From positions 25,345-89,344 of the IMG/VR virus record IMGVR_UViG_3300008107_000157: a stretch of DNA of 64,000 bases; one strand, written 5' to 3'. A program made the translations under genes and the position numbers. The first letter of the stretch is position 1. Each line of letters begins with the position of its first letter. The notes under the pieces are model-generated. The model was not told where the DNA came from, ran no database searches, and worked only from the letters and a program-made list of their open reading frames with translations. This document shows positions 1-64,000 of the stretch, piece after piece. This DNA is from a virus.

Positions 1-1
1 A

Positions 2-1273
2 TAATCTTTTAACTTCTAAAAATATAGCTTCTAATCTTTCATTAACATTTTCTATATTATCATAGCTTTCATCGATAAACCCTTCAAATGTTTTAAATCC
101 TAAATTTCTCAATAATTGTAATCCTCCTGGGAATGCAACAAAGAAAAATGGTTGGAAATTTATAATTGGTTTAAATATTTTTTCCGTTAATGATTTGTGG
201 TCGCCATGTACAAATGTTTCAAAACATATTTCAAAATAAGAATTTATATGTGGTTGAAAGTGAGAATCAGTCCACGCATTAATTTGTCCATATGATATAT
301 CTCTTTCACTTTGTAAAACATGCGGAGCCGTTTCATGTAACCTTTTAATATTTCCCAAATGTTGATTTTTTAAGTCATAATTTTGAATTACGTGCTGAAC
401 CGAATCCATAAAATTTTGGTTAACATTTGGTGTAAGGAATGAAAAATCTCCCATTTCCAATAAATTAGCACTTGCCATTTTATACAAAAATGCGATTCTA
501 TGCTGTCTACCATTTCTAATTTTCATTAAAAAATGGTTTTTTCTTATTGTATTTTTTGTATTTAAAAAATCAGCTTCGGTCATACAAACTCCTGTATTTC
601 TTTCTAATTCACTATTATAATACCAAGAGCTATGGTCTAAACAGAATGGTAAATTTCTAACTGAATACATTCTTTCATTTTCTGGATAATAGTTCTCATA
701 ACAAGTTCTTGCATTAAAACTATTTACACATAAAATTATAGATTCTTTTGGAATACCACTATTTTTTAATCCTTCGTGAAATGCATCATGTAAGTATTTA
801 TCAATATATGGCTCCATTGAATAATCTATGAATATAATTCCATCTTTTCGTAAAATATGTTCCATAGCTTGTGCCGAAATATATTTCCAAAAGAATTCCC
901 CATTCATTCTACTACCAATTGTTTGATTTACGCCAATAAAATCACTTAATACAGGATTAGGTTTTATTGGATATATAAATCTATCTTGTCCATTATTATT
1001 GTTATATAATGGTTTTTGTATAAAATCTAATATAGGTTGATAAACTTGTGCTTGATAAAAATACCCAGTACCGGAATTAGGCATACCATTAAATTTATCC
1101 CCAAACAATTCTTGTAAACCAATTTGCTGTTCAAACACAGTTGCATTTTGTGCTTTATTTGTGTGCATTGAAGCTAAATAATTTACAATACCAATTTCAG
1201 GCATAGTTGCATTTGGTAAAATGAAACTTGGAAAAAAGTAATCAAAAACGAAGTTTAATTTATATTTGTTCAT
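2..1273 (-). CDS. Glycosyltransferase-like protein, runs off the left edge (not in ORF track)
   Basis: ATG at 1273 (MNKYKLNFVFDYFF...); distal part reads SLTEKIFKPIINFQPFFFVAFPGGLQLLRNLGFKTFEGFIDESYD, a TEKxxKP motif typical of GT10-like phage proteins; both ends in the same frame. Confidence 0.6.
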   Translation of the reverse strand, partial: MNKYKLNFVFDYFFPSFILPNATMPEIGIVNYLASMHTNKAQNATVFEQQIGLQELFGDKFNGMPNSGTGYFYQAQVYQPILDFIQKPLYNNNNGQDRFIYPIKPNPVLSDFIGVNQTIGSRMNGEFFWKYISAQAMEHILRKDGIIFIDYSMEPYIDKYLHDAFHEGLKNSGIPKESIILCVNSFNARTCYENYYPENERMYSVRNLPFCLDHSSWYYNSELERNTGVCMTEADFLNTKNTIRKNHFLMKIRNGRQHRIAFLYKMASANLLEMGDFSFLTPNVNQNFMDSVQHVIQNYDLKNQHLGNIKRLHETAPHVLQSERDISYGQINAWTDSHFQPHINSYFEICFETFVHGDHKSLTEKIFKPIINFQPFFFVAFPGGLQLLRNLGFKTFEGFIDESYDNIENVNERLEAIFLEVKRL

Positions 1274-1274
1274 A

Positions 1275-2069
1275 TTAAAATAAGGGAGCACCGAATGCTT
1301 TGTTTTTTTGTTGATTAAAATTCAGTTGATATGATTGTTGTTGATTGTGCCAAGATGAAGTATCCTTTAACGATTCTAACAATTCAAATGTATTTTTAGA
1401 TTTTTCTGTATCGAATTGTGGAAATTTATCTTTCATAAATTCGTAATGCATCTTTTGAGTAGGATGTGCATCTCTGAAATCTTCTTTTTTATATAACTCA
1501 TAATCATTTGGATACTCATATCGTTTTCCCTTCCACTTATCTAATGATTCAGAATCGGCTAATGAATTGTAAATATTGTTTACAAATTTATTTGATAAAG
1601 CGTTTGTTAATGTATCATCAAACGGAGATTCTTCAAAATAAATACTATCCATAGCCATTAGCAATTTATTTTCTAAAGCTTTATATCTCAATAATTGTTT
1701 GATTGTGTTTATTGCTATCCAAGAATTATAAATTCCCCAATCTTCGGACCACATTTGATTTCTAAATTGTTCTGGGTATGTTTCATTTTTATAAACGCTT
1801 CCTTGTAATTTCCAACCAACTTTATCGTAGTATGAAAATCTATTGAAATTAGTAAACATAACAACTATGTAATCCGTTTCATAATCAAATTTATATTTAA
1901 CATCTGCTTCTATAAATTTACTCATTATATATGTGTTGCATGCTCCACCTCTTCCAAAGTTGTAGTATTCTTCAAAGTTTGAACCAATATAATCTGCCCA
2001 AGTTCCAGCTATATGACATGTGTAACTACACCCAAATGCAAAAAATCTTTTTTTATTTACTCCATCCAT
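1275..2069 (-). CDS. SGNH/GDSL-like hydrolase or acyltransferase
   Basis: FAFGCSYT block I, NFGRGGACN block II, DAHP near the C-terminus. Confidence 0.6.
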   Translation of the reverse strand: MDGVNKKRFFAFGCSYTCHIAGTWADYIGSNFEEYYNFGRGGACNTYIMSKFIEADVKYKFDYETDYIVVMFTNFNRFSYYDKVGWKLQGSVYKNETYPEQFRNQMWSEDWGIYNSWIAINTIKQLLRYKALENKLLMAMDSIYFEESPFDDTLTNALSNKFVNNIYNSLADSESLDKWKGKRYEYPNDYELYKKEDFRDAHPTQKMHYEFMKDKFPQFDTEKSKNTFELLESLKDTSSWHNQQQSYQLNFNQQKNKAFGAPLF

Positions 2070-2853
2070 TGCTTTGTAATTTTTTTATTATCGTTTCAAA
2101 AACCTCTTTATGGCCTTCGGCTGATGTATGTAGTGTATTCAAATCATCGGGATACTTCTTTGATAATATCCCCCAATCTACGTTAACTAAACTTTCATCT
2201 GGTATATAATTTTTAAAATCCGCATCATAAGTTAATACCAATGATTTTATATTTCTATTTTCTAATAAATTATATGCCATAGTAATTACGCCTATATCAT
2301 AATAACGTTGTATTCTATCATCAAAAACTTCTGCATAATAATTTCTAAGTAAACGCATTCTATCAGGCCTTTCGTTTTTGAATTTAGCAAAGTAATCTCC
2401 AGCTCCACGCTTTCCATCTAAAACATTATCCACATAATCTACTACACCATAATAATTTTCAGTAAACATTTCGCCTGTATATCTTTCATCATATTTCATT
2501 GGGTTTTCTAAAATATACTGATAAGTATCTCTCCCATATGGCGGATATTGATGGTAATTAACACCTGTTAATTTCAAATCTCCATCGGATGCATCCGCAT
2601 CTTCTGGAAACCATTCTACTCTATTATATGAGGTTGGTGCAATACATACAAAATCTATATCCGATGGATTTATATTTTCTACAACATATTTTACTTGTAA
2701 AAAAATAGATAGATTTGTGGATGAGCCTTTTGCATAGTTTAAAATATTTCTATCAAACTTATTTGCTAGCCTAGAACCATATGGTTCATTGTGTAAATCG
2801 TGGCACCCTATTCCAATACTAAATGAATCACCACAAATAACTATATTTTTCAT
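2053..2853 (-). CDS. SGNH/GDSL-like hydrolase or acyltransferase
   Basis: ICGDSFS, NYAKGSSTN, TLHTSAEGH. Confidence 0.6.
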   Translation of the reverse strand: MKNIVICGDSFSIGIGCHDLHNEPYGSRLANKFDRNILNYAKGSSTNLSIFLQVKYVVENINPSDIDFVCIAPTSYNRVEWFPEDADASDGDLKLTGVNYHQYPPYGRDTYQYILENPMKYDERYTGEMFTENYYGVVDYVDNVLDGKRGAGDYFAKFKNERPDRMRLLRNYYAEVFDDRIQRYYDIGVITMAYNLLENRNIKSLVLTYDADFKNYIPDESLVNVDWGILSKKYPDDLNTLHTSAEGHKEVFETIIKKLQSNGWSK

Positions 2854-2854
2854 A

Positions 2855-3628
2855 TTAACGATTTATTCTTTTTCTTAAATAAGTATCTATACGTTTTAAT
2901 TCTTCTTCAGAAAAAACATTTAATTCTTTATAATAATGTAGAGTTGTAAATGTATCTAAACTTCCGGACCAGTGCCATCCAAATGCGTTTGAATTGTATT
3001 TAAAAAATGATGAAAAATTAAAAGAATCACATATTTCATCATTTTCATTTAATGGATTAAATGGTTCGTTTAATAATAAATTTTTATTTTCTATAAATTC
3101 ACACCAATCATATCTTATTCTACTATCTTCGCCGGGTATCTTTTTAGCATTATGTTTATAAAACATAGAGTAATACGAATCTTCATTTGTATATAAAGAA
3201 TTTACATTACCAAATCCATTTATACACTCCATTAATTCATTGGTTGATAGATTTCGCATCATATTGGTTTTTCTTAAAGAAAATCCACCATTTTGTAAAC
3301 GATGTCCACCGCCAATGAAATCATATTTTAGCCAATTCGGATTCCAACTTAATGGGTTTATTATAAATCCATCCCATTGGAAAGTTAAATAATATTCGGT
3401 ATTTACTAACCAAGGTAATTCTCTTACAAAAAAGTTTTCGAATTCGCCGGTTTTTAAACTTCGATTGAATCCATTTAACGGAGAAAATTCTAATATTTCT
3501 CCAAAATTAATATATTGCTTTGAATAATCTAATGCTTTCTTTACTATTATGTTTCGTATGTTAGATTCTGATGGATTATCTCTATAATCATCTACTATAA
3601 CAACAGATACATTTGTTAAATCTAACAT
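2855..3628 (-). CDS. DUF5672-like putative glycosyltransferase
   Basis: FQWDGFIINP...YDFIG...NGGFSLRK...NEDSYY...FGWH pattern. Confidence 0.6.
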   Translation of the reverse strand: MLDLTNVSVVIVDDYRDNPSESNIRNIIVKKALDYSKQYINFGEILEFSPLNGFNRSLKTGEFENFFVRELPWLVNTEYYLTFQWDGFIINPLSWNPNWLKYDFIGGGHRLQNGGFSLRKTNMMRNLSTNELMECINGFGNVNSLYTNEDSYYSMFYKHNAKKIPGEDSRIRYDWCEFIENKNLLLNEPFNPLNENDEICDSFNFSSFFKYNSNAFGWHWSGSLDTFTTLHYYKELNVFSEEELKRIDTYLRKRINR

Positions 3629-3630
3629 TA

Positions 3631-4512
3631 TTAAAGTAATTTGTATTGATTTATATATCTAACCAATTCTTCAGCCCAAATAGTATGTGATTCAGGAGAT
3701 GGGTGCCATCCATAATATACGGGGGTTGGATTTTTCTTTTCCATAAAACTTTTAAATGTATTGTTTGGTTGGTCTTTTTTATAGAAACGAATTCTATCTA
3801 CTGTATCCCACATTGGAACGTAATCATATTGATAAACGTGTCTACCTTTATGATTGGATATACTATATGGAGTACCATGTAAGTTTAATTTTTGTAACTC
3901 GTCTCTAACGTTTAAATCTTCCCAATCCATTGGATTTTTTCCTGGTGTTTGATAAAACGCATTAAACATCATCCATTTAATATTATGAGCTTTAAAAAAG
4001 TTTTGAAGTTGTAAAACGTTCATAACATATCTTGGTAAATATTCTTCCGCATTCCAAAGATATTGTACATATAACTTCCAAAATTCTTCTTGCTGTGGTT
4101 TATCGAAGTGCTGAACTTGTGGCCATAATCTAAATCTCATTGAGAAGTTTTCAATATCATCCTTATACCAAAAGAAATTTCTTTCAGGAGATGACCATCC
4201 AACTATTACAAATAAATCATCTGTTGGTAATTCTTTATCAATGTAATTTGATGTTATATATGCCATTGTTCTATGTGCAATAGTTCCATTATCATCGGCA
4301 GGCCAAGCTAAGTTTGTAACTTCTGCATTCATCATTTCTGATAATCGTGTTGGAAATATTTTTGGAATTCTATAATTATCATTCTCTTCCATCCAATCAT
4401 ATTTACCAGGATGAACTTCACCATCGAATCTCATACTGATTTGTGGGTCTGCTATTTCAGAACCAAATACCCAACTATCTCCATTGGTAATTATTTTTAA
4501 TTTTTTATTCAT
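3631..4512 (-). CDS. SGNH/GDSL-like protein (DUF6071-like)
   Basis: TNGDSWVFG, NLAWPADDN, IVGWSSPER, WHPSPESH. Confidence 0.6.
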   Translation of the reverse strand: MNKKLKIITNGDSWVFGSEIADPQISMRFDGEVHPGKYDWMEENDNYRIPKIFPTRLSEMMNAEVTNLAWPADDNGTIAHRTMAYITSNYIDKELPTDDLFVIVGWSSPERNFFWYKDDIENFSMRFRLWPQVQHFDKPQQEEFWKLYVQYLWNAEEYLPRYVMNVLQLQNFFKAHNIKWMMFNAFYQTPGKNPMDWEDLNVRDELQKLNLHGTPYSISNHKGRHVYQYDYVPMWDTVDRIRFYKKDQPNNTFKSFMEKKNPTPVYYGWHPSPESHTIWAEELVRYINQYKLL

Positions 4513-5137
4513 ATTCTTTTATTTTTTGTACTATTTCTTCAGCAAATGCTTTATGTCCTTTAAAAGACCAATGTCCATCATTTATTTGTGCATCGATATC
4601 ACTAATTCTTTCAAATTTTATATGATACCCATCTTCTAAATCCCAAAATAAACACACTTTAACTTTTTTATGAACATCTAATATTTTTTTAAAAAAATGC
4701 ATTCGTTCTAGCCACCTTTCATTGTGTAAATCGGTATCAATTAGTGATAAGGTATGTAAAAAAGATAATATATCATTTTTAGAATATCCTTTTTCTTTTA
4801 AAAACACTTCCGATGTTGGAGTTATGGTTTCCCATTGATATCCACTATCATCATCATTTTTAGAACATATATCAAATCTATGCGAAAATGTTTTTTGTAT
4901 TATGACAACATCTCCTTCACCTATTAAGTCGAAATTTTGCATAATACTGTCAATTATATAATCATTTCCAACGCCACCCATTCCTAAATTAAATAATTTT
5001 AAATTTAATTTTTTAGCTATGATTTCCGGCCATATTAAATCATCTTCGGACTTTTTATATTTTAAAGAATATGGGTCATTTGGTAAACAACCATTTCCAT
5101 GCGTAAACGAACATCCAAATACAAATAAATTATTCAT
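4505..5137 (-). CDS. SGNH/GDSL-like hydrolase or acyltransferase
   Basis: VFGCSFT, NLGMGGVGN, DGHWSFKGH. Confidence 0.6.
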   Translation of the reverse strand: MNNLFVFGCSFTHGNGCLPNDPYSLKYKKSEDDLIWPEIIAKKLNLKLFNLGMGGVGNDYIIDSIMQNFDLIGEGDVVIIQKTFSHRFDICSKNDDDSGYQWETITPTSEVFLKEKGYSKNDILSFLHTLSLIDTDLHNERWLERMHFFKKILDVHKKVKVCLFWDLEDGYHIKFERISDIDAQINDGHWSFKGHKAFAEEIVQKIKEYE

Positions 5138-5139
5138 AA

Positions 5140-6036
5140 TTAATGTATATCAGCTTTTGATTTTTCAAAATAACCATTTTCATACCAATCTTTTGATACG
5201 TTGAATACTTCTTGCCAATCATTAATGCTATGCAATCCCCTATCTTCTGCTTCTTTTCTAACTACATAGTATGGATTAGCATGTTCTCCATATGGATGAA
5301 TATTCCAATTAGTCATATATTTGTATAAAAGTGTACCCGGTCCATAGTAGAATTCGGGAAATTCAACGAACTCCCCTGTAACTTTTTGTAGTCTACCTTT
5401 TTCCATTATTTTTTTATACCATCTGTAAATTTGTGCTATTATATCCATAGTGGATGAGTCTGCATAAAAGAATACATCATCAAAGCAAACCTGATTGAAT
5501 TCGTTTGGAAATCTTGTAGGAGTTGCCGATGAGGCATATGCCGTAAATGGTTTTATCGGATGTACATAGAATTTATTTATGGGTAACCCAAATTTATTAA
5601 CACCTTCTTGTAGAAAGTTTATATCAAATCGGGTTTTAATAACCATATCATATGTGATATCTTTCATTAACTCATATCTTCGTTTAAGTTCTACGCTTTT
5701 CATAAAGCTATAAAACATGCCATCCCAAGCTTCAATAAATCCTTCCGAATTAAATGGTTCATACTCCATCAACTTTGGTTTAAAAGCAAATTTTATTTCA
5801 TCAGCTTCATTTGGATTATCTATTACATAATCAGTATTTTCCCATCTCGGTTGTGTTTTATCTCTGTAACTATTTGTATCCCAAGTGTGAATAAAGAAGT
5901 CAACATTTACTTTACAATTTTTATGTGTATTAATTTTTACATCAAAATAGTTAAGAATGTTTTCCTTAGCCGTTCTCCAAGTACGTGATTGTCCGCTTAA
6001 ACAAACTGCTATATTATATGTTGTTAACTTTTTCAT
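5140..6036 (-). CDS. Putative glycosyltransferase-like protein (paralog 1 of 3)
   Basis: IAVCLSGQSRT, FFIHTWD, YDMVIKTRFD, DDVFF. Confidence 0.5.
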   Translation of the reverse strand: MKKLTTYNIAVCLSGQSRTWRTAKENILNYFDVKINTHKNCKVNVDFFIHTWDTNSYRDKTQPRWENTDYVIDNPNEADEIKFAFKPKLMEYEPFNSEGFIEAWDGMFYSFMKSVELKRRYELMKDITYDMVIKTRFDINFLQEGVNKFGLPINKFYVHPIKPFTAYASSATPTRFPNEFNQVCFDDVFFYADSSTMDIIAQIYRWYKKIMEKGRLQKVTGEFVEFPEFYYGPGTLLYKYMTNWNIHPYGEHANPYYVVRKEAEDRGLHSINDWQEVFNVSKDWYENGYFEKSKADIH

Positions 6037-6037
6037 A

Positions 6038-6841
6038 TTATCTTATTATATCTGGGTCAATTTTTAATCTTACGTTTTTAATATCAAATATTCGTATTAA
6101 GTATGCTAATATCGATTCAACTTTAACATCCGGTGGAAATATATCAGGCGATATTTGTGGTAAATAATTGTATGCGTTTGCTATAATATCATATGTAAAA
6201 CTATCTGCGTAGAAAAATATATCACCAACCGCATCATGTGGAAAGTATTCTGTATTAAAACTATGAACCGAATATAATGTTTTTTCTTTTGGCATTTCAA
6301 AATCGTTAACAAATATCATACGATTTAAATAATCAAAACTTAAATCATTTCTCATTCTTACCACCATATCATATTCAAATCCATAAGCTAATTCCCAATT
6401 TCGTTTCATTTCAGCTGCTCTCATAATTCCATATAGTTGAGAACCGGCCCAACTTATTGGTGACCACTTTGTGTAATCTCCCAATCTCCATTGAGTTCTG
6501 GCATCTAATTCTTCTTTACGACTTGTACTTTTGAATATGTTTTCAATGATGTGTTGTTTTGGTTTTATAGTTTCCAAAAATTCATCTATTTCTTCCTTTG
6601 TAACACCTTCCGCTGGAGGTTGTTCAAAGCCTGAATGGTATTTACCAGCATCCCATTGTTGTTTTGTCCAAACCGCAAATGGTGTACTATTAAAATCCCA
6701 TGTATGTACAAAGTAATCAACTTCTAATTCTTCACCATCTAATATAGGTGATTTTTGAAGTTCATCAAAGAATAATCCCCAACTTTTGTAGGAATCTTTC
6801 CAAGTTCTTAATTGTCCACTTAAACAAACAGCTAATTTCAT
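6038..6841 (-). CDS. Putative glycosyltransferase-like protein (paralog 2 of 3)
   Basis: LAVCLSGQLRT, YFVHTWD, YDMVVRMRND, GDIFF. Confidence 0.5.
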   Translation of the reverse strand: MKLAVCLSGQLRTWKDSYKSWGLFFDELQKSPILDGEELEVDYFVHTWDFNSTPFAVWTKQQWDAGKYHSGFEQPPAEGVTKEEIDEFLETIKPKQHIIENIFKSTSRKEELDARTQWRLGDYTKWSPISWAGSQLYGIMRAAEMKRNWELAYGFEYDMVVRMRNDLSFDYLNRMIFVNDFEMPKEKTLYSVHSFNTEYFPHDAVGDIFFYADSFTYDIIANAYNYLPQISPDIFPPDVKVESILAYLIRIFDIKNVRLKIDPDIIR

Positions 6842-6844
6842 TTT

Positions 6845-7777
6845 TTATTGTTTTTCTACTAATTCATCAATGTAATTATCTACATCATCATTAATAATAT
6901 ATCTATCTTTTAATAAATTTATATAATGTCCCTCCGGAGTTATCGGATTTTTTTGAGGATTCCCATAGTAGTAGTCTTCGCATCCAATACATCTATGATA
7001 CCCATCAATGGTACTATCATTATATTCCAAACATTCTGGTCTTAACACTATATAGCCCGATTCGCCACCTAAATCTCTCCTTTTAAATTGCAATAGTTTT
7101 AAATTGTGTAATATAGAATGTCTTATAAATCCATAAAATGGTTTAGTCCTATCTCCAATACCCCAATCCAACCATTTTAAATAGTATTCAGATGCAATAT
7201 TCATACTTTCTGAATTTGATAAAAAATAAACATCGTCTATCGTATGAGTATCAATAGAATAATCTCTTATCAAATTTTCTATATAAAATTCACCCGAATC
7301 TAATTCATTTTTATACATTTCTATATCTTGACTTAATCGTCTATTTGGATGAAGTAATATATCTGGTCTTAATTTTATAACATAATCATATTTAAATCCA
7401 TTATCAATTTCATATTCATTTTTTAACTGAATACTTTTGTAAAAAGAATACCATAGAGGTTGAACTATATCAAATATATTTACAGTTGTATATAGTAAAG
7501 GTTCATATTTTACTAACTCTTTATAAGCAATTTGATAATCATCTACTATTATTTTTTTAGGGTTGTATTTATTTTTAATTTCATTGATATCATTCGATGT
7601 TAACTTTGTTTCTTTTGAAAATACATTGGATAAATTATAGCACTTTTGTTTATTTATATCCCAAGTGTGAATAAAGAAATCGCAATATGGATACAATATA
7701 CCAAAAAATTGTTTTAAGTTTTCATAACAATAGTTTCCGGTTCTCCATTGACCACTAAAACAAACTGCTATTCTCAT
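6845..7777 (-). CDS. Putative glycosyltransferase-like protein (paralog 3 of 3)
   Basis: IAVCFSGQWRT, FFIHTWD, YDYVIKLRPD, DDVYF. Confidence 0.5.
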   Translation of the reverse strand: MRIAVCFSGQWRTGNYCYENLKQFFGILYPYCDFFIHTWDINKQKCYNLSNVFSKETKLTSNDINEIKNKYNPKKIIVDDYQIAYKELVKYEPLLYTTVNIFDIVQPLWYSFYKSIQLKNEYEIDNGFKYDYVIKLRPDILLHPNRRLSQDIEMYKNELDSGEFYIENLIRDYSIDTHTIDDVYFLSNSESMNIASEYYLKWLDWGIGDRTKPFYGFIRHSILHNLKLLQFKRRDLGGESGYIVLRPECLEYNDSTIDGYHRCIGCEDYYYGNPQKNPITPEGHYINLLKDRYIINDDVDNYIDELVEKQ

Positions 7778-7780
7778 ATA

Positions 7781-8548
7781 TTAATAATATACGTTTCCAT
7801 CAATATAGATTTGTGGATAGTTTCCATTAAATGCATAATTCCAAAGTTTGTATCTATTTGATATTTCAAAATTACAAAAGAAAGCAAAGTATTTGGTTAA
7901 TTCCCAATTTGGATTGAATATTTTATAATTTCCAAATGCTCTTCTACTATACTTAGCTTCATAATTTTTTAAAATATCTTGAACATCCAACGTTAATAAT
8001 TTTTTCTTAATTGCAAAGACAATATCATATTCAAAATCGCCTATACCTCTAGTGTTTTCATCACCAAACATACTACCACATCCTATCCAATACGGAGCAT
8101 CTACATAGGAAAGTTTATTAAGACCTGAATACACTATACTACCAACGATGTTATTGTTAAGATAGCAAGATATTTTTGCTTTCGCATCATCGTTTGTCAT
8201 ATATACATCTATAAAATCATCTAAATCTGAATCTTTTAGTTCTATTTGAACTTGCTTAACCGATTTACTTCCATCTTCTTCATTTTCAAACCAATATGTG
8301 TATTGTAAAAATACTTTATCTAACTGATTTTTAAATATAGATATGCCTGAATGCATTCCACTTCTGGAAATAATAAACGATTCGTTTTCTGTTAAAGTTT
8401 CTTTATCAATTTTTACTCTAGCAAATAAAGTAAAATCGTTTTCCATAGAATCACCTATATTAGATTCTTTAAATGATACATTTGATGGGAGTACCAAATA
8501 TAAATTTTCTGCGTTTATTTTTAAACTCATATTGTAATAGTTGAACAA
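7781..8548 (-). CDS. LamG/concanavalin-A-like domain protein
   Basis: DFTLFARVK, ISCYLNNNIVG, YWIG pattern resembles the LamG inserts of the neighbouring GT7 proteins; true start may be slightly downstream (MSLKIN). Confidence 0.45.
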   Translation of the reverse strand: MFNYYNMSLKINAENLYLVLPSNVSFKESNIGDSMENDFTLFARVKIDKETLTENESFIISRSGMHSGISIFKNQLDKVFLQYTYWFENEEDGSKSVKQVQIELKDSDLDDFIDVYMTNDDAKAKISCYLNNNIVGSIVYSGLNKLSYVDAPYWIGCGSMFGDENTRGIGDFEYDIVFAIKKKLLTLDVQDILKNYEAKYSRRAFGNYKIFNPNWELTKYFAFFCNFEISNRYKLWNYAFNGNYPQIYIDGNVYY

Positions 8549-9945
8549 AAGTGATAAAATTCTTCTAATTCCGGAAACGTTTTAATGAAATCAGTACCTC
8601 TGCGTTTATCATGTTCACTAAAATATTTAAAGAAGTTATGTCTATTTTTCATTTGCTGCATCGAATCTTGTGGTGCTAGCATCCAATCGTAAATTCTTTT
8701 AATCTTTTGAACCTCAACATCTGAATATCCAATTTGAGTAGAATTAAAAGATGGGGTTGAAAAGAATGTTGCCAATTTAGCTTGGTTCATTATTTTTTCT
8801 GAAAACTGATGTGGTAACACTTGAACCGTTTGATGTAGTGGGTATCGTAGATATGATGAATCTAAGAAAGTTGCCGAATTCCAATAACGATATGGACTTG
8901 CATATGTTTCTTTTAATTTATAAATTTCTTTTATCAATTTATCATAATTAAAAACGGATAAAGCATTATATGTAACCATAAAGGTTACAACTATCTTCGG
9001 ACAGTTTAAAAGAATTTTATTAATATTATCCCAAAAACGATTAAATTCTAAACCAGTTCGAATGTATTCAGCTTGTTGTCCCCAAGTATCAGCGGATGTA
9101 AATAGAATCAATTCTTTAACTCTACCTTCATCTTCAATTTTCTTTATTTTTTCAATCAATTTATCAATCAACGCATCAGGTACACCTAAATTCGAATTAA
9201 TTGCTAATTTAAGATTTCTATTTGGATTCTTTTCACTAATAATGTAATCCAAAACACTCCAAGTATCTTTTGATAATAATGGCTCACCTCCGGTGATTCT
9301 GAAGGTGTGTAAATCTCTATATAACTCTGGCCACCATTTCCAAAATGCTTCTACATATGGATTATGCTGTCTTTGTGGAATAGGCATTTTATCTTCACGC
9401 TTCATCCAAGTAATATCGTTGAAATTATCAGTAGTTGGAAATCCACCGAATTGCTCAATTTCTTCCATCCAAGTTGTACTGAATGATGGTCCACAATATG
9501 AGCATTTGAAATTACAAACATTTGAAAATGCAACTTCAACATATTTTGGATTATAATCATCTCTCCAATCTGAATTAAAAATTTCTTCTTTATGTTCCCA
9601 ACTCCAACTTTCAGATGATTTAAATATTCTATCACTAAATCTATCCGAATTATCTTCCACATTCCAACAATAATCACATTCAGCAGGCCTTGCTCCACTT
9701 AACATTTCTTTTCTTTTTAGTTTTTTGAAACGAGTATTATGAAGTGCAGATGGATTTCTTGCTATTTCTTGTTCTGAAATTTTATGAGTAGCGGGGTGAT
9801 GGCAGGAATGGTTATGTCCACTTTGTAATTGCATAGTTACTTGTGTCCACTTTGCCAAACACATACCATGTCCGATGGAATCTAATTCGTTTTTTACCTG
9901 AACATACAGTGGATTTTCTCCTTTTATAATTTTATCTTCTGCCAT
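8527..9945 (-). CDS. Radical SAM protein with N-terminal Cys-rich (SPASM/twitch-like) region
   Basis: CNFKCSYC motif, ITGGEPLL; N-terminal CLAKW...SCHH...ECDYC. Confidence 0.85.
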   Translation of the reverse strand: MAEDKIIKGENPLYVQVKNELDSIGHGMCLAKWTQVTMQLQSGHNHSCHHPATHKISEQEIARNPSALHNTRFKKLKRKEMLSGARPAECDYCWNVEDNSDRFSDRIFKSSESWSWEHKEEIFNSDWRDDYNPKYVEVAFSNVCNFKCSYCGPSFSTTWMEEIEQFGGFPTTDNFNDITWMKREDKMPIPQRQHNPYVEAFWKWWPELYRDLHTFRITGGEPLLSKDTWSVLDYIISEKNPNRNLKLAINSNLGVPDALIDKLIEKIKKIEDEGRVKELILFTSADTWGQQAEYIRTGLEFNRFWDNINKILLNCPKIVVTFMVTYNALSVFNYDKLIKEIYKLKETYASPYRYWNSATFLDSSYLRYPLHQTVQVLPHQFSEKIMNQAKLATFFSTPSFNSTQIGYSDVEVQKIKRIYDWMLAPQDSMQQMKNRHNFFKYFSEHDKRRGTDFIKTFPELEEFYHFCSTITI

Positions 9946-9949
9946 TTTA

Positions 9950-11296
9950 TTATTTTATACAATGAACGTTAATCATCTTATGTTTATCAAATATAGTTTG
10001 TGTATTTAGATATTTAAATTTTTCATCTAAATTACTCATACCATCGTTTTTATAATCTATTTTACCTTGCTGCATTTCTAACACATATCTTCTTTCGTTT
10101 GCAGCTGTGGTTTCTCCTTTTGCCCACTTTTCTATTCCACCAACATTAATTAATCCTTCGGTTTGATGCGGTAAGCATAGAAATTTACCATCTCGTCTAT
10201 ATGGTAAAATTACATCAGAAATTTTTATATCTCTATCTTCAAATGAAACATTTTTACATATTCCATCATTTAATTCGGATTGGTCTATAACTCTACCCAT
10301 CTCATCAAATTCTTTAAAATTATAATGTAATAACAATCCCTTTGTTGAGAATTGTTTGTGTAATAATTCTATTTCAGCTTCACCTAAAGCTCTGTTCCAA
10401 AATTTAATATCTGCAATTTCGCCTTTAAAAAAGGCGTTTGGTTCAAATCCAGCTACCGATGGGGTATATCCTATATAGAATGGTTCGCTCCCATATCTTT
10501 TTAAAGTATGTTCGTATCTTAGTGGAGATTCTGTACCCGTACCATGTCTTGCGCTACTCTCTCTACCATTTAGATAAAAGTGCATTTTTTTGTTATAATC
10601 ATCTGCAACCATTGTTAGCCAACTCCACTCACCTTCATATCGTTTAAACCATTGATATAAATGTTCTTTATGTGAGTTCCATAGCATGGCTGTATAAGCT
10701 CTGCTATTATTAAATGATACACCCCAATCGTAACCTGGCTTTCTAAATATGGGGTATTCAACAAACTTTCTATTTTCATCTCCTATCAACCAAATGGGTA
10801 CTTTTTCAATCTGCTGGTCAGCCTTTACTAATATTGATATTGTATGAGAACTACTTATTGCAAATCGCATATCTTCATTGCATGGTATTTTAATCATAGA
10901 TGTTTTACCATCAAAAATAGCAGCAGTTTTTGTTTTATCAAACTCTATAAACTGCCTATCAGCCATTCCTTCTTTTACACATCTCCAAAATAAATCATCA
11001 TCCTCCATACCCCAATCCCAATAATCATTTGAATAACCATTGGTTTTTAGGACTTGTTCTTTTGTAAATAAAACTGCACCACCAAAATATTCATAATATT
11101 TTAATCCATAGTCGGATTGTGAAATACGAACTGCTAAGTGTTTTGGATTATCCGAATTGTACGAATAATCGCAACTCTCATCTTCTGGCACCATATCAAT
11201 ATCATGCCATACAATGTAATCACACCCATCTTCAAATGCGTATTTAGCAGCAACATTTTTCATCAATCCCCTATTAAAAAGATGTTCATCAATATA
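9950..11296 (-). pseudogene. GT7 (beta-1,4-galactosyltransferase-like) glycosyltransferase with LamG insert, N-terminally truncated
   Basis: HDIDM, YFGGA, WDWGMEDDD, LamG insert; frame extends upstream to YIDEHLFNRGL and abuts the previous gene's TAG; the first ~40 aa seen in paralogs (IVPYR motif) are absent. Confidence 0.7.
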
Positions 11297-12724
11297 CTAA
11301 ATTAATACAGATAAATGATGATACTTTTGTATATGTGAATTACCAATAATCTGATACATACAGCTATTTAATCCATCCTTTTTTGTATCATATAAATCTT
11401 GCTTTATTTCATTTAAGAATTTTATCTGATTTATACGGGTTTCATTATGAACCCATCTACCACCATCCCAACTATTTGTCTTATGTGATAATAGTTTAAA
11501 TAATCCAACACGTCTATATGGAACATCTATCATTTTACCCAATGATTCTGTTGATTTAATAAAATGAGAATTAAATACTTGTCCATCATTTTTATTAAAA
11601 GTTAAGTCCATTATGTAATTGTTTCTAACAAATTTTGAATCATAATAGAGCATTAAATTTTCAGCGGAATTGTAGCCTCTAAAATTTTCTAATAAAGAAT
11701 TTTCTAAAGCCGTTTCTGATAATGTTTGAATTTCTTTAGGACTCAATATATCGTTGAATATTGCAAATTCGGAAATTGTTCCTGAAAAATAATTTGGATT
11801 ACTTCTTTTCGGGTCTCCTACTCCTAAATAAAAATGCTGCTCCTTAGAATAATCTTTTAATTTTCCTTTGTAATAATCTCTACCAACTAACTCACCATCT
11901 TTATAAAAAGAAATTGTTTTTTCTTCAGCATTTATTACTAAAGCTATTTGTGTAAAATGGTTTGTAAGTATTTCCGAATTTATTGAGATACATTTATTTT
12001 TATCATCCCAAACATCTACTTTATATCTTCTAAAAGAATTAAAAGAAATATTTGTATCGTATCCCGGTATAGAAAATACCGTAAAATCATCATATTCCAA
12101 ATTTGGATTTGAAACCAAATCATCTGGCTTAAAACTTATTAATATGGTTCTGTTTTTTGAAAAATCTAATAAATCTTTTTTCTCTATTTTAATATGAGAT
12201 TGCGAACCATCGAAGTACAATCCATATACATTTTTTACATCATTTTTTCCAATGATTGTAGTATCTAATGGTAGATTTTCGTTTTTACTTCTAAATAATA
12301 AATCATCATCTTCAAACCCCCATCCCCAATATAAATTAGAATAACCATTTATTTTTTCAAATGCTTCATTTGAAAACATAGTTACACCACCAAAATAATC
12401 TTCAAATGATAAATTTTTTGATTTATCGTTTTCTAATTCAAATTCGGTAGCAAGATGTAGTGGTATATCTGAATATGAATAATCAACATCAATCGGAATC
12501 ATATCCACATCGTGAAATACAACGTAATTACAATCTAATTTTTTAGCTTCTAAAAAGCCTATATTTAATAATTTTCCTCTATTAAATGGTTTTTTATCAG
12601 ATTGCTCTACGACTATTAATTCGTATTCTATATCATTGTTCGAAAGATAGGAAGGCATTTGCTTTATAAATTTTTCCAAATGTTCTTGTCTATCTCTATA
12701 TGGAACTATAACTCCTAATTTCAT
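11297..12724 (-). CDS. GT7 glycosyltransferase with internal LamG domain
   Basis: VIVPYRDR, FNRGKLLNIG, FHDVDM, YFGGV, WGWGFEDDD, then LamG (FDG...FYKDGE...FSGTISEFAIFN), then DGLNS. Confidence 0.85.
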   Translation of the reverse strand: MKLGVIVPYRDRQEHLEKFIKQMPSYLSNNDIEYELIVVEQSDKKPFNRGKLLNIGFLEAKKLDCNYVVFHDVDMIPIDVDYSYSDIPLHLATEFELENDKSKNLSFEDYFGGVTMFSNEAFEKINGYSNLYWGWGFEDDDLLFRSKNENLPLDTTIIGKNDVKNVYGLYFDGSQSHIKIEKKDLLDFSKNRTILISFKPDDLVSNPNLEYDDFTVFSIPGYDTNISFNSFRRYKVDVWDDKNKCISINSEILTNHFTQIALVINAEEKTISFYKDGELVGRDYYKGKLKDYSKEQHFYLGVGDPKRSNPNYFSGTISEFAIFNDILSPKEIQTLSETALENSLLENFRGYNSAENLMLYYDSKFVRNNYIMDLTFNKNDGQVFNSHFIKSTESLGKMIDVPYRRVGLFKLLSHKTNSWDGGRWVHNETRINQIKFLNEIKQDLYDTKKDGLNSCMYQIIGNSHIQKYHHLSVLI

Positions 12725-12732
12725 ATTTTAAT

Positions 12733-13053
12733 TTAGACTGTTTCTATATCTTTTTTTGGTCTTACCTTTCTAACAGGCATTGGATTTGATTCGGATTGAG
12801 TTACTTCTGCTGTATCTTCATCCCCGCCATTACTTCTAGCTTTTGCTAAATTGTGAAACTCATACAAATAGTATGCAATTCTCTCACTCCAATCTTTTTT
12901 ATCAATTTCTTCAAACCAAATAGTTAACGCATCTAATGAATTTGCAATCTTTTCCATTGCTTTCACTTTTCTGGTTTCTAACACAACTAATTCTAAATTG
13001 GTAGGTTGCGGGGTTTGTTCTTGTTTTACATCTTCTTTTTTACTTGTAGCCAT
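12733..13053 (-). CDS. Hypothetical protein
   Basis: 106-aa ORF tightly packed in the operon. Confidence 0.6.
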   Translation of the reverse strand: MATSKKEDVKQEQTPQPTNLELVVLETRKVKAMEKIANSLDALTIWFEEIDKKDWSERIAYYLYEFHNLAKARSNGGDEDTAEVTQSESNPMPVRKVRPKKDIETV

Positions 13054-13057
13054 ATTA

Positions 13058-14512
13058 TTAAATTTTAATTGAATGTATGAATATGTTTTCTTTTATTTTT
13101 TTAGTTTCCTTTAGGTCATACGATAAAGTATTTAACCCAAAATTATCAGTATTTAATACGCCAGATGCAATTTCATAAAAGAATATATTTTCATTCTCTA
13201 TAAAGTTTTCATCTTTTTCATCCCACTTATAATTCTCTAATTTAAGGAATTTTTTTGAATTTTCCAAAATTTCAAAATATCCTGGGGATTCTTCGGGCAT
13301 TGGAAATTTATATGATACGTTTATATCTTCTTTTTCTATCTCTGAAATCAATCCGGTTGATATTCCCCTTAAATTACTTTTTGATTTCTTAGAAATATCT
13401 ACATAGAAATCTCCGAATCTTTTATCAAATGGTATATTGATTACAGGTTCAAACGTTGTACTTTTTTCTTTGTACCCATCTACATATATTTTTTGAATTT
13501 CTGATTCTTTTAGTGCGTAATCAAATATTAGTAGTTCTGATATTTTTCCTCTTAAATTGTTTTTATATTCTAAACTACCAACCCAAACATCACTCATTGA
13601 TGTATCCAATATATTTGGTGATATATTTACTCTACTAACATCTTTTCCATTCAAATATAAAACCATTTCCGAATTATTTAAATCGATGGTTAATCCAATA
13701 TTAACCCATTCGTTACAATAGTTTCTATGTGGAAACCATATTTGATGTAATTCTTTTTTATCATTCCAAATTTGAGCAACTATGGCTTCATTCTTCATCA
13801 CAAATAATCCAATATCATATCCTTTTTTCCCAACAATGCAGGCATTTTGAATTTGGTCATCATTTATATATGCATTTACCGATATTGTAAATGAATCGTT
13901 AAATGTTAAATTGGTAACTTTATTGGATTTAATTACACCACATGTATTATCGCTACACAACAATGGATATATTGTTTTTTTAATTTCTCTATTAGCTAAC
14001 TTACTATCTGTTAGCATATGAGGTTTATATAAATTTTTAGTAAAGAACTTATTGAGAGTTAGGTATCCTTTTTTATTTAATCGATAATGTAAATCATTCC
14101 AATGAAATGCTCCACCCCAATAATCATTACTAAATCCATTAATTTTTTGGAATTGTTGTTTATTTATTTTAAATGCTCCTCCAATCCAATCGGCATAAGG
14201 TCTTAAATTTGAACACAAATGCGTTGGTTTATCCGAATACCAATAATCACATCTTTCGTCTTTCGGTAAAACATCTATATCGTGAAATATGAAATAGTCA
14301 TTATCATCTTTTGCTAAATCGAATCCGATGTTACATAATTTACCATAATTAAAATATAAATCTGCATATTTTTGGTTCATAAAATGAATAGTATAATCCA
14401 TTTTATCTTCTAAGAAATATTCCATATGGCCGGAGAATTTATACATTTCATCCAACCTATTTTCGGTATATGGTACAATTATTGCTAATTTTTTATTTTC
14501 AGCACCTTTCAT
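13058..14512 (-). CDS. GT7-like glycosyltransferase with LamG insert, degenerate catalytic motif
   Basis: IIVPY, FNYGKLCNIG, FHDIDV, WIGGA; WGGAFHWND in place of WGWGxEDDD. Confidence 0.75.
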   Translation of the reverse strand: MKGAENKKLAIIVPYTENRLDEMYKFSGHMEYFLEDKMDYTIHFMNQKYADLYFNYGKLCNIGFDLAKDDNDYFIFHDIDVLPKDERCDYWYSDKPTHLCSNLRPYADWIGGAFKINKQQFQKINGFSNDYWGGAFHWNDLHYRLNKKGYLTLNKFFTKNLYKPHMLTDSKLANREIKKTIYPLLCSDNTCGVIKSNKVTNLTFNDSFTISVNAYINDDQIQNACIVGKKGYDIGLFVMKNEAIVAQIWNDKKELHQIWFPHRNYCNEWVNIGLTIDLNNSEMVLYLNGKDVSRVNISPNILDTSMSDVWVGSLEYKNNLRGKISELLIFDYALKESEIQKIYVDGYKEKSTTFEPVINIPFDKRFGDFYVDISKKSKSNLRGISTGLISEIEKEDINVSYKFPMPEESPGYFEILENSKKFLKLENYKWDEKDENFIENENIFFYEIASGVLNTDNFGLNTLSYDLKETKKIKENIFIHSIKI

Positions 14513-15369
14513 TATAAACTTATTATTTTTTTACTTAAATGATTCCAGTTTTTATAGTTTTCATAGTTTGGAGTTATACACTCCTCAAACATATACTCTT
14601 TATTAGAAATATCTACTATGAATTTATTCTCTTTTAGAGATTCATACATTTTCCTATATTCATCTGAATATGAATATGGTGTATTAATATCTGCAACTGC
14701 TTTTAATCTTCTTCTTACTGTTGAATCCCATTTAAAATGATGTACTTGTGTGAAATTTTTATCAACGGGGTATCTTAGCGGATGATTCCAACCTCTCCAC
14801 TTCCAAGTAGTTTCACCATCAATAATAGCATAATGTTGTCCGTTTGATATTTGAACATTACCCTTACATAAAGTAACTTTATTTGGACAAGCTCCACTCA
14901 TCGGTTGTCTAAAAAATCCAGCCATTGGAAACTCTTTCCAAATATTAGTATCATCATCTATTGATGGAAAATCGCCATCAATACCAATTCTATCTATAAA
15001 TCCACCAGTTACGAATTTCCATCCATTTATATCACAATCGGTTATTATTTCTGATATCGGTTTTGAATACAATTGAAATTCATCATCATCTGCTACAATC
15101 CACCAATCATTTGGGAATAGCATTTTAGTTTCATTGTATAGATTTGTAACCATTTCCCAATCAAATGGTTTGTGAGTTTTTACTTTGTGAATTTTTAATC
15201 CGAAATCGGCACAAATATCTGCTATCTCAAATTCTATTTTCTTATTTGTTTCGGAGTTTTCATATACCACAACAAATATATCGCTCACTATATCTTTATA
15301 GTGATTCAATTGATGTCGTAATGTATTGGTGCGGTGTCCTGTAACTGTTACCAATTTTGGTTTAACCAT
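14512..15369 (-). CDS. GT-A fold (family 2-like) glycosyltransferase
   Basis: WWIVADDDEF DxD motif, GGFIDR, GQH, VHHFKW. Confidence 0.65.
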   Translation of the reverse strand: MVKPKLVTVTGHRTNTLRHQLNHYKDIVSDIFVVVYENSETNKKIEFEIADICADFGLKIHKVKTHKPFDWEMVTNLYNETKMLFPNDWWIVADDDEFQLYSKPISEIITDCDINGWKFVTGGFIDRIGIDGDFPSIDDDTNIWKEFPMAGFFRQPMSGACPNKVTLCKGNVQISNGQHYAIIDGETTWKWRGWNHPLRYPVDKNFTQVHHFKWDSTVRRRLKAVADINTPYSYSDEYRKMYESLKENKFIVDISNKEYMFEECITPNYENYKNWNHLSKKIISL

Positions 15370-15394
15370 AACTTATTGTCTTCGTTTATATATA

Positions 15395-16153
15395 TTATTT
15401 TTTGGTTAATACTGTTAAACCAGTACTTGTGGTTTTAGATGTAAACATACGAAAATTTTTTAAATTTACCAAATTCCAATCATTATTTTTTTCTAATTCT
15501 TTAATAAATTTAGCAGGGCCATCAAATGGAACAAAATCTTTTTTAGCTTCTTCTGTAATAATAAATGTGTCTTGGTATTTTTGGTCTATATCGTGAATTG
15601 TAATAATTCCGTTTTCTGACATTATTTGTGAATATAGTTCAAAATCTTTTTTAACTCCCTCATATGAATGGTCACCATCTATGTGTAGATAATCAATTTT
15701 AATATCTTGTCTTACAAAATAATCATAATATGCTCTTTCGGATGTTTCTAAAATTACTTGGGGTTGAAAATGTGTTCTTAAAAAAGAATTCTCATCAGTC
15801 CAATCGGTATATCCACCTATACCATTAGCCGCATCTACGATAATTGTAGTTCCAATATCTCCCCATTCGTTTGTATTTTTTCCTTCAAAAATACCCTGCT
15901 CCCATAAATCATATCGTGATTGTGTCATAAGACGTGGTATAAATCCACCTCCCGTTCCAATACATACGCATATTTTTGCTCTAATAAATTGAATGAAAGA
16001 ATATACCAACAACCCATCGCCTAAGTGTAAATCGGTTGCACCATGTGTCCAACGATAATTTATCGGAGTATGTATCATATTACCATCTTCATTAATAATA
16101 TGATTATTAGTTAAATAATCTTTAACTATATTTAAATTGATAAGACTTTGCAT
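15395..16153 (-). CDS. Class I SAM-dependent methyltransferase (Methyltransf_24-like)
   Basis: CIGTGGG, IDYLHIDGDHSYEGVKKDF, GIITIHD. Confidence 0.8.
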   Translation of the reverse strand: MQSLINLNIVKDYLTNNHIINEDGNMIHTPINYRWTHGATDLHLGDGLLVYSFIQFIRAKICVCIGTGGGFIPRLMTQSRYDLWEQGIFEGKNTNEWGDIGTTIIVDAANGIGGYTDWTDENSFLRTHFQPQVILETSERAYYDYFVRQDIKIDYLHIDGDHSYEGVKKDFELYSQIMSENGIITIHDIDQKYQDTFIITEEAKKDFVPFDGPAKFIKELEKNNDWNLVNLKNFRMFTSKTTSTGLTVLTKK

Positions 16154-17121
16154 ATTTCAGTAACCCAGTTTTGTTTATTAATGTATTTGGTTAATCCATC
16201 TCTTAATTTAGAAAATTCTAAATTTATAGTATTGAAATCATCTTCTAATATTTTTAAATATCTTTGGTGAAATTCACCTTTACTACCTGCTCTATATTTG
16301 TAATCAATATGTTTCATCCATTCCGTATGTATGATTGGAATTTTACCATTATCGACCGCATCAAAGATTGCGTATCCAAATGGCTCTTTTTCATAACATC
16401 CGTGAAATATCTGAAAATTACTTTCAAAAAACTTTTTATGAAATCTATAATCAAATTCTATAAATCTATGATAATCTGAATTTGTATTCGAACTTTCTAA
16501 CATTCGTTTATAGTCATATTTGTTTGAAAATATAATCGATGGAATGTAATCTAAATAATGTGCGTTTTTTCTCGTTTCACACCTAGCCGCATATCCCACT
16601 TTATTGGTTATGATTCCTAAAAATGGTTTGCTTTCTTTCCATTCATAATAATTTGTAATGTTAATAACGTGTGGATAACTTTCATGTATAGTATCGTTTT
16701 CATATCCAATCCAAATTATATTATCCGAATTATCTAATATTTCCTTTTGCCATTCCCAATCTATTTTAGTCATTATGTTTTCATAATCAGAATTCAAACC
16801 CATCATATCAGGAATAAAAGCATGAACAAAGGTTGTGTGAGTTTTATGTAAATACTTTTTGATTATAGGATTTGGTTTGTAAGAATGATGTAAAAAAACT
16901 ATTTTATCACAAGACTCCAATAAGGCATCTACTTTTCCATCATTTTCAAATGTGTATAATTTATAAAAATCTTCTTTTCTATTTACTAAAGGTCTACCAT
17001 CTATTAGTAAAACAAATTTCTCTTTTATTAATGGAAATATATTTTCTATAAAATTAGACACCCATAAATCAGAACCTCCTATAACATTTTCATTATAACC
17101 CGTTGTTATGAATACTATCAT
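16132..17121 (-). CDS. GT-B fold glycosyltransferase (GT4-like)
   Basis: GGSDLWV N-terminal motif, RCETRKN, EPFGYAIFDAVDNGKIPI. Confidence 0.65.
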   Translation of the reverse strand: MIVFITTGYNENVIGGSDLWVSNFIENIFPLIKEKFVLLIDGRPLVNRKEDFYKLYTFENDGKVDALLESCDKIVFLHHSYKPNPIIKKYLHKTHTTFVHAFIPDMMGLNSDYENIMTKIDWEWQKEILDNSDNIIWIGYENDTIHESYPHVINITNYYEWKESKPFLGIITNKVGYAARCETRKNAHYLDYIPSIIFSNKYDYKRMLESSNTNSDYHRFIEFDYRFHKKFFESNFQIFHGCYEKEPFGYAIFDAVDNGKIPIIHTEWMKHIDYKYRAGSKGEFHQRYLKILEDDFNTINLEFSKLRDGLTKYINKQNWVTEICKVLSI

Positions 17122-20100
17122 ATACTTCCACTTATTTTTGCTTCCAATTCATCTATTTTGGCAGATAATTGCTGAATTGATTTAATCATAGGTGATATTA
17201 ATTCATTATATGCAATACCAAGCTCTTGTCTATCAGATGCAGCCATTTCACGCTCATACACTTCCCAATCTCTTCTATCTTTAAATTTTTCAATTTCTTC
17301 CGCAGTATAATTTACAGAAGAACTTACTAAAAATCCAGCATCAGAAGTTGTTAATCCATAATCTACTAAAGATGCTGTAACTTCTTGTGCAATCAATCCA
17401 TAATGAAATCTTGGACTAGATGCTCCTATTCTTTTATATTTTACAGGATTTAATTTGTTTATAAAATCTAAACCCAAATCAGTTGGTTGTATATCCTCTT
17501 TTAATCTTCTATCTGAAACTTGTAATAGATTATTTGAATATATGTATCTCCACCTATTACCACTTGTACCTAAATCGTTTGTATTTCCTGTAAATGGATG
17601 AACAACTCCATCGAAGTATGAAAAAGTACTAGTATTCGGAGATTTTACATAAATAGCACCTAAAGATTCGAATGCATATGAACTATTTCTAGCTATTTTT
17701 GCAAATTGATTTGCAGATGATGCAACTTGTAAACCAAACTCTGTTAATTCACCAAAATCTACTTCAGGGGTAAAATTACTACTTCCCCCCGTATAACCAC
17801 CACCAGCGAGTTGTACATATCCACTTGTAAAATTACCTTGCACTGTCCTTACAGGAAACAAATAATAAGTACCCGCAGTAGGAAATGATAACGTTGTGAG
17901 GGATGAGTATATGCCCATAACTCCCGTTTCATTCGGCATACCATATGTTGTATCACCACCAACACTTATATATCCAACACTATTTGCAGTTGCGTATGTA
18001 GGTCCATCTTTAATCTCAATCCAAAAATTAACAGAAAAATATCCATTAAAAGTTGGGCTCGTATAATATAAGTTAGAGCCATTTCCAGAAAATGATGGAG
18101 TACCAACGTAGCTACCCGCATCCGGTATATATATAGTTTGAACAACACCAACTGTTTGATTATACACATTTGAATAATAAGTACCAGCACCGGTTGTTTG
18201 GGATGGCATTGAAAGATTTACACTATTTCCTCCTAAATATGTTAGCTGACCTGTTCTTATTGTTAATTTTGTTGCACCGTTGGCGTTATTGAATCTCATA
18301 GATGGTATAGATGGGTCTAATATGATTTTACCAGCAGAACCACTACCTTCCAAAGCAGTACCACTAATAGTCCATCCACCAATTCTACCGGTATTTGCGG
18401 TTACCGTACCCGTCATAGATGCGTTATTGGCAACCATATTTCCAGAAGTATCTACTGAAAAGTTAGAGCCAATTGTAATAGCACCACCACTAATAGTAAC
18501 ATTTGTTGCAGTTAGTGCACCTGCAGGTGTTACTCTAAATGGCGCAGAAGCAAATGTTGTATTACCCAAATATATACCATTTGAGTCCGCTTTAAAAATG
18601 TTATTTCCTGTACCAATTGAAATAGTTCCACCACTAAATGTTGATGCATTCATAGTTCCAGTAAGCGATAAAGCACTTCCATTAAAAGATAATTTATCGC
18701 CTAATGAAAATATATCAGTAGAACCTGATTTGAAATAAAATGGAGTGTTTGCATTGTTGTAAGTTCCCGCTCCAACGTATATACTTTTATTTGTACCATC
18801 CAATGTAATACCATTTGGCCCTACTCTAAATATTTCATCAAAATAGCCAGCATTACCAGCAATAGCCGGTGAATATATAAAACTATCATTAATAAAAGTA
18901 CCCGTTAAAGTAGAGTTACCATTAACAACTGCTTGTAAGTTATTAGCAACTGTTGTTGCTGCTGATTGCGCATTTGATGCCGCAGTTGATGCATTAGAAG
19001 CAGCGGTTGCGGCATTGTTTGCGGTTGTTTGTGCAGTTGCCGCCGATGCAGTTGCTGCGTTTGCGGTTGTTTGTGCCGTAGCTGCATTACTAACGCCTGT
19101 ATTTGCCGTTAATTGTGCGGTATTAACACTTCCTGATAGTGTTGTAAATCCACCAAATCCACCCAAGTCTACCGATGATTGATTTGTAAAGTTTAATGAA
19201 CCTTTTATTTCCAAAGAAGTTCCTGTCCACTTTAAGAATGATGTAGTTCCGTTTACAATACTAAATTTAGCAACGTTACTATCTCTACCCAAAAATATTC
19301 CATCATTTGCATATCCTTGCGTTGATTGTCCAATTGATAAATACGGATTTGTACTACCGCCGGCTAATGTAATATTAGCAGATGATACTCCACCATTATT
19401 ATTTGTACCAATGTTTAATGTACTTTGAACATATGAATCTTCAAATAAACCTATCTTTGCAGCCACAAAGAAATCTTGTGTTCCTAATGAAATCCACGGC
19501 CCACCTAAATCTGGTCTACCTGTTAAAGAATTTGAGTTATTTGTTGATGTGTGTTGTCTAGTTGCTGCATAATATGTATCATATGGAGCGTTTCCGTTTG
19601 AACTCCACAATACAGTATCTCTTCGTCCATCACCAGAAGTTAACCCATCCGAATATTGATAAGCTCTTCCTGCTTCCCAAATTCCAGTATGAACCACACC
19701 AGGTCCAGTTTGTCCATCTAATGTTACTGATACTTTATGTGATTGTGAAACAGAAGCCGGAGTACCAGCCGCGTTTTTATATTCAACCGTAAACGTTACA
19801 TTTGTTCCTGCGGTTGTTGTTGGAGTTGTTGGTGTTATAGATGCGTTTGTGTGTGCTTGATGCCCAGATAAACTTACAATTCTAAATGTAGAAGCTGAAG
19901 CTAATGTTGCACTATATGTATAAGTTGTGGCTCCCTCAACAACACTAACCACAAATGCGGTTGGTGTTCCATATGTTCCCGTATTACTTCGTGTAACAAT
20001 TTGTGATGCTGGATTTAAGTTTACTACAACTCCACTTTCTCCTTGTTTTATTTTGGAAGCTCTTATTGTTATGTTTTGCGTTTGACCCGTTGTACCTTCA

Positions 20101-20966
20101 CTATTAGTATGAACTACTGTCAATGTTACCGATGCTTCATCTGCGTTCATAACAGCCGATGTCATTGTAAGAGTGGCACCACTAACAGTTGGCAGAGTTG
20201 AAAATCCAACTGCATTGGCTGGCGTAAATGACATAGATGTGAACATAGAATTTGTTCCTTCTAATGCACTTATTGTAACATTTTGTAATGTTCCTGTTTG
20301 TGTACCAGCTGCGTTTGCTGCAACAGTTTGTGCTTGCGGAGTTGCTGAAATAGTAACGCTTGGTACTGCTTTTCTTGCTTTAGATATTGTAGCTACTACA
20401 TTTTTTGTTCCCGTTGTTCCTTCACTATCGGTATAATTTACAGGAATAGTTACTTGTCCCGTATCAGCAGACATTGATGATGCGTTTGAAGTAAATGTTA
20501 AGGTGTTTGTAGACGTAGTTCCACTTAATCCATTTGTATATGTCGGTGTTCCTAAAGATGAAAACCTAGTAGTATTACCTTCTAATGCGGTTATTGTAAG
20601 AGAATTAGGGGTAGCAGAACCACTACCTTTTGAATTAGCTTCTATCGTTTGAGCCGGTGGTGTAACTGCCACTACAACATTAGGAACTCCATCTTTTGCT
20701 TTTGAATAAGTTACAACTTTTGTAATATCAGTTGTACTACCTCTACCGTCTTTATATCTTACCAATAAACTTAATGAACCACTATCAGCGGTTAATGATG
20801 TAATTCCATAAGTAGCATCATCTGGTGTTGTATCATTTGGAGTACAATTTATACCCGTTGCTGAAATTATATCAAATCTATTATTTGTTGCTAAATTTTC
20901 TTCTCTTGCAATATCTTCTCCACCAACTTTAACACTTACCGAACCACTTGTTGCAACAAATGAACT
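17118..20966 (-). CDS. Tail fibre, C-terminal part, with intramolecular chaperone (peptidase S74) domain
   Basis: Ser/Thr/Gly-rich beta repeats, Ala/Thr coiled coil, C-terminal SDRRLKEDI...LNPVKY...YGLIAQEV...YNELISPMIKSIQQL; first ~18 codons of the tracked ORF look out of context, so probably the continuation of the upstream ORF. Confidence 0.8.
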   Translation of the reverse strand, partial: SSFVATSGSVSVKVGGEDIAREENLATNNRFDIISATGINCTPNDTTPDDATYGITSLTADSGSLSLLVRYKDGRGSTTDITKVVTYSKAKDGVPNVVVAVTPPAQTIEANSKGSGSATPNSLTITALEGNTTRFSSLGTPTYTNGLSGTTSTNTLTFTSNASSMSADTGQVTIPVNYTDSEGTTGTKNVVATISKARKAVPSVTISATPQAQTVAANAAGTQTGTLQNVTISALEGTNSMFTSMSFTPANAVGFSTLPTVSGATLTMTSAVMNADEASVTLTVVHTNSEGTTGQTQNITIRASKIKQGESGVVVNLNPASQIVTRSNTGTYGTPTAFVVSVVEGATTYTYSATLASASTFRIVSLSGHQAHTNASITPTTPTTTAGTNVTFTVEYKNAAGTPASVSQSHKVSVTLDGQTGPGVVHTGIWEAGRAYQYSDGLTSGDGRRDTVLWSSNGNAPYDTYYAATRQHTSTNNSNSLTGRPDLGGPWISLGTQDFFVAAKIGLFEDSYVQSTLNIGTNNNGGVSSANITLAGGSTNPYLSIGQSTQGYANDGIFLGRDSNVAKFSIVNGTTSFLKWTGTSLEIKGSLNFTNQSSVDLGGFGGFTTLSGSVNTAQLTANTGVSNAATAQTTANAATASAATAQTTANNAATAASNASTAASNAQSAATTVANNLQAVVNGNSTLTGTFINDSFIYSPAIAGNAGYFDEIFRVGPNGITLDGTNKSIYVGAGTYNNANTPFYFKSGSTDIFSLGDKLSFNGSALSLTGTMNASTFSGGTISIGTGNNIFKADSNGIYLGNTTFASAPFRVTPAGALTATNVTISGGAITIGSNFSVDTSGNMVANNASMTGTVTANTGRIGGWTISGTALEGSGSAGKIILDPSIPSMRFNNANGATKLTIRTGQLTYLGGNSVNLSMPSQTTGAGTYYSNVYNQTVGVVQTIYIPDAGSYVGTPSFSGNGSNLYYTSPTFNGYFSVNFWIEIKDGPTYATANSVGYISVGGDTTYGMPNETGVMGIYSSLTTLSFPTAGTYYLFPVRTVQGNFTSGYVQLAGGGYTGGSSNFTPEVDFGELTEFGLQVASSANQFAKIARNSSYAFESLGAIYVKSPNTSTFSYFDGVVHPFTGNTNDLGTSGNRWRYIYSNNLLQVSDRRLKEDIQPTDLGLDFINKLNPVKYKRIGASSPRFHYGLIAQEVTASLVDYGLTTSDAGFLVSSSVNYTAEEIEKFKDRRDWEVYEREMAASDRQELGIAYNELISPMIKSIQQLSAKIDELEAKISGSI
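18950..19120 (-). repeat. Ala/Thr/Asn-rich heptad repeat (coiled-coil shaft) in the tail fibre
   Basis: AATAQTTANAATASAATAQTTANNAATAASNASTAASNAQSAA. Confidence 0.7.
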
Positions 20967-23712
20967 GTGATTCTGCGATAACCGATGATAGTGTAACCTC
21001 ATCATTATATGCGATGCCATTTAAATCATATGCCGTAAATGTGTATGTTTGTACTCCGGTACTATATTGGTAATTTGAAGATTGTCCAGCTGAAATTGTA
21101 TAAGATGTAACACCATTTCCTTCATAGTTTGGTGCTGATAAAGCAGGAACTCCACTACCGCTTGTTACAGTTATAGTGTTTGTTAAACTTCCTAAGTTTA
21201 ATCTTTTTGCTAATATTGTTATGGTTTGTGAAGATGGAATAGGTGATAAATCAGTCATCTTATAAAAAAACTGATTTGCATCTGATGTTGCTATTAACCC
21301 TTTACCTTTATCTCCTTTTAATACCGCATCAATTGTTACGGATGAGGTAAAATCTCCATCAACAGTATCGTATTTAAAATCATAATGTGATTGTCCAAAA
21401 TCATATACATAACCACTTCCAGAAATCGGTGTTGCGCTATATTGGTGAGTAGATGATGTTACAAATAATCTATAAACAGTTGCATTTCCAACACTTTCTA
21501 TTTCGTGTAATGGTGGAGGCGTTCCTACTTCCGAACCCGATGTTATATTAAACCCTTCACTTTCAAATGATGGTAGATTTTGTCTTACTAAACGAATATC
21601 AATATAATCATCGGAAATATCAGATTTATATCTATCATCCGGGTCAAATACAAAATTATTTTTATCTGCCGTAGCATAGAATAATCTTGCAGGTGCACCT
21701 TGGTCTATTCTAAAAATTGTAAAGTATCTATTAACATCTTCACAACTAGCCGTATATGTAATTGCTCCAACAGTTACTCCTAAAGCAGAAGAACCTGTGA
21801 AGTTTGGTAAAGATAATGTTCTCGTATCAACATCTACATAATCCAATGTTCCCGGCTTTGGCGTTCCGGTAATTAAATTACCATTAACATCAACCGATTG
21901 TGATTGAAATGTAACAGAACCAGTCAATCCTGTTTTTGTAAAATCAATTGTTACCAATTGTGGAAATATGGATGCCGTTGAAAAGTTAAACGAATTATTC
22001 GAAACGTTTAATTGTAAATCCCTTCTAACATCAACATCGTTACCACCCGTAAAAGTAAATTCTTCCTCCAATAAAACGGGAACATAATTATTGTTGATAT
22101 CATATAACTCAAATTTAAAATCAAATGTTTCATTATTGATTTTAACTGGCACATTTACAGTTAATGTAATTTCATTTGGTGAAAACGATGATTCTTGTGC
22201 CGCTCTTAAACTTATATCGCTAATATGCCAAACCCCTCCTTTAACAACATAAACTAAATTACCAATGCCATCGGCATCGGGCTTAAAGTTTATTTGTTGT
22301 TTATCATATTTTCTGAATTGAGTATTTGTTGTTAAATCCCCAATCTTTTTTCCGTAGTTTGTTTCTAATGATGTTGGAGTAAAGGCAGAACCACTCATAT
22401 AAACTTCAATACCACCAAATGTATCAGCTGCTGCGGATAACAATGGTGTAAAATCTAATTGATATTCTGTATTCTTTGTGAAATTTACCGATTCTTTGTT
22501 ATAGAATTTAAATAATCCAACCGATGAACTATAATCGCTTTGTGGTGTTAATAATACTGATTTTAAAAGAGTTGTATTATCAACACTAAGATTTACACCC
22601 GTTTCTATTACCGATGATGTCCAAAATGATGATAATATAGCATTGGTAAATAAACCAGTTCTAACATTTAATTGATTTGCAAAAGATGATGTTAATAATA
22701 ACTCATTACTTTCTAATTGAACATCTTCTAATAATTGAAAATCGCCTAAATCATTTTTAGAACTAGCATAAACTTTAATTCGGTTTACATCACCACTAAA
22801 TGTATCTAAATCGGTAATGTTTATGGTAGCAAATGATGAATTGATTGCTGAATCGGTTAGTGTTACATCCGCATCGTATGACATTGTGTATGATGCCGAT
22901 GTAAATGCGGTAACCGAATAATAATTTGGTAAAGATGAACCCGTTACATAATATGGTACATCTACAAATGCTTTTTTATTTGTTGTAACATCGGTTATGG
23001 TTGGCGAATATATTTTATTAAAACCAGAGCCGGTTATTTCTATAATCTCTCTTTCCATTGATTCGGAAAATTGAGATAACGCATTTAATGATAATTCGTA
23101 TCGTGAAACTCCTTTAAATGTTCTATAATCTTCGCCAGCCGATGGTACTATTGGTGTACCATTTAATGAACCAGATATTGTTAATCTACTTACATTTCTA
23201 TTATAAATCGGAAGTATTGATTCCGTTATATCAATTTTTGGTCTACGATAAAATCTTATCTTAGATGTATTTGCTAATATTGGGTTTACATTTATTTGCT
23301 TTTCCCACTTAACGTTGTATGTGTCTTTCCAATTTTCAGGAACAGGAACTCTAACTCCGTTTGAAACATACTCACTTAACTCACCCAATATTGTTACAGT
23401 ACACGGACCAAATGCAGTATCGGGGTATATATAAACGGCAACGACTTTAGAAGTTCCTTCAAAATATTCAGGAATACCTTCACCTGGTTCGTGATAAATT
23501 ATGTTACCCTGTGAATCTCTGATTTGTATTTTTACAATTGTATCGGAAACCAATTCCGGCGAACCTTGAATAAGGAATGCGTTTTTACCTCCCGTAAATG
23601 TATCGGGTAATTCTGTTATTTTAAAATATCTACTATTAGGGTCGGTATCGTTTACTAAAACATTAATTGTTTCTAAACTTTCATCGAAAAGAGTTTTCTT
23701 CAGAATTGCCAT
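20929..23712 (-). CDS. Tail fibre/virion protein, N-terminal part (frameshifted relative to the downstream part)
   Basis: Beta-rich virion-type composition; ends in out-of-context FICCNKWFGKC after VIAESQ; overlaps the next ORF by 92 nt in another frame. Confidence 0.7.
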   Translation of the reverse strand: MAILKKTLFDESLETINVLVNDTDPNSRYFKITELPDTFTGGKNAFLIQGSPELVSDTIVKIQIRDSQGNIIYHEPGEGIPEYFEGTSKVVAVYIYPDTAFGPCTVTILGELSEYVSNGVRVPVPENWKDTYNVKWEKQINVNPILANTSKIRFYRRPKIDITESILPIYNRNVSRLTISGSLNGTPIVPSAGEDYRTFKGVSRYELSLNALSQFSESMEREIIEITGSGFNKIYSPTITDVTTNKKAFVDVPYYVTGSSLPNYYSVTAFTSASYTMSYDADVTLTDSAINSSFATINITDLDTFSGDVNRIKVYASSKNDLGDFQLLEDVQLESNELLLTSSFANQLNVRTGLFTNAILSSFWTSSVIETGVNLSVDNTTLLKSVLLTPQSDYSSSVGLFKFYNKESVNFTKNTEYQLDFTPLLSAAADTFGGIEVYMSGSAFTPTSLETNYGKKIGDLTTNTQFRKYDKQQINFKPDADGIGNLVYVVKGGVWHISDISLRAAQESSFSPNEITLTVNVPVKINNETFDFKFELYDINNNYVPVLLEEEFTFTGGNDVDVRRDLQLNVSNNSFNFSTASIFPQLVTIDFTKTGLTGSVTFQSQSVDVNGNLITGTPKPGTLDYVDVDTRTLSLPNFTGSSALGVTVGAITYTASCEDVNRYFTIFRIDQGAPARLFYATADKNNFVFDPDDRYKSDISDDYIDIRLVRQNLPSFESEGFNITSGSEVGTPPPLHEIESVGNATVYRLFVTSSTHQYSATPISGSGYVYDFGQSHYDFKYDTVDGDFTSSVTIDAVLKGDKGKGLIATSDANQFFYKMTDLSPIPSSQTITILAKRLNLGSLTNTITVTSGSGVPALSAPNYEGNGVTSYTISAGQSSNYQYSTGVQTYTFTAYDLNGIAYNDEVTLSSVIAESQFICCNKWFGKC

Positions 23713-23734
23713 TGTATATCTTTGAGTTACAATG

Positions 23735-23742
23735 ATAAATAT
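23735..23742 (-). promoter_or_regulatory. Putative phage late promoter motif ATATTTAT
   Basis: 22 nt upstream of the 23712 ATG; same motif precedes other structural genes. Confidence 0.55.
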
Positions 23743-23762
23743 TTCAAAAAAATATTATCTTC

Positions 23763-23770
23763 ATATTTAT
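23763..23770 (+). promoter_or_regulatory. ATATTTAT motif upstream of the lone plus-strand gene
   Basis: Motif orientation follows gene orientation. Confidence 0.5.
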
Positions 23771-23808
23771 ATAAAGAAAACTAATAAAAACTAAAGAAAT
23801 ATAAAGTT

Positions 23809-23988
23809 ATGAAATATTCTATGTTGCAAATAAAAAAAGAAACCCACGAACTTCTCAAAAAATATTGCGAAGAACATGGGTTTAAGATGGGGAGTTTAGT
23901 TGAAAATTTAATTAAAAAACACGTCGGTGTTACTAAACCTCAAGCGAGTGTGTTAAGAGCTGATAAGGTTAAAAATCAATCTTACTAA
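23809..23988 (+). CDS. Small ribbon-helix-helix-like DNA-binding protein (59 aa, not in ORF track)
   Basis: MKYSMLQIKKETHELLKKYCEEHGFKMGSLVENLIKKHV...: beta strand then two helices, CopG/Arc-like pattern. Confidence 0.65.
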   Translation: MKYSMLQIKKETHELLKKYCEEHGFKMGSLVENLIKKHVGVTKPQASVLRADKVKNQSY

Positions 23989-26900
23989 ATCCATCTATCT
24001 TTTTTATCTCTATCAATCCATCTACGATATCTCTCATTTGTTCTAAGTGAGAAATCATCCAAATAAAATCAAATTGAGTTTTTAAATATTGCATCATCAT
24101 AAATAATGATGATAAGTTGTTTGCATCCAATGTACCAAATCCTTCATCAATTACTAAGAAGTTTGGACGAGGTAGGTTACATATGTTAATTAGAGCTACT
24201 CTAATAGCCAATCCACTTACGAATTTCTCCATACCACTACACATCTCTAAAGGCCATTCTTGGTCTTCATAAACAATCTTTGCGTTAATGTTTTTACCAT
24301 CGATGTCCATTACAATACTAAAATCAACAACCTGTCCTAAGATATTATTGATTTCATTTTCAATAACTGGCATTGCTTTAGAAATTAATTCGTATGGAAC
24401 TCCATCACGCTTAACTGCATCTAAATAATAGGTGTATAGGCGGTTCTTTTCTTCCAAATCCTTAACTTCATTCATCTTAGATTTAATACCTTCTATAAAC
24501 GATTCTAATGAAGAAATAGAGCCATTCAATCCAGCTATATCTTTGTTAATAGATTTGATTTCTAATTCAATCTCACCCTTAGTTCTATTTAACCCATTAA
24601 TAACGGATTCTATTTGTTTGTTACGTTTAATAGTATCTTCGTTATCGTGATACTTTTGGATATCGGTATTTACCTGCTCTAATTGAGTATCATATAATTG
24701 TTTTTGAGTTTCGAATCCGTTTAATTCAGCAATTGTTTTTTCTTTAATTACAATTGCTTTTTGATATTTGGATTTTAACTCAACTAATTCATCCCATTGT
24801 TCTTCTACATCTGCAATATAAGATGCCTGTTGAATTAATGATTGGTGCTTGTTTCCTAATTCTTCTAACTTATCTTCTTGCTCTTCTACTTTAGATTTGG
24901 TTTCTAATGCATCTTTTACAAACACATTATTCATACAAAACTTACAATTTGGGTCATATTCGTGTTGTTCCAAATGTGAAAGTTTTTCTCTATTAGATTC
25001 CAAAGATTGTTCTAATAATTGAATCTGATGTTCGGTTTCATTTATCTCACTTTTATATTCATCCCATTCTTTTTTTGCATCTTCAATTGGTTTACCATTT
25101 ATAATTTTATGTTCTTCAATTGATTGGGATATTTCTGTAATCGATTTAGTATATTCATCCAATTTACCATTCTTACTTTTTTCTTCGGAAAGAACGTGTA
25201 AAATATCAAATCCAATTTGATTCTTTTTCTTTTCTAATTTTTCTAAATCCAAATTAGCATCTACTGGCACTAACTCTTTTGTTAATCCCAATATTCTATT
25301 AGATAAATCTTCTACATCATTTGTTTTTGTTTCTAATTCTTTTTCTTTACCTCTTAGTTCTGATTTCTTAGTTTGCTTTTCTAAACCCTTTTCAGCCAAC
25401 TCTGTCGTAAAGTCGGTTTTCTTAAAATTTTTGATAAGTACCGATACTTCTTTAATATCTTCGGTTGCGGTTTCGTATAATTTATCAAACACATTTAATC
25501 CCATAAATTGTGCTAATAAATCTTTTCTTTCCGATTGTGATTTATCAATAAAGATTGAGTTATTACCTTGTAATGATAATGCGGTCAATACGAAATCTTC
25601 ATACTTACCAACGTATTGTTCAATTACGGCGTTTGTATCCCTACGTTCCGTACCATTTAAAGAAGTTGTAACTCCACCTTCTTCTTTCCAAAATTGTACA
25701 TCTACTTTAACGTTCTTACCTTTGTTAATAGTTCTAGCAGTTCTTTTGATAAAGAAATCCATTCCATTAACTTGGAAGTGTAGCTCACATTCGAAATCAG
25801 ATTTACGATTATTCATAATGTTTTGAGCTTTGAATGCTCTACTACTCTTATCGTATAAACAAAATGAAATAGCATCGAATAAAGAAGATTTACCTGCTGC
25901 GTTTGGTGCAAATAATCCCATCAATCCTCCTATCTTTTGGAAATCGATTTTATTCTTCTCACCATATGAGAACATATTACTGAATGTAAACTTAATAGGT
26001 TTCCAATGAATATTTCTATGTACTTCCTCTTGCGTTATTCTACTATTGATATCTCTATTGATTACTTCCAATCCATCTAAGTCGGTAGTAGTTGTAAACG
26101 GCATCATTCTTTGAACGTAATCTCTTATCAATGTGTTTTGATGATTGATATCAGTTACATCTTCAAAATCTAATTTACTTAATCGATTACCAGTCTTTTG
26201 CTTATTAAATGAATCGGTTCTGATGATTGTGAAATCTTCAACACCATATCTCATTTTAATTTCAGTAATTACTTTCTTTGTATCAGCCGTATCCGTATTA
26301 GATAAACGAACTCTTAAACGAGGTTTCTTTGGCATATCCATTACAATAGGAACTACTCCATTATCAACATCCAATGTATAATATCCATATTCATTTGGAA
26401 TATCGATTGCTTCGTATTTCATTGAATCCATATCCCAAGCTAAGAATCCGTGTCCATTTAAACTTTCACCAAAGTTTTGTTGTACCAATGAACCGGCATA
26501 AACTACTTTACATCCGCTTGGTGAAATCATAGTTTGTCTTTTATGGATATCACCTAATAAGGCTAAATCATATCCATCAAACATATCGGTAGTGAAATGG
26601 CGAGATGATACCACATACCCAACATCGGTTTGGGAATTATCAACAGGTCCATGAAACAATGCAATCTTCTTATTACCAAATAGGGTATTAGCTTTTGGCC
26701 AATTTGCTTTGTCATCAAAGATACTGAATACACCAAAATCAACATCACCAATAGAATATACTTGCGTATCTCTTAGGTATGTAAAATTGGGTAGATTCAA
26801 TGCATCTACGATAGGAGTAAGTACATCTAATCTATCGGAGTTATTCATATTACAATCGTGATTACCTGTAATAAGGATTGTTTCACAATGTTTAGAACAT

Positions 26901-27115
26901 TCCGTAAATAGCCAACTTATCTCTCTAACCAATTCAGGAGATAATTCCAATTTAGCATGCGCAATATCACCTGCTAAATAAATGAGTGAATTTTCCGTAC
27001 CTCTTTTACGGATTTCTTCAAACATCTTTTCAAACACTTGTCTATACTCTTTGTGTCTTTGTACGTTGCGAATGTGTACATCCGCAATATGATAGATTGT
27101 TTTTAATCTTTTCAT
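23969..27115 (-). CDS. Fused SbcD/Mre11 nuclease-SbcC/Rad50 ATPase (gp47-gp46-like)
   Basis: Metallophosphoesterase motifs ADVH, AGD, GNHD, FHG, GDIH; Walker A APNAAGKSS; coiled coil with CKFC zinc hook; CSGME signature; VIDEGFGTLD; ISH. Confidence 0.9.
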   Translation of the reverse strand: MKRLKTIYHIADVHIRNVQRHKEYRQVFEKMFEEIRKRGTENSLIYLAGDIAHAKLELSPELVREISWLFTECSKHCETILITGNHDCNMNNSDRLDVLTPIVDALNLPNFTYLRDTQVYSIGDVDFGVFSIFDDKANWPKANTLFGNKKIALFHGPVDNSQTDVGYVVSSRHFTTDMFDGYDLALLGDIHKRQTMISPSGCKVVYAGSLVQQNFGESLNGHGFLAWDMDSMKYEAIDIPNEYGYYTLDVDNGVVPIVMDMPKKPRLRVRLSNTDTADTKKVITEIKMRYGVEDFTIIRTDSFNKQKTGNRLSKLDFEDVTDINHQNTLIRDYVQRMMPFTTTTDLDGLEVINRDINSRITQEEVHRNIHWKPIKFTFSNMFSYGEKNKIDFQKIGGLMGLFAPNAAGKSSLFDAISFCLYDKSSRAFKAQNIMNNRKSDFECELHFQVNGMDFFIKRTARTINKGKNVKVDVQFWKEEGGVTTSLNGTERRDTNAVIEQYVGKYEDFVLTALSLQGNNSIFIDKSQSERKDLLAQFMGLNVFDKLYETATEDIKEVSVLIKNFKKTDFTTELAEKGLEKQTKKSELRGKEKELETKTNDVEDLSNRILGLTKELVPVDANLDLEKLEKKKNQIGFDILHVLSEEKSKNGKLDEYTKSITEISQSIEEHKIINGKPIEDAKKEWDEYKSEINETEHQIQLLEQSLESNREKLSHLEQHEYDPNCKFCMNNVFVKDALETKSKVEEQEDKLEELGNKHQSLIQQASYIADVEEQWDELVELKSKYQKAIVIKEKTIAELNGFETQKQLYDTQLEQVNTDIQKYHDNEDTIKRNKQIESVINGLNRTKGEIELEIKSINKDIAGLNGSISSLESFIEGIKSKMNEVKDLEEKNRLYTYYLDAVKRDGVPYELISKAMPVIENEINNILGQVVDFSIVMDIDGKNINAKIVYEDQEWPLEMCSGMEKFVSGLAIRVALINICNLPRPNFLVIDEGFGTLDANNLSSLFMMMQYLKTQFDFIWMISHLEQMRDIVDGLIEIKKIDGFSKIDF

Positions 27116-27120
27116 ATTTT

Positions 27121-27732
27121 TTATATTAAATTTTGTATATTTTTTTCTTTATAAAATTCTCTACCATTAAATGTAGTATATTTTAATTCATAATCACCAT
27201 ATTTAAAATAAGAATTTTTATATGGGAGAGATTCATATTCCGTTTCCGATAAGTTATATCTAATAGCATTAAATATGCCATCCACCATTGGTGTCTGAAA
27301 AAATGCAACTATTGTTCCTTTTTTACAATTAGGTTTTACATAATCTAAAAATTTAGGAATATTTGAATCCAAATGCGTATCGTGTAAAACTCCATCAAAT
27401 TTATCATTTAACGTTGGTAAAATATCAATCCAATCGCCTAAAAGTATTTTAGTATTTGGTTTATCTTTACACCATTCTAATGCGTTTTGATATATTTCGG
27501 GATGAACTTCTATAATTGTGTGCGATGTTACATTTGGGTTGGATTGTATTTCATCAGCTGATAAATGCATTCCAAATCCTATTTCTAAAATATCCCCACC
27601 ATTTTTAGTAACTATATTTGCTAGTTTTTGCATTAATGATAATTCACCTATATGCATAACTCTATCGCCATTTGTACAATCATCCATCATAATTTCATCT
27701 GATGATACAATTATTTTTTCTTTTCCATTCAT
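27121..27732 (-). CDS. SAM-dependent methyltransferase (guanidinoacetate/RMT2-like)
   Basis: ILEIGFGMHLSA, HTIIEVHPE, GDW, FDGVLHDT; ends ...IQNLI. Confidence 0.75.
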   Translation of the reverse strand: MNGKEKIIVSSDEIMMDDCTNGDRVMHIGELSLMQKLANIVTKNGGDILEIGFGMHLSADEIQSNPNVTSHTIIEVHPEIYQNALEWCKDKPNTKILLGDWIDILPTLNDKFDGVLHDTHLDSNIPKFLDYVKPNCKKGTIVAFFQTPMVDGIFNAIRYNLSETEYESLPYKNSYFKYGDYELKYTTFNGREFYKEKNIQNLI

Positions 27733-28508
27733 AATGAGTTTATTTTACTTATTAATAAATCTTCGGATGAAAACTCTTTAGTTTTCTTTAGTTCTTCATA
27801 AAAACTTTCATAACCCATTTCAGATGCATCTTTATCTTTAAGATACATCATTTTTACATTGATTCCATTTTTTCTAAAATAATCGGCTGCTTTAAGTGCT
27901 TCGTTGATTGCATCGTTATCTAATGAAATTACAATATCACTAACCCCACTCATAAAGATTTTCTCAACCAATTGTTTGGATGGAAACTTACCTAAAAGTT
28001 AATTTAGTGAACCATCGGAATTATATGATGGGATAATTACTCTGCGTGAGTACAATCCTTCTTTGCAATAACCAATATTATGTTTAATAATATCTTTTAC
28101 ATTAATACCTCTTTGATTTAAATAATGAATAGCATGTTTGTATTCAGGATTAAATCCTTTTGGTTCTTCTGCTAAACTAATAAATTCTTTTGGAAGTTGA
28201 ATGAATACTTTTGTTTCAGCATCTTCTTGCTGTGGCGTCCAATTACTATCACCATAGATTTCTCTAATAAGAGATATAGTTTTTCTATCTACATCTAATT
28301 TACGAAGTAAAGATGTTAATTTCTTACCACCACTATTGCAAGTCCAACAATGCCACTTTTGAGTTTCCGTATTAACTTGTAGTTTTTGTTTGTGGTGATT
28401 ACAAAATGGACAATAAAATGCCAACTCATTCCCTTTAAGAGTGAGGTGACTACCCAATACATTAGTAAGGGCAGTAATTACCTTATTTTTATCATTGCTA
28501 CTTAACAC
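27729..28508 (-). pseudogene. dnaG: DnaG-type DNA primase interrupted by an in-frame TAA and lacking its central segment
   Basis: Zn finger CPFCNH...CWTC, IIPSYNSDGSLN-TAA-LLGKFPSKQLVEK..., TOPRIM LDNDA and KDASE; EGxxD catalytic segment missing; likely start GTG at 28508. Confidence 0.8.
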
Positions 28509-28512
28509 AAAC

Positions 28513-28544
28513 CAAATATACGACAAATATTTGAAATTACCAAA
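28513..28544 (-). promoter_or_regulatory. Bacteroidota-type sigma70 promoter
   Basis: TTTG-N20-TATATTTG matches the -33 TTTG / -7 TAnnTTTG consensus. Confidence 0.75.
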
Positions 28545-28547
28545 TTT

Positions 28548-28964
28548 TTATGGTTCTAAAAACCATTCTTCTGGTATTTCTTTATCTGCGTATTTGTAAC
28601 CATTCTTTTCACACCACATTCCGTAGGTGGTTTTAGAATTTTTGGTGATTTTGTTCTTTGAATTGGAGAATACGAAACGAATATCCAAATTTGGATGTTG
28701 TTCCTTTACCAAAAGATGCTTTTTACGGTCTGCTGCAACAAACCTACCTTTGGTTTCGATTATGATTCCATTTGGTAACCTAAAATCAGGATTGTAAGTA
28801 TGTTGAGAAGCAGGTATAATATAAGCCACCTTTTCGGACTCATATTTAACCTCAATTCCCTTACCTGCGATTTGATTGGAAATATTTTCTTCAAGACCGG
28901 ATTTGAATCCATACTTTTTAGCAACCCATTTAGGGTTGGACTTTTTTGTAACTTTTTTTGGCAT
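28548..28964 (-). CDS. T7 endonuclease I-like Holliday junction resolvase
   Basis: FKSGLEE, YNPDFRLPNGIIIETKGRF, RKKHLLVKEQHPNLDIRFVFSNS, TYGMWCEKNG. Confidence 0.9.
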   Translation of the reverse strand: MPKKVTKKSNPKWVAKKYGFKSGLEENISNQIAGKGIEVKYESEKVAYIIPASQHTYNPDFRLPNGIIIETKGRFVAADRKKHLLVKEQHPNLDIRFVFSNSKNKITKNSKTTYGMWCEKNGYKYADKEIPEEWFLEP

Positions 28965-28971
28965 TAAATTA

Positions 28972-29184
28972 TTATTTCTTTACTGAATCCGAATATTTCG
29001 GAGAAGAAGTTACTTCACCACCTCTACCTGTTTTGAATTTTGCAGCAGTTAACACTTGGTCATCTACTTTTTTCAAATCGTCTGTAGTGTATGGAGTTTT
29101 TGCAGCAACACCTGCTTCGAATCCAATTTTATCAACACCTAAAGATGCTTGAGATGATTTGTATAAATCTAAAATCTTTGACAT
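28972..29184 (-). CDS. Small hypothetical protein
   Basis: 70-aa ORF preceded by the ATATTTAT motif at 29202-29209. Confidence 0.6.
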   Translation of the reverse strand: MSKILDLYKSSQASLGVDKIGFEAGVAAKTPYTTDDLKKVDDQVLTAAKFKTGRGGEVTSSPKYSDSVKK

Positions 29185-29201
29185 AGTTTCTATTGTTTAA
29201 T

Positions 29202-29209
29202 ATAAATAT
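29202..29209 (-). promoter_or_regulatory. Putative late promoter motif ATATTTAT
   Basis: Intergenic, 17 nt upstream of ATG. Confidence 0.55.
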
Positions 29210-29212
29210 AAG

Positions 29213-30415
29213 TTAAGTATCAAAACGTACAATAAAGTTTACAGGTAATTCCGGGTCTGATTTAATTGCTTGTGGAAGTTTAGCCACAGCTACTAAATCA
29301 CAATTATCATCATATAAACCTATTGTTGTTATAAATGGTGCTAAGAATGAGCCTGTTGAATCTACCGAACCACTTGCTTCCCAATGTTCAAATCCAGCTT
29401 TAGCGCTTCCCGTAGTACCACTAAATCTATAATCTAAAACATCTCCGTTTTCTAATACGGATTTTTTACGAATATATTTAACGCCTGGGGTTGTAGTTGT
29501 TTTATATATTTTACCATCGGAGCCTGTTATATATTCTTGCACTTTTCCTACTTCTACTACGGCTGATGGGTTTTGTGAAATATTAAATTCATCTGGTTGA
29601 ACTATTAATAAGAATTCGTTTTCATAAATAGTTTCGGTTGATTTATAATCTAAAGTCCAACCACTATTTAATCTATTTGCCGCATCTCTTGTTAATACTA
29701 TTAAACCTTGTGTATAGAATACGTTACCTATTTTTATACCCTGCGCTGCTTCTGGTAAGAATGGTAAATCATCTGCAATTAATACACCGGATTGTACATC
29801 GTATGATATCAATTGTTGGAAGTATGTATCACCTTGATATATAATTTCTATTTCTTCATTTTGAATATCAACGAATACAGTTGTTGGATATGGAGATGAA
29901 GCACTATATTGAGTATTAATATAATCTACAAAATTTACTTCATTTGTTTGATTATCTATTAATGATACAACTACACTATCTCTCGGGTCTTGTATATTAC
30001 CATACCCATCATCAACATAAGTTGCGGATGAATCTATTAATGTAACAGAAAACTTTTTTATACCTTCACCAACTGCTATTTGTGGAATGCTGATTACTTT
30101 TGCGTAATCTTCAAAATATCTTTCTTTTGCTAATGTAGCAGTTTCATAATAATTTCTTTTAGAACCAAATCTTATAAATGGATTATCTTCATTTCCATTA
30201 TAAAATTGAGCTCTAAGTTGACCATAAAGCCCCAATTTACTATAAGATGAACCACTTAAACTTCCGGTTGTGATTATATTAGAAGATAATGATTCATAGT
30301 TGCCGGCTTCTGCTTCCAATACGGCTATTTCTGGAGAACCACTAATAAAGCTCCATTCTTTATAAGCCTTAAAAGGTCTTATACTAATATCTGATTTTGG
30401 TATTCTTTTTAACAT
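29213..30415 (-). CDS. Virion structural protein (baseplate/tail associated)
   Basis: C-terminal FITTIGLYDDNCDLVAVAKLPQAIK...VRFD shared with the neighbouring paralog; structural-gene context. Confidence 0.6.
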   Translation of the reverse strand: MLKRIPKSDISIRPFKAYKEWSFISGSPEIAVLEAEAGNYESLSSNIITTGSLSGSSYSKLGLYGQLRAQFYNGNEDNPFIRFGSKRNYYETATLAKERYFEDYAKVISIPQIAVGEGIKKFSVTLIDSSATYVDDGYGNIQDPRDSVVVSLIDNQTNEVNFVDYINTQYSASSPYPTTVFVDIQNEEIEIIYQGDTYFQQLISYDVQSGVLIADDLPFLPEAAQGIKIGNVFYTQGLIVLTRDAANRLNSGWTLDYKSTETIYENEFLLIVQPDEFNISQNPSAVVEVGKVQEYITGSDGKIYKTTTTPGVKYIRKKSVLENGDVLDYRFSGTTGSAKAGFEHWEASGSVDSTGSFLAPFITTIGLYDDNCDLVAVAKLPQAIKSDPELPVNFIVRFDT

Positions 30416-30422
30416 ATCACAT

Positions 30423-30430
30423 ATAAATAT
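30423..30430 (-). promoter_or_regulatory. Putative late promoter motif GATATTTAT
   Basis: Between the terminator and the ATG at 30415. Confidence 0.55.
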
Positions 30431-30440
30431 CTTTGAAACT

Positions 30441-30466
30441 AAAAACCCAACTTTTTGGAGTTGGGT
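30441..30466 (-). terminator. Rho-independent terminator
   Basis: Minus strand ACCCAACT-CCAAAA-AGTTGGGT followed by a T run, downstream of the 30508 stop. Confidence 0.75.
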
Positions 30467-30507
30467 CTAGCCTATACATTGATAGTTCGGTATAAGTTAC
30501 TCTCTGA

Positions 30508-31722
30508 TTAAAAGTCTAATTTAACCTTAATTGCAACTTCCTTATCAAATGATTTTTCAATTGGTTTAGATACTTTTGCAACTGCTAATAATTCGTTAGC
30601 ATCATCGTAAAGACCTACGGTAGTAATGTACACTTTAGGGTCTCTTTCAAAAGTAGGTTGAACAAATTGACCAGTTGAGCCGGTTACAAATGTTGGGTTG
30701 TTTGAGAAATTGAATTCTCTATTGTTAGCTCTTACGAAATAATGTGAAGTAGAAACGTTTTCAGTTCTACGAGCTTGGAAATCTTCTCCTTTTTTCAATG
30801 CAGCAAATAAATTGTGCATATTAGTTACGTTACTATATGTGTTAGCTGCTGATGCTGAAACAAATGTTGTTCCAACTCCTGCTCTAACAGCCGAAGGGTT
30901 TAAAATGATAACACCTGCATCTGGGTAAAATAATCCCCATCCTAATCCGTTTGATGCCGTTACTGAATTGATTGTACCTTCGTTGCCAGTACCGATGTTC
31001 AATGCACCACTAACCATATTAAATACTCTACCGCTTGAACCAACAGTTTCAGTTTGACCTGAATCATCGATTAGGGTTATCAATCCTGTTGAACCCGATA
31101 AATCGATTTGGATATTACCTGGGTCTAATTTTTCTTTGTATCTAGCTCTATTAATGTTTAATGCGTAGAAATGCTCTAAGTCGTGTCCACCTTCGGTAGA
31201 ACCGTTATAAACACTAAAGTATGTATCACCACCATCTAATAATAAGTTTCTCATTTGAGAATAGATAGCTTTGGTTGCTAAAGTTGAGCTATCAGTTTGT
31301 GATAATGTTGGTACACCACCTCCACTAATATGTGCATATGCAATAGAAAACTGAACTTCAGCTGATGCTGATGTATAGTGTTCGTTGTAAACATCTAAGT
31401 AATATTTACCACTTACCGATGAACTTTGCTCCGATGATGAATAGAATGCGGTTAAAGAACCTGCATCACTACTCCAAATACCAGAAGTTACAACTTCAGT
31501 TCTATTTGTTACTTTATCAATAGCACCAAACTTTTTGTAAATACCATTTGTTACGGTAGTTACATCGGCACTAATTTGTTCACCTTGTCCTAAGAATTGG
31601 TTTACGATGTTTACTAATTCGTTTGTATCAACGGGAGTTCCTGCGGTGTTAGCTGCACCTGCTAAGTATTGTGATAAATTACTTGCTAAAAGGGCTCCTC
31701 TATTGTCTCTTATTACTGCCAT
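30508..31722 (-). CDS. Virion structural protein (baseplate/tail associated)
   Basis: C-terminal YITTVGLYDDANELLAVAKVSKPIEK...VKLDF; own terminator suggests an abundant transcript. Confidence 0.6.
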   Translation of the reverse strand: MAVIRDNRGALLASNLSQYLAGAANTAGTPVDTNELVNIVNQFLGQGEQISADVTTVTNGIYKKFGAIDKVTNRTEVVTSGIWSSDAGSLTAFYSSSEQSSSVSGKYYLDVYNEHYTSASAEVQFSIAYAHISGGGVPTLSQTDSSTLATKAIYSQMRNLLLDGGDTYFSVYNGSTEGGHDLEHFYALNINRARYKEKLDPGNIQIDLSGSTGLITLIDDSGQTETVGSSGRVFNMVSGALNIGTGNEGTINSVTASNGLGWGLFYPDAGVIILNPSAVRAGVGTTFVSASAANTYSNVTNMHNLFAALKKGEDFQARRTENVSTSHYFVRANNREFNFSNNPTFVTGSTGQFVQPTFERDPKVYITTVGLYDDANELLAVAKVSKPIEKSFDKEVAIKVKLDF

Positions 31723-31730
31723 AGTTTATA

Positions 31731-32354
31731 TTATTGAACGTAAGTTACTGTCACTGGAATTGTTTGTGAACCACCCGTTTCGTTACCATAAACAGTTATA
31801 GTTGTTTTGATAGTCGAAGTTAAAGATGGGTTTGGAATAAATTTGAAAGTTAATCCCTTTGCAACTGCTGCAGTTGCTGATACATCATCACCAATAAAAA
31901 TAGGTACAGTACCAACATCTGCTGTTACACCTTCACCTACAATATCACCAGCGTTTTTATTTGATAATACAATTGTATATCCTAATCTTCTATTTCCGGC
32001 AGGAGATGTAGTTGGAGATAATGAAACCTCACCACTTCTTTGATTAACTGCTACGTTAGGAACACCAAATTCTACAACTGGGATTCTTGTAGTATTTTTT
32101 GGAAGTGTTACAATTTTGTATTTCATCACCTGAGTCTCATCAGGAGATGCTTCTAATACAGGCATATTTTTGATTGCTGCGTCATAATAAGCCGAACCCA
32201 ATGGGTGTGCTGGCTCATATAAAGAGTAATCAATTTCATCGTCTGCTAAAGCAAATTGGGTAATATTTAAACCCAAACCTGCTGCTAATTTTTCTCTACC
32301 TTTTTTAGTAAGAATTGCATCAACTGTCAATTCATTATTACTTAAATATCCCAT
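31731..32354 (-). CDS. Virion structural protein
   Basis: DAILTKKGREKLA...ITQFALADDEIDYSLY, beta-rich C-terminus; preceded by a tandem late motif. Confidence 0.6.
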   Translation of the reverse strand: MGYLSNNELTVDAILTKKGREKLAAGLGLNITQFALADDEIDYSLYEPAHPLGSAYYDAAIKNMPVLEASPDETQVMKYKIVTLPKNTTRIPVVEFGVPNVAVNQRSGEVSLSPTTSPAGNRRLGYTIVLSNKNAGDIVGEGVTADVGTVPIFIGDDVSATAAVAKGLTFKFIPNPSLTSTIKTTITVYGNETGGSQTIPVTVTYVQ

Positions 32355-32376
32355 AGTTTTTTAATTATCTTTGTTT

Positions 32377-32390
32377 ATAAATATAAATAT
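32377..32390 (-). promoter_or_regulatory. Tandem overlapping ATATTTAT late promoter motifs
   Basis: Plus strand ATAAATATAAATAT in the intergenic region. Confidence 0.55.
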
Positions 32391-32402
32391 TTTAAAATTC
32401 CG

Positions 32403-35400
32403 TTATTCCACTTCTAATATTGGTTCACTTGCATCTCTACCTGCTTTGTTTACTCTTAATGTGTTTGGATTTGTTAAGAATGTTTCAACAGGCGGTGTAC
32501 CATCTAATGTAGTTGCTGCAGTATTTTTTGAACCCTTATAGAATGAATTTTGTAATCCTCTTGTCAAATCCGTTGTGTTTCTATAATGTGTTGGCAAGTA
32601 TCCATTTAATGGAATTACTTTTACATTTGCATTTGATGATGTTAATGCGGATGAGCCAGAAAATGGTTGTATATTTAATTTTGTTTCAACATAAGTATCA
32701 GTTCCAACTTTATTATAAAGTCCACTAACACCCACACTTCCTGTTAAATATACATATTCTCTCGTTTTAGTTTCTTTTATTAATTGTACCCTAACTCTTT
32801 CCTTTTTAAGATTACCATCTTTATCATAGTAAGTTCTTATAGCAGAACCACTTTGTGCATAAATACCAAATCCTAATGTTTCATAATCATTTTGTCCAAC
32901 AACAACGTTGCCATTTATTAATTCAACTTCGGTTAATATGGTTGGTACATCAAATATAGAATCTATACTTGCCGTATATTGATATGAATTACCTTCTAAT
33001 AGTGAAAATTCTTTTGCATCTATTGTAGATGTATATTGATATGATTCTCCATTTAAAATTGCTGCTGATGCTGAATCCAAAGTTGCATCATATTGATTGT
33101 TTTCACCAACTAATGAATATTCACTTTCAGTATCTAAAACAACATCGTATTGTATGTGTTCCGCTGATAATAATTCATTTCCATATTTTATTACCGATTC
33201 ATAATCATTATGTTCACCAACTGGTTTTGAATGTTGGTGTTTGCTTCTTTCTAAAATGTGTGGTTCAATTAAAAGACCTGTACTAGCTTTAACTCTAGCC
33301 GGCAACATCTTCTTAATATCTTCAAACATAGATTTCTCATATAGTTTGATTAAGTTGATGTATGCGTAGATATCTCTACCATCAAATCTCTGGAAGTAAT
33401 AGTGTCTTAATTTATCTAAACTCTTATAAGTATCTTTATATCTATCAGATGGGTCACCGATATAGTTATCTAAGTTAATTCCACCAAACGATTTAGCAAT
33501 ATCAATATTCAACTCTTTTGTAGGAGAGAAGAATAAACCAATTCTGTTAGAATCAGTTGGAGATTGGTCAAATGCTTTTTTAGTAGAACGAGTCTTTGAT
33601 GATAAATCGGAAACTAATGTTTGCTCTTCAAATCTAACTTTGTTTGTAGAGTATCTTGTAGAACCCATATCAGGAACTTCTAACACAACACTTCTATCTA
33701 TTGCTTCAAAGTTAAAAGGATAAGAACCACTATTCGGAAAATTATGTGCACTTGCCGAATATGAAGCTGATGGGTTTAGTGAATATAATTCAGTCGCACT
33801 TCCACTTTCATAACTTACTCTATCGGCACTACCACTAAAATAAATATTTGTATCTACGTTTGGTATGGATTGATATTGAGATAAGTTCTTTGGATATTCA
33901 AAGTCTAAACGGAAATGTAAATCATCAGTTGAAGATGAGATATGGTTACCATTAATCATTTCGGGAAATGAAACGTGCTCATAGAATCTTTCTTTATCTA
34001 ATGGTGTAGACCATAATCTGAATTCATCAGCCGTTCCTACGAAATCATTACCAAATGTTATATTAGACCCATTATTCCAATTTGAATTTGTTCCTAAAAC
34101 ACTTATAGTGTTTGATTCTTCAAATATTGTTCTATCTTTATCAGCCTGTCTTACATTTAATTCAAAATTATGATAGCTTGAACTAATTTCTCTACTAACT
34201 TCTATACCAAAAAATCTACCATTAAATAATGGTAATAAAGATGATGATATAGCGTTTGAGCCAGAGTAATTAAATATAACTCTACCATAGTTTTGATTTG
34301 CAGAACCACTTATATGTACACCCCAACCACTACCCGATATAACATTATAGTTATCTGCTTCGGATGGTTTTACAAAAAACTCTATTGTATCAGGTTTTCT
34401 ATTTTCGTTTGTATCAAACCAATCTATTGATAGGTAAGAGCCACTAATCATTTTTAAACCATAAGTAAGATTATCAAATACTAATTTAGATTTTGTAACT
34501 TCACTAACTTCTGGTCCACCAAATTCTAAAATTGAAAGGTTTGATGATGGGATACCATAACAACTTAATAGTGCATAAATACCTCTACGAGTACCTTTAT
34601 GTTTTAAAAGATATGGTAAATTGTTTACAATTCTTCTCCAAACTTCGTATGTTCTTTGTTTAGCAGGATTTTCATTTTTAATATTACCATCTACATCTAT
34701 ACCAAATGTATATTCCCAAAGTTTAGAATCTGCTGCAAGATTTTTTGCATCCCAATTGAATGATTTAAGAATATCAAATAATAGTTTATCTGATATTCCA
34801 TCTTTTGCTTTGTATCCTAATCCTCTACTTTTTTCAATTGCTTTAGTATGGTAGTAGATGTTATCAAAGTGTTGACCAACCATTGTAAAGAATAAAATAA
34901 ATTGGTCATTGTTTTCATTATTTACAATGTATTCCGGTATGTTATTTAAAACGTAGTTTGGATTCTCAATATCAAAATCTTCTGCTAATTCTATAATATT
35001 ATCATACCAACCTGTATTAAAAATGTTTGTTATAATATGCGATGTGCTTGATATCCTATCACCATTATTATCATATGGCCATGTTATAGAGCTTCCCGTA
35101 TTATTTGTATATAATGAAGATGATGTATATAAAAACTTTTCAAAACCATCGAATCCAGCTATTAACGTATCTTTTTTAGATTGCTGTCTATTAACTTCTT
35201 GTATTGATGCAATAGAGCCGGTATATGAACCAGATGGTCCATTAGTATAGTTTGTAGAAGCTGATAGTATTAAATTATCGTAAGCTTCAATCAATTGAAC
35301 TTTATAAACAAAGTTATCTACTCTTTCTTTAGCAGAACTAAAATGTACAAAGTTACTCCATTCATAATTATCCGAACCACTTATATAATATTCTACATTT

Positions 35401-37748
35401 AATTCATCAGTATTTATTAATGATGATGTTAAGTATGTAGAAACTAATTGAGCTGATGTTGTTGAACCACTTAATATTAAATTATCCAAAGATTCGTATG
35501 CGGTAGATTGACCACTTACAAAATCAACATCAATATTGAAATTAGGTCCTTTTATTGGTGGACATTTAACTTCATCTTGCTCCGTAAGAATTACAGTTTC
35601 AATTAATGGATTTGACATTAATTTAGTAATCCACAAAGTAGAGTTTGCGGTTATATTTGGATTTAAAGGTGTGTATAATTTAAGAATTAAAGAATCAACT
35701 TTATTTGTTACCTTTATGTTTCCTATTTCATCCGTTTCTTTATCCGATAAAGTCCAATCATCATTTTCCCAAGACGAAATTAATATTTGCTCATCATTAC
35801 CAAAATTTGTTAAGTGAGATAAATATTTACTTTCTTTTTCAGGTTCAACTATACTTAATTTTTCTGCAAATGCATCAAATATAACAGTTGAAAATATATT
35901 CTCATCTAATTGAAATGCCGGCAATCCTAAAGTAGTTATTACTTCGTATTCATTACCAATAAGCTCTTCGGCGCCACCTCTATTAAATGGTTTAAATACC
36001 AAAGTTACATTATCACTACCTGCCCAATTTGTAAATCTTTCTCTTAAAGATTTTATGTTTATTAAAACTTCTCCGTTTGGATTTAAGTTTTTAAATAAAC
36101 CTATTCTACTTTTATCTTTTAATAATAAATCTACATCCACCGTTGTTGTTGAGAACGATGTGTATTCTATTTTATATTCAATGTTAAAATCTGAAAAAGA
36201 TGGTACATCTATATTTTGCGGAAAGTTTATTTCGGTAATAGATGGAAAATCATTTACAGCAGTAAAAGTAATTAAAGTAGTAGCAGAATCTCCTGTTCCG
36301 TATCTATTACTTTTAGCTAATAAAACTATTTTTTTAGTTCCATAAACTTCAGCAAAATCATTTTTAAATGATAAAGTTATATATTGATTAGATGGTGGTA
36401 TTGATATTACTTGAGAACTCCCATCGATATAAAGTAATACCTCATCTGCATTTATCGTTCTAAATGGAATTGAAATATTTTTATCATCATCCGATTCTTT
36501 TACCTGAACAGATATTTGTTTATATACATCATCAATTTCAACAGATGGTCTTTCTACTTCTATTTCTTTTTCGAATAGAGTTACGACAGATATGCCTGTT
36601 TTTAAAAGCTCACTAGATACACTAAACGCAGATGGTTGCTTATTCCATTTGTTATAATCGGGTTCGGTTGTAGCAAACAATCCATTTGGTGTGGCTGTTT
36701 GATATATGTTTGTTAAAAAATAATTAGATGGCAGATTGTTGTATCTTATTTTAAAATCTACTCTACCTCCATTTAATTCTTTTAAATCAATTTTCTGTAT
36801 ATCATTACCATCTGATAATGATATCGAACTTTGTTTTAATATATTTTCCTGTGCTGAAAATATTATATAATCCAATATTACATTATTTCCTAATTCGTTT
36901 TTTAAATTAGAAGAAAATACAATTTCATATTCCAGCTTATCAGCTACATTTGGGTCTCCACCTAATCCACCGCCAAATCCACCTCCAGTATCGCCGCTTA
37001 AACCACCACCGCTTTTAGTTTTTGCCTTAGTTGTAAAGTTTAATGTTATAGAACCAAAATCAGAATCTAAATTTTTAGTATTATCTAGTAAATAACTACC
37101 ATCCGGTTGTAATCTATATTCGTTTATTGTTAAAACTTCAGCATATTTGTAATCAATAGCTGTTGTTTTAGGGTTAAAATTATATCTTAATTTTGGGGTA
37201 TATCTAGTTAAAAAGTTATTTCTATCATCATTATAGTAATCATCATTAAATCCAAAAATACCCCTTCTGTTTGAATTAAATCCATATGAATTTCTTCCAA
37301 ATCTTATATATTCTGGGTTTAGATAATCTATATCCAAATCCAATGGTGTATTTATTTCTTTTGGTGGTTGATATTTTTTTGTAACGCTAACTTCATAGTA
37401 TTGTTCTGCGATACTACCATCTTTAACGATTTCATATTTTTTTGTGCCGGAAAATGTAGAAGCTGGAAAGAATCCTTTTCTAAAACTCTGACCAAATGAT
37501 AATGAAACTCCGTTTTCAAAAAATTCAACTACATCATCCCCAGCCGTTAATGATATTTTAATCATTTTACTGGTAGTAGTATCCACTATATCAATCGGAA
37601 CATATGTTGGGTTTGGTGGTACAGGTGGTACATATCCTCCTCCTCCGCCTCCTCCACCATTATCAATGAAAGCAGAGTATTGACCGTTACCATCATATGC
37701 GTTTAGGGTAGGTTCTCCTCCAAAAATATTTTCTAATGCTTTTACCAC
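32403..37748 (-). CDS. Large virion/baseplate protein with LamG-like domain
   Basis: 1781 aa; LPYLLKHKGTRRGI baseplate/tail-protein-I-like motif; LamG-like TIEFFVKP...FVGTADEFRLW. Confidence 0.65.
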   Translation of the reverse strand: MVKALENIFGGEPTLNAYDGNGQYSAFIDNGGGGGGGGYVPPVPPNPTYVPIDIVDTTTSKMIKISLTAGDDVVEFFENGVSLSFGQSFRKGFFPASTFSGTKKYEIVKDGSIAEQYYEVSVTKKYQPPKEINTPLDLDIDYLNPEYIRFGRNSYGFNSNRRGIFGFNDDYYNDDRNNFLTRYTPKLRYNFNPKTTAIDYKYAEVLTINEYRLQPDGSYLLDNTKNLDSDFGSITLNFTTKAKTKSGGGLSGDTGGGFGGGLGGDPNVADKLEYEIVFSSNLKNELGNNVILDYIIFSAQENILKQSSISLSDGNDIQKIDLKELNGGRVDFKIRYNNLPSNYFLTNIYQTATPNGLFATTEPDYNKWNKQPSAFSVSSELLKTGISVVTLFEKEIEVERPSVEIDDVYKQISVQVKESDDDKNISIPFRTINADEVLLYIDGSSQVISIPPSNQYITLSFKNDFAEVYGTKKIVLLAKSNRYGTGDSATTLITFTAVNDFPSITEINFPQNIDVPSFSDFNIEYKIEYTSFSTTTVDVDLLLKDKSRIGLFKNLNPNGEVLINIKSLRERFTNWAGSDNVTLVFKPFNRGGAEELIGNEYEVITTLGLPAFQLDENIFSTVIFDAFAEKLSIVEPEKESKYLSHLTNFGNDEQILISSWENDDWTLSDKETDEIGNIKVTNKVDSLILKLYTPLNPNITANSTLWITKLMSNPLIETVILTEQDEVKCPPIKGPNFNIDVDFVSGQSTAYESLDNLILSGSTTSAQLVSTYLTSSLINTDELNVEYYISGSDNYEWSNFVHFSSAKERVDNFVYKVQLIEAYDNLILSASTNYTNGPSGSYTGSIASIQEVNRQQSKKDTLIAGFDGFEKFLYTSSSLYTNNTGSSITWPYDNNGDRISSTSHIITNIFNTGWYDNIIELAEDFDIENPNYVLNNIPEYIVNNENNDQFILFFTMVGQHFDNIYYHTKAIEKSRGLGYKAKDGISDKLLFDILKSFNWDAKNLAADSKLWEYTFGIDVDGNIKNENPAKQRTYEVWRRIVNNLPYLLKHKGTRRGIYALLSCYGIPSSNLSILEFGGPEVSEVTKSKLVFDNLTYGLKMISGSYLSIDWFDTNENRKPDTIEFFVKPSEADNYNVISGSGWGVHISGSANQNYGRVIFNYSGSNAISSSLLPLFNGRFFGIEVSREISSSYHNFELNVRQADKDRTIFEESNTISVLGTNSNWNNGSNITFGNDFVGTADEFRLWSTPLDKERFYEHVSFPEMINGNHISSSTDDLHFRLDFEYPKNLSQYQSIPNVDTNIYFSGSADRVSYESGSATELYSLNPSASYSASAHNFPNSGSYPFNFEAIDRSVVLEVPDMGSTRYSTNKVRFEEQTLVSDLSSKTRSTKKAFDQSPTDSNRIGLFFSPTKELNIDIAKSFGGINLDNYIGDPSDRYKDTYKSLDKLRHYYFQRFDGRDIYAYINLIKLYEKSMFEDIKKMLPARVKASTGLLIEPHILERSKHQHSKPVGEHNDYESVIKYGNELLSAEHIQYDVVLDTESEYSLVGENNQYDATLDSASAAILNGESYQYTSTIDAKEFSLLEGNSYQYTASIDSIFDVPTILTEVELINGNVVVGQNDYETLGFGIYAQSGSAIRTYYDKDGNLKKERVRVQLIKETKTREYVYLTGSVGVSGLYNKVGTDTYVETKLNIQPFSGSSALTSSNANVKVIPLNGYLPTHYRNTTDLTRGLQNSFYKGSKNTAATTLDGTPPVETFLTNPNTLRVNKAGRDASEPILEVE

Positions 37749-37763
37749 TCTTTATTGTTTATT

Positions 37764-37771
37764 ATAAATAT
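37764..37771 (-). promoter_or_regulatory. Putative late promoter motif GATATTTAT
   Basis: Intergenic, 15 nt upstream of GTG at 37748. Confidence 0.55.
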
Positions 37772-37772
37772 C

Positions 37773-39164
37773 CTATTGTATATTTTCTCTTTGACTCATA
37801 TCTCTTTCAAAAACTTGCTCTCTACCGTACCCACCCCCTCTTTCGAAGTAATCGTAGCTACCACCGCCGCCGCCTCCGCCGCTGCCACCTCCCGTGTATG
37901 GTGGCACATCTGCTATTGGAGTTTTAATCGGGTCCTCTTTTATTGGTTCTTCCTTAATAGGTTCAATCTTAATAATTGGGTCTGGCGGAAGTATAATTTT
38001 AATCGGCTCTTCTTTTATTGGTTCTATTTTAATAGGTTCTTCCTCAACCGGTGGGTTTGGTGGTAAATCAAATATTGGAAGAATTTCTTTTGGTGGTGGA
38101 ACTATATCAATTGGGTCTGTTTTTATAGTGTATATTTTACTTCCCTTTACATTTAATTCAACTTTCTCTGGGTTATAAACATTCCTTACTCTATTTTCTT
38201 CAACTTTTATTTCACCAACCAAATCCTTAACTTCTTTTTTAAGTTCGGTAATTTCGAATTCTTTTGGAAGAGTTTTAATAGCTATATTTCTTCTTTTTAA
38301 AGTTTTAGTATGATAATCTATACAATTTCTTAATATAGAATACATCTCACTTAATAATCTACTAAAATCATATTGTTCACAATCTTCAAATCTAATTGCC
38401 GATGGTTTTCCAAAATTAGATTCGGCAACATTGTAGTTTTTATTTGTTGTCCAATATGTTACACTATCTTTAAAATCTCTGAATATTCTTTTTTTAAATC
38501 CATCAAAATCAGATAATCCAAAGTCTGTTCTAAGAACTGATAAAAAATCTTTACCAAATCTGGCAACCATAGCATCGGTAATTGAATCCAAATATGTAAC
38601 TTCAAATGAATCCAATGCATCTAATATATTTTTTCTATAATATTTAAAATCTTTATTTAGATTATTTATGTTTTCAAATTCTTTTTCAGTTCTTTTGTTA
38701 ATCGTAGAATCTTTTGTTTTCAACGGAAGTACACGAATTTCTTCTCTCGATGGGGATATCTCTTGTATCCAAACTCTACTTAAATCATTATCAGTTCCAA
38801 CTCTATTTCTTACAAAGTTTATTATAACTTTAAGAATACCATTTGTAAATCCTAAGTCATTTAATAGTTTTTCAATATCAATTGCCAATTCTTTTTGACC
38901 GCCTTTGTTAGTAAGGTTATATAGATAATTTTTAATATCACCCGTTTTTACATAAGCAACATTATTACCTGTTTTATGTGGAAGAAGATTGTTGTTTATA
39001 TCATAAACGGATACTTCCATTACATCGTATTTACAATCACCAAAGTCAGTATCTTCTACTTCGTTTTTTGTGACAATAAATTTATCATCCTTCATCAAAA
39101 ATTCACCTTGATTGGATTTATTTATGTCGATTGAATCGAAGTTTGTATATTTTGTAATACTCAT
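37773..39164 (-). CDS. Putative virion protein with Pro/Glu/Ile/Lys-rich repeat tail
   Basis: WIQEISPSREEIR; C-terminal EPIK repeats and poly-Gly. Confidence 0.6.
   Translation of the reverse strand: MSITKYTNFDSIDINKSNQGEFLMKDDKFIVTKNEVEDTDFGDCKYDVMEVSVYDINNNLLPHKTGNNVAYVKTGDIKNYLYNLTNKGGQKELAIDIEKLLNDLGFTNGILKVIINFVRNRVGTDNDLSRVWIQEISPSREEIRVLPLKTKDSTINKRTEKEFENINNLNKDFKYYRKNILDALDSFEVTYLDSITDAMVARFGKDFLSVLRTDFGLSDFDGFKKRIFRDFKDSVTYWTTNKNYNVAESNFGKPSAIRFEDCEQYDFSRLLSEMYSILRNCIDYHTKTLKRRNIAIKTLPKEFEITELKKEVKDLVGEIKVEENRVRNVYNPEKVELNVKGSKIYTIKTDPIDIVPPPKEILPIFDLPPNPPVEEEPIKIEPIKEEPIKIILPPDPIIKIEPIKEEPIKEDPIKTPIADVPPYTGGGSGGGGGGGSYDYFERGGGYGREQVFERDMSQRENIQ
37920..38045 (-). repeat. Imperfect pentapeptide (xEPIK) tandem repeat
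   Basis: EEEPIKIEPIKEEPIKIILPPDPIIKIEPIKEEPIKEDPIK. Confidence 0.75.
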
Positions 39165-39174
39165 AATTTATTTA

Positions 39175-40326
39175 TTAATATGATTTCGGATGGTATTTAC
39201 CAAAACCGGCATCATAAGTTTTTTCTTTAGATGTTCCATCGGCGCGTGTAATGGTTACTTTTAGTGAACCGCCCTTATAATCTTTAGAGCTCGTATTTCC
39301 TCCAAAAATTCCACCTTTTTTTCTGGAATCCAAATCACCAACGGTATTTTCTGTTAGAGAAAACTCAATAGATTTGTTTTCACCAGGAGCCATTGTAAAT
39401 GATGGTGATGGTATTGAGTAAAAATCTCTACCGCCAGATGGATTGGTTTTTGTTAACTTAACTGTTATTTCTTTTTTATCGTTGTTAGTTATAGTTAAAG
39501 ATTTTCCATTTTTCCATTGTGAACCACCTCCTGATTTAAATCTAGCCCATATCTTTGGTGCATTAGTATCTTCTTCTGGTTCTAATTTCACAATTGCTAC
39601 TTCATTGATAACATCCGCTCCTGCTGCAGAAGCTTGTGCTTGTGTGCCTTGTACAATAGCTTGTTGATTTTGAACTGCTCCTAATTGAGATTGTAATCCT
39701 TCTACAATGGAATTTAATGAGTCAATTTGTTTAATTAATGCCTGAATCTGAGCTTTAAATCCTGTATTTTGTGATTGAAGTGATGCTCTAAGAATTCCTT
39801 CCTCTACTGATTTTTGTAATGATGTTTGAATTTGTATTGTAAAATCATCAATTGTTTGTGTTAAGGTATTCAATTGATTAACCAACGCATCATTCGTTTG
39901 CTCTATCGTTAATCTATTATCTATTTCACTTTTTACAGTAACTTCTAAATCAGCTACCTTTTGTGTTAAATCTTCAACTTGCTTAGTTAAATCTTCATTT
40001 TCTTTTCTCAAATCAGCGTTAGTATTTACCTCATCATCGTATAATGGTTTTGGTACTAAATCTAAATTTGGTTTTGGAATATCTGGCCTAAGCTCTTTAA
40101 CTTCAACGTTAATTGCTTTTTTAATTTCAACTTCATCGTACTTCGGCTTTACTAATTTTTTAAATGCCAACGATGATGCTACATTATTTTCATCAACAAC
40201 AGTTATACCGTATTCATTTCTGGCAATAGCAGCAGAACCAGATACCTTTAATATGGTTTCTAATTCAGATTTTCTTTTTTCTTCTAGCTTTTGAGCTATT
40301 GTTTCTAATGGTGTTAATCCGTTCAT
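39175..40326 (-). CDS. Coiled-coil protein with Ig-like C-terminal domain (putative virion protein)
   Basis: Long heptad region; C-terminal LTITNND...FTMAPGENKSIEF. Confidence 0.55.
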   Translation of the reverse strand: MNGLTPLETIAQKLEEKRKSELETILKVSGSAAIARNEYGITVVDENNVASSLAFKKLVKPKYDEVEIKKAINVEVKELRPDIPKPNLDLVPKPLYDDEVNTNADLRKENEDLTKQVEDLTQKVADLEVTVKSEIDNRLTIEQTNDALVNQLNTLTQTIDDFTIQIQTSLQKSVEEGILRASLQSQNTGFKAQIQALIKQIDSLNSIVEGLQSQLGAVQNQQAIVQGTQAQASAAGADVINEVAIVKLEPEEDTNAPKIWARFKSGGGSQWKNGKSLTITNNDKKEITVKLTKTNPSGGRDFYSIPSPSFTMAPGENKSIEFSLTENTVGDLDSRKKGGIFGGNTSSKDYKGGSLKVTITRADGTSKEKTYDAGFGKYHPKSY

Positions 40327-41444
40327 TAATCTACTATTTCAAATAAGTATCTTTCATCAATTATTGTTGACCAAGTAACTCCTTGCTGGTCGATATCATC
40401 TACTCTAAATTTTATTTTATAAGTTCTATTTGTAGGATAATTATCTAAATACAGCCAAAAGTAATTTGAAGTATTATCTGCACTTATTTGTGTGTATGTA
40501 CTAAATGGACAAATAACATCTCCTGTTTTATAATCTTCTATTTGATAAAAGGTTGGTATTGGTAATTTTTTAGATTGAGCGTATTCAAATGTATTACTAA
40601 ATGATTTTAGTGGATACATATCTCTAGCTTTTACTCTTATTTTTGTCCTAGTATTTTGTTTATATTCTTTTTGTAAATTTAAAACAACCAACTTATATCC
40701 ATCGTTAACAGACCCCGAAGGAGTTGATAAAGTTGAAGCATATGAAAAATCAAACCAATCAATTTCTAATTTTGGTTCGTATATAGTATTTGTTTCTTTT
40801 GAAAAGAATTTTAATAAACCATAATCAGTTGTATCGCTCTCATTTTCTAAGCTATGATGTATTATAAACCCATTATTATCAAATCCTCCGCTTGCAGAAC
40901 CACTAATCCATAGTTTCGTTATATCCGTAACATCCATTCTAATATCAGCTTCTTCATAACTGAATGATTGTGATGCTTGTGAAGCAGTGTACCAAGTTCC
41001 ACCTTCTGCATTTGCTGAACCAGTTGTTCCTACATTAAATACTGCAGTTCCTGCTATTGTATTATCTTGCCAACTATTAACACCATTTCTATATTTCCAA
41101 CTTACACCATCAGATGTTATGTTATCAAACTTTGTACCAGTTCCCATAGACCAGCTTTGAGAAACTGCGTTAGCATATATCGTATATTCCAAAGGAATTT
41201 CTTCGGCTTGTACAGATTTTAAATTTAAATATGCTTTCCAATTGCTAGCCGTTACATTCAGATTTACTTCATTTAAAGTAGATACAATCTGACTTATTGG
41301 AAATTTAATTAGAGTTCGGCAAACTTCTTTACTATCACCATAGTATAATTTACCAACCTCCAATACTTCATCTCTACCCGCATTTTGGTCGGGTTGTTGA
41401 AGATATACACTTGCATCAAAAGATGCTGTAAAAAATCTAATCAT
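40326..41444 (-). CDS. Putative virion protein (DNRLRE-like beta domain)
   Basis: DASVY...NAGRDEVLEV...RTLIKF...W..GTG...MDVTDI...NNGFII...FFSKET...PKLEI. Confidence 0.55.
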   Translation of the reverse strand: MIRFFTASFDASVYLQQPDQNAGRDEVLEVGKLYYGDSKEVCRTLIKFPISQIVSTLNEVNLNVTASNWKAYLNLKSVQAEEIPLEYTIYANAVSQSWSMGTGTKFDNITSDGVSWKYRNGVNSWQDNTIAGTAVFNVGTTGSANAEGGTWYTASQASQSFSYEEADIRMDVTDITKLWISGSASGGFDNNGFIIHHSLENESDTTDYGLLKFFSKETNTIYEPKLEIDWFDFSYASTLSTPSGSVNDGYKLVVLNLQKEYKQNTRTKIRVKARDMYPLKSFSNTFEYAQSKKLPIPTFYQIEDYKTGDVICPFSTYTQISADNTSNYFWLYLDNYPTNRTYKIKFRVDDIDQQGVTWSTIIDERYLFEIVD

Positions 41445-43474
41445 TATAATGCCCTACCTTTTATGTCTTTATTTAAATATTTAACTTCAAATACACACGG
41501 GTCTAAAGATGGATAAATTATCTTACCCTTAGTAGCCTCATCTATATTATATTTGTTTGGTGAATAGTTACCATCTCCTCCACATAAATTATAAACTTTA
41601 ACCGATGGAACACTCATTACACCTTCTACATTTGCTAATATTAATTCAATTTCTGAAATGTTTATTGGTTTATTAAATGTCCATTTATCTATTTCAAAAT
41701 ATGATTGTAATTCAGTTAAGCAGTTTGCAACCACTTCTCTCTTATTATAATTTGAATAACAAATTACTTCAAAATCCAAGCCTACGTTTACTATGAATCC
41801 ATCAATAATATTAACTGCATCAGTTAACATTCTATATTCACCTAAATAGGTTTTTAGATTTTGTTTAACTGCCTGATTTAATTGAGTTAAGTTTTTATTT
41901 TCATCGTATCCCAAAACGTACATATTAATAGCAAATGGATTATTTACTTCTGCTATTGCTGTTTTCTTTTGAGAAAGATATTTAACTAATTCTTTTTGAA
42001 TTTCGCTTGTAGATTTATCTTTCATACTTTCTACAACACCAACAAATTCTGCTATATTTTTTGGAGATGCAAGAATTGATGATGGTGAGTTGTTATCGAT
42101 TTCACCATCAGGCGAAACATAAACTTTTGCAACACTACCATATCTTTCTGGTAAAGATAATGCTCTAACTACATAATCCTCTTTTGTTACTGCTCTATTT
42201 TGAGAACCAAACATTGCCAATGCGTTTTGTCTAACTTCTTCAATGGATTCAGCTCCTCTACCACCAACCGCAGGTTCATCGTTATTAACTGCTATCGATT
42301 CTTTCATAAATGAATATAAATTTCGGTCGGCATCTGTTGCGAATGATACTAAATCTTCTTCATATTCTATTTTAGTTATTCTATTTAATTCGTTTGAATT
42401 TATGTTAGAGGAAACTCCGCCGCCAACTAAATATTTAACAGTTAAAGTTGTATTTGTGGGTACTACTCCAAATGTATTTGTTTTTAAAAAGTTAGATGGG
42501 TCAATTCCTTGGTTTAACCTATTAACAGAATTAGCCAATCCCAATCCTACATTTTTTGTATTTGGAAGAATTATTTCATCTGCCATACTGGTATCACCGC
42601 TTCCAAATTGTAAATCTAATGTATTATCTGAATTTACTTTTACAGCGAATCTATATGGAACTTTTTGTATTTCTAAAATATATGGAACTACCGATGCTGA
42701 AGAACTTAGTTCTCCACCATTTGATTCCGTATTCGCTCTCTCAATAAAAACACTTTCTTGTGCTAAATATGGAACTTCATACCATTTTACGCTTCCATTA
42801 TTGGATGTTACAGATGATATGGCAATTATATTATCATCGGTTATTGTTACTTTTGGATATTCTTGATATGTTGTAAATGCAAATGATTGTTCTTTTTCAG
42901 TAGCAGATATTGCTTTTACTTTCTTAGTTAATAGGTAGAATGTTGGTTCACCTGTAATTTGATTTCTTTCTTGTACATCAACTTCTCTATCAGTTTTTAA
43001 AGAAAAATCAATCACATCGGTTGTTCTAAAAATAATATTAGAATCAGTATTAGAAGATATTTCCATACCTTCTTTTATTCTAAGGCAATATGATTCATCT
43101 GGTACATTTGAACTACCACTACCAATGGATGGAACTTGCTGATACACAGTCAATGTTGTTACTGCCGGTGTTGATATTTTTGGTTTATATCCCATTGTTT
43201 GAGCCAATGCAACAACGTTCTTTCTTTCAGAAGCATGTGCTAACATTGATTCCTTTAATTGTGTATCCTGATAGAAAGCCAATACATCACCGATAGCTGC
43301 CGCTTGTTCGATGAATACCATACCCGGAGATGCTTCGTTGAAATCCGAATAGGTATTTGGGAAATACGTTTTGGTATATTCGATAAGGTTTTCTTTTAAT
43401 GTAGCAAAATCTTTACCAACATAATTTATGTTTCTATTACTACCGAAATTCTTATCTTTTGGTTTTATCGCCAT
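41444..43474 (-). CDS. Baseplate wedge subunit (T4 gp6/baseplate J-like)
   Basis: KDFATLKENLIEY...YSDFNEASPG...LAFYQD; AVGGRGAESIEEVR, QNRAVTKEDY. Confidence 0.85.
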   Translation of the reverse strand: MAIKPKDKNFGSNRNINYVGKDFATLKENLIEYTKTYFPNTYSDFNEASPGMVFIEQAAAIGDVLAFYQDTQLKESMLAHASERKNVVALAQTMGYKPKISTPAVTTLTVYQQVPSIGSGSSNVPDESYCLRIKEGMEISSNTDSNIIFRTTDVIDFSLKTDREVDVQERNQITGEPTFYLLTKKVKAISATEKEQSFAFTTYQEYPKVTITDDNIIAISSVTSNNGSVKWYEVPYLAQESVFIERANTESNGGELSSSASVVPYILEIQKVPYRFAVKVNSDNTLDLQFGSGDTSMADEIILPNTKNVGLGLANSVNRLNQGIDPSNFLKTNTFGVVPTNTTLTVKYLVGGGVSSNINSNELNRITKIEYEEDLVSFATDADRNLYSFMKESIAVNNDEPAVGGRGAESIEEVRQNALAMFGSQNRAVTKEDYVVRALSLPERYGSVAKVYVSPDGEIDNNSPSSILASPKNIAEFVGVVESMKDKSTSEIQKELVKYLSQKKTAIAEVNNPFAINMYVLGYDENKNLTQLNQAVKQNLKTYLGEYRMLTDAVNIIDGFIVNVGLDFEVICYSNYNKREVVANCLTELQSYFEIDKWTFNKPINISEIELILANVEGVMSVPSVKVYNLCGGDGNYSPNKYNIDEATKGKIIYPSLDPCVFEVKYLNKDIKGRAL

Positions 43475-43481
43475 TCTCTAA

Positions 43482-43916
43482 TTATTTTATGTCTATTATT
43501 ACTGATGCTCCTACGTTACTATTTGATTTTAATGAAAATTGTATTTCCAATTGTATTTTATTGGTATCTATATCATTATCATCATAATCAAACAAAATAG
43601 TATCTATGTTTAAATATGGTAACCACGTATTTACTGCATCTAATATAGAATTTTCAATCTTAGATTCGATATCTCCCTCTATAATTGGTTCGAATATTAT
43701 TTTCCAAATATCACATCCAAATTCGGGTTGCATTAATCTTTCACCTTTTTTGGTTAGGATTAAGTTTTGTAAATTACTTTTTGCTTGATTAATAGATGTA
43801 AAGTTTACAGCAAACGCACCATTTGAATTCGATGTTTCGTTTATAGAAACTCCGAGAACTTTATAATCGTTTTCTTTTATATCCGTTACATTATATTTAC
43901 CAAGCTCTATTGCCAT
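43482..43916 (-). CDS. Baseplate wedge protein gp25-like
   Basis: NLQNLILTKKGERLMQPEFGC...WLPY. Confidence 0.85.
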   Translation of the reverse strand: MAIELGKYNVTDIKENDYKVLGVSINETSNSNGAFAVNFTSINQAKSNLQNLILTKKGERLMQPEFGCDIWKIIFEPIIEGDIESKIENSILDAVNTWLPYLNIDTILFDYDDNDIDTNKIQLEIQFSLKSNSNVGASVIIDIK

Positions 43917-43918
43917 TA

Positions 43919-44434
43919 TTAAAATCTTTTAACTAATTCCGAATAATCTCTCGTTAACGCTTTTGCTAAAACATCCACACCGGCATTATCCGTAGATGGA
44001 AGTTGGTGTGATGGCATATTTGCGTTTGAGTAACTCAATGTTTCCCAATCTTCTTCCATACTTCTTTCCGGTTGAATAGCATCTAAGATACTACCGCCTA
44101 CCATTCCGTTACTCATTCCTTCTGCTCTATGAGCGGATGTAAATGGTTGTGTCATATTTAACACTTCATTTAACATTGGATTCTTTGTAAATTCTTTTTG
44201 TGGTTTTTGTGTTGGTGTAACCTTTCTACTATTTTGTAAAGCTTGATTTGCTTTTTCAAATGGGTCAACTGCGATTGCTTCCTTTAAAGAAGGTGTTGTT
44301 GGCTTTGGCTTAGAACTATTTAATGTAATAGCACCGCTTTTAACAAGTCTAACAATTTCTTCTTTAACTTGCTGCTTTACCTCATTTTTAACAACCTCTT
44401 TAATGAGACCCAATAATACATCTGATTTTGACAT
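43919..44434 (-). CDS. Hypothetical protein
   Basis: 171-aa ORF preceded by the ATATTTAT motif. Confidence 0.6.
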   Translation of the reverse strand: MSKSDVLLGLIKEVVKNEVKQQVKEEIVRLVKSGAITLNSSKPKPTTPSLKEAIAVDPFEKANQALQNSRKVTPTQKPQKEFTKNPMLNEVLNMTQPFTSAHRAEGMSNGMVGGSILDAIQPERSMEEDWETLSYSNANMPSHQLPSTDNAGVDVLAKALTRDYSELVKRF

Positions 44435-44450
44435 AATAGATACTTTTTTA

Positions 44451-44458
44451 ATAAATAT
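44451..44458 (-). promoter_or_regulatory. Putative late promoter motif ATATTTAT
   Basis: 16 nt upstream of the ATG at 44434. Confidence 0.5.
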
Positions 44459-44476
44459 TGAAATAGAAAATTTAAT

Positions 44477-45025
44477 TTAATCCGGCACTTTATATCCACT
44501 CCATTGTACAACGCCTGGCGCAGGTGGTGCTGGGGGTGGGTATTGTGCTAATACTGAATATATTCCCGATACAGTCATCAAATGTAGTTTTGCTGAACGT
44601 ATGAATGCATCTAAAAATTGTTCGGGATTATTGTTTGGTGGAACTTTGGTAGCAGTCCAACTTCCCGGTTTTAATACAACTCCCATAGTAGTTGCTATAT
44701 TTTTTATAGAACCTGGAGCCGGTATCTTTGGTGGGGGTAATGGTGACATTTTTCCTCCAACCCAATATATGATAACAGCCGGGCCGACAACCTCTAAAAA
44801 TGTAAGTACTTTTGCTTTTTGTGTTTGCTCTAAAAATTGAATGATTGCTTCTTGCATTAAAACGGGGTTTCCTTTCAATAGTGGTACACCATTTATTGGG
44901 TCTTTGCCTGATTTAATTGCTATATCATATGCAAACGTAAATGCTTTTGCAAAATCACTAATACTCTGATAAGAGTTGTTTTGCATTTGTGGTAATAATG
45001 TCGATTTGAATGTTTTCCAAGACAT
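44477..45025 (-). CDS. Hypothetical protein adjacent to the baseplate spike
   Basis: Translationally coupled (TAATG) to the spike gene; Pro-rich. Confidence 0.55.
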   Translation of the reverse strand: MSWKTFKSTLLPQMQNNSYQSISDFAKAFTFAYDIAIKSGKDPINGVPLLKGNPVLMQEAIIQFLEQTQKAKVLTFLEVVGPAVIIYWVGGKMSPLPPPKIPAPGSIKNIATTMGVVLKPGSWTATKVPPNNNPEQFLDAFIRSAKLHLMTVSGIYSVLAQYPPPAPPAPGVVQWSGYKVPD

Positions 45026-46284
45026 TATGATTTACTTAAAAAGTTTTTAGCAGATAGTAGCGTTTTTAACTTCGATTTGATTGAAGTAAATTGTGCTACG
45101 TTTGTTGGTCCAACCGATGATGGGCCGGCAGGTGTTAAATATTGTTGCTTTGTTATAGCATCTATTAACTCACCCATTATTTTAACTAACTCACCACCTA
45201 ATACCATTTTTTGTACGGATGCACCTGCATCTCCTTCGCCTGTGTTCTTACCCAAATATACTTTACCATTATCTGAATTTAAAAATATTTGATTAGAACC
45301 TTCGGTATGGATGGTTATGTTTTTCTTATTGTGAAAGTATATTTCTTTTTCAGCATCAATTGAAAAGTTACCATCGGTTATTATGCCAGTATTACCTTTA
45401 CCAAACATAATAAATTCTTTTGCTTTAGCAGATAAAACTATTCTATCTGAATTTACAAATAATTGGTCTCCTTTAAAATCGGATGAAGATGGATATTCTT
45501 TAAATCCTTTCTTTTCTTTTTTTATTTCTTCTTTAAATGGAACTTTTACTTTATTAGATACAATGTATATTGATGTACCATCTTTGTTAATATCTTCTTC
45601 TACTAACTCACCAATCTTTTTATCATCAAACTCTGGGTTTTGTTTATTACGAATGAATATAGATGGAGATGATGTTTTACCATCTTCAGTTAGATGAAAC
45701 TCACTAAAACGAATTGTGTTACCAACTCTACCACTTATAATGGTATCGCCTTCTTTCGGATTTAAAAATTTAATTTTTTCGTTTATCTTATATTTTTTAG
45801 AATCTGATTTGGTTTGTGTTGGTTTTTGATTTGGCGTTCCGGTTGCTTTTGTTTCTTGGTAATTTTTATTTTTAGATTCGGTTGTATTTTTTGATATCTC
45901 TTTTTCTTTACCAACTTGAGATGTTTTATAATCCTCTCTGTAGTTTGGGTAGTGAGTATTGGAGTAAGGAAGCCAATAATAATCTCTACCAATTTCAATT
46001 ATCAAAACAGTCTCACCCAATATTGGATAAGTCATATTATTTTTATCAAATGGAAATGCGTATCCTTCATTAATAATAGCAGATTCTCTTGCAAATTCGA
46101 TAGCACCTAAAAAACGAATATCATTAGAATCAAAGTTTTTATTATCATTATATATTTTTATATAATCGTTTTCTTTATCTAATTCTTTATCCGATTTAAG
46201 ATATACTTTGGTTACTACCGCTAAATATGAGTGTATAACGGATGATGTACCACCTTCGTTGTTTGATGTTGGTTCGTTTGCCAT
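45025..46284 (-). CDS. Baseplate central spike/hub protein (gp5/GpV-like)
   Basis: YPILGETVLI OB-fold-like region, EGDTIISGRVGNTIRFS, beta-helix-like repeats, VLGGEL...TPAGPS. Confidence 0.6.
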   Translation of the reverse strand: MANEPTSNNEGGTSSVIHSYLAVVTKVYLKSDKELDKENDYIKIYNDNKNFDSNDIRFLGAIEFARESAIINEGYAFPFDKNNMTYPILGETVLIIEIGRDYYWLPYSNTHYPNYREDYKTSQVGKEKEISKNTTESKNKNYQETKATGTPNQKPTQTKSDSKKYKINEKIKFLNPKEGDTIISGRVGNTIRFSEFHLTEDGKTSSPSIFIRNKQNPEFDDKKIGELVEEDINKDGTSIYIVSNKVKVPFKEEIKKEKKGFKEYPSSSDFKGDQLFVNSDRIVLSAKAKEFIMFGKGNTGIITDGNFSIDAEKEIYFHNKKNITIHTEGSNQIFLNSDNGKVYLGKNTGEGDAGASVQKMVLGGELVKIMGELIDAITKQQYLTPAGPSSVGPTNVAQFTSIKSKLKTLLSAKNFLSKS

Positions 46285-46286
46285 TT

Positions 46287-46691
46287 TTATATTTTAGATT
46301 TTAATTCATCTAATTCTAATTTGATATCATCCAACTTTTCCTCATTTTTCTTTTCTACTTCATTGATGGTTTCTTCCATATCTTGTAGTAGTTGAGCTTT
46401 TTCGTTTTCACTTAACCAACCATCTTCACCAATGCCTTTAGCTTCAGCTGCTGCTAATCTTTGTGCAATTGTTGCCAATTTAATTAAATGGTCATCGTTT
46501 TTAACCGATACCTCAATAAGGTCTTTTATAATTGGAGCAATAACAGTTGCTTCACCAACGTTTTTAATTAATTTACGAAGTGATTCAATCAAATCGGAAA
46601 TGTTTTTCTTTTTGTTTTGTTGGTTTTCGTATATATCCTTAAACAATGATGATAGGTTTTTCCCATCAAACAATTGAAATTCTGCTGCCAT
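46287..46691 (-). CDS. Hypothetical helical protein
   Basis: 134-aa ORF in the operon. Confidence 0.6.
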   Translation of the reverse strand: MAAEFQLFDGKNLSSLFKDIYENQQNKKKNISDLIESLRKLIKNVGEATVIAPIIKDLIEVSVKNDDHLIKLATIAQRLAAAEAKGIGEDGWLSENEKAQLLQDMEETINEVEKKNEEKLDDIKLELDELKSKI

Positions 46692-46714
46692 AATTCGTTT
46701 TTATCTACTAATAA

Positions 46715-48412
46715 TTATTTACTTATCAAATAATTACCCAATACCAAATAATCCATATCGGAATTTAGGAATGTCCAAATAGCTTTTTGTGGGTCATTAG
46801 TCATTGTGTGTCCTCTTAAATTAAAGGATGTATTTAATAATATTGGTGTACCACTAACTTTCTTAAATTCTTTTAATAATGTGTGATATAGTTTGTTTTG
46901 TTTTTTAGTAACAGTGTGTATTCTAGCTGAACCATCAACGTGAGTTACTGATGGAATAGATTTATAGTTAGTTACTTTAACTACTTGATTCATATATGGA
47001 ACTTCTCCTTCCGATGTAAAATATTTTGCATATTCCTCTACCACAACGGATGGTGCAAAAGGTCTAAACAATTCTCTCTTTTTTACAACTCTATTTATCC
47101 TATCTCTAACATCTGGCAAATGTGGATTAGCCAATATAGAACGATTACCCAATGCTCTTGCACCAAATTCAGTTCTACCTTGAAACCAACCAACTACTGC
47201 TCCATCATTTATAAGTTTTGCAACCTTTTGACACAACATCTTTGTATCATCGTAAAAAACTGCGTTATGCGTAACTTCTTCTTTCAGTAAAATATTTGTT
47301 AATTGTTGATTACTCCACTCTGGTCCTAAGTATGGAGATTGGTTATCGCCACCATTTACTTTTGGATTACCCAATGTATTATGCCAATGATATAAACAAG
47401 CACCAATCGCAGAACCTGCATCCGATGGTGCAAATGGAATCCATAAATTACCAACGGGTGCATGCTTTTGTATTTTTCCATTAGCAGTACCATTATATGC
47501 AGAACCTCCACCTAATACTAAATTGGATGTGTTGGATTGTTGCATACAATTGTTTGTAAAGTAATAAAAACAACTCTCATACCATTTTTGTAATGCGGCA
47601 GCTAAATCCATATGATGTTGTTCTATTTTGGATTCAGGTTCGCGTGGTTCGATTCCGATAAGATTTACCAATTTATATGTGTACATATCGGTATTTGAGT
47701 ATTGCCAAGTAAAATACTTTTGTTCAATCTCTATACTACCACGAACATCAAATTTTGAAATCTTATCAAATACGTGTTTGTATTTCATCGGGTCACCATA
47801 TGGTGCTAACCCCATTACCTTATATTCTCCATTATTTGGTTTGAATCCTAAGTATGCGGTTATAGTTGAATAAACTAACCCCAATGAGTTTGGAAATTTT
47901 AGGGATGATATTTCTTCAAATGTATTATTCTTACATCTTACTACTAATGCAGTTTCCCATTCACCAACACCATCAACTGAAATACCTACGCAATCATCGA
48001 ATGGAGATGTGTAATATGAAAAGGCTAAATGTGAATGATGATGTTTTACATATTCTAATTTGCCTGTAAAGTTTAGTTTTTTAGCTAGATACACACTTAA
48101 ATTACCTTCGGTTTCTTCAAATTCTTTTTTGAATTGTTTCCAAATCTTACGATTTTTCCACCAATGTTTACCTACAGTGTTTTTTACCCTATCGTATTTT
48201 AAGTTGGGGTCTTCATACCAACAAATAGTATCTATATCAGATATCGTTTTGTTTGAATATTGTAAAACCCATTTAATCGCTTGTTTTGGAAATGAGTTAT
48301 CATGTTTTATGCCAGATAACTTTTCTTCTTCAATAGCTGCTATTACCTTTCCGTTTTCAAATAAACAAACGGCTGAATCGTGGTAAAATGCTGAAATACC
48401 TAATGAAACCAT
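46715..48412 (-). CDS. Carbamoyltransferase (NodU/CmcH/TobZ family)
   Basis: YHDSA, EEEK, HHHSH, DGVGE, EYKVMGLAPYG, DAGSAIGA, EFGARALGNRSILA, KKRELFRPFAP, HVDGSAR, LNTSFN. Confidence 0.92.
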   Translation of the reverse strand: MVSLGISAFYHDSAVCLFENGKVIAAIEEEKLSGIKHDNSFPKQAIKWVLQYSNKTISDIDTICWYEDPNLKYDRVKNTVGKHWWKNRKIWKQFKKEFEETEGNLSVYLAKKLNFTGKLEYVKHHHSHLAFSYYTSPFDDCVGISVDGVGEWETALVVRCKNNTFEEISSLKFPNSLGLVYSTITAYLGFKPNNGEYKVMGLAPYGDPMKYKHVFDKISKFDVRGSIEIEQKYFTWQYSNTDMYTYKLVNLIGIEPREPESKIEQHHMDLAAALQKWYESCFYYFTNNCMQQSNTSNLVLGGGSAYNGTANGKIQKHAPVGNLWIPFAPSDAGSAIGACLYHWHNTLGNPKVNGGDNQSPYLGPEWSNQQLTNILLKEEVTHNAVFYDDTKMLCQKVAKLINDGAVVGWFQGRTEFGARALGNRSILANPHLPDVRDRINRVVKKRELFRPFAPSVVVEEYAKYFTSEGEVPYMNQVVKVTNYKSIPSVTHVDGSARIHTVTKKQNKLYHTLLKEFKKVSGTPILLNTSFNLRGHTMTNDPQKAIWTFLNSDMDYLVLGNYLISK

Positions 48413-48416
48413 AATA

Positions 48417-49106
48417 TTAAATTTTTATATCACCTTCCCTATCAAATTCATTATAGAGTGCCATTTGTTTTTCTTTCATTTTGTTGACAACCTTAGTAAT
48501 GTAATGAGTAGGATACCCTGTCATTTCTCTAATAAGTAGGTATAATGATTTTTTGTTGAAACTTTCTATATAGTTTGCTCTTCTAAATAGTTCTAATACG
48601 GCATCTGCAATCTGAATATCTCTTTTCTTTTGAAAGAAGTTTTCTAAGTGTACATCCCAATATTGTAACATTCTATCGTTGAATGTTCTATGTTCTTCGT
48701 TACGAACTTCTTCCGCCCAATTGTTTTCGGTATCCCAATTATCAGGCAAAGATGACATTACATCGGTATCTTTATATCTTTTATAGTTTGAATTATTATT
48801 TAAGATAAGATAGTTTCTTGCAACAATAGTAAAATAAGAGAATGCCTTACCCTTACCTTCTTGATACATATGAATCTTTTCAACCATAAATGCAACAACT
48901 TCCGCCATCACATCTTGCGGGTCATCATCGAAGTAACTAAATTTCCATTTATTGTAAACTATTTCTGCAAGTTTATCAAATGAGTGTTGTATCCTATCCC
49001 TATATAATCTATTTTTTATATTTTGGTCATCGGTTTTATTATACTCAATGATAGCATCTTCTGTATCTTTTGTGAAATATATTCTGGGTACTCTTTTTCT
49101 AGGCAT
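48417..49106 (-). CDS. Phage sigma-factor-like protein (possible late sigma)
   Basis: Region-2-like DPQDVMAEVVAFMVEKIHMYQEGKGKAFSYFTIVARNYL; C-terminal HTH-like segment. Confidence 0.6.
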   Translation of the reverse strand: MPRKRVPRIYFTKDTEDAIIEYNKTDDQNIKNRLYRDRIQHSFDKLAEIVYNKWKFSYFDDDPQDVMAEVVAFMVEKIHMYQEGKGKAFSYFTIVARNYLILNNNSNYKRYKDTDVMSSLPDNWDTENNWAEEVRNEEHRTFNDRMLQYWDVHLENFFQKKRDIQIADAVLELFRRANYIESFNKKSLYLLIREMTGYPTHYITKVVNKMKEKQMALYNEFDREGDIKI

Positions 49107-49109
49107 TTT

Positions 49110-49349
49110 TTAGAATTGTTTGAATTGGGTGATGGTATCCTTTAATTGTACAAATAAAGAACCTACTTCATCATCCTTCTCAAACATTTGCTTAGAATCT
49201 ATTCTACGCAAAGTCTCCAGTAATGTTTGGTTATTTAACTCTTGCTGGTCTATAAAATCTTCATATCTTTCTACTTTAGATAATAAATTATAAACGGCAT
49301 ATACTAACGAAAGTATGATAAAAACTAATATTAAAATTACATATTCCAT
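49110..49349 (-). CDS. Small membrane-anchored protein
   Basis: N-terminal hydrophobic helix. Confidence 0.6.
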   Translation of the reverse strand: MEYVILILVFIILSLVYAVYNLLSKVERYEDFIDQQELNNQTLLETLRRIDSKQMFEKDDEVGSLFVQLKDTITQFKQF

Positions 49350-49350
49350 A

Positions 49351-49989
49351 TTATACTACTTCATATCCTTTTAAAAAATAATTGTTTGCTTTTTTGTATT
49401 TCACTTCAACAAAATCACCATTTGGTGCTTTCATAATAATCTTATCATTTCTACCATAAGATTGCTTTTTAGTAATCGTTGTTGAATATACTCTATCTTT
49501 AATGGTAATACCATCTAAATGGTCGATTTCGTGTTGTACAACGACGGTTTTCATTGTACCTTCTGACACTTGTCCTTCTAATTTTCTATCTTCTTCTGGC
49601 GTAATTTCGAATCGTAATTCACCTAAGTTATCAGTTTGTACAACTACATATGTAGAACGTAATGTTCTAACGGGCTTTTTAATTGTATCTGGCATAGATA
49701 AACATCCTTCATAAAAGATGAAACCTTCATTAGAACGTTCTGTGATAACAGGGTTTAAAAGAAATAGTTCAACATCATTAAATTTAATGACACATGCTCT
49801 TTTATTTACTCCAATTTGATTAGCCGATAATCCTACACCCCCCATTCCTTTTAATGCGGCAAATAGTGTATCTCTTAATATATCGACTTCTAATTGATTT
49901 AATTCCGATTTTGGTACTGGGGTTTTTAAGTATTTAGTAAAATCGGAATTAGTCATTCCATTTTGTTTTTTGTCTGTAATTAATTTCAT
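49351..49989 (-). CDS. def: Peptide deformylase
   Basis: GVGLSANQIG, EGCLS, QHEIDHLDG. Confidence 0.93.
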   Translation of the reverse strand: MKLITDKKQNGMTNSDFTKYLKTPVPKSELNQLEVDILRDTLFAALKGMGGVGLSANQIGVNKRACVIKFNDVELFLLNPVITERSNEGFIFYEGCLSMPDTIKKPVRTLRSTYVVVQTDNLGELRFEITPEEDRKLEGQVSEGTMKTVVVQHEIDHLDGITIKDRVYSTTITKKQSYGRNDKIIMKAPNGDFVEVKYKKANNYFLKGYEVV

Positions 49990-49994
49990 ATTAC

Positions 49995-50105
49995 TTATTT
50001 TGTTAGTATAATATATCCAATTGTTAATATTAATCCAACAATTGCATAAAAAGATGTATCTTTTGAAAATTTGATTTGTTCTGGTCTTTTTCCTTGGTTT
50101 TCCAT
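49995..50105 (-). CDS. 36-aa membrane peptide (not in ORF track)
   Basis: MENQGKRPEQIKFSKDTSFYAIVGLILTIGYIILTK fills the gap between two genes. Confidence 0.55.
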   Translation of the reverse strand: MENQGKRPEQIKFSKDTSFYAIVGLILTIGYIILTK

Positions 50106-50106
50106 A

Positions 50107-50316
50107 TTATTTTTGTTTAAGTCCATATTTTATCCATTTATACCAAAATCTTTCATGTAAAAAGTATATAATTGGTTTTACTATTAATTCACCCAATCCA
50201 ACCATTCCTGCCCACTTAATTGGTAAGCCAGCTGCTATTGTTAATATTATAGTGGTTATAGTTCCAATAAATCTATAACTTATACTCTTAGCTATGTGTC
50301 TCTTTACCTGTGGCAT
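50107..50316 (-). CDS. DUF2061-like membrane protein
   Basis: RHIAKSISYRFIGT...IYFLHERFW. Confidence 0.75.
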   Translation of the reverse strand: MPQVKRHIAKSISYRFIGTITTIILTIAAGLPIKWAGMVGLGELIVKPIIYFLHERFWYKWIKYGLKQK

Positions 50317-50653
50317 CTATTTCTCCTTTTCTAATTTTAGTTCCGCTTATTTCAGCAATTTCAGTTGGTGGTTCGTGGTATATTACATCGTAACCAACGC
50401 CTCTACCATAGTTTACCGATTCGATATCAGGAATAATTGAAATCATAATTTTATCCCAATTATTTTGGAAAAATGATTCGTTTTGTAACATAGTTAAAAC
50501 TTCTTGTGCTGATTTAGGATTGTTCTCATCTTTTTGAACATCTCTAATTGCAACCCATACATTTTTTCCGTTATCCATTTGTTGGCGGATTAACCATTCG
50601 TGTCCTTTATGCCAATTCTGCCATCTCCCTATGAATAGTGCGTACTTTTTCAT
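50288..50653 (-). CDS. Nucleotidyltransferase (cytidylyltransferase-like, HxGH family)
   Basis: FIGRWQNWHKGH, YGRGVGY, ISGTKIR. Confidence 0.75.
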   Translation of the reverse strand: MKKYALFIGRWQNWHKGHEWLIRQQMDNGKNVWVAIRDVQKDENNPKSAQEVLTMLQNESFFQNNWDKIMISIIPDIESVNYGRGVGYDVIYHEPPTEIAEISGTKIRKGEIDATGKETHS

Positions 50654-51551
50654 TTATAGTATTTTTTAAATAAGGTAATATTGCTAATTCCTTTCCTTTT
50701 GCTTCAACCATAATGTCCAAATCCAACTCGTATGTATTGGGGAGGGCATTAATAAGATAGGAATGTGCTTGCGGTTTTTCTTTTGGGTTGTTTTCATGCA
50801 ATGCCTTTGATTCTGAATAATGAACTTCTTGTCTAATATCTTCTGGCCAAGTCGTTGCTGCTAACTTTAATGCCTGCTCTTCTGATAAATCGCCTGTACA
50901 AAATTGGTGATGATGGTAATCAAATACGATAGGAATGCCTGTATTTTCATGTATATACATCAAATCTCTAACTGAATACATAGATGCCTTATCATCATTC
51001 TCTATTGTAAGTCTATTTTGAACCGATTTAGAGAGTCTTTTAAAGTTTTGGATGAACCTATCCATAGCAGATTGTTTATCTCCGTAAACACCATTACAAT
51101 GGATATTAATGTTATTGTATGGAGTTTTAGATAACCCCATCATATCAAATATCTTACCATGTAGTTCTAAATCAGTAATTGCGTTAGTTACAACTGTTTC
51201 ATTTGGTGAAGTTAATACACAAAATGGACCTGGATGTGAATTTATACGCATATCCCAAAAATTTGCAAAATCACCTGCTTTTTTGAGTTCTGATTTGATT
51301 TGTTTGTAATCTTTAAGTTGGGTTAAGTCGATATGGTCGCCCCAAGGTATGATTGCGGAAGATAATCGGAAGAATTTGATACCATTTATCCTATTCCATT
51401 CTAAAATCTTAATAATATCACTTGCATTAGCTAATGCCAGTTCAGAAACGTAATCTAAACCTTTTGATTGAAAAGTTTTTTTAATCATTGTACGATTGGT
51501 AGAAACTTTCTTACCCATCGACATATTAATACAAGCGTATCCTAAGTTCAT
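50607..51551 (-). CDS. uvsE: UV damage endonuclease
   Basis: LGYACIN, FFRLSS, HPGPF, INIH, LTIENDD, VFDYHHH, VHYSES, HS, DIMVEAKGKE. Confidence 0.92.
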   Translation of the reverse strand: MNLGYACINMSMGKKVSTNRTMIKKTFQSKGLDYVSELALANASDIIKILEWNRINGIKFFRLSSAIIPWGDHIDLTQLKDYKQIKSELKKAGDFANFWDMRINSHPGPFCVLTSPNETVVTNAITDLELHGKIFDMMGLSKTPYNNINIHCNGVYGDKQSAMDRFIQNFKRLSKSVQNRLTIENDDKASMYSVRDLMYIHENTGIPIVFDYHHHQFCTGDLSEEQALKLAATTWPEDIRQEVHYSESKALHENNPKEKPQAHSYLINALPNTYELDLDIMVEAKGKELAILPYLKNTINEKVRTIHREMAELA

Positions 51552-51573
51552 ATTTAAAGTTTATTAGTTTTAT

Positions 51574-51605
51574 CAAATATAAACAAAAAATATGAGAAAA
51601 CCAAA
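51574..51605 (-). promoter_or_regulatory. Bacteroidota-type sigma70 promoter
   Basis: TTTG-N20-TATATTTG upstream of uvsE. Confidence 0.75.
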
Positions 51606-51609
51606 TAAA

Positions 51610-52710
51610 TTAATATGTTTTTATGTTTTCCTCTCTATCTCTTTCCTCTTTAGCGTATTTATCGGCTTCTCTACGAGAACCTCCTTTGGTTGAAATCCAA
51701 TAATTAACCGCTTTTGGATTATTTATCCATAATGCTTTTTTAGCCCATGGAAATTCGGGATGCATATATTCTTCCCATTTTAAATCAGGCATTTGTTCTT
51801 CTTGTTGGTTATTTTCCACTATAATTGGAATTTCTTCCTCTAATGTTGATTTTTTTCCACTATCTTCGGTATTTTGTGAATTATTTTCTACTAAATCTTC
51901 TTTAGTGTCGCCATATACTTCGTATAACCCTAATTTTTGGTCATTTTCCATCATTTCGGTTAAAATCTGTCTTTGTTTTTTCTTTTTATCTTCAATTAAT
52001 CCATTAAAAGCGATAATTAGAGCAACTGCTAACGGGTCAAACACAATTACAATCAAAAATATGAAAAATTTTACAACATTTTTCAATTCTATACCAAATG
52101 CTTCGGCTACAAAACGGAATCCACCTACTTCTTTCTCTAAATCTAAGTTAGAAATCTTAATTTCATTGATTTTTTCAGTTTCCTGAGCATTTTGAGTTTG
52201 TAATTCTGAAATTTTATCGTTAAGTTTGGCAATTTGCTTATCTCTATTATCAATAGAACGAATAAGACGAGAATTTACCTTACCACCATCTATAATTTTA
52301 CTCTGATTAGTGTTAAATTCAGTAATTTGAGTAGAAAGTTGAGTAATTTGAGCGATATTTTGGTCAATTTTAGTTTGATGTACCGCTACTTCTCTATCTA
52401 CTTGCTGTAATTGTAGTGATTGTGCCTGAAAAGCATTAGAAAGGTATCCGAAAATACCTGCGGAGGTGATTAACATTAGTACTGCGACCGATATGGTTAA
52501 ATACCATTTATTAAATCCACCAATTTCATCCCATTTTTGTTTCAGATATGTTGCTGCAACTAATTTTGCCAGTTCTAATGCAGAAGCCATTATCATTACC
52601 GATAAGGAAGCACCTGCAAATAGTACACCTAACCCCGTTACGGAGAAATAAGCCGCACATCCTGCAATAATTAGTGCAGATACACCCACTAAAATTTTAA
52701 GCCAATTCAT
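51610..52710 (-). CDS. Membrane protein with coiled-coil domain
   Basis: Three N-terminal TM helices, coiled coil, further TM helix with FDPLAV. Confidence 0.65.
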   Translation of the reverse strand: MNWLKILVGVSALIIAGCAAYFSVTGLGVLFAGASLSVMIMASALELAKLVAATYLKQKWDEIGGFNKWYLTISVAVLMLITSAGIFGYLSNAFQAQSLQLQQVDREVAVHQTKIDQNIAQITQLSTQITEFNTNQSKIIDGGKVNSRLIRSIDNRDKQIAKLNDKISELQTQNAQETEKINEIKISNLDLEKEVGGFRFVAEAFGIELKNVVKFFIFLIVIVFDPLAVALIIAFNGLIEDKKKKQRQILTEMMENDQKLGLYEVYGDTKEDLVENNSQNTEDSGKKSTLEEEIPIIVENNQQEEQMPDLKWEEYMHPEFPWAKKALWINNPKAVNYWISTKGGSRREADKYAKEERDREENIKTY

Positions 52711-52886
52711 TATCGTTCTATACTAATGATTTCTGAAATACGTTCAGTAACCTCTTTAGTATCTTTAATAACTTGATTAACTTCTGCTTGAGATAATCGC
52801 ATAGAACCATTCGAAACGTTTTCGATGATTCTAATTTTAGCGTTTAAAACGTCTAATAAGTTTATTACTTTTTCTTTGTAAATCAT
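52710..52886 (-). CDS. 58-aa hypothetical protein (not in ORF track)
   Basis: MIYKEKVINLLDVLNAKIRIIENVSNG...; TAATG coupling with the next gene. Confidence 0.6.
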   Translation of the reverse strand: MIYKEKVINLLDVLNAKIRIIENVSNGSMRLSQAEVNQVIKDTKEVTERISEIISIER

Positions 52887-52922
52887 TGGTAAGCAACCGC
52901 TACCACCTTTCGAAAATTATGT

Positions 52923-53570
52923 TTATATTTCGTTGCTTTGTGATTCTATTACAGTACTCATATGGTCTGCCCAATGCATAATATATGGTATTTTATACTT
53001 CATTCTTTTACTAATATCGAATACCTTTAAGTATTTCATATTATCTTCATCATATAATCCATCGGTTAATTTCATACCAAAATATTCAGCTTCTGAAAAA
53101 GTGATACCATAATGTTGTAAAACAAATATAGTTCTATCGGTATGAGTCATATGATGTAGTTCTGGGTTAGCAGTATATACTTTACCCTGATTCTTAATGT
53201 GCCAATCTGAAGGATTTGGTGTATAATATGGTTTACCCTTAGTTCCCAACTTTCCTAAATCGTGATGTAATGCTACGAATATTAATTCTTCATCTGTAAA
53301 ATCTACTTTACCACCTAACTGAATAAATAATTCTTTAACTTTAAGTGAATTTTTACAAACATTAAAAATATGGTCTATGTAACCACCTGTATAGCAGTTA
53401 TGATATCCTGCATTACCACTAGCTGGAGCAATTGCAAGATTTTGTCCTAATTCTTCTTCTGAATACATAAAAAGAAGTTTCTCTAACCTATCTCCTGTAA
53501 AATACTTTTTGATAACGGCAATAAACTTCTCGTAGTTGTCTTTCAGTTCTTTTTCTGTCTTTTGTTTCAT
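52923..53570 (-). CDS. HD-domain phosphohydrolase
   Basis: APAS...YHNCYTGGYIDH...LHHDLGKLG...HWAD. Confidence 0.8.
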   Translation of the reverse strand: MKQKTEKELKDNYEKFIAVIKKYFTGDRLEKLLFMYSEEELGQNLAIAPASGNAGYHNCYTGGYIDHIFNVCKNSLKVKELFIQLGGKVDFTDEELIFVALHHDLGKLGTKGKPYYTPNPSDWHIKNQGKVYTANPELHHMTHTDRTIFVLQHYGITFSEAEYFGMKLTDGLYDEDNMKYLKVFDISKRMKYKIPYIMHWADHMSTVIESQSNEI

Positions 53571-53649
53571 ACTTTGATTTTTTAAGTTTTATTTTAATCT
53601 TTTAGTGTTTCTGTGCTGTCTGCTATATAGTAATAATAAAAAGATACCT

Positions 53650-53681
53650 CAAATATACAAAAATTTTTTCAAATTTCCAAA
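53650..53681 (-). promoter_or_regulatory. Bacteroidota-type sigma70 promoter
   Basis: TTTG-N20-TATATTTG. Confidence 0.75.
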
Positions 53682-54005
53682 TTAATATAGGTCTTTTTTT
53701 GTTAAAATTTTATAAAGTATTTCAACTTCCTCTTCTGTGGTTAATTCCGGCATATCTTCATCGAATAATCGCATAGTATAAAGAGTGATTCCTTCTTCGG
53801 ATTCAAATTCAGTAGATTCGGATGACCATAACGATGGTATAGATTCCAAATTATTCTCTAATTCTTGCTGTGATACATCGATGAGGGGTATAATGTAATA
53901 ATGGAATGTATCCTCTAAGGATTCATCTTTGACTTCTATTTTGATGCACGGATTCCACTTAGTGAAACTAACATCTGTTATTGGAGTTTCGGGTACTACT
54001 ATCAT
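53682..54005 (-). CDS. Acidic hypothetical protein
   Basis: 107-aa ORF with its own promoter. Confidence 0.6.
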   Translation of the reverse strand: MIVVPETPITDVSFTKWNPCIKIEVKDESLEDTFHYYIIPLIDVSQQELENNLESIPSLWSSESTEFESEEGITLYTMRLFDEDMPELTTEEEVEILYKILTKKDLY

Positions 54006-54010
54006 ATAAC

Positions 54011-54042
54011 CAAATATATGTAAAAAATTTTAAAAAACCAAA
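54011..54042 (-). promoter_or_regulatory. Bacteroidota-type sigma70 promoter
   Basis: TTTG-N20-TATATTTG ending 5 nt before the ATG. Confidence 0.75.
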
Positions 54043-54043
54043 T

Positions 54044-54556
54044 TTAAATTAAAGTAAACTTTGATTGTTTTTTTGAAAACCAAACAATTAAAACATCTCT
54101 AAATCCCTTAGTTACTTTATCAACAGAATGCCAATCTTCACCGCCGTTAAAACAAATGTAATCACCTTTCTTATTCAATTCTACTTTTTTATCATTTACA
54201 TACATATCGCCACCATCAAAATCATCTGATAAAATTAAACTAATTGTTTTATGTGTAGTAAACCTATCTTTGTGCCTTTTTGCATAACCACCAACGCCAT
54301 AAATCAATCGGTGCATCATATATAAGTTTTCGTATGTTTCATTGAATTTATTGCATACGAATTTATTTAAAGATTCATTTTTTAAAGATAAAACAAAACT
54401 TTTTTCAGTATAAAATACCCCACCATTATCTCCTGCTATTGTAAGATATAATCCAGGATGAGCTAATTTTGTATATTTTAAATCATCACCCTCTAATACA
54501 TCGGTTTTATCTACTTCCGATTTCAAAAAATAAAATTCATCTTTGTCTAAATTCAT
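54044..54556 (-). CDS. 2OG-Fe(II) oxygenase (prolyl-hydroxylase-like)
   Basis: HKD...LSDDFDGGD...WHSV...GFRDVL; ends FTLI. Confidence 0.8.
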   Translation of the reverse strand: MNLDKDEFYFLKSEVDKTDVLEGDDLKYTKLAHPGLYLTIAGDNGGVFYTEKSFVLSLKNESLNKFVCNKFNETYENLYMMHRLIYGVGGYAKRHKDRFTTHKTISLILSDDFDGGDMYVNDKKVELNKKGDYICFNGGEDWHSVDKVTKGFRDVLIVWFSKKQSKFTLI

Positions 54557-54559
54557 ATT

Positions 54560-55624
54560 CTAAATTAAATATTTTTTTAAATCTATCAATTCATACATAT
54601 TGTGAAATACATATGGATTAGTTGCAACTTTTTTAAATTCTTTTACGAATAACGAATGCTCCGGATGATTACTATCCCCAATATCAATTAATTTAAATTG
54701 AACATCGGAAAACGTACCCCAATTTGTAATTCTACCAAAAAACACTTTTGTTTTATTTTTGAATATGGAATACATTAAATTTAAAAATGTTTCCATTTCA
54801 TTGTAATTTGATTGTTGGACCACAAAAGAACACTTAATACTCTCCAATGATTTTATAGTTGAAATGAAATTTAAATTTGAAATTAAATTATCCCAATTAC
54901 CCCCTAACCTTGTTACATTTTCGTAAGTATATTGTGCACCGGCATCTATACTTATTTCACAACTATGAACATACTTATGTATATTTGGCATACTATCCCA
55001 CATTTCTTTATTCCACAAACTGGCATTTGTATGTAGGTGGATTGATTTTAAATTTGGATATTTTGATGCATCAAATTTTCTAAGATAGTTTCTATATGAA
55101 GCAGATGCAAATGGGTCTGCTGTGCCTGAACAATATATGGTTTCTATGGAATTGGAATAAGCTTCTTCTATTTCATCTATGGTTGCATTAATACTTTTAA
55201 TCTTACCACTATCCGCAACTATCATATCTATTCTACACGATGGGCATTTAAAATTACAAGTCCTATCAAACGACATTTGAATTATCTTAGGGCCAACATC
55301 TAATATTGTATTTTTAGTTTCATAACTTTTTTGCATAACTTCAGTCAAATTATTAATATGTTTTATAGGTCCTGAAGTGTTTGTTTTATATTTTATTAAT
55401 TTTGATAAAAATGGACATTTTACTTTATCACAATATTTGTACGAACCATCCATAACCGAATTTCGTATATCAATAGCTTCGGATGAGTTCCATAATTCTT
55501 TTAATGGAACATTGTTTGGTAGTTCTTTAGTAAGCCAACTAGAGCAACACATATGGTTTTGTTTTTCCATTATCTCCAATGCTTCAAATGGAACACTACA
55601 TATGTAACTTTTTAAATCTACCAT
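54560..55624 (-). CDS. Radical SAM protein with N-terminal SPASM/twitch-like region
   Basis: CNFKCPSC; N-terminal CSVPF...CCSSW...YCDKVKC; ends KYLI. Confidence 0.8.
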   Translation of the reverse strand: MVDLKSYICSVPFEALEIMEKQNHMCCSSWLTKELPNNVPLKELWNSSEAIDIRNSVMDGSYKYCDKVKCPFLSKLIKYKTNTSGPIKHINNLTEVMQKSYETKNTILDVGPKIIQMSFDRTCNFKCPSCRIDMIVADSGKIKSINATIDEIEEAYSNSIETIYCSGTADPFASASYRNYLRKFDASKYPNLKSIHLHTNASLWNKEMWDSMPNIHKYVHSCEISIDAGAQYTYENVTRLGGNWDNLISNLNFISTIKSLESIKCSFVVQQSNYNEMETFLNLMYSIFKNKTKVFFGRITNWGTFSDVQFKLIDIGDSNHPEHSLFVKEFKKVATNPYVFHNMYELIDLKKYLI

Positions 55625-56142
55625 TATATTAAACTTTGCGTATATTCATCACGATTTCCCTTTCTTAATCTATTCTCACTATTTAAATCATAGATATCTT
55701 CATAATATGTAATTGGTATATCTAATTTTGTAGATATCATTTTTAAAGTAGTATCCCACTTTATTATATCAGAATAACACTTATCAAAGTTTGGCGTTTC
55801 ATTCCAAATATATTGCATTTCGGATGTAAACCCCTTCTTTCTATTGAAAACTGCATATGCATGGCTTTCGGCGCACTCTATTAAATTCTTTCTAGATAAT
55901 AGGATTACCTCATCAAATTTTTTTGAAAACTCTAATATCCATTCATTATAATCCAATACATCGGATGGCTTCTGAAACAAAACAATAGTTTTTACTACAA
56001 CATTATCCATCGCATCATTATATGTATATCTATTAGTACCATCAAATGGTTCAAATACTTCTTTAAGTTTTTTTGATTTGGATATATTCTTTAGCAATGA
56101 AGTGGAGCCTGTTCTTGGTAATGAAATTATTAATATTCTCAT
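55624..56142 (-). CDS. Sulfotransferase-like protein
   Basis: 5'-PSB loop SLPRTGSTSL, FEPF, LSRKN, YYEDIY; ends QSLI. Confidence 0.65.
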   Translation of the reverse strand: MRILIISLPRTGSTSLLKNISKSKKLKEVFEPFDGTNRYTYNDAMDNVVVKTIVLFQKPSDVLDYNEWILEFSKKFDEVILLSRKNLIECAESHAYAVFNRKKGFTSEMQYIWNETPNFDKCYSDIIKWDTTLKMISTKLDIPITYYEDIYDLNSENRLRKGNRDEYTQSLI

Positions 56143-56660
56143 ATCAGTTTCTTTTGATTATCTAATTTATAGTAAACAAAATCGGTATCATTCATCCATA
56201 TATTTAATGCACATCGTAATCCGATTGTCACCGGCATAACTCCGTGATAAATACTATTACCTTCAAATGTAATACCCTCTCCTATATTTAAATTAATTTT
56301 TGTATCCGCATCATTTAGTTCACAAAACGTATTAGATAACACAAATCTACCATCATCATAATCATTTGTTAAAGATATAACTGTTGTATAGTTTGAAGTT
56401 TTATCCAAATGTAAATCTAACCGCCTACCATCATAGTATCTTGTCATACTCACATTTATGTTTCGTATGTTAAATGATTCAAATTTTTGTACTTTTAAAA
56501 TTCTATCCAATACATACTCCTTAAAATTTTCATCATACACACGCCTACAATCCCAAACTTCATTTGAATCGTAATTAAAAAATTCTCCATTAGTTGTACA
56601 AAAATCTATAATATGTTTGCACTCCTTTTCATCAAAGTAAAAGTTTTTATTGTACATCAT
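56139..56660 (-). CDS. 2OG-Fe(II) oxygenase
   Basis: HLD...LTNDYDDG...YHGV...GLRCAL; ends KKLI. Confidence 0.8.
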   Translation of the reverse strand: MMYNKNFYFDEKECKHIIDFCTTNGEFFNYDSNEVWDCRRVYDENFKEYVLDRILKVQKFESFNIRNINVSMTRYYDGRRLDLHLDKTSNYTTVISLTNDYDDGRFVLSNTFCELNDADTKINLNIGEGITFEGNSIYHGVMPVTIGLRCALNIWMNDTDFVYYKLDNQKKLI

Positions 56661-57496
56661 ATTAAAAAGGAATTATCTATTCGTATGGGGGTTAGTAGAT
56701 TATTTTTAACAATAAAATCATGCATTTCATCTGCTATTATCTTATATCCATTTTTACTAGGATGCTTTCCAATTGTAGTATCTGTCCATAACATATTATC
56801 CTCCCAAACATCACTTCTATTTAATGCTCCTAATACATCTTTTAAAGTCTTTTGACCTAATCCCCAGTATCTATTTTCATTTATAAGATTTACTTTGTTT
56901 ATTGAATCTCTAATATCACCCCGAATCATTGAATCAAAAGCATCGCAAAACATATATCGTATCCCTAATTCATTAAAAATATATTGTAGATATATAATAT
57001 AGTTTTGATTTACTATATCGTAGTAATCATCTGTAAATAAATTATCGTAGTAGTACTGCCTAAAGTTTTTTTCAGCCCTTGTAAAATGTATGTTTTCATT
57101 TTTTATAGGCAAACCATAGAAATTGGTTTCTTTTAGATATTCAAAAAGATGTTCTTTTTGTTTATGTCTTTTCCCCCAAAAAACAAATGAATTTATTTCT
57201 GGAAAGAATGGTACAGCATCTCTTAAAGATGATGACCACATTATAACTACAAAATCTTTATTAGTAATAAATCCATTTCGTAATTTAAAAGATATAGCAT
57301 TAAAAATAGCGTTATTAGATGAACCACCTGCTCCTAAATTTTCTACTTCTATATTAAGTAGTTTAGATAGTTGCGTAGGCCATGCGTACTTATGTCGTAT
57401 ATTTGTTCTTTCTATTGGAACATCTGTAGTATATTCCTCTTCTAAATCACCACCAACTCCTTCAGTCCAACTATCTCCAAATGTAAATAACTTCAT
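56657..57496 (-). CDS. SGNH/GDSL-like protein
   Basis: FTFGDSWTEG, NLGAGGSSN, MWSSSLR, KHPSKNGY; ends SFLI. Confidence 0.65.
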   Translation of the reverse strand: MKLFTFGDSWTEGVGGDLEEEYTTDVPIERTNIRHKYAWPTQLSKLLNIEVENLGAGGSSNNAIFNAISFKLRNGFITNKDFVVIMWSSSLRDAVPFFPEINSFVFWGKRHKQKEHLFEYLKETNFYGLPIKNENIHFTRAEKNFRQYYYDNLFTDDYYDIVNQNYIIYLQYIFNELGIRYMFCDAFDSMIRGDIRDSINKVNLINENRYWGLGQKTLKDVLGALNRSDVWEDNMLWTDTTIGKHPSKNGYKIIADEMHDFIVKNNLLTPIRIDNSFLI

Positions 57497-57511
57497 AAAG
57501 CATGATTAAAA

Positions 57512-57649
57512 TTAAAGGTGCTTTTCTTTAATTTTATTTACTACTTCTTGAAAAGCAGCTGCTACTTTAACTTTTACATCTGTTGAAATTGGAGTTACAT
57601 TTGCTTTTATAATTTGAGCAGGTCTTTCTACTCTTACACTTTCTGCCAT
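57512..57649 (-). CDS. 45-aa peptide immediately downstream of the ATP-grasp-Hint gene (not in ORF track)
   Basis: MAESVRVERPAQIIKANVTPISTDVKVKVAAAFQEVVNKIKEKHL; A-rich leader; fills the intergenic gap. Confidence 0.65.
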   Translation of the reverse strand: MAESVRVERPAQIIKANVTPISTDVKVKVAAAFQEVVNKIKEKHL

Positions 57650-57673
57650 ATTATTTTAGTTTTTTAATTGTTA

Positions 57674-59173
57674 TTAAATCTTTTGCAATCTACTACCACC
57701 ACCACCACCACATCCTGGACAATAATTACTATTACACCAGTGACCACAATAGTTCCAAGGACACCAACAACTGTTATGTTGTACACCAAAATCACCATCA
57801 CCAAAATCAACTAAGAAAAGGTCGGATGATTCAAAATCCAAACTATAAATAGTTTTATTAGCGTGTTCCATTTCCAATCCAGCGATAGCGATGGTTGTTA
57901 GTTCATTAGTAGTAGAATCCGTAATAACTAACTTATCACCCACATACATCTTATTAACATTTTCAAATCTAGTAGCTAAAGAACCAGATTGCTCTATATA
58001 ATATTTTGCAGAAGGAGCATCTGTCCAACTTCTACCATCTTCCAATGTTATACGAATGTATATTGTATCAACTGAAGCGGATATAATATGTTGTAGTACC
58101 GACCCGGTTTGTATTAATGTTGAATTATCTTGCGATATTGTACTATTCCATCCAAATGTTTCGATTTTATCCTGTTCAAATTTAGCAGCATGATTATCGT
58201 TGAAATCTACATAATCAATAGAACGAACATAATCGCCTAATTGAATAGTATCTATATCCATTAACGTTCCATCAAATTTCAAAATAACACTATCATCATC
58301 GGTATGGTAATCATTTTTTGCAAAGTTACCTAATTCTTTTGTAATGTATTTATATCTGCTTTTTTGATTTAGTTTATTTGTACCTGATACAAACTCATCA
58401 GGTGTAAATGTTAATGGAATTATGGTTGATTGTCTATATCCGCCTAAATTTATTACATCTAAATTTCCACCATAAATTATATCAATGCTTCTTATAATTG
58501 AATATCTACCATTTACAACATTATCTTCTGAAAAAATAAACTCCTGAACTAAATGATTTGTTTCTACACTATCTTTAATTGTGGATAATTCGGTAGTATC
58601 GGAAGCCCTATATAATGCAGGATAATCCATTATTTCATATTGTGGATATCTGGCTTTAACTATTACGTTTGGCGTTTCCGTTGTTTCATAATCAACATCA
58701 TTTAAGCTTTCTAAACTTAAACTATCCGATGTAAAAAATGTTTTTGGTATATAATTAGAACCACTCATTAATGAAAAGAACTCAAATTTATCGGCACAAT
58801 ACGTTTCATCTACTAAAGCAGTTGTATCAAATGATTGTCTTAAAATAAACTTATTAACTGCATCTTCTATATAAGGTACAGTTACAGAGTTATAAGGTAC
58901 TGCGTAATCTTGGAAAGTTATTCCATTTGCTAAACAATTTTCTTCTAATAATTTTTTAAATTTAAATTGTTCATTTAGTGGAGTATATGCCGATGTTTCT
59001 GTCCATATAAAATGGAATTCAGTTATTCCATTCTCATTTAAAACATTAAATAAAGCATCGTAATCTAAATAATCAGCACCTGTATTGTAAATTGTGGTAT
59101 TGGTATTTATTTCTAAAAACTTTACGGAATTACCATACTCCAATAAATCGCTACCAATTATAGTTCCTTTCAT
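57674..59173 (-). CDS. Circularly permuted ATP-grasp domain + Hint (intein-like) domain + C-terminal six-Cys peptide
   Basis: N-terminal GSDLL...FLEINTN, ADKF, IPKT, VIVKARYP, LVQEFI; Hint blocks DGTLMDIDTIQLGDYV, ITLEDG, MYVGDKL, IYSLDFESSDLFLV...QHN; then SCWCPWNYCGHWCNSNYCPGCGGGGGSRLQKI. Confidence 0.7.
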   Translation of the reverse strand: MKGTIIGSDLLEYGNSVKFLEINTNTTIYNTGADYLDYDALFNVLNENGITEFHFIWTETSAYTPLNEQFKFKKLLEENCLANGITFQDYAVPYNSVTVPYIEDAVNKFILRQSFDTTALVDETYCADKFEFFSLMSGSNYIPKTFFTSDSLSLESLNDVDYETTETPNVIVKARYPQYEIMDYPALYRASDTTELSTIKDSVETNHLVQEFIFSEDNVVNGRYSIIRSIDIIYGGNLDVINLGGYRQSTIIPLTFTPDEFVSGTNKLNQKSRYKYITKELGNFAKNDYHTDDDSVILKFDGTLMDIDTIQLGDYVRSIDYVDFNDNHAAKFEQDKIETFGWNSTISQDNSTLIQTGSVLQHIISASVDTIYIRITLEDGRSWTDAPSAKYYIEQSGSLATRFENVNKMYVGDKLVITDSTTNELTTIAIAGLEMEHANKTIYSLDFESSDLFLVDFGDGDFGVQHNSCWCPWNYCGHWCNSNYCPGCGGGGGSRLQKI

Positions 59174-59205
59174 AATTAATTTTTATTTTTTTAGTATTAT
59201 CACCT

Positions 59206-59213
59206 ATAAATAT
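59206..59213 (-). promoter_or_regulatory. Putative late promoter motif GATATTTAT upstream of the ATP-grasp-Hint gene
   Basis: Intergenic; same motif as before structural genes. Confidence 0.55.
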
Positions 59214-59222
59214 CGGTTTGAA

Positions 59223-59510
59223 TTAAATTAGTGAATTTTTCTTTTTTATATCCAATGACTTTATATATTGTGAATCTATATTTTCCCACTTTCCTATTGG
59301 ACATGGACTAAAATTTTGAGAAAATACTTTTTTATTTAAGGGGCATCCGCATTTTCCACAAACTGCACTCCACTCTACTCCTTTCAATACCTCTTTTCTA
59401 TGTTCGCATCCTAAACAAATAGATAATCTTTTTTTAGCTAATTCTTCTTGAATAGCAGTTGGATTAAATGATGCTTTCCAAGCTTTAAATATTTCTTTAT
59501 AATCAATCAT
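59223..59510 (-). CDS. Small Cys-rich metal-binding protein (DUF6171-like)
   Basis: RLSICLGC...CGKCGCPL...CPIGKW; ends NSLI. Confidence 0.65.
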   Translation of the reverse strand: MIDYKEIFKAWKASFNPTAIQEELAKKRLSICLGCEHRKEVLKGVEWSAVCGKCGCPLNKKVFSQNFSPCPIGKWENIDSQYIKSLDIKKKNSLI

Positions 59511-59511
59511 A

Positions 59512-60240
59512 CTATATTAAACTTTTTTCTTTTTTTGGTAAATCGTAATAATCATAGATATTATTATATCGTTTTATAAACGTATCATTCAATATTAAAT
59601 TTGTTTTAAAATGATTACTACTATTTGATTTTTCCAATTTAAACTCTCTACCTAACTTTTCAGAAACCCAATTTTCTAACTCATATAATTTATCAAATTC
59701 AAACCATATAATATTTGGGTCATGGTTGTGGTATTCTGATATTGGTGTGAACAATATATAAAGCATTTTTCTAACTGTATCATTCATATAAGGCCTTATT
59801 CCATTTCTATTTACAAACTCCTTAATAACATCTACTCTCGTTTGCTCACTTATTAAATCATCTTTAGTATAAAATAAAATATCATCTAATTTTAGATTCT
59901 CTAATCTAAGATTTAATAATGGGGAGTTTGCGGAATTAGATAAGTCAACCACATGCTTCCATAATGATATAAACCTATCGTGTCTATTTCTTCTTACACC
60001 AATTATATCATATTCATAACCAAATTTTTTATACAAATCTGTAATTTTTTCATGCCCATGCACAATCGTATCAGCCAATTCCTCATTGGACATATTCATA
60101 TCAATAATACTACTCCACTTTTTATAAAACATTTCATCATAATGTTCGATATTTATATTGTTTCGTAAACATGTTATATAAAATGATGTAGATGCGCATC
60201 TTGGCAAACTTAAAGATATAAATTTATTATCAACTAACAT
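59512..60240 (-). CDS. Sulfotransferase-family protein
   Basis: FISLPRCASTS, HGHE, RRNRHDRFISLW, KSNSS; ends KKEKSLI. Confidence 0.7.
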   Translation of the reverse strand: MLVDNKFISLSLPRCASTSFYITCLRNNINIEHYDEMFYKKWSSIIDMNMSNEELADTIVHGHEKITDLYKKFGYEYDIIGVRRNRHDRFISLWKHVVDLSNSANSPLLNLRLENLKLDDILFYTKDDLISEQTRVDVIKEFVNRNGIRPYMNDTVRKMLYILFTPISEYHNHDPNIIWFEFDKLYELENWVSEKLGREFKLEKSNSSNHFKTNLILNDTFIKRYNNIYDYYDLPKKEKSLI

Positions 60241-60896
60241 TATATTAAACTTTTTTCTTTTTTAATAAACGTAAATCCTACATTACCCGCCATAACAATT
60301 CTATCTATTGTAGATTTGGGAGCATTTTGAGGTGAGTGTGGCATATCGGCTTCCATTATTATCAAATCATCTTCTTCCGGCCTTATCCAATATTCTTTAT
60401 CATTTTTGCCTTTAAAATATAACACACCATCTTCCCCATTCATCACATCTGGCATTTGAATATAGTAAACATATGTATAATGTGGTACAAACAATTTCAT
60501 ATCCTTATTTATATCAGTATGAATATGATACTTATCAATACCTTTTAAATCTTTGTGTTTAAATTGTATTTGTACCGGGTTTTGTGAACGAACTACATTA
60601 ACCCACGCATCTGTATTTATTTTATTGTATGTTATATTTTTTTCATTGTATAGTTTTTTACATTCATTAACACCGATTTGAACTATTTCATCTAATTTTG
60701 TTTCTACAATAAAATCACCAGTAAAATCTAAATTACCATTCCATTCGCTTTTATAAGCAAAGCCATCTGTTTTTACATCCGGCATCGAATCTATAATACT
60801 ATATGCTTCTTTTAAAAAGAATTGTTTATCTTCTAATCGATTTAATTTTGTTTTCCAAATGTAAGTCGAATCATCGTAGTATAGTTTTTCAATCAT
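60240..60896 (-). CDS. Putative 2OG-Fe(II) oxygenase/cupin-fold protein
   Basis: AWVN, YHIH, YVYYIQMP, GVLYF, PHSP, RIVMAGN; ends KKEKSLI. Confidence 0.7.
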   Translation of the reverse strand: MIEKLYYDDSTYIWKTKLNRLEDKQFFLKEAYSIIDSMPDVKTDGFAYKSEWNGNLDFTGDFIVETKLDEIVQIGVNECKKLYNEKNITYNKINTDAWVNVVRSQNPVQIQFKHKDLKGIDKYHIHTDINKDMKLFVPHYTYVYYIQMPDVMNGEDGVLYFKGKNDKEYWIRPEEDDLIIMEADMPHSPQNAPKSTIDRIVMAGNVGFTFIKKEKSLI

Positions 60897-60914
60897 AATA
60901 TGGTTTTTTCTTTT

Positions 60915-61484
60915 TCATATTAAACTCTTTTGCTTTATACAACTTGGCCAAACATTTAATGAATATCGTATGCCGGCAGTAACGTTATCTACAGAATGAA
61001 CTATATTAGAATCGAATATGAAAACACTGCCCTGCTTTTTTTGAATAGTATATTCTTCATCATTTATTATATACTTAACATATCCATCATCATACTCATC
61101 GTTTAATTGGATTATATATGTAATAGTAGCCCCATACATTATCTCATGCGAATCAGAATGCCAATCTAAGAAATCACCCGCCGAATATCGATTGAATGAA
61201 TATTTTGGAATAGAGTTATACTTTATTCCGTTGTATGGATTTAATTCATTTGATATATTGATTATTTTGTTAGATACCGATTTTAATAAATCACAATTTA
61301 AGGTATCATCTACAAAATAACATCCCATACGTTTATTACCAGCGTAATCTACGTTTGAATCAACAACTTTACCATTAACAATACGTGATGATTTCATTGC
61401 TTCCAATCCTATCGAATTACCCAATTCTATAATCGATTCACATTCATAGTTTGTTAGAAAATCATCTATATAAGTTGTAAACAT
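60915..61484 (-). CDS. 2OG-Fe(II) oxygenase (prolyl-hydroxylase-like)
   Basis: DDFLTNYEC, WHSD, LNDEYDDG, VHSV, GIRYSL; ends QKSLI. Confidence 0.82.
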   Translation of the reverse strand: MFTTYIDDFLTNYECESIIELGNSIGLEAMKSSRIVNGKVVDSNVDYAGNKRMGCYFVDDTLNCDLLKSVSNKIINISNELNPYNGIKYNSIPKYSFNRYSAGDFLDWHSDSHEIMYGATITYIIQLNDEYDDGYVKYIINDEEYTIQKKQGSVFIFDSNIVHSVDNVTAGIRYSLNVWPSCIKQKSLI

Positions 61485-61490
61485 ATTAAA

Positions 61491-61793
61491 TTATAATTTA
61501 TTTGAAATCGAATGTAGCTTAGCACATTCTTCATACATTTCTAATGCGGTTAATCTACCCATCAACCACTTACCCATAGATTTAAAATCCTCTCTTTTAA
61601 GAGTTATATATGCGGGCATAGATTTGTATTTGACCAGTATTATCTCCTTACACTTCCTATTAGACTTCCAATTATCTAACTTATCAACCAATTCCGAAAG
61701 ATTTTGATTAGACAGATTAGTTTTTGGAAGATACGTTTTCCATTCTAAAGATATCCAACCTTTTTCTAACTTATCTAAGACAGTAATATTCAT
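61491..61793 (-). CDS. Hypothetical protein
   Basis: 100-aa ORF with its own promoter; C-terminal EMYEECAKL is UVR-like. Confidence 0.55.
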   Translation of the reverse strand: MNITVLDKLEKGWISLEWKTYLPKTNLSNQNLSELVDKLDNWKSNRKCKEIILVKYKSMPAYITLKREDFKSMGKWLMGRLTALEMYEECAKLHSISNKL

Positions 61794-61798
61794 AACCT

Positions 61799-61830
61799 AC
61801 AATATACGATAATAATTTTAAATTTCCAAA
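61799..61830 (-). promoter_or_regulatory. Bacteroidota-type sigma70 promoter (variant -7 box)
   Basis: TTTG-N20-TATATTGT. Confidence 0.6.
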
Positions 61831-61832
61831 TA

Positions 61833-62474
61833 TTATATGAGCTTTATATTCGTATTTGATTTAATCATTCTGATAAACTCATTTGCTAATTGTATATGCC
61901 CTACTTCACCATAGTGACCATTAACTATTTCTTCATTTGTTTCTTTGGTTATATTTGTTACATTCCCTATGTAGTTTTTACTTACGATTCTATCCAACGG
62001 CGACCAATGTATTATGAGATTATTAGGAAATGCAATATTCAATAACTTTATCCAACTATGAACCTCACTAGCATATTTTGTTTTTGTTCTATTAATTAAT
62101 ACCTCTTCCAAAGTAGTATTCGATACATCTTCTAAATTCCTTATGTTTCCATCGAACATTGGTATTATTGGTTTCCAATTATCCCATTTATCAACCAAAC
62201 GGAATCGAGTACAAGATGACCATCCTATTATAATAACATCATTTGAATTAATAAGATTGGCTGAATCACATACGGATTGGAATATACTATAATTATCAGA
62301 ACCGCCTCTACCTAAATTAACTAATTCCATTCCCATCTCATCTGAAATTATTTCACCATATACTCTGGGTATGTAACCTTTCCAAGCAACATACTTATCA
62401 ACCCACAATGCTCCGTTTGTAGTGTTAAGTGATTCAGTAAAACTATCTCCATATGTCCAAAGTGTTTTTTTCAT
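61833..62474 (-). CDS. SGNH/GDSL-like protein
   Basis: TYGDSFTE, NLGRGGSDN, IGWSSCTR, NGHYGEVGH; ends IKLI. Confidence 0.65.
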   Translation of the reverse strand: MKKTLWTYGDSFTESLNTTNGALWVDKYVAWKGYIPRVYGEIISDEMGMELVNLGRGGSDNYSIFQSVCDSANLINSNDVIIIGWSSCTRFRLVDKWDNWKPIIPMFDGNIRNLEDVSNTTLEEVLINRTKTKYASEVHSWIKLLNIAFPNNLIIHWSPLDRIVSKNYIGNVTNITKETNEEIVNGHYGEVGHIQLANEFIRMIKSNTNIKLI

Positions 62475-62483
62475 AACTTTTAA

Positions 62484-62501
62484 GGGGGTGGGGGTTGGGG
62501 G
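62484..62501 (+). other. G-tract GGGGGTGGGGGTTGGGGG
   Basis: Three G5 runs in an intergenic region of a very AT-rich genome. Confidence 0.7.
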
Positions 62502-62547
62502 CCTGGTCGTTTTTAAAAAAGAAAATTTTTGTTATCTCTATTGATAG

Positions 62548-62700
62548 TTACACTTTTAACCACCTTTTCCTCGTCTTTAACGCTCTTTCTATCCACCATA
62601 GGGGAAAACGTACCATAAAGTATAAACCAACCAAAATACCCATTAAAATCATCAATGGTAATAGTATAAACATAACAGCGATATCTCCGAATCTTTTCAT
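62548..62700 (-). CDS. 50-aa membrane peptide (not in ORF track)
   Basis: MKRFGDIAVMFILLPLMILMGILVGLYFMVRFPLWWIERALKTRKRWLKV. Confidence 0.5.
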   Translation of the reverse strand: MKRFGDIAVMFILLPLMILMGILVGLYFMVRFPLWWIERALKTRKRWLKV

Positions 62701-62709
62701 ACTATTCTA

Positions 62710-63729
62710 TTATATATCAATTCCTTTCGCTTTTAATCTACTTAGGAGTGATGCGTTTGTATTCGTTAGGTTTTGTTGTGCTTGGAGTAATTGTCTTCTT
62801 AATTCCGATTGAGCGGCCGTATCGCCCGCTTGAGCAGTTTTAATGGTATTCTCCGTTTGGTCAATCTTCTTTTGTAAATCCGTTTGAGCCTGCTCTACCT
62901 TTTGTGCCAAATCATCTGCTTTGGCTTGGGCGGCATCGGATTGAGATGTGGATACGAGGGGTTGCTTATCTACGGCGGTAGAAGATTTACTCACCACTTG
63001 AACGGATATATCATCTCCCGAATCTGCTGCGGCAAGAATAGTATATTTAGTTGTTGAAGTAGGTGTAATCTTCCCAAAGTAGAATATATCCTTAATAGCT
63101 TGGAAATCGGAATTCAATTGTGCTAACCTATCGTTAATTATCTTAATGTTATTAGCCAGTTTATCTTCGGGTACTCTCGCATCCTTATCTAATGGTTCTA
63201 CGGGTATAGCATCTATTGAGTAATCTGCGGAAAGATTTAAATCAAATACCTTATATGTATCTAATGGTTTTTCAGCATTAGGGGATAATGTCCATATGAT
63301 TTGTTTAATAAGAACTGAAGTATCGTTACCATTAATCTCCCACTCTACATCCTTAACACCTGAAAAAGGAATCTTACCCTTTTGTTTCTCTATCTCCTCT
63401 AATATCTTTAGGGTATCTATTGGTATAATAGGGATTGTCTTTCCCATTCTAGCACCTAATACCTTAGAGTGTTCCTTATATGTGTAGTGGGGGTTTATAG
63501 AAACCGAGTCCGCAAGGGTTTCTAATAACTCCGAAGATGCCAAATAGCGATTGTAATTCCTTAGATAAATAATAACGCCTTTGATATCAAAAGGTAATAC
63601 GCCCTCTATATCCAAATCATCCTCTAAGACTTGAATCGTAACGGGGGTTAATCCCTCCTTAGCGGATATCTTATATCCATTATCCTCTTTGAAGTACCTT
63701 CTTTGGTTTTGTTGTAGTTCTACTATCAC
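62710..63729 (-). CDS. Hypothetical protein with C-terminal coiled coil
   Basis: 339-aa ORF, Gln/Ala-rich heptads at the C-terminus. Confidence 0.6.
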   Translation of the reverse strand: MIVELQQNQRRYFKEDNGYKISAKEGLTPVTIQVLEDDLDIEGVLPFDIKGVIIYLRNYNRYLASSELLETLADSVSINPHYTYKEHSKVLGARMGKTIPIIPIDTLKILEEIEKQKGKIPFSGVKDVEWEINGNDTSVLIKQIIWTLSPNAEKPLDTYKVFDLNLSADYSIDAIPVEPLDKDARVPEDKLANNIKIINDRLAQLNSDFQAIKDIFYFGKITPTSTTKYTILAAADSGDDISVQVVSKSSTAVDKQPLVSTSQSDAAQAKADDLAQKVEQAQTDLQKKIDQTENTIKTAQAGDTAAQSELRRQLLQAQQNLTNTNASLLSRLKAKGIDI

Positions 63730-63976
63730 CTTTAATTGCTTTCTTATATATAGTTAATTCTTTAATTCCTCTTCTTGCTATCTTCTCTAAACGAAGGACC
63801 TCTCTACGAATCTGCTGATAAGAACCATCCTCAATAGTATGGTATATCAATTCGTTACATCTCATATCATCGGTTATCTTATGAGTTGAAGCATCCCACA
63901 TTTCTAATCCTCTTGCCATTCCAACCGCAGTTCCAAACTCCTCCGATATTCTTACATATGTATCTTGTCTAACCAT
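63680..63976 (-). CDS. Hypothetical protein
   Basis: 98-aa ORF preceded by GATATTTAT at the window end. Confidence 0.55.
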   Translation of the reverse strand: MVRQDTYVRISEEFGTAVGMARGLEMWDASTHKITDDMRCNELIYHTIEDGSYQQIRREVLRLEKIARRGIKELTIYKKAIKGDSRTTTKPKKVLQRG

Positions 63977-63991
63977 ATGGAATTCTTTATT

Positions 63992-63999
63992 ATAAATAT
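63992..63999 (-). promoter_or_regulatory. Putative late promoter motif ATATTTAT
   Basis: 15 nt upstream of the ATG at 63976. Confidence 0.5.
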
Positions 64000-64000
64000 C

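Follow-up and report, generated by a model that had tools for sequence, protein, structure and literature searches.

The peroxisomal PTS1 is a C-terminal client tag with a dedicated receptor, and class I PDZ ligands have the form X-[S/T]-X-hydrophobic-COOH. The beta-clamp-binding motif, QL[SD]LF, has a Gln-Leu start and an aromatic end, and the MuA-like class of ClpX signals consists of basic residues followed by an apolar end. The client tripeptide of the CIA targeting complex is reported to be [LIM]-[DES]-[WF]-COO- (PMC10245660). With respect to gene content, tandem arrays of 2OG dioxygenase and Trp-halogenase genes have been described for Syn9 (gp41-gp61; Iyer et al. 2010, PMC2938197).

The window, by which we mean the whole 64,000-nucleotide stretch of DNA analyzed here, derives from an uncultured freshwater T4-like phage, many relatives of which bear the same C-terminal tail in matching islands. 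The minus strand of positions 54044-62474 holds 13 ORFs in unbroken succession, 10 of which terminate in Leu-Ile, and the ten endings reported by a first-pass annotation of this DNA are all exact in our translations. The features are as follows:

54044..54556, minus strand: 2OG-Fe(II) oxygenase, family OxA, 170 aa; tail SKFTLI (codons 54047-54064); Pfam PF13640, E 7.2e-7
54560..55624, minus strand: radical SAM enzyme, 354 aa; tail LKKYLI; Pfam PF04055, E 9.7e-5, under the curated cut-off
55624..56142, minus strand: 172-aa protein with a P-loop-like N-terminus, family ST1; tail YTQSLI
56139..56660, minus strand: 2OG-Fe(II) oxygenase, family OxB, 173 aa; tail NQKKLI; Pfam PF13640, E 2.2e-6
56657..57496, minus strand: SGNH/GDSL-type hydrolase (SGNH1), 279 aa; tail DNSFLI; Pfam PF00657, exactly at the cut-off
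57512..57649, minus strand: untagged 45-aa ORF (small partner) directly 3' of the ligase-Hint gene, ending ...KHL; no Pfam match
57674..59173, minus strand: untagged 499-aa ligase-Hint-peptide protein (hub/substrate), with ATP-grasp, Hint and Cys-rich peptide, ending ...LQKI
59223..59510, minus strand: Cys-rich Zn-ribbon-like protein, 95 aa; tail KKNSLI; phrog_13558 (function unknown), E 3.5e-9
59512..60240, minus strand: sulfotransferase-like protein (a lead), family ST2, 242 aa; tail KKEKSLI; no Pfam match
60240..60896, minus strand: 2OG-Fe(II) oxygenase-like protein, family OxC, 218 aa; tail KKEKSLI; Pfam PF13640, E 6.2e-4, below the cut-off
60915..61484, minus strand: 2OG-Fe(II) oxygenase, family OxB, 189 aa; tail KQKSLI; Pfam PF13640, E 9e-12
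61491..61793, minus strand: untagged hypothetical protein, 100 aa, ending ...NKL; no Pfam or PHROG match
61833..62474, minus strand: SGNH-like protein, family SGNH2, 213 aa; tail TNIKLI; N-terminal GDS motif in the translation

Leu-Ile endings are found in 10/13 ORFs of this cluster versus 2/83 other ORFs of the 89-kb contig (Fisher P = 1.6e-9); inside the proteins, the LI dipeptide has a frequency of 0.0061. Chance is excluded as the source of the excess. The fold labels of the first-pass annotation hold in part: 2OG-FeII_Oxy_3 is present in four genes, three above the cut-off and one (60240..60896) below it, the latter also matching phrog_274 (E 1.4e-6). The radical SAM match stays below its cut-off (23 bits versus 29.5), with a CxxxCxxC motif visible in the translation, and the one GDSL match lies exactly at the cut-off. 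The Pfam scan gave no match for the two proteins called sulfotransferases, the second SGNH protein or the Cys-rich protein; for the last of these, the ESM Atlas offers no more than a weak lead to DUF6171. For 55624..56142, which has no PHROG match either, the label sulfotransferase-like comes from the first-pass annotation; for 59512..60240 it is a lead with a single source, the ESM Atlas neighbor cluster, which has Sulfotransfer_2 in 59% of members (score 0.96).

The tail recurs in the relatives of every tagged gene. An [LI][LI] ending is found in 12/12 OxA members from related loci and in 30/30 relatives of the radical SAM enzyme, and the tail is present in ST1 (26/26), OxB (41/41), SGNH1 (25/26), Zn-ribbon-like (20/20), ST2 (17/17), OxC (16/16) and SGNH2 (8/11) proteins. 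Database relatives of 60915-61484 end in [LIMV][IL] in 119/120 cases and carry Ser/Thr at -3 in 118/120. Counted without preselection, Ile or Leu is terminal in 96-100% of the members of the families. The untagged 61491..61793 is not a conserved island member, and its family clustering yields only 2 members.

The consensus of the tail is K/N-x-x-K/N-[S/T/K/N]-[L/I]-[I/L], or approximately Lys-x-x-Lys-Ser/Thr-Leu-Ile, with a free carboxyl end, and across relatives the final two residues vary only inside [LIVMF][LI]. The LI tag as originally described is thus real but too narrow, the conserved feature being [LIVMF][LI]-COOH after Lys/Asn and often Ser/Thr. Residue and codon statistics were taken from 312 unique 3' ends pre-selected for the motif, the family counts being the unselected ones. 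In this selected set, the last residue is Ile in 227 and Leu in 85; position -3 holds Ser/Thr in 153, Lys in 57 and Asn in 41; and Lys/Asn predominate at -5 and -4, with Lys at -4 in 159/312 and at -5 in 118/312. Phe is rare at -2 (15/312) and absent at -1, despite TTT being AT-rich, and at none of the last 10 positions does Gly rank with the most frequent residues.

The CIA tripeptide and PTS1 resemble the tail in combining a very short, free C-terminal motif on unrelated client enzymes, enough in principle to direct them, with one reader, which for the tail is a proposed one. The tail differs from the CIA tripeptide in being composed of basic residues, Ser/Thr and two aliphatics, and from both systems in its context, a bacteriophage in which the clients are enzymes of a single gene island. 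The CIA TCR tripeptide itself was ruled out, as Ile or Leu comes last in 312/312 of the selected ends, Trp/Phe are never terminal and Asp, Glu or Ser never occupies -2. The tail shares with PDZ ligands a hydrophobic free C-terminus. A Ser/Thr two residues earlier is found in about half of the tails (in 118/120 for the 60915-61484 family), and Lys, Asn or Tyr takes its place in the other half. Like beta-clamp tails and the ClpX "C-motif 2", the tail places basic or polar residues before an apolar extreme C-terminus in diverse proteins; it is found on one island's enzymes only, with no link to proteolysis or replication seen. The beta-clamp motif was rejected, since the tail has no Gln-Leu start, is mainly Lys/Asn at -5/-4 and never has Phe at -1.

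A by-product of DNA or translation, be it the AT-rich surroundings of the following gene's initiation site, a stop-start overlap or a cassette recombination junction, could in principle give such endings. Many tailed genes do overlap the following start (ATATGA, TAATG), gene order within the island is reshuffled among relatives, hydrophobic endings outside the island are more frequent in coupled than in spaced genes (15/156 versus 3/127, P = 0.014), and the last codon ATA is over-used (160/227 Ile versus 46% genome-wide). The coupling effect and the ATA excess indicate that a small DNA-level contribution exists. Against this reading, 156/380 tailed genes sit >5 nt from the next start, as do four in the window, with gaps of 38 nt (54044), 49 nt (59223), 39 nt (61833) and 18 nt (60915), in agreement with the earlier claim of several uncoupled genes. 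The Zn-ribbon family always lies upstream of a spacer (the 49 nt at 59223), yet all of its members keep the tail. Furthermore, the densely packed glycan gene run at 1275-17121 has LI in only 1/17 ORFs, as the first-pass annotation had noted for its control. The ten tagged genes vary synonymously, as also claimed (Leu TTA x7, CTG, CTA and CTC; Ile ATA x7 and ATT x3), and use all three stops (TAA x5, TGA x3, TAG x2), and the 312 ends use every codon available for Leu (6), Ile (3), Ser (6) and Thr (4), with TAA, TGA and TAG in 198, 91 and 23 cases. Ser at the tail switches between the AGY and TCN codon families, and third-codon-position diversity at -2/-1 (0.45/0.39) is similar to that of other tail positions. 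The by-product reading is highly improbable and already largely refuted. Codon and stop variety, uncoupled genes and conserved families support well the earlier claim of selection on the peptide rather than on the DNA, and make the tail a short linear motif under protein-level selection.

BLAST clustering of the 951 unique tailed proteins from 133 islands gave 43 sequence clusters. Among them are 2OG oxygenases, radical SAM enzymes of two types, Trp halogenase, methyltransferases of the SET and other kinds, and proteins of the sulfotransferase-like, SGNH and Zn-ribbon groups, a diversity that gives firm support to the proposal of a common label across unrelated enzymes. Pfam matches among them comprise 2OG families, Radical_SAM with B12-binding, FkbM and CmcI methyltransferases, GT4/GT9, Trp_halogenase (E 1.9e-88) and SET (E 7.5e-12). 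All tailed clusters surround one untagged ligase-Hint-peptide protein, and the tail frequency follows the gene offset from it, with 83-88% at +1 to +4, 53-64% at -1 to -5, and 3-19% at 12-15 genes away on either side. Homologous enzymes of phages that have no ligase-Hint gene do not carry the tail; it was not found in homologues at 10 loci of other phage lineages, and a distant 2OG class ends in GPxF[KR] instead. The tail marks the island rather than the fold.

Two island families match PHROGs of Syn9-type genes (PHROG 274 and 2954), and T4-like core genes are present in the complete relative G001. The Syn9 array and the island have in common a tandem arrangement, several distinct 2OG families and Trp halogenases, T4-like phages as carriers, and a predicted role in peptide modification. 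The Syn9 array differs in that 0/18 of its genes have a shared tail, and no ligase-Hint gene was found in GenBank phages.

The hub protein consists of a GspS/YgiC-like ATP-grasp, a Hint domain with an invariant His-Asn at its end, and a 32-aa core peptide with six Cys and one Lys (57674-57772 including the stop). Its AlphaFold model (pLDDT 79.7) resembles, by Foldseek, YjfC/YgiC/GspS in the N-terminal part and hedgehog/intein/BIL folds in the Hint part, and a PDB profile search returned the KlbA intein (E 7.5e-5). H466 and N467 are among the invariant residues, and the ATP-grasp domain retains approximately 25 invariant residues although clades share only 24-32% identity. The core peptide and the small ORF, unlike the ligase domain, diverge freely: cores are 26-49 aa, Cys-rich and hypervariable beyond the invariant His-Asn, and an ORF of 19-60 aa begins <=70 nt from the ligase-Hint stop in 103/103 islands. 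None of these small ORFs is tailed, nor are 22 ligase-Hint relatives (0/22), so the substrate gene and small partner, which the first-pass annotation had set apart as exceptions, are indeed general ones, present and untagged in all islands examined. A hypervariable Cys-rich core amid radical SAM enzymes, halogenase, oxygenases and methyltransferases is reminiscent of RiPP clusters, and the two systems alike need a device that brings many enzymes to one peptide. In the island, however, the common recognition element would be on the enzymes and not on the substrate, whose "leader" would be the 467-aa ligase-Hint protein.

We infer that the tail serves for docking: it would connect the exchangeable peptide-tailoring enzymes of a hypervariable phage island to one shared reader, probably the ligase domain. 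We give this reading a probability of about 0.5. The evidence leans toward docking onto something island-specific because the tail tracks the ligase-Hint gene by position and is absent from homologues without that gene. The flexible tail would dock each enzyme noncovalently on a single common reader, so that any enzyme gaining it could act on the island's substrate, putatively the hypervariable Cys-rich peptide, which the Hint domain may release from the ligase-Hint protein. The likeliest reader would be the conserved GspS-like ATP-grasp domain, since this enzyme class binds the free C-terminal carboxylate of a peptide. The constancy of the tail fits that of the ligase domain, while core and small ORF vary. 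We found no description of the tail in the literature, and it looks like an undescribed docking label.

Searches of G000 (41% complete) and its complete 238-kb relative G001 gave no matches to PDZ domains (PF13180, PF00595; control genomes were positive), PqqD/RRE (PF05402; none in 60 Pfam-scanned proteins either) or an encapsulin shell (PF04454), and the phage encodes no TPR_16, ClpP or S41 peptidase. The phage thus encodes no canonical reader of C-terminal motifs, which counts for docking. In a model of 60915-61484 (pLDDT 92), the final strand spans residues 181-184 and the terminal five residues are coil; such a predicted exposed tail would also count for docking.

The first-pass annotation had offered docking or sorting to a scaffold, compartment or capsid, or a mark for a protease, among which the evidence so far leans toward docking. 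Apolar C-termini are generally destabilizing in bacteria, and the tail, with Lys at -4/-5 before two aliphatics and a modeled coil, resembles the MuA-like ClpX class, a resemblance only; it could hand the enzymes over to a protease or unfoldase of the host (ClpXP-type "C-motif 2", tail-specific protease) and shorten their lifetime. We regard this as unlikely, since the tail is limited to one island's enzymes and not to phage proteins at large, a degradation signal needs neither Ser/Thr at -3 nor strict Leu/Ile over Phe, Val or Ala, and the phage has neither ClpP nor an S41 peptidase. It is more doubtful still that the tail sorts enzymes to a place (capsid interior, compartment or membrane) instead of to a substrate protein. 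Encapsulins do have C-terminal cargo peptides and capsid-like shells, polybasic-plus-hydrophobic ends can bind membranes, and the phage is a large T4-like virus; but there is no encapsulin shell gene, the tail lacks the Gly/Ser-Leu-type cargo consensus, 2OG-, SAM- and FAD-dependent enzymes have no obvious use within a capsid, and 5-7 residues with a charged carboxylate end make a poor membrane anchor.

The cores point to a further reading. Exactly one Lys is found in 89/101 unique cores and none lacks it (0/101), at a Lys frequency of 0.035 versus a background of 0.084; in the window's clade, 116/120 cores have a single Lys, at -2 in 109. In addition, 34/101 cores have no Asp or Glu, which implies that the partner carboxylate must in many cases be supplied from outside the core. 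The ATP-grasp could then activate the C-terminal carboxylate of a tagged enzyme and join it to this Lys by an isopeptide bond, making the tail the acyl substrate of the ligase in a phage-encoded, ubiquitin/Pup-like conjugation system. The GspS/YgiC/YjfC likeness is to a carboxylate-amine ligase type, GspS itself activating the C-terminal Gly carboxylate of glutathione and coupling an amine; the one-Lys rule would supply a conserved acceptor, and the tail always requires a free C-terminal end. We nevertheless consider conjugation improbable: it would oddly consume the catalyst, a single Lys could hold only one enzyme at a time, no isopeptidase was identified, and the occurrence in some islands of genes for SET-domain proteins (Lys methyltransferases) suggests that the Lys is itself a tailoring target. 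Amidation of the C-terminus of the core itself, or the use of a small molecule, would be just as conceivable for the ligase. If true, the chemistry would tether interchangeable tailoring enzymes to the substrate or attach the peptide to proteins.

No clean covariation was found between tail residues and ligase-Hint clade; the terminal Leu versus Ile share varies by island (chi-square P = 8e-4, with related loci and small counts per island). Tagged neighbors are missing around two to three of the ligase-Hint genes (L164, L166 and partly L162). Tail-like ends also exist outside the island, at 3631-4512 (...KLL) and 11297-12724 (...VLI) in the window, and in the complete 238-kb relative one radical SAM paralogue and several SGNH paralogues from other parts of the genome likewise end in the tail.

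On the 89,344-bp virus contig (~30% G+C), where the minus strand carries all 86 of the 86 non-overlapping ORFs of at least 60 aa, we observe Leu-Ile endings on 10 of 13 consecutive genes at 54044-62474 (-), with every terminal hexapeptide reading exactly as the first-pass annotation had reported it. The codon variation described there is also present (Leu as TTA seven times and as CTG, CTA and CTC; Ile as ATA seven times and ATT three times), as is the use of all three stops in the ten tailed genes (TAA five, TGA three, TAG two), and spacers of 18 to 49 nt follow 4 of the 10, in agreement with the statement that several of them lack downstream coupling. Its control stands too, with an LI ending in just 1 of 17 ORFs at 1275-17121. 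Over the whole contig, LI endings occur in 10/13 ORFs of the cluster versus 2/83 elsewhere (Fisher p = 1.6e-9), and the LI dipeptide has a frequency of 0.0061 at internal positions.

Relatives were collected from IMG/VR with the radical SAM protein as query, which gave 31 loci (56 to 97% identity). Among the 546 ORFs of these loci, 125 end in LI, 62 in II, 31 in LL and 12 in IL. With the proteins of related loci grouped into families before counting, an [LIVMF][LI] ending is kept in the 2OG-Fe(II) oxygenase families OxA (12/12), OxB (41/41) and OxC (16/16), in the radical SAM enzyme (30/30), in the sulfotransferase-like families ST1 (26/26) and ST2 (17/17), in the SGNH/GDSL-type family SGNH1 (25/26) and in the Cys-rich Zn-ribbon protein (20/20). 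The 499-aa ligase-Hint protein has the tail ending in 0 of 22 copies. For the protein encoded at 60915-61484, an [LIMV][IL] end is found in 119 and Ser or Thr at position -3 (counted from the C-terminus) in 118 of the 120 relatives listed of 233 database matches. Its AlphaFold model (pLDDT 92) places the final strand at residues 181 to 184 and the last five residues in coil. The consensus of the tail is K/N-x-x-K/N-[S/T/K/N]-[L/I]-[I/L]-COOH.

Further scans brought the set to 223 loci and 133 different ligase-Hint proteins, whose genes are surrounded by 984 tailed genes (951 unique, falling into 43 BLAST clusters). Tail frequency depends on the gene offset from the ligase-Hint gene, with 83 to 88% at +1 to +4, 53 to 64% at -1 to -5 and 3 to 19% at 12 to 15 genes away on either side. 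Among others, Pfam assigns tailed proteins to several families of 2OG oxygenase, to radical SAM and B12-radical SAM enzymes, and to a Trp halogenase (E 1.9e-88), the FkbM and CmcI methyltransferases, GDSL hydrolases and a fusion of GT4 and GT9; in the islands of some relatives it also matches two SET-domain genes:

L063:7131-7496, small tailed SET-domain (protein Lys methyltransferase) gene, Pfam E 7.5e-12
L112:16777-17151, small tailed SET-domain (protein Lys methyltransferase) gene, Pfam E 4.1e-10

The tailed enzymes named by Pfam are classic peptide- or protein-tailoring types; many tailed clusters had no match in the Pfam search. We interpret the tail as a docking label, by which any enzyme bearing it would gain access to the peptide of its island (the ligase-Hint gene and the tailed enzyme genes around it). 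For two or three ligase-Hint genes, none of the neighbours is tagged. One 211-kb IMG/VR contig (L164 and L212) carries two ligase-Hint genes, one within a tagged island and a second whose neighbours are untagged, an arrangement that would fit recruitment of enzymes in trans. Outside the island, paralogues with tail-like ends are also seen: in the complete 238-kb relative (G001) these are three SGNH genes and another radical SAM gene, and in the window they lie at 3631-4512 and 11297-12724.

The first-pass annotation had further proposed that selection acts on the peptide rather than on the DNA, and the orthologues bear this out, since synonymous codons and stops vary among them with the tail ending kept. 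Leu is encoded by all six of its codons and Ile by all three, Ser at -3 is written with AGY codons in some orthologues and with TCN codons in others, and the stops over 312 unique 3' ends are TAA (198), TGA (91) and TAG (23). Third-codon-position diversity in the last two codons (0.45 and 0.39) is similar to that of neighbouring codons. Phe, with a TTT codon that equals TTA in AT content, occurs 15 times at -2 and never at -1, in counts that are circular because the 312 ends were selected by motif. The same circularity applies to amino-acid entropies and to residue counts at -1 and -2 generally, and the evidence from these motif-selected sets is limited to the codon and third-position figures. 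The tail is conserved as a peptide.

The alternative of an origin at the DNA level, through the stop-start context of coupled genes, makes a small contribution. In G001 outside the island, two hydrophobic end residues are found in 15/156 coupled genes versus 3/127 spaced ones (p = 0.014). Among the tailed ends, ATA is over-used where Ile is the last codon. Across the loci, 156 of 380 tailed genes are separated from the following start by more than 5 nt, 111 of these 156 by more than 20 nt, and the Zn-ribbon genes, always followed by a spacer, nonetheless keep the tail. The tail frequency next to the ligase-Hint gene is beyond the reach of the coupled-gene baseline of ~10%, and the tail is no coupling artefact.

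A regular-expression search matched the tail in 59 of 150 representatives, a few of the matches being chance endings on fragments. At ten loci from other phage lineages without a ligase-Hint gene, the homologues do not have the tail; in cultured-phage homologues the alignment ends at residue 179 in 40/40 of the matches listed, and a distant 2OG class has a GPxF[KR] ending instead. Cultured relatives gave no DNA match, and 50,697 GenBank phage records held no match for the radical SAM or the ligase-Hint protein. The dioxygenase/halogenase array of phage Syn9, reported by Iyer et al. 2010 (PMC2938197), differs from the island in that 0/18 of its proteins have the tail. An excerpt of a pelagimyophage paper (PMC7029224) describes large hypervariable islands and radical SAM cassettes and does not mention the tail. 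C-terminal client tags, of which the CIA tripeptide (PMC10245660) is an example, are the nearest known systems. A literature search of one library turned up no description of the tail or of a ligase-Hint-peptide layout.

The untagged ligase-Hint protein (57674-59173, minus strand) begins with an ATP-grasp ligase of the glutathionylspermidine-synthetase type (residues ~1-290; Foldseek matches to YjfC, YgiC and GspS, E 1.4e-6 to 2.9e-5), in which an E-x-N-T motif at residues 21-24 is invariant and ~25 residues are invariant despite 24 to 32% overall identity among clades. The Hint domain that follows has Foldseek matches to hedgehog, inteins and BIL domains and matched the KlbA intein in a PDB profile search (E 7.5e-5). 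It ends in an invariant His-Asn, after which comes a disordered, hypervariable, Cys-rich peptide. Since no nucleophile is conserved after the His-Asn and no invariant residue lies near the N-terminal junction, the Hint domain is expected to perform C-terminal cleavage only. Two short products belong to this part of the island:

57674-57772, minus strand, core peptide, follows the invariant His-Asn
57512-57649, minus strand, small untagged ORF of 45 aa, downstream of the ligase-Hint gene

An ORF of 19 to 60 aa lies at most 70 nt past the ligase-Hint gene in 103/103 islands and bears the tail in none; its sequence types differ strongly between clades, and both it and the core peptide diverge beyond recognition among clades. 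The ligase-Hint protein falls into 564 clusters, all 'hypothetical' or unnamed and none with a Pfam domain. The tail points to a large unannotated system.

The composition of the core bears on a bolder and less likely reading, in which the ligase would join the tail carboxylate to a single core Lys. Of 101 unique cores, 89 have exactly one Lys and all have at least one, at a Lys frequency depleted relative to background (0.035 versus 0.084); in the clade of the window, 116/120 cores have one Lys, at position -2 in 109. This one-Lys rule fits such joining, as does the frequent absence of acidic residues (34/101 cores have neither Asp nor Glu). The number of core Cys is 6 or 8 in 100/101. In P0364, P0370, P0380, P0388 and L072:611-2548, the core is followed by an extra domain of ~70 aa that starts ...GGK-SD-x-x-x-K and that we take to resemble the self-cleaving C-terminal chaperone domain of phage tail spikes; if it is of this type, cleavage there would leave Lys as the last residue.

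If the tail is a docking label, its reader must share the conservation that the tail itself shows in all clades. Ligases of the GspS type bind the free C-terminal carboxylate of a peptide. From this property, the invariant residues of the ligase domain and the obligatory free carboxyl end of the tail, we infer that the ligase domain is the best candidate reader. Complex predictions of the ligase-Hint protein with the 189-aa oxygenase scored 0.15, 0.43 and 0.04, where the mark is 0.32, and carry no weight for or against binding. Per island, between 0 and 0.83 of the tails end in Leu, with high values in the L063/L152/L069 clade, in small counts from related loci. No clean co-variation of tail residues with ligase-Hint clade was found to mark reader residues, and the small per-island counts and relatedness of the loci preclude naming one. 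The search for canonical readers in the phage comprised seven models (PDZ_2, PDZ, PqqD, Linocin_M18, CLP_protease, TPR_16 and Peptidase_S41), none of which matched the contig record of this phage (41% complete) or the complete G001. With no PDZ, PqqD/RRE, encapsulin shell, ClpP, TPR_16 or S41 peptidase found there, a reader supplied by the host is possible.

If the docking reading is true, five to seven residues would form a minimal plug-in rule by which a phage could bring unrelated enzymes by the dozen (43 sequence clusters to date), interchangeably, to a single hypervariable peptide, and the free shuffling of island gene content would be explained. Synthetic biology would then also gain a tiny, transferable tag with which to bring enzymes to a scaffold, and the identity of its reader would open the function of the whole island to test.

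With respect to the phages themselves, G001 carries T4-like terminase, portal, prohead protease, capsid and sheath genes. Near-identical DNA, with at least 74% of the sampled 31-mers of the island, is present in sequencing runs from 11 studies, nearly all labelled as freshwater or lake metagenomes (one of the studies possibly the source of this DNA). No RNA run is listed among these, and the system is present in abundant freshwater phages. A contig scan of genomes found one 3.7-kb contig (L072, VHCC01000082.1), binned in a Pelagibacterales MAG, that bears the same island with a tailed oxygenase, the ligase-Hint gene and a tailed Zn-ribbon gene. Its binning gives a weak hint of Pelagibacterales as host and could be an artefact. 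Elsewhere in the window, all on the minus strand, 11297-12724 encodes a fusion of a GT7 galactosyltransferase-like and a Laminin_G_3/ConA-like lectin domain that ends in ...VLI, 50607-51551 a UvdE-type UV damage endonuclease (Pfam PF03851, E 8.5e-69), and 46715-48412 a carbamoyltransferase with ~30% identity to Nol-like genes of cyanomyophages and of Pelagibacter phage HTVC008M.

Follow-up and report, generated by a model that had tools for sequence, protein, structure and literature searches.

The window, a 64,000-nucleotide stretch of DNA from an uncultured freshwater T4-like phage, carries on its minus strand an ORF which joins a predicted ligase, a Hint domain and a cysteine-rich tail, and which lies within an island of enzyme genes (Table 1). 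A sequence-only reading had divided this ORF into an ATP-grasp domain, a Hint domain and a short tail, and our analysis bore out this three-part layout. All the motifs quoted in that reading were found in the translation. They are D9...E21-I-N23-T-N25, A127-D-K-F, I142-P-K-T, V170-I-V-K173 and V209-Q-E-F-I213 in the ligase part, and Y289-H-T-D-D-D-S-V, W383-T-D-A-P-S-A-K and I442-Y-S-L-D-F-E-S-S-D-L-F-L-V...Q-H466-N467, followed by S468, in the Hint part. The domain borders were also correct, and the model aligned from residue 290 to residue 467 with the intein from its first residue to its last.

Table 1. Features of the ligase-Hint locus, with positions in the window.
Feature	Position	Strand	Basis or remarks
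Whole ORF, ligase - Hint - Cys tail	57674..59173	minus	499 aa + stop
Circularly permuted ATP-grasp amide-ligase domain, GspS / YgiC / glutathione-synthetase type, residues 1-285	58319..59173	minus	fold and residue conservation
Hint (hedgehog/intein) fold lacking the N-terminal nucleophile and the block B His, residues 289-467	57773..58309	minus	structure search, profile match
His466-Asn467, predicted scissile junction Asn467/Ser468	57773..57778	minus	residue conservation
32-aa tail, residues 468-499	57677..57772	minus	6 Cys, 3 Trp, Gly5 run, single Lys second-to-last, no Asp/Glu
45-aa ORF	57512..57649	minus	24 nt downstream of the ligase gene
95-aa six-Cys small protein ending in the Leu-Ile tag	59223..59510	minus	directly upstream; conserved neighbour
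Enzyme island around the ligase gene	54044..62474	minus	Pfam; some matches below the curated cut-off

In single-sequence searches, the 499-aa protein had no match in Pfam, PHROGs or the PDB sequences. There was no tblastn match among 50,697 deposited phage genomes, a set which may lack records near the window, and a scan of viral contigs with the single proteins P0180, P0227 and P0143 gave no relative. Two peptide patterns of the close subfamily were found in 24 stretches of 185,579 species genomes, none of them a relative, which is a narrow test and does not prove the absence of the family from cells. HMM searches detected no second copy of the ligase or the Hint domain in the 89-kb genome record. 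One search collected 564 relatives of the protein at E<=1e-3, another gave 264 representatives of 50%-identity clusters (at least 264 such clusters exist), and the ligase-Hint family was confirmed on 337 + 110 IMG/VR stretches. The residue counts given below refer to 229 full-length relatives out of 271 proteins, since 42 fragments without the D9 or the H466 column were excluded; the 229 are down to ~21% identical. The dN/dS was 0.19 for the ligase, 0.17 for the Hint domain and 0.22 for the tail (108 pairs with 0.05<dS<1.0, from 57 distinct sequences). Judged by its relatives and by dN/dS, the 499-aa ORF is a real gene.

The N-terminal domain was modelled by AF2 (pLDDT 92.3 for residues 1-288). 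When its model was searched against 48,161 chains, the 11 best chains were all of the permuted GspS/YgiC/glutathione-synthetase type, with Z from 9.9 to 6.8. The best chain was YgiC (7uka; Z 9.9, rmsd 4.3 A, 203 aligned), with model residues 1..280 on chain residues 94..378, while GspS (2io7) reached Z 9.2 and Foldseek matched YjfC (7uk6) at E 6e-6. The classical ATP-grasps (TTLL, ArgX, RimK) ranked below, at Z ~6, and aligned from residue ~50 of the model. The metal-binding strand comes first in the fold, as in the permuted type. The fold thus agrees with the GspS/YgiC-type permuted ATP-grasp which had been proposed from the motifs (Z 9.9; Foldseek E 6e-6).

Like E. coli YgiC and YjfC and glutathionylspermidine synthetase, the phage domain has the permuted order and opens with the D...K..E.N motif, but it shows no significant sequence similarity to them, is ~95 residues shorter N-terminally than YgiC (model residue 1 falls on YgiC residue 94) and is fused to Hint. 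The alignment by hhalign to YgiC/YjfC/Gss was weak (E 0.013, probability 3.3%) and placed D9/K18/E21/N23 on YgiC D102/K112/E115/N117. Pfam GSP_synth (PF03738) did not match the 499-aa protein and matched 2 of 68 relatives, a weak link with a best E of 0.011; Pfam RimK also matched 2 of the 68. Residues D9, E21, N23, R112 and D122 were each present in all 229 relatives, R228 in 228 and K173 in 225. The Asp, Glu and Asn of GspS bind Mg. According to excerpts of PMC12568646 and PMC11762307, YgiC and YjfC carry the annotation of peptide-spermidine ligases and are cited as such, and ligases of the GspS/YgiC type couple the C-terminal carboxylate of a peptide to a primary amine. A co-fold prediction of the ligase domain with the tail, ATP and Mg scored 0.01 against a mark of 0.32, which speaks neither for nor against binding.

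The second domain found its closest structural counterparts in 6frg (Z 15.6, rmsd 2.2 A, 140 aligned) and 2in0 (Z 15.0, rmsd 2.1 A, 135 aligned), in the Tetrahymena BIL2 (6y75, Z 15.5), the C. thermocellum BIL (2lwy, Z 15.2) and hedgehog (1at0, Z 14.4). For the best matches the rmsd was ~2 A over 135-145 residues, and 108 chains reached Z>=8. Foldseek gave E 9e-8 for this region, and a sequence profile of the family matched the KlbA intein (E 1.7e-5). Residues 289-467, which had been read as a Hint domain, do model as this fold, and on the strength of the model residues 290-467 belong to the Hint superfamily. Searched against Pfam, including PT-HINT (PF07591), the 499-aa protein matched no family at E<=10.

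Intein position 1 is occupied by His290. The relatives have H in 150 cases, K in 17, G in 15, S in 7 and T in 5, and Cys in none of the 229, so block A is without a nucleophile as had been claimed. The claimed loss of the block B His was seen as well: 'TLTHDHP' of KlbA aligns to 'WTDAPS', with the His opposite Ala386. The residue after Asn467 varies (S 78, A 40, T 20, P 16, G 15 and others 56, among 225 relatives), and this makes the role that had been suggested for a new N-terminal Ser468 unlikely. Since there is no position-1 nucleophile, no block B His and no constant +1 residue, splicing is excluded, in agreement with the sequence-only reading, and a splicing intein was ruled out as a candidate. 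The Hint fold and the terminal His-Asn would suit a genuine (mini-)intein or an intein-like mobile insertion. However, only 103 of the 225 relatives have Ser, Thr or Cys at +1, there is neither a folded C-extein nor a homing endonuclease, and the domain is constant in every family member, which makes either of them scarcely credible.

The C-terminal end of the domain showed the opposite pattern to these lost positions. Asn467 was present in 229/229 relatives and the His-Asn pair in 225/229. Among 110 representatives, no position of the Hint region other than His466 (96%) and Asn467 (100%) was kept in at least 85%. Thus the expectation that His-Asn would be conserved and the sequence behind it variable held true, with tails differing strongly between subfamilies. 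It is established for inteins that Asn cyclisation can cleave the C-terminal bond off-pathway, with the earlier steps left out, and that the His F:13 is sometimes dispensable, as stated in the part of PMC4031507 available to us. We infer that C-terminal cleavage by Asn cyclisation would be the best reading of this Hint domain. Since Asp451 stands in place of the block F His (F:13) and is itself poorly kept (63% of representatives), catalysis of the cyclisation is not assured.

The domain could also be a degenerate scaffold which does not cleave, so that the tail stays attached as a metal-binding or disulfide module. The loss of the block A nucleophile, the block B His and the block F His would fit this, as would the CxC and CxxC spacings in the tail. 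A purely structural domain, however, is not expected to keep a catalytic His-Asn, with Asn in every relative, while its other positions drift below 85%. The region behind His-Asn may be as short as 5 residues or comprise two complete additional Hint domains, and this also fits a fixed module poorly. We consider this explanation unlikely.

The tail has its cysteines at C469, 471, 476, 480, 485 and 488 and its only lysine at K498, and its pLDDT in the predicted structure was below 50. Across the family the sequence behind His-Asn is hypervariable, with 0-242 aa before any added module, and the number of cysteines is even in 223/229 relatives (6 Cys in 151, 8 in 32 and 10 in 10). The variability that had been predicted for the tail is therefore large between subfamilies, but within close relatives the Cys framework is conserved and not free to vary. 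Exactly one Lys, usually at the tail end, was found in 167 of 207 Cys-rich tails, and 89 of the 207 had no Asp or Glu; these counts exclude 22 tails with <4 Cys. Lys fell within the last two residues in 60 of 110 family representatives, compared to 112 of 1230 control ORFs. At non-Cys tail positions dN/dS was 0.33. Judged by these ratios (0.22-0.33), the tail is under purifying selection, and no positive selection on it was seen in the 108 pairs, a coarse test. An even number of cysteines agrees with disulfides, whose formation would call for an oxidising environment, and no export signal is obvious in the protein.

Even Cys numbers are typical of extracellular disulfide peptides, and one could imagine that the freed peptide is a diffusible toxin, antimicrobial or signal at lysis, with the ligase doing a separate job, e.g. 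modifying a host molecule. The order of conserved body, HINT and variable C-terminal cargo resembles that of the polymorphic toxins, as outlined in excerpts of PMC3482391, and the strong differences between the tails of subfamilies point in the same direction. Against this, the non-Cys positions of the tail show no diversifying selection in the coarse dN/dS test, no immunity gene is evident, and the ligase-Hint junction is kept family-wide, which argues for a functional link of both domains. Such an effector therefore appears rather improbable to us.

In 22/229 relatives the sequence between His-Asn and any added module has <4 Cys, and in 20 of these it has none. These proteins have a 5-7 residue tail or extra Hint domains only, and many end in ...HNK. 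Consequently, not every member of the family can serve to release a Cys peptide. We looked for small Cys-rich ORFs near tail-less relatives and found them at 14 of 80 distant loci; they were the conserved Zn-ribbon-like neighbour or dCMP-deaminase-like, and variable small Cys-rich peptides were not found at these 80 loci. Residues D9, E21, N23, R112 and D122 of the ligase are kept also in the relatives without the Cys tail, which means that the tail need not be the ligase substrate and that, where it is absent, the ligase must have another one. The idea that the fused ligase acts on its own tail is thereby weakened. Membership in the graspetides was rejected, because a tail without Asp and Glu makes side-chain cross-linking there impossible. 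For both reasons the label 'RiPP' is used here as an analogy and not as a membership. The oxygenase, radical SAM and GDSL-like genes nearby serve as context only.

In some relatives the protein does not end with the tail. By motif count, one or two canonical Hint domains (Cys1, TxxH, HN) stand after or instead of the tail in 22/229 relatives, and a Peptidase_S74-like module ends 11/229. These added modules and the tails were classified by short regular expressions with at least one error, the tail of P0232 having been cut short. In 8 of 68 relatives the added Hint domains matched PF07591 (best E 2.6e-21), and Pfam Peptidase_S74 was matched by 4/4 long forms at E 0.007-0.08, below the 22-bit cut-off; the 499-aa protein itself has no such module. 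As far as the sequences tell, an added Hint or S74-like module behind the tail points to a tail meant for excision.

The S74-like modules, typical of phage fibres and spikes, could also indicate a virion protein with a trimeric tip formed by the C-terminal Cys region, which the S74 chaperone would fold in the long forms. Tail-fibre and baseplate genes do lie within the same window. Yet the neighbours of the gene are enzymes and the baseplate gene is 14 kb away, the S74 matches remain below the Pfam cut-off, and the N-terminal two thirds of the protein are an enzyme fold with invariant catalytic-type residues. A fibre or spike is very improbable on these grounds.

The enzyme island includes four 2OG-Fe(II) oxygenase-like proteins, one radical SAM protein and one GDSL-like protein, besides others, and 10 of its 13 ORFs carry Leu-Ile at the C-terminus. 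At close loci, a C-terminal [LI][LI] tag was found in 104/107 ORFs within the first kb upstream of the ligase gene. At loci with a ~26%-identical ligase, it was found in 61/107 ORFs within the first kb downstream. The tag frequency was highest at the ligase gene and fell to ~0.1 at 6-7 kb. We scored 76 of 77 new loci, 36 of which have 8 kb on both sides, and the radical SAM gene was linked to the ligase gene in 35 of these 36. Among the 76 loci we found no phage with tagged enzymes and no ligase, or the reverse. The sole locus without the ligase gene, L238, ends at the gene's edge and belongs to the same contig as L105. The upstream six-Cys protein, whose homologues have 76-78 aa, has no Pfam match; tblastn found it beside the ligase gene at 73/80 close and 13/80 distant loci. 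The small ORF downstream was found at 79/80 close and 0/80 distant loci and may be lineage-specific.

The tag raises a further explanation, namely protein-tag conjugation. The ligase would activate the C-terminus of the Leu/Ile-tagged enzymes or of the tail and couple it to the Lys behind His-Asn, and Asn cyclisation would then free the conjugate. Such a system would parallel the Lys-isopeptide 'splicing' of Tetrahymena BIL2 but be driven by ATP, with acyl-phosphate chemistry instead of the intein thioester and a Hint domain that fires once. The chemistry of the GspS/YgiC-type ligases, the enrichment of Lys in the last two residues, the single Lys of most Cys-rich tails and the peak of the tag at the ligase gene would all be in line with it. 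BIL2 is also among the top structural matches (Z 15.5), and it makes a bond between K(epsilon-NH2) and a C-terminus, an isopeptide, according to excerpts of PMC8616854. On the other hand, the scheme is purely inferential, the co-location may stem from the shared ancestry of related phages, and the tag might instead serve docking, degradation or translational coupling. We hold conjugation to be a long shot, on a par with the effector set free at lysis.

We somewhat favour, at little better than even chances, a self-processing fusion in which the Hint domain frees the tail and the ligase acts within the system. First, Asn467 would cyclise to a succinimide and break the Asn467/Ser468 bond, a chemistry suggested by the observed fold and conservation. 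This would yield a ligase-Hint protein of ~50 kDa and set free the peptide of 32 residues. The six cysteines of this peptide would then form three disulfides or bind metal, and its functional handle would be the single Lys beside the free C-terminal carboxylate. The N-terminal domain, as modelled, would be an active ATP-grasp amide ligase that phosphorylates a peptide C-terminal carboxylate and couples it to a primary amine. Its substrates would most likely be internal, i.e. the C-terminus or the Lys of the tail, or the Leu/Ile-tagged C-termini of neighbouring enzymes. In the relatives which have one, the canonical Hint or Peptidase_S74-like module would trim the other end of the tail.

Several known systems resemble parts of this self-processing fusion. 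In borosin-type RiPPs, the modifying enzyme and a short C-terminal core peptide form one polypeptide and a separate protease is needed, whereas in the phage protein the built-in Hint domain would cut; the enzyme class also differs. In polymorphic toxins, a HINT domain directly before the variable C-terminal module is the predicted releasing peptidase (Zhang et al. 2012, PMC3482391, in the excerpts available), and the PT-HINT family (PF07591) shares with our protein this position and the predicted autoproteolytic release. However, PT-HINT belongs to bacterial toxins and the ligase-Hint protein is encoded by a phage, and the protein's own Hint domain has no N-terminal Cys and no Pfam match. The phage protein begins with an enzyme and not with a secretion or stalk module, and its cargo is a Cys peptide and not a toxin domain. 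The BILs (2lwy and the Tetrahymena BUBL BIL2, 6y75/6tmm) are close in structure (Z 15.2-15.5, rmsd 1.9-2.5 A) and are Hint domains active outside classical inteins, without a +1 nucleophile. They use a Cys1 thioester, while position 1 of the phage Hint domain is His and never Cys in the family, so of the BIL-type chemistry only the Asn step can remain.

Our searches of the literature and of family libraries gave no description of the ligase-Hint-Cys-tail layout, although it could be among the many architectures listed in the additional files of PMC3482391 and PMC2938197. The jumbo-phage paper PMC7824862 mentions other ATP-grasps only, and Hint does not come up in PMC11118758. If the cut does take place, the phage domain would be a natural example of a Hint domain devoted to C-terminal cleavage alone, and a large group of uncultured aquatic phages would make small Cys-rich peptides without a separate protease. 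A self-cleaving Hint domain that has no nucleophile could become a tool for tag removal. Should the conjugation explanation be true instead, these phages would possess an undescribed protein-conjugation system, an ATP-driven, intein-derived tagging machine. The ligase fusion and the block of tagged enzymes point to a peptide- or protein-modifying pathway in abundant freshwater viruses.

The 499-aa open reading frame (ORF) proposed by the sequence-only reading was found exactly at its predicted position on the minus strand, like all long ORFs of the window. The record is an 89-kb IMG/VR virus with a G+C content of about 30%. Its PHROGs matches, which include baseplate wedge, tail fibre, an SbcCD-like nuclease and a carbamoyltransferase, assign it to the T4-like myoviruses. 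The 1048-aa ORF of the window appears, from its family matches, to be a fusion of the two nuclease subunits SbcD and SbcC. The region around the 499-aa ORF was near-complete in 20 public runs from 11 studies, nearly all labelled freshwater or lake metagenomes, and 6 of the 20 runs may be the source sample of the record.

Coordinates of the features discussed, as positions in the window
Feature	Position	Strand	Remarks
Ligase-Hint gene	57674-59173	-	499 aa
Region searched in public runs	57400-59600		
95-aa protein	59223-59510	-	CxxC...CxxCGC...C; directly upstream of the ligase gene
Radical SAM gene	54560-55624		
Tag island	54044-62474		holds 10 of the 12 Leu-Ile-ended ORFs counted
Leu-Ile-ended ORF	11297-12724		
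Leu-Ile-ended ORF	27121-27732		
1048-aa ORF	23969-27115	-	SbcD-like family over 6-336, SbcC-like over 296-1047 (PHROGs)
1781-aa ORF	32403-37748	-	structural region; no PHROGs match at E<=1e-3
927-aa ORF	20929-23712	-	structural region; no PHROGs match at E<=1e-3

As a single query, the ligase-Hint protein gave no match in Pfam, PHROGs or PDB sequences. It was not matched by the PF07591 model, and no library family covers it. We found 564 relatives when sequences were clustered at 90%. At 50% identity there were 264 related cluster representatives (among 1.84 billion), of which 190 reached E<=1e-10, most of these over their full length. Two IMG/VR scans confirmed 337 and 110 stretches encoding the gene, and the nearest ESM Atlas clusters were 96-100% in viruses. 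The dN/dS values over 108 sequence pairs (ligase part 0.19, Hint part 0.17, tail 0.22, with 0.33 at non-Cys positions of the tail) argue that all three parts are coding and constrained. Family counts refer to 229 full-length relatives out of 271 proteins, 42 fragments having been dropped.

The AlphaFold2 model of the whole protein, built on a 58-row alignment, had a mean pLDDT of 84.7 and a pTM of 0.79, with residues 469-499 under 50. A Foldseek search of the PDB matched inteins, hedgehog and BIL domains, with E values from 9e-8 to 1e-4. The Hint part gave VIA-align Z scores of 15.6 with the Ssp DnaB mini-intein (6frg), 15.5 with Tetrahymena BIL2 (6y75), 15.2 with the C. thermocellum BIL domain (2lwy) and 14.4 with hedgehog (1at0), at an rmsd of about 2 Å over 135-145 residues. 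In the structural alignment, model residues 290 to 467 correspond to the intein from residue 1 to the last. By sequence, the family profile matched the KlbA intein at E 1.7e-5, and this alignment placed 'TLTHDHP' of its block B over 'WTDAPS', with the block B His at Ala386 and the block F His over Asp451. Intein position 1 was H in 150, K in 17, G in 15, S in 7 and T in 5 of the 229 full-length relatives, and Cys in none. Asn467 was present in 229/229 and the His-Asn pair in 225/229, while the residue after it was S in 78, A in 40, T in 20, P in 16, G in 15 and others in the rest. Among 110 representatives, no position of the Hint region other than His466 (96%) and Asn467 (100%) was conserved to 85% or above.

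Given the roles of the splicing residues set out in passages of Mills, Johnson and Perler 2014 (PMC4031507), splicing steps 1, 2 and 4 are impossible in this domain, which leaves at most step 3, Asn cyclisation. Passages of the same review describe C-terminal cleavage by inteins as possible off-pathway, without the earlier steps, and His F:13 as not always required. An intein as such was rejected on block A, block B and the +1 residue. We infer that the Asn467-Ser468 bond is cut, and the main argument is that selection has kept exactly His466 and Asn467.

Residues 1-288 folded alone reached a pLDDT of 92.3. In an alignment of this model against 48,161 representative chains, the top 11 were without exception ATP-grasp enzymes of the glutathione-synthetase/GspS kind. 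YgiC (7uka; Z 9.9, 203 residues aligned, model 1-280 to chain 94-378) and GspS (2io7; Z 9.2) were followed by a putative GspS, eukaryotic (homo)glutathione synthetases, the fungal ligase Cp1B and trypanothione synthetase. At an rmsd of 4-5 Å the Z values of this list are only moderate, and the weight rests on the uniform ranking and on the Foldseek E value (6e-6 with YjfC). Classical ATP-grasps (TTLL, ArgX/LysX, RimK) scored about 6 and aligned only from residue ~50, an offset that a permuted metal-binding element in the first strands would explain. The primary paper on YgiC and YjfC is reportedly that of Pederick et al. 2023. Both are annotated in databases as peptide-spermidine ligases, and are cited as such in passages of PMC12568646 and PMC11762307.

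The sequence evidence for the ligase assignment is weak. Pfam GSP_synth matched 2/68 relatives, with an E of 0.011 at best, and RimK likewise 2/68; the domain shares the GSP_synth fold but not its sequence signature. With hhalign, the match to the aligned E. coli enzymes YgiC, YjfC and Gss was also weak (E 0.013, probability 3.3%). It placed D9, K18, E21 and N23 over D102, K112, E115 and N117, which are invariant across these three proteins, and its register is that of the structural superposition. D9, E21, N23, R112 and D122 were kept in 229/229 full-length relatives, R228 in 228 and K173 in 225, which by conservation points to a working enzyme. The models and alignments establish the three-part anatomy of the protein, both folds, and which residues have been retained and which lost. 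A literature search, with supplementary tables outside its reach, found no paper on this ligase-Hint-tail layout.

The tail contains 6 Cys and 3 Trp along with a Gly5 run; its single Lys is the second-to-last residue, and it lacks Asp and Glu. With no acidic side chain in the tail, the protein is not a graspetide precursor. The Cys framework is kept among close relatives. Family-wide, the segment after His-Asn is unalignable and spans 0-242 residues before any added module. Its Cys count was even in 223/229 relatives (6 in 151, 8 in 32, 10 in 10, 12-16 in 8, 4 in 2 and none in 20), a sample dominated by one subfamily. Exactly one Lys was found in 167/207 Cys-rich tails and in 49/88 among representatives, and the last Lys was the final or second-to-last residue in 155/201. 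A Lys within the last two residues occurred in 60/110 representatives, compared with 112/1230 control ORFs of the same loci.

Motif counts place one or two canonical Hint domains (Cys1, TxxH, HNF..., HN) in 22 relatives, either following the Cys segment or replacing it, and an 'SD..YKENI...GVIAQEL' module in 11. Pfam confirmed PT-HINT, Intein_splicing and Hint in 8/68 scanned relatives, and Peptidase_S74 matched the second module below cut-off in 4/4 long forms (E 0.007-0.08). The added Hint or S74-like modules would remove themselves, so that in these forms a cutting site flanks the Cys segment on either side, which fits a segment meant for excision with a free C-terminus. In six relatives (P0124, P0126, P0129, P0131, P0132 and P0134) the Cys-rich segment follows the nucleophile-less Hint domain and precedes a canonical one with Cys1. 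Here the segment could leave with a C-terminal thioester, and this natural layout resembles intein-based peptide cyclisation or ligation. Distant relatives (loci L083-L162) have one or two canonical Hint domains, some apparently three (~910 aa); mostly they end in ...VHNK and a stop, the last His-Asn preceding a single Lys.

Four 2OG-Fe(II) oxygenase-like proteins and one GDSL-like protein (Pfam) surround the gene, together with a radical SAM protein whose Pfam match was below cut-off. Dioxygenase arrays of this kind are known in cyanophages, according to a passage of PMC2938197. A 45-aa downstream ORF was present in 79/80 close loci and 0/80 distant loci (ligase ~26% identical). The 95-aa six-Cys upstream protein, without any Pfam match, was present in 73/80 and 13/80, and its 76-78-aa homologues adjoin the ligase gene in some distant loci. 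Of the 80 distant loci, 44 had a radical SAM gene and 49 a 2OG oxygenase. With radical SAM as the anchor, the ligase-Hint gene lay within 10 kb in 35/36 loci having 8 kb on both sides, the sole exception being cut at the edge of the ligase-Hint gene; the linked loci are related phages, and shared descent is a possible cause of the co-location. The radical SAM gene, seen also in loci L165-L241, is very widespread, with at least 567 confirmed stretches in IMG/VR. Its invariant Cys are the N-terminal C9, C26, C65 and C70 plus CxxxCxxC, with no C-terminal Cys cluster.

The Leu-Ile C-terminal end noticed in the sequence-only reading was borne out by ORF-end counts: 12/83 minus-strand ORFs of at least 80 aa in the record end in LI, most of them in the tag island. 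The share of [LI][LI] ends peaks at the ligase gene: in close loci 104/107 ORFs within 1 kb upstream have such an end, and in distant loci 61/107 within 1 kb downstream. The share decays within ~5 kb, to about 0.1 at 6-7 kb. Two hydrophobic C-terminal residues were found in 34/37 distinct radical SAM homologues.

We lean towards a reading in which Asn467 cyclises and frees the 32-residue peptide, with the amide partners of the ligase left open. The peptide would then fold through Cys pairs, and the ligase would join a C-terminal carboxylate to a primary amine, both belonging to the same system. The protein would work like the PT-HINT releasing module described in passages of PMC3482391, and like BIL domains. 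The boldest reading that fits, and an improbable one, is that the ligase joins tagged C-termini to the tail Lys before the Hint domain sets the conjugate free. This reading is suggested by the class of the enzyme, the lone Lys near the end of the tail and the island of tagged ORFs; BIL2, whose Lys isopeptide forms without ATP according to a passage of PMC8616854, serves as a precedent.

Members without any Cys speak against a tail meant for excision: they have tails of 5-7 residues or Hint domains only, and many end in ...VHNK. From them it is clear that not all of the family serves to release a Cys peptide and that the ligase, its residues invariant there, has another or an additional substrate in these members.
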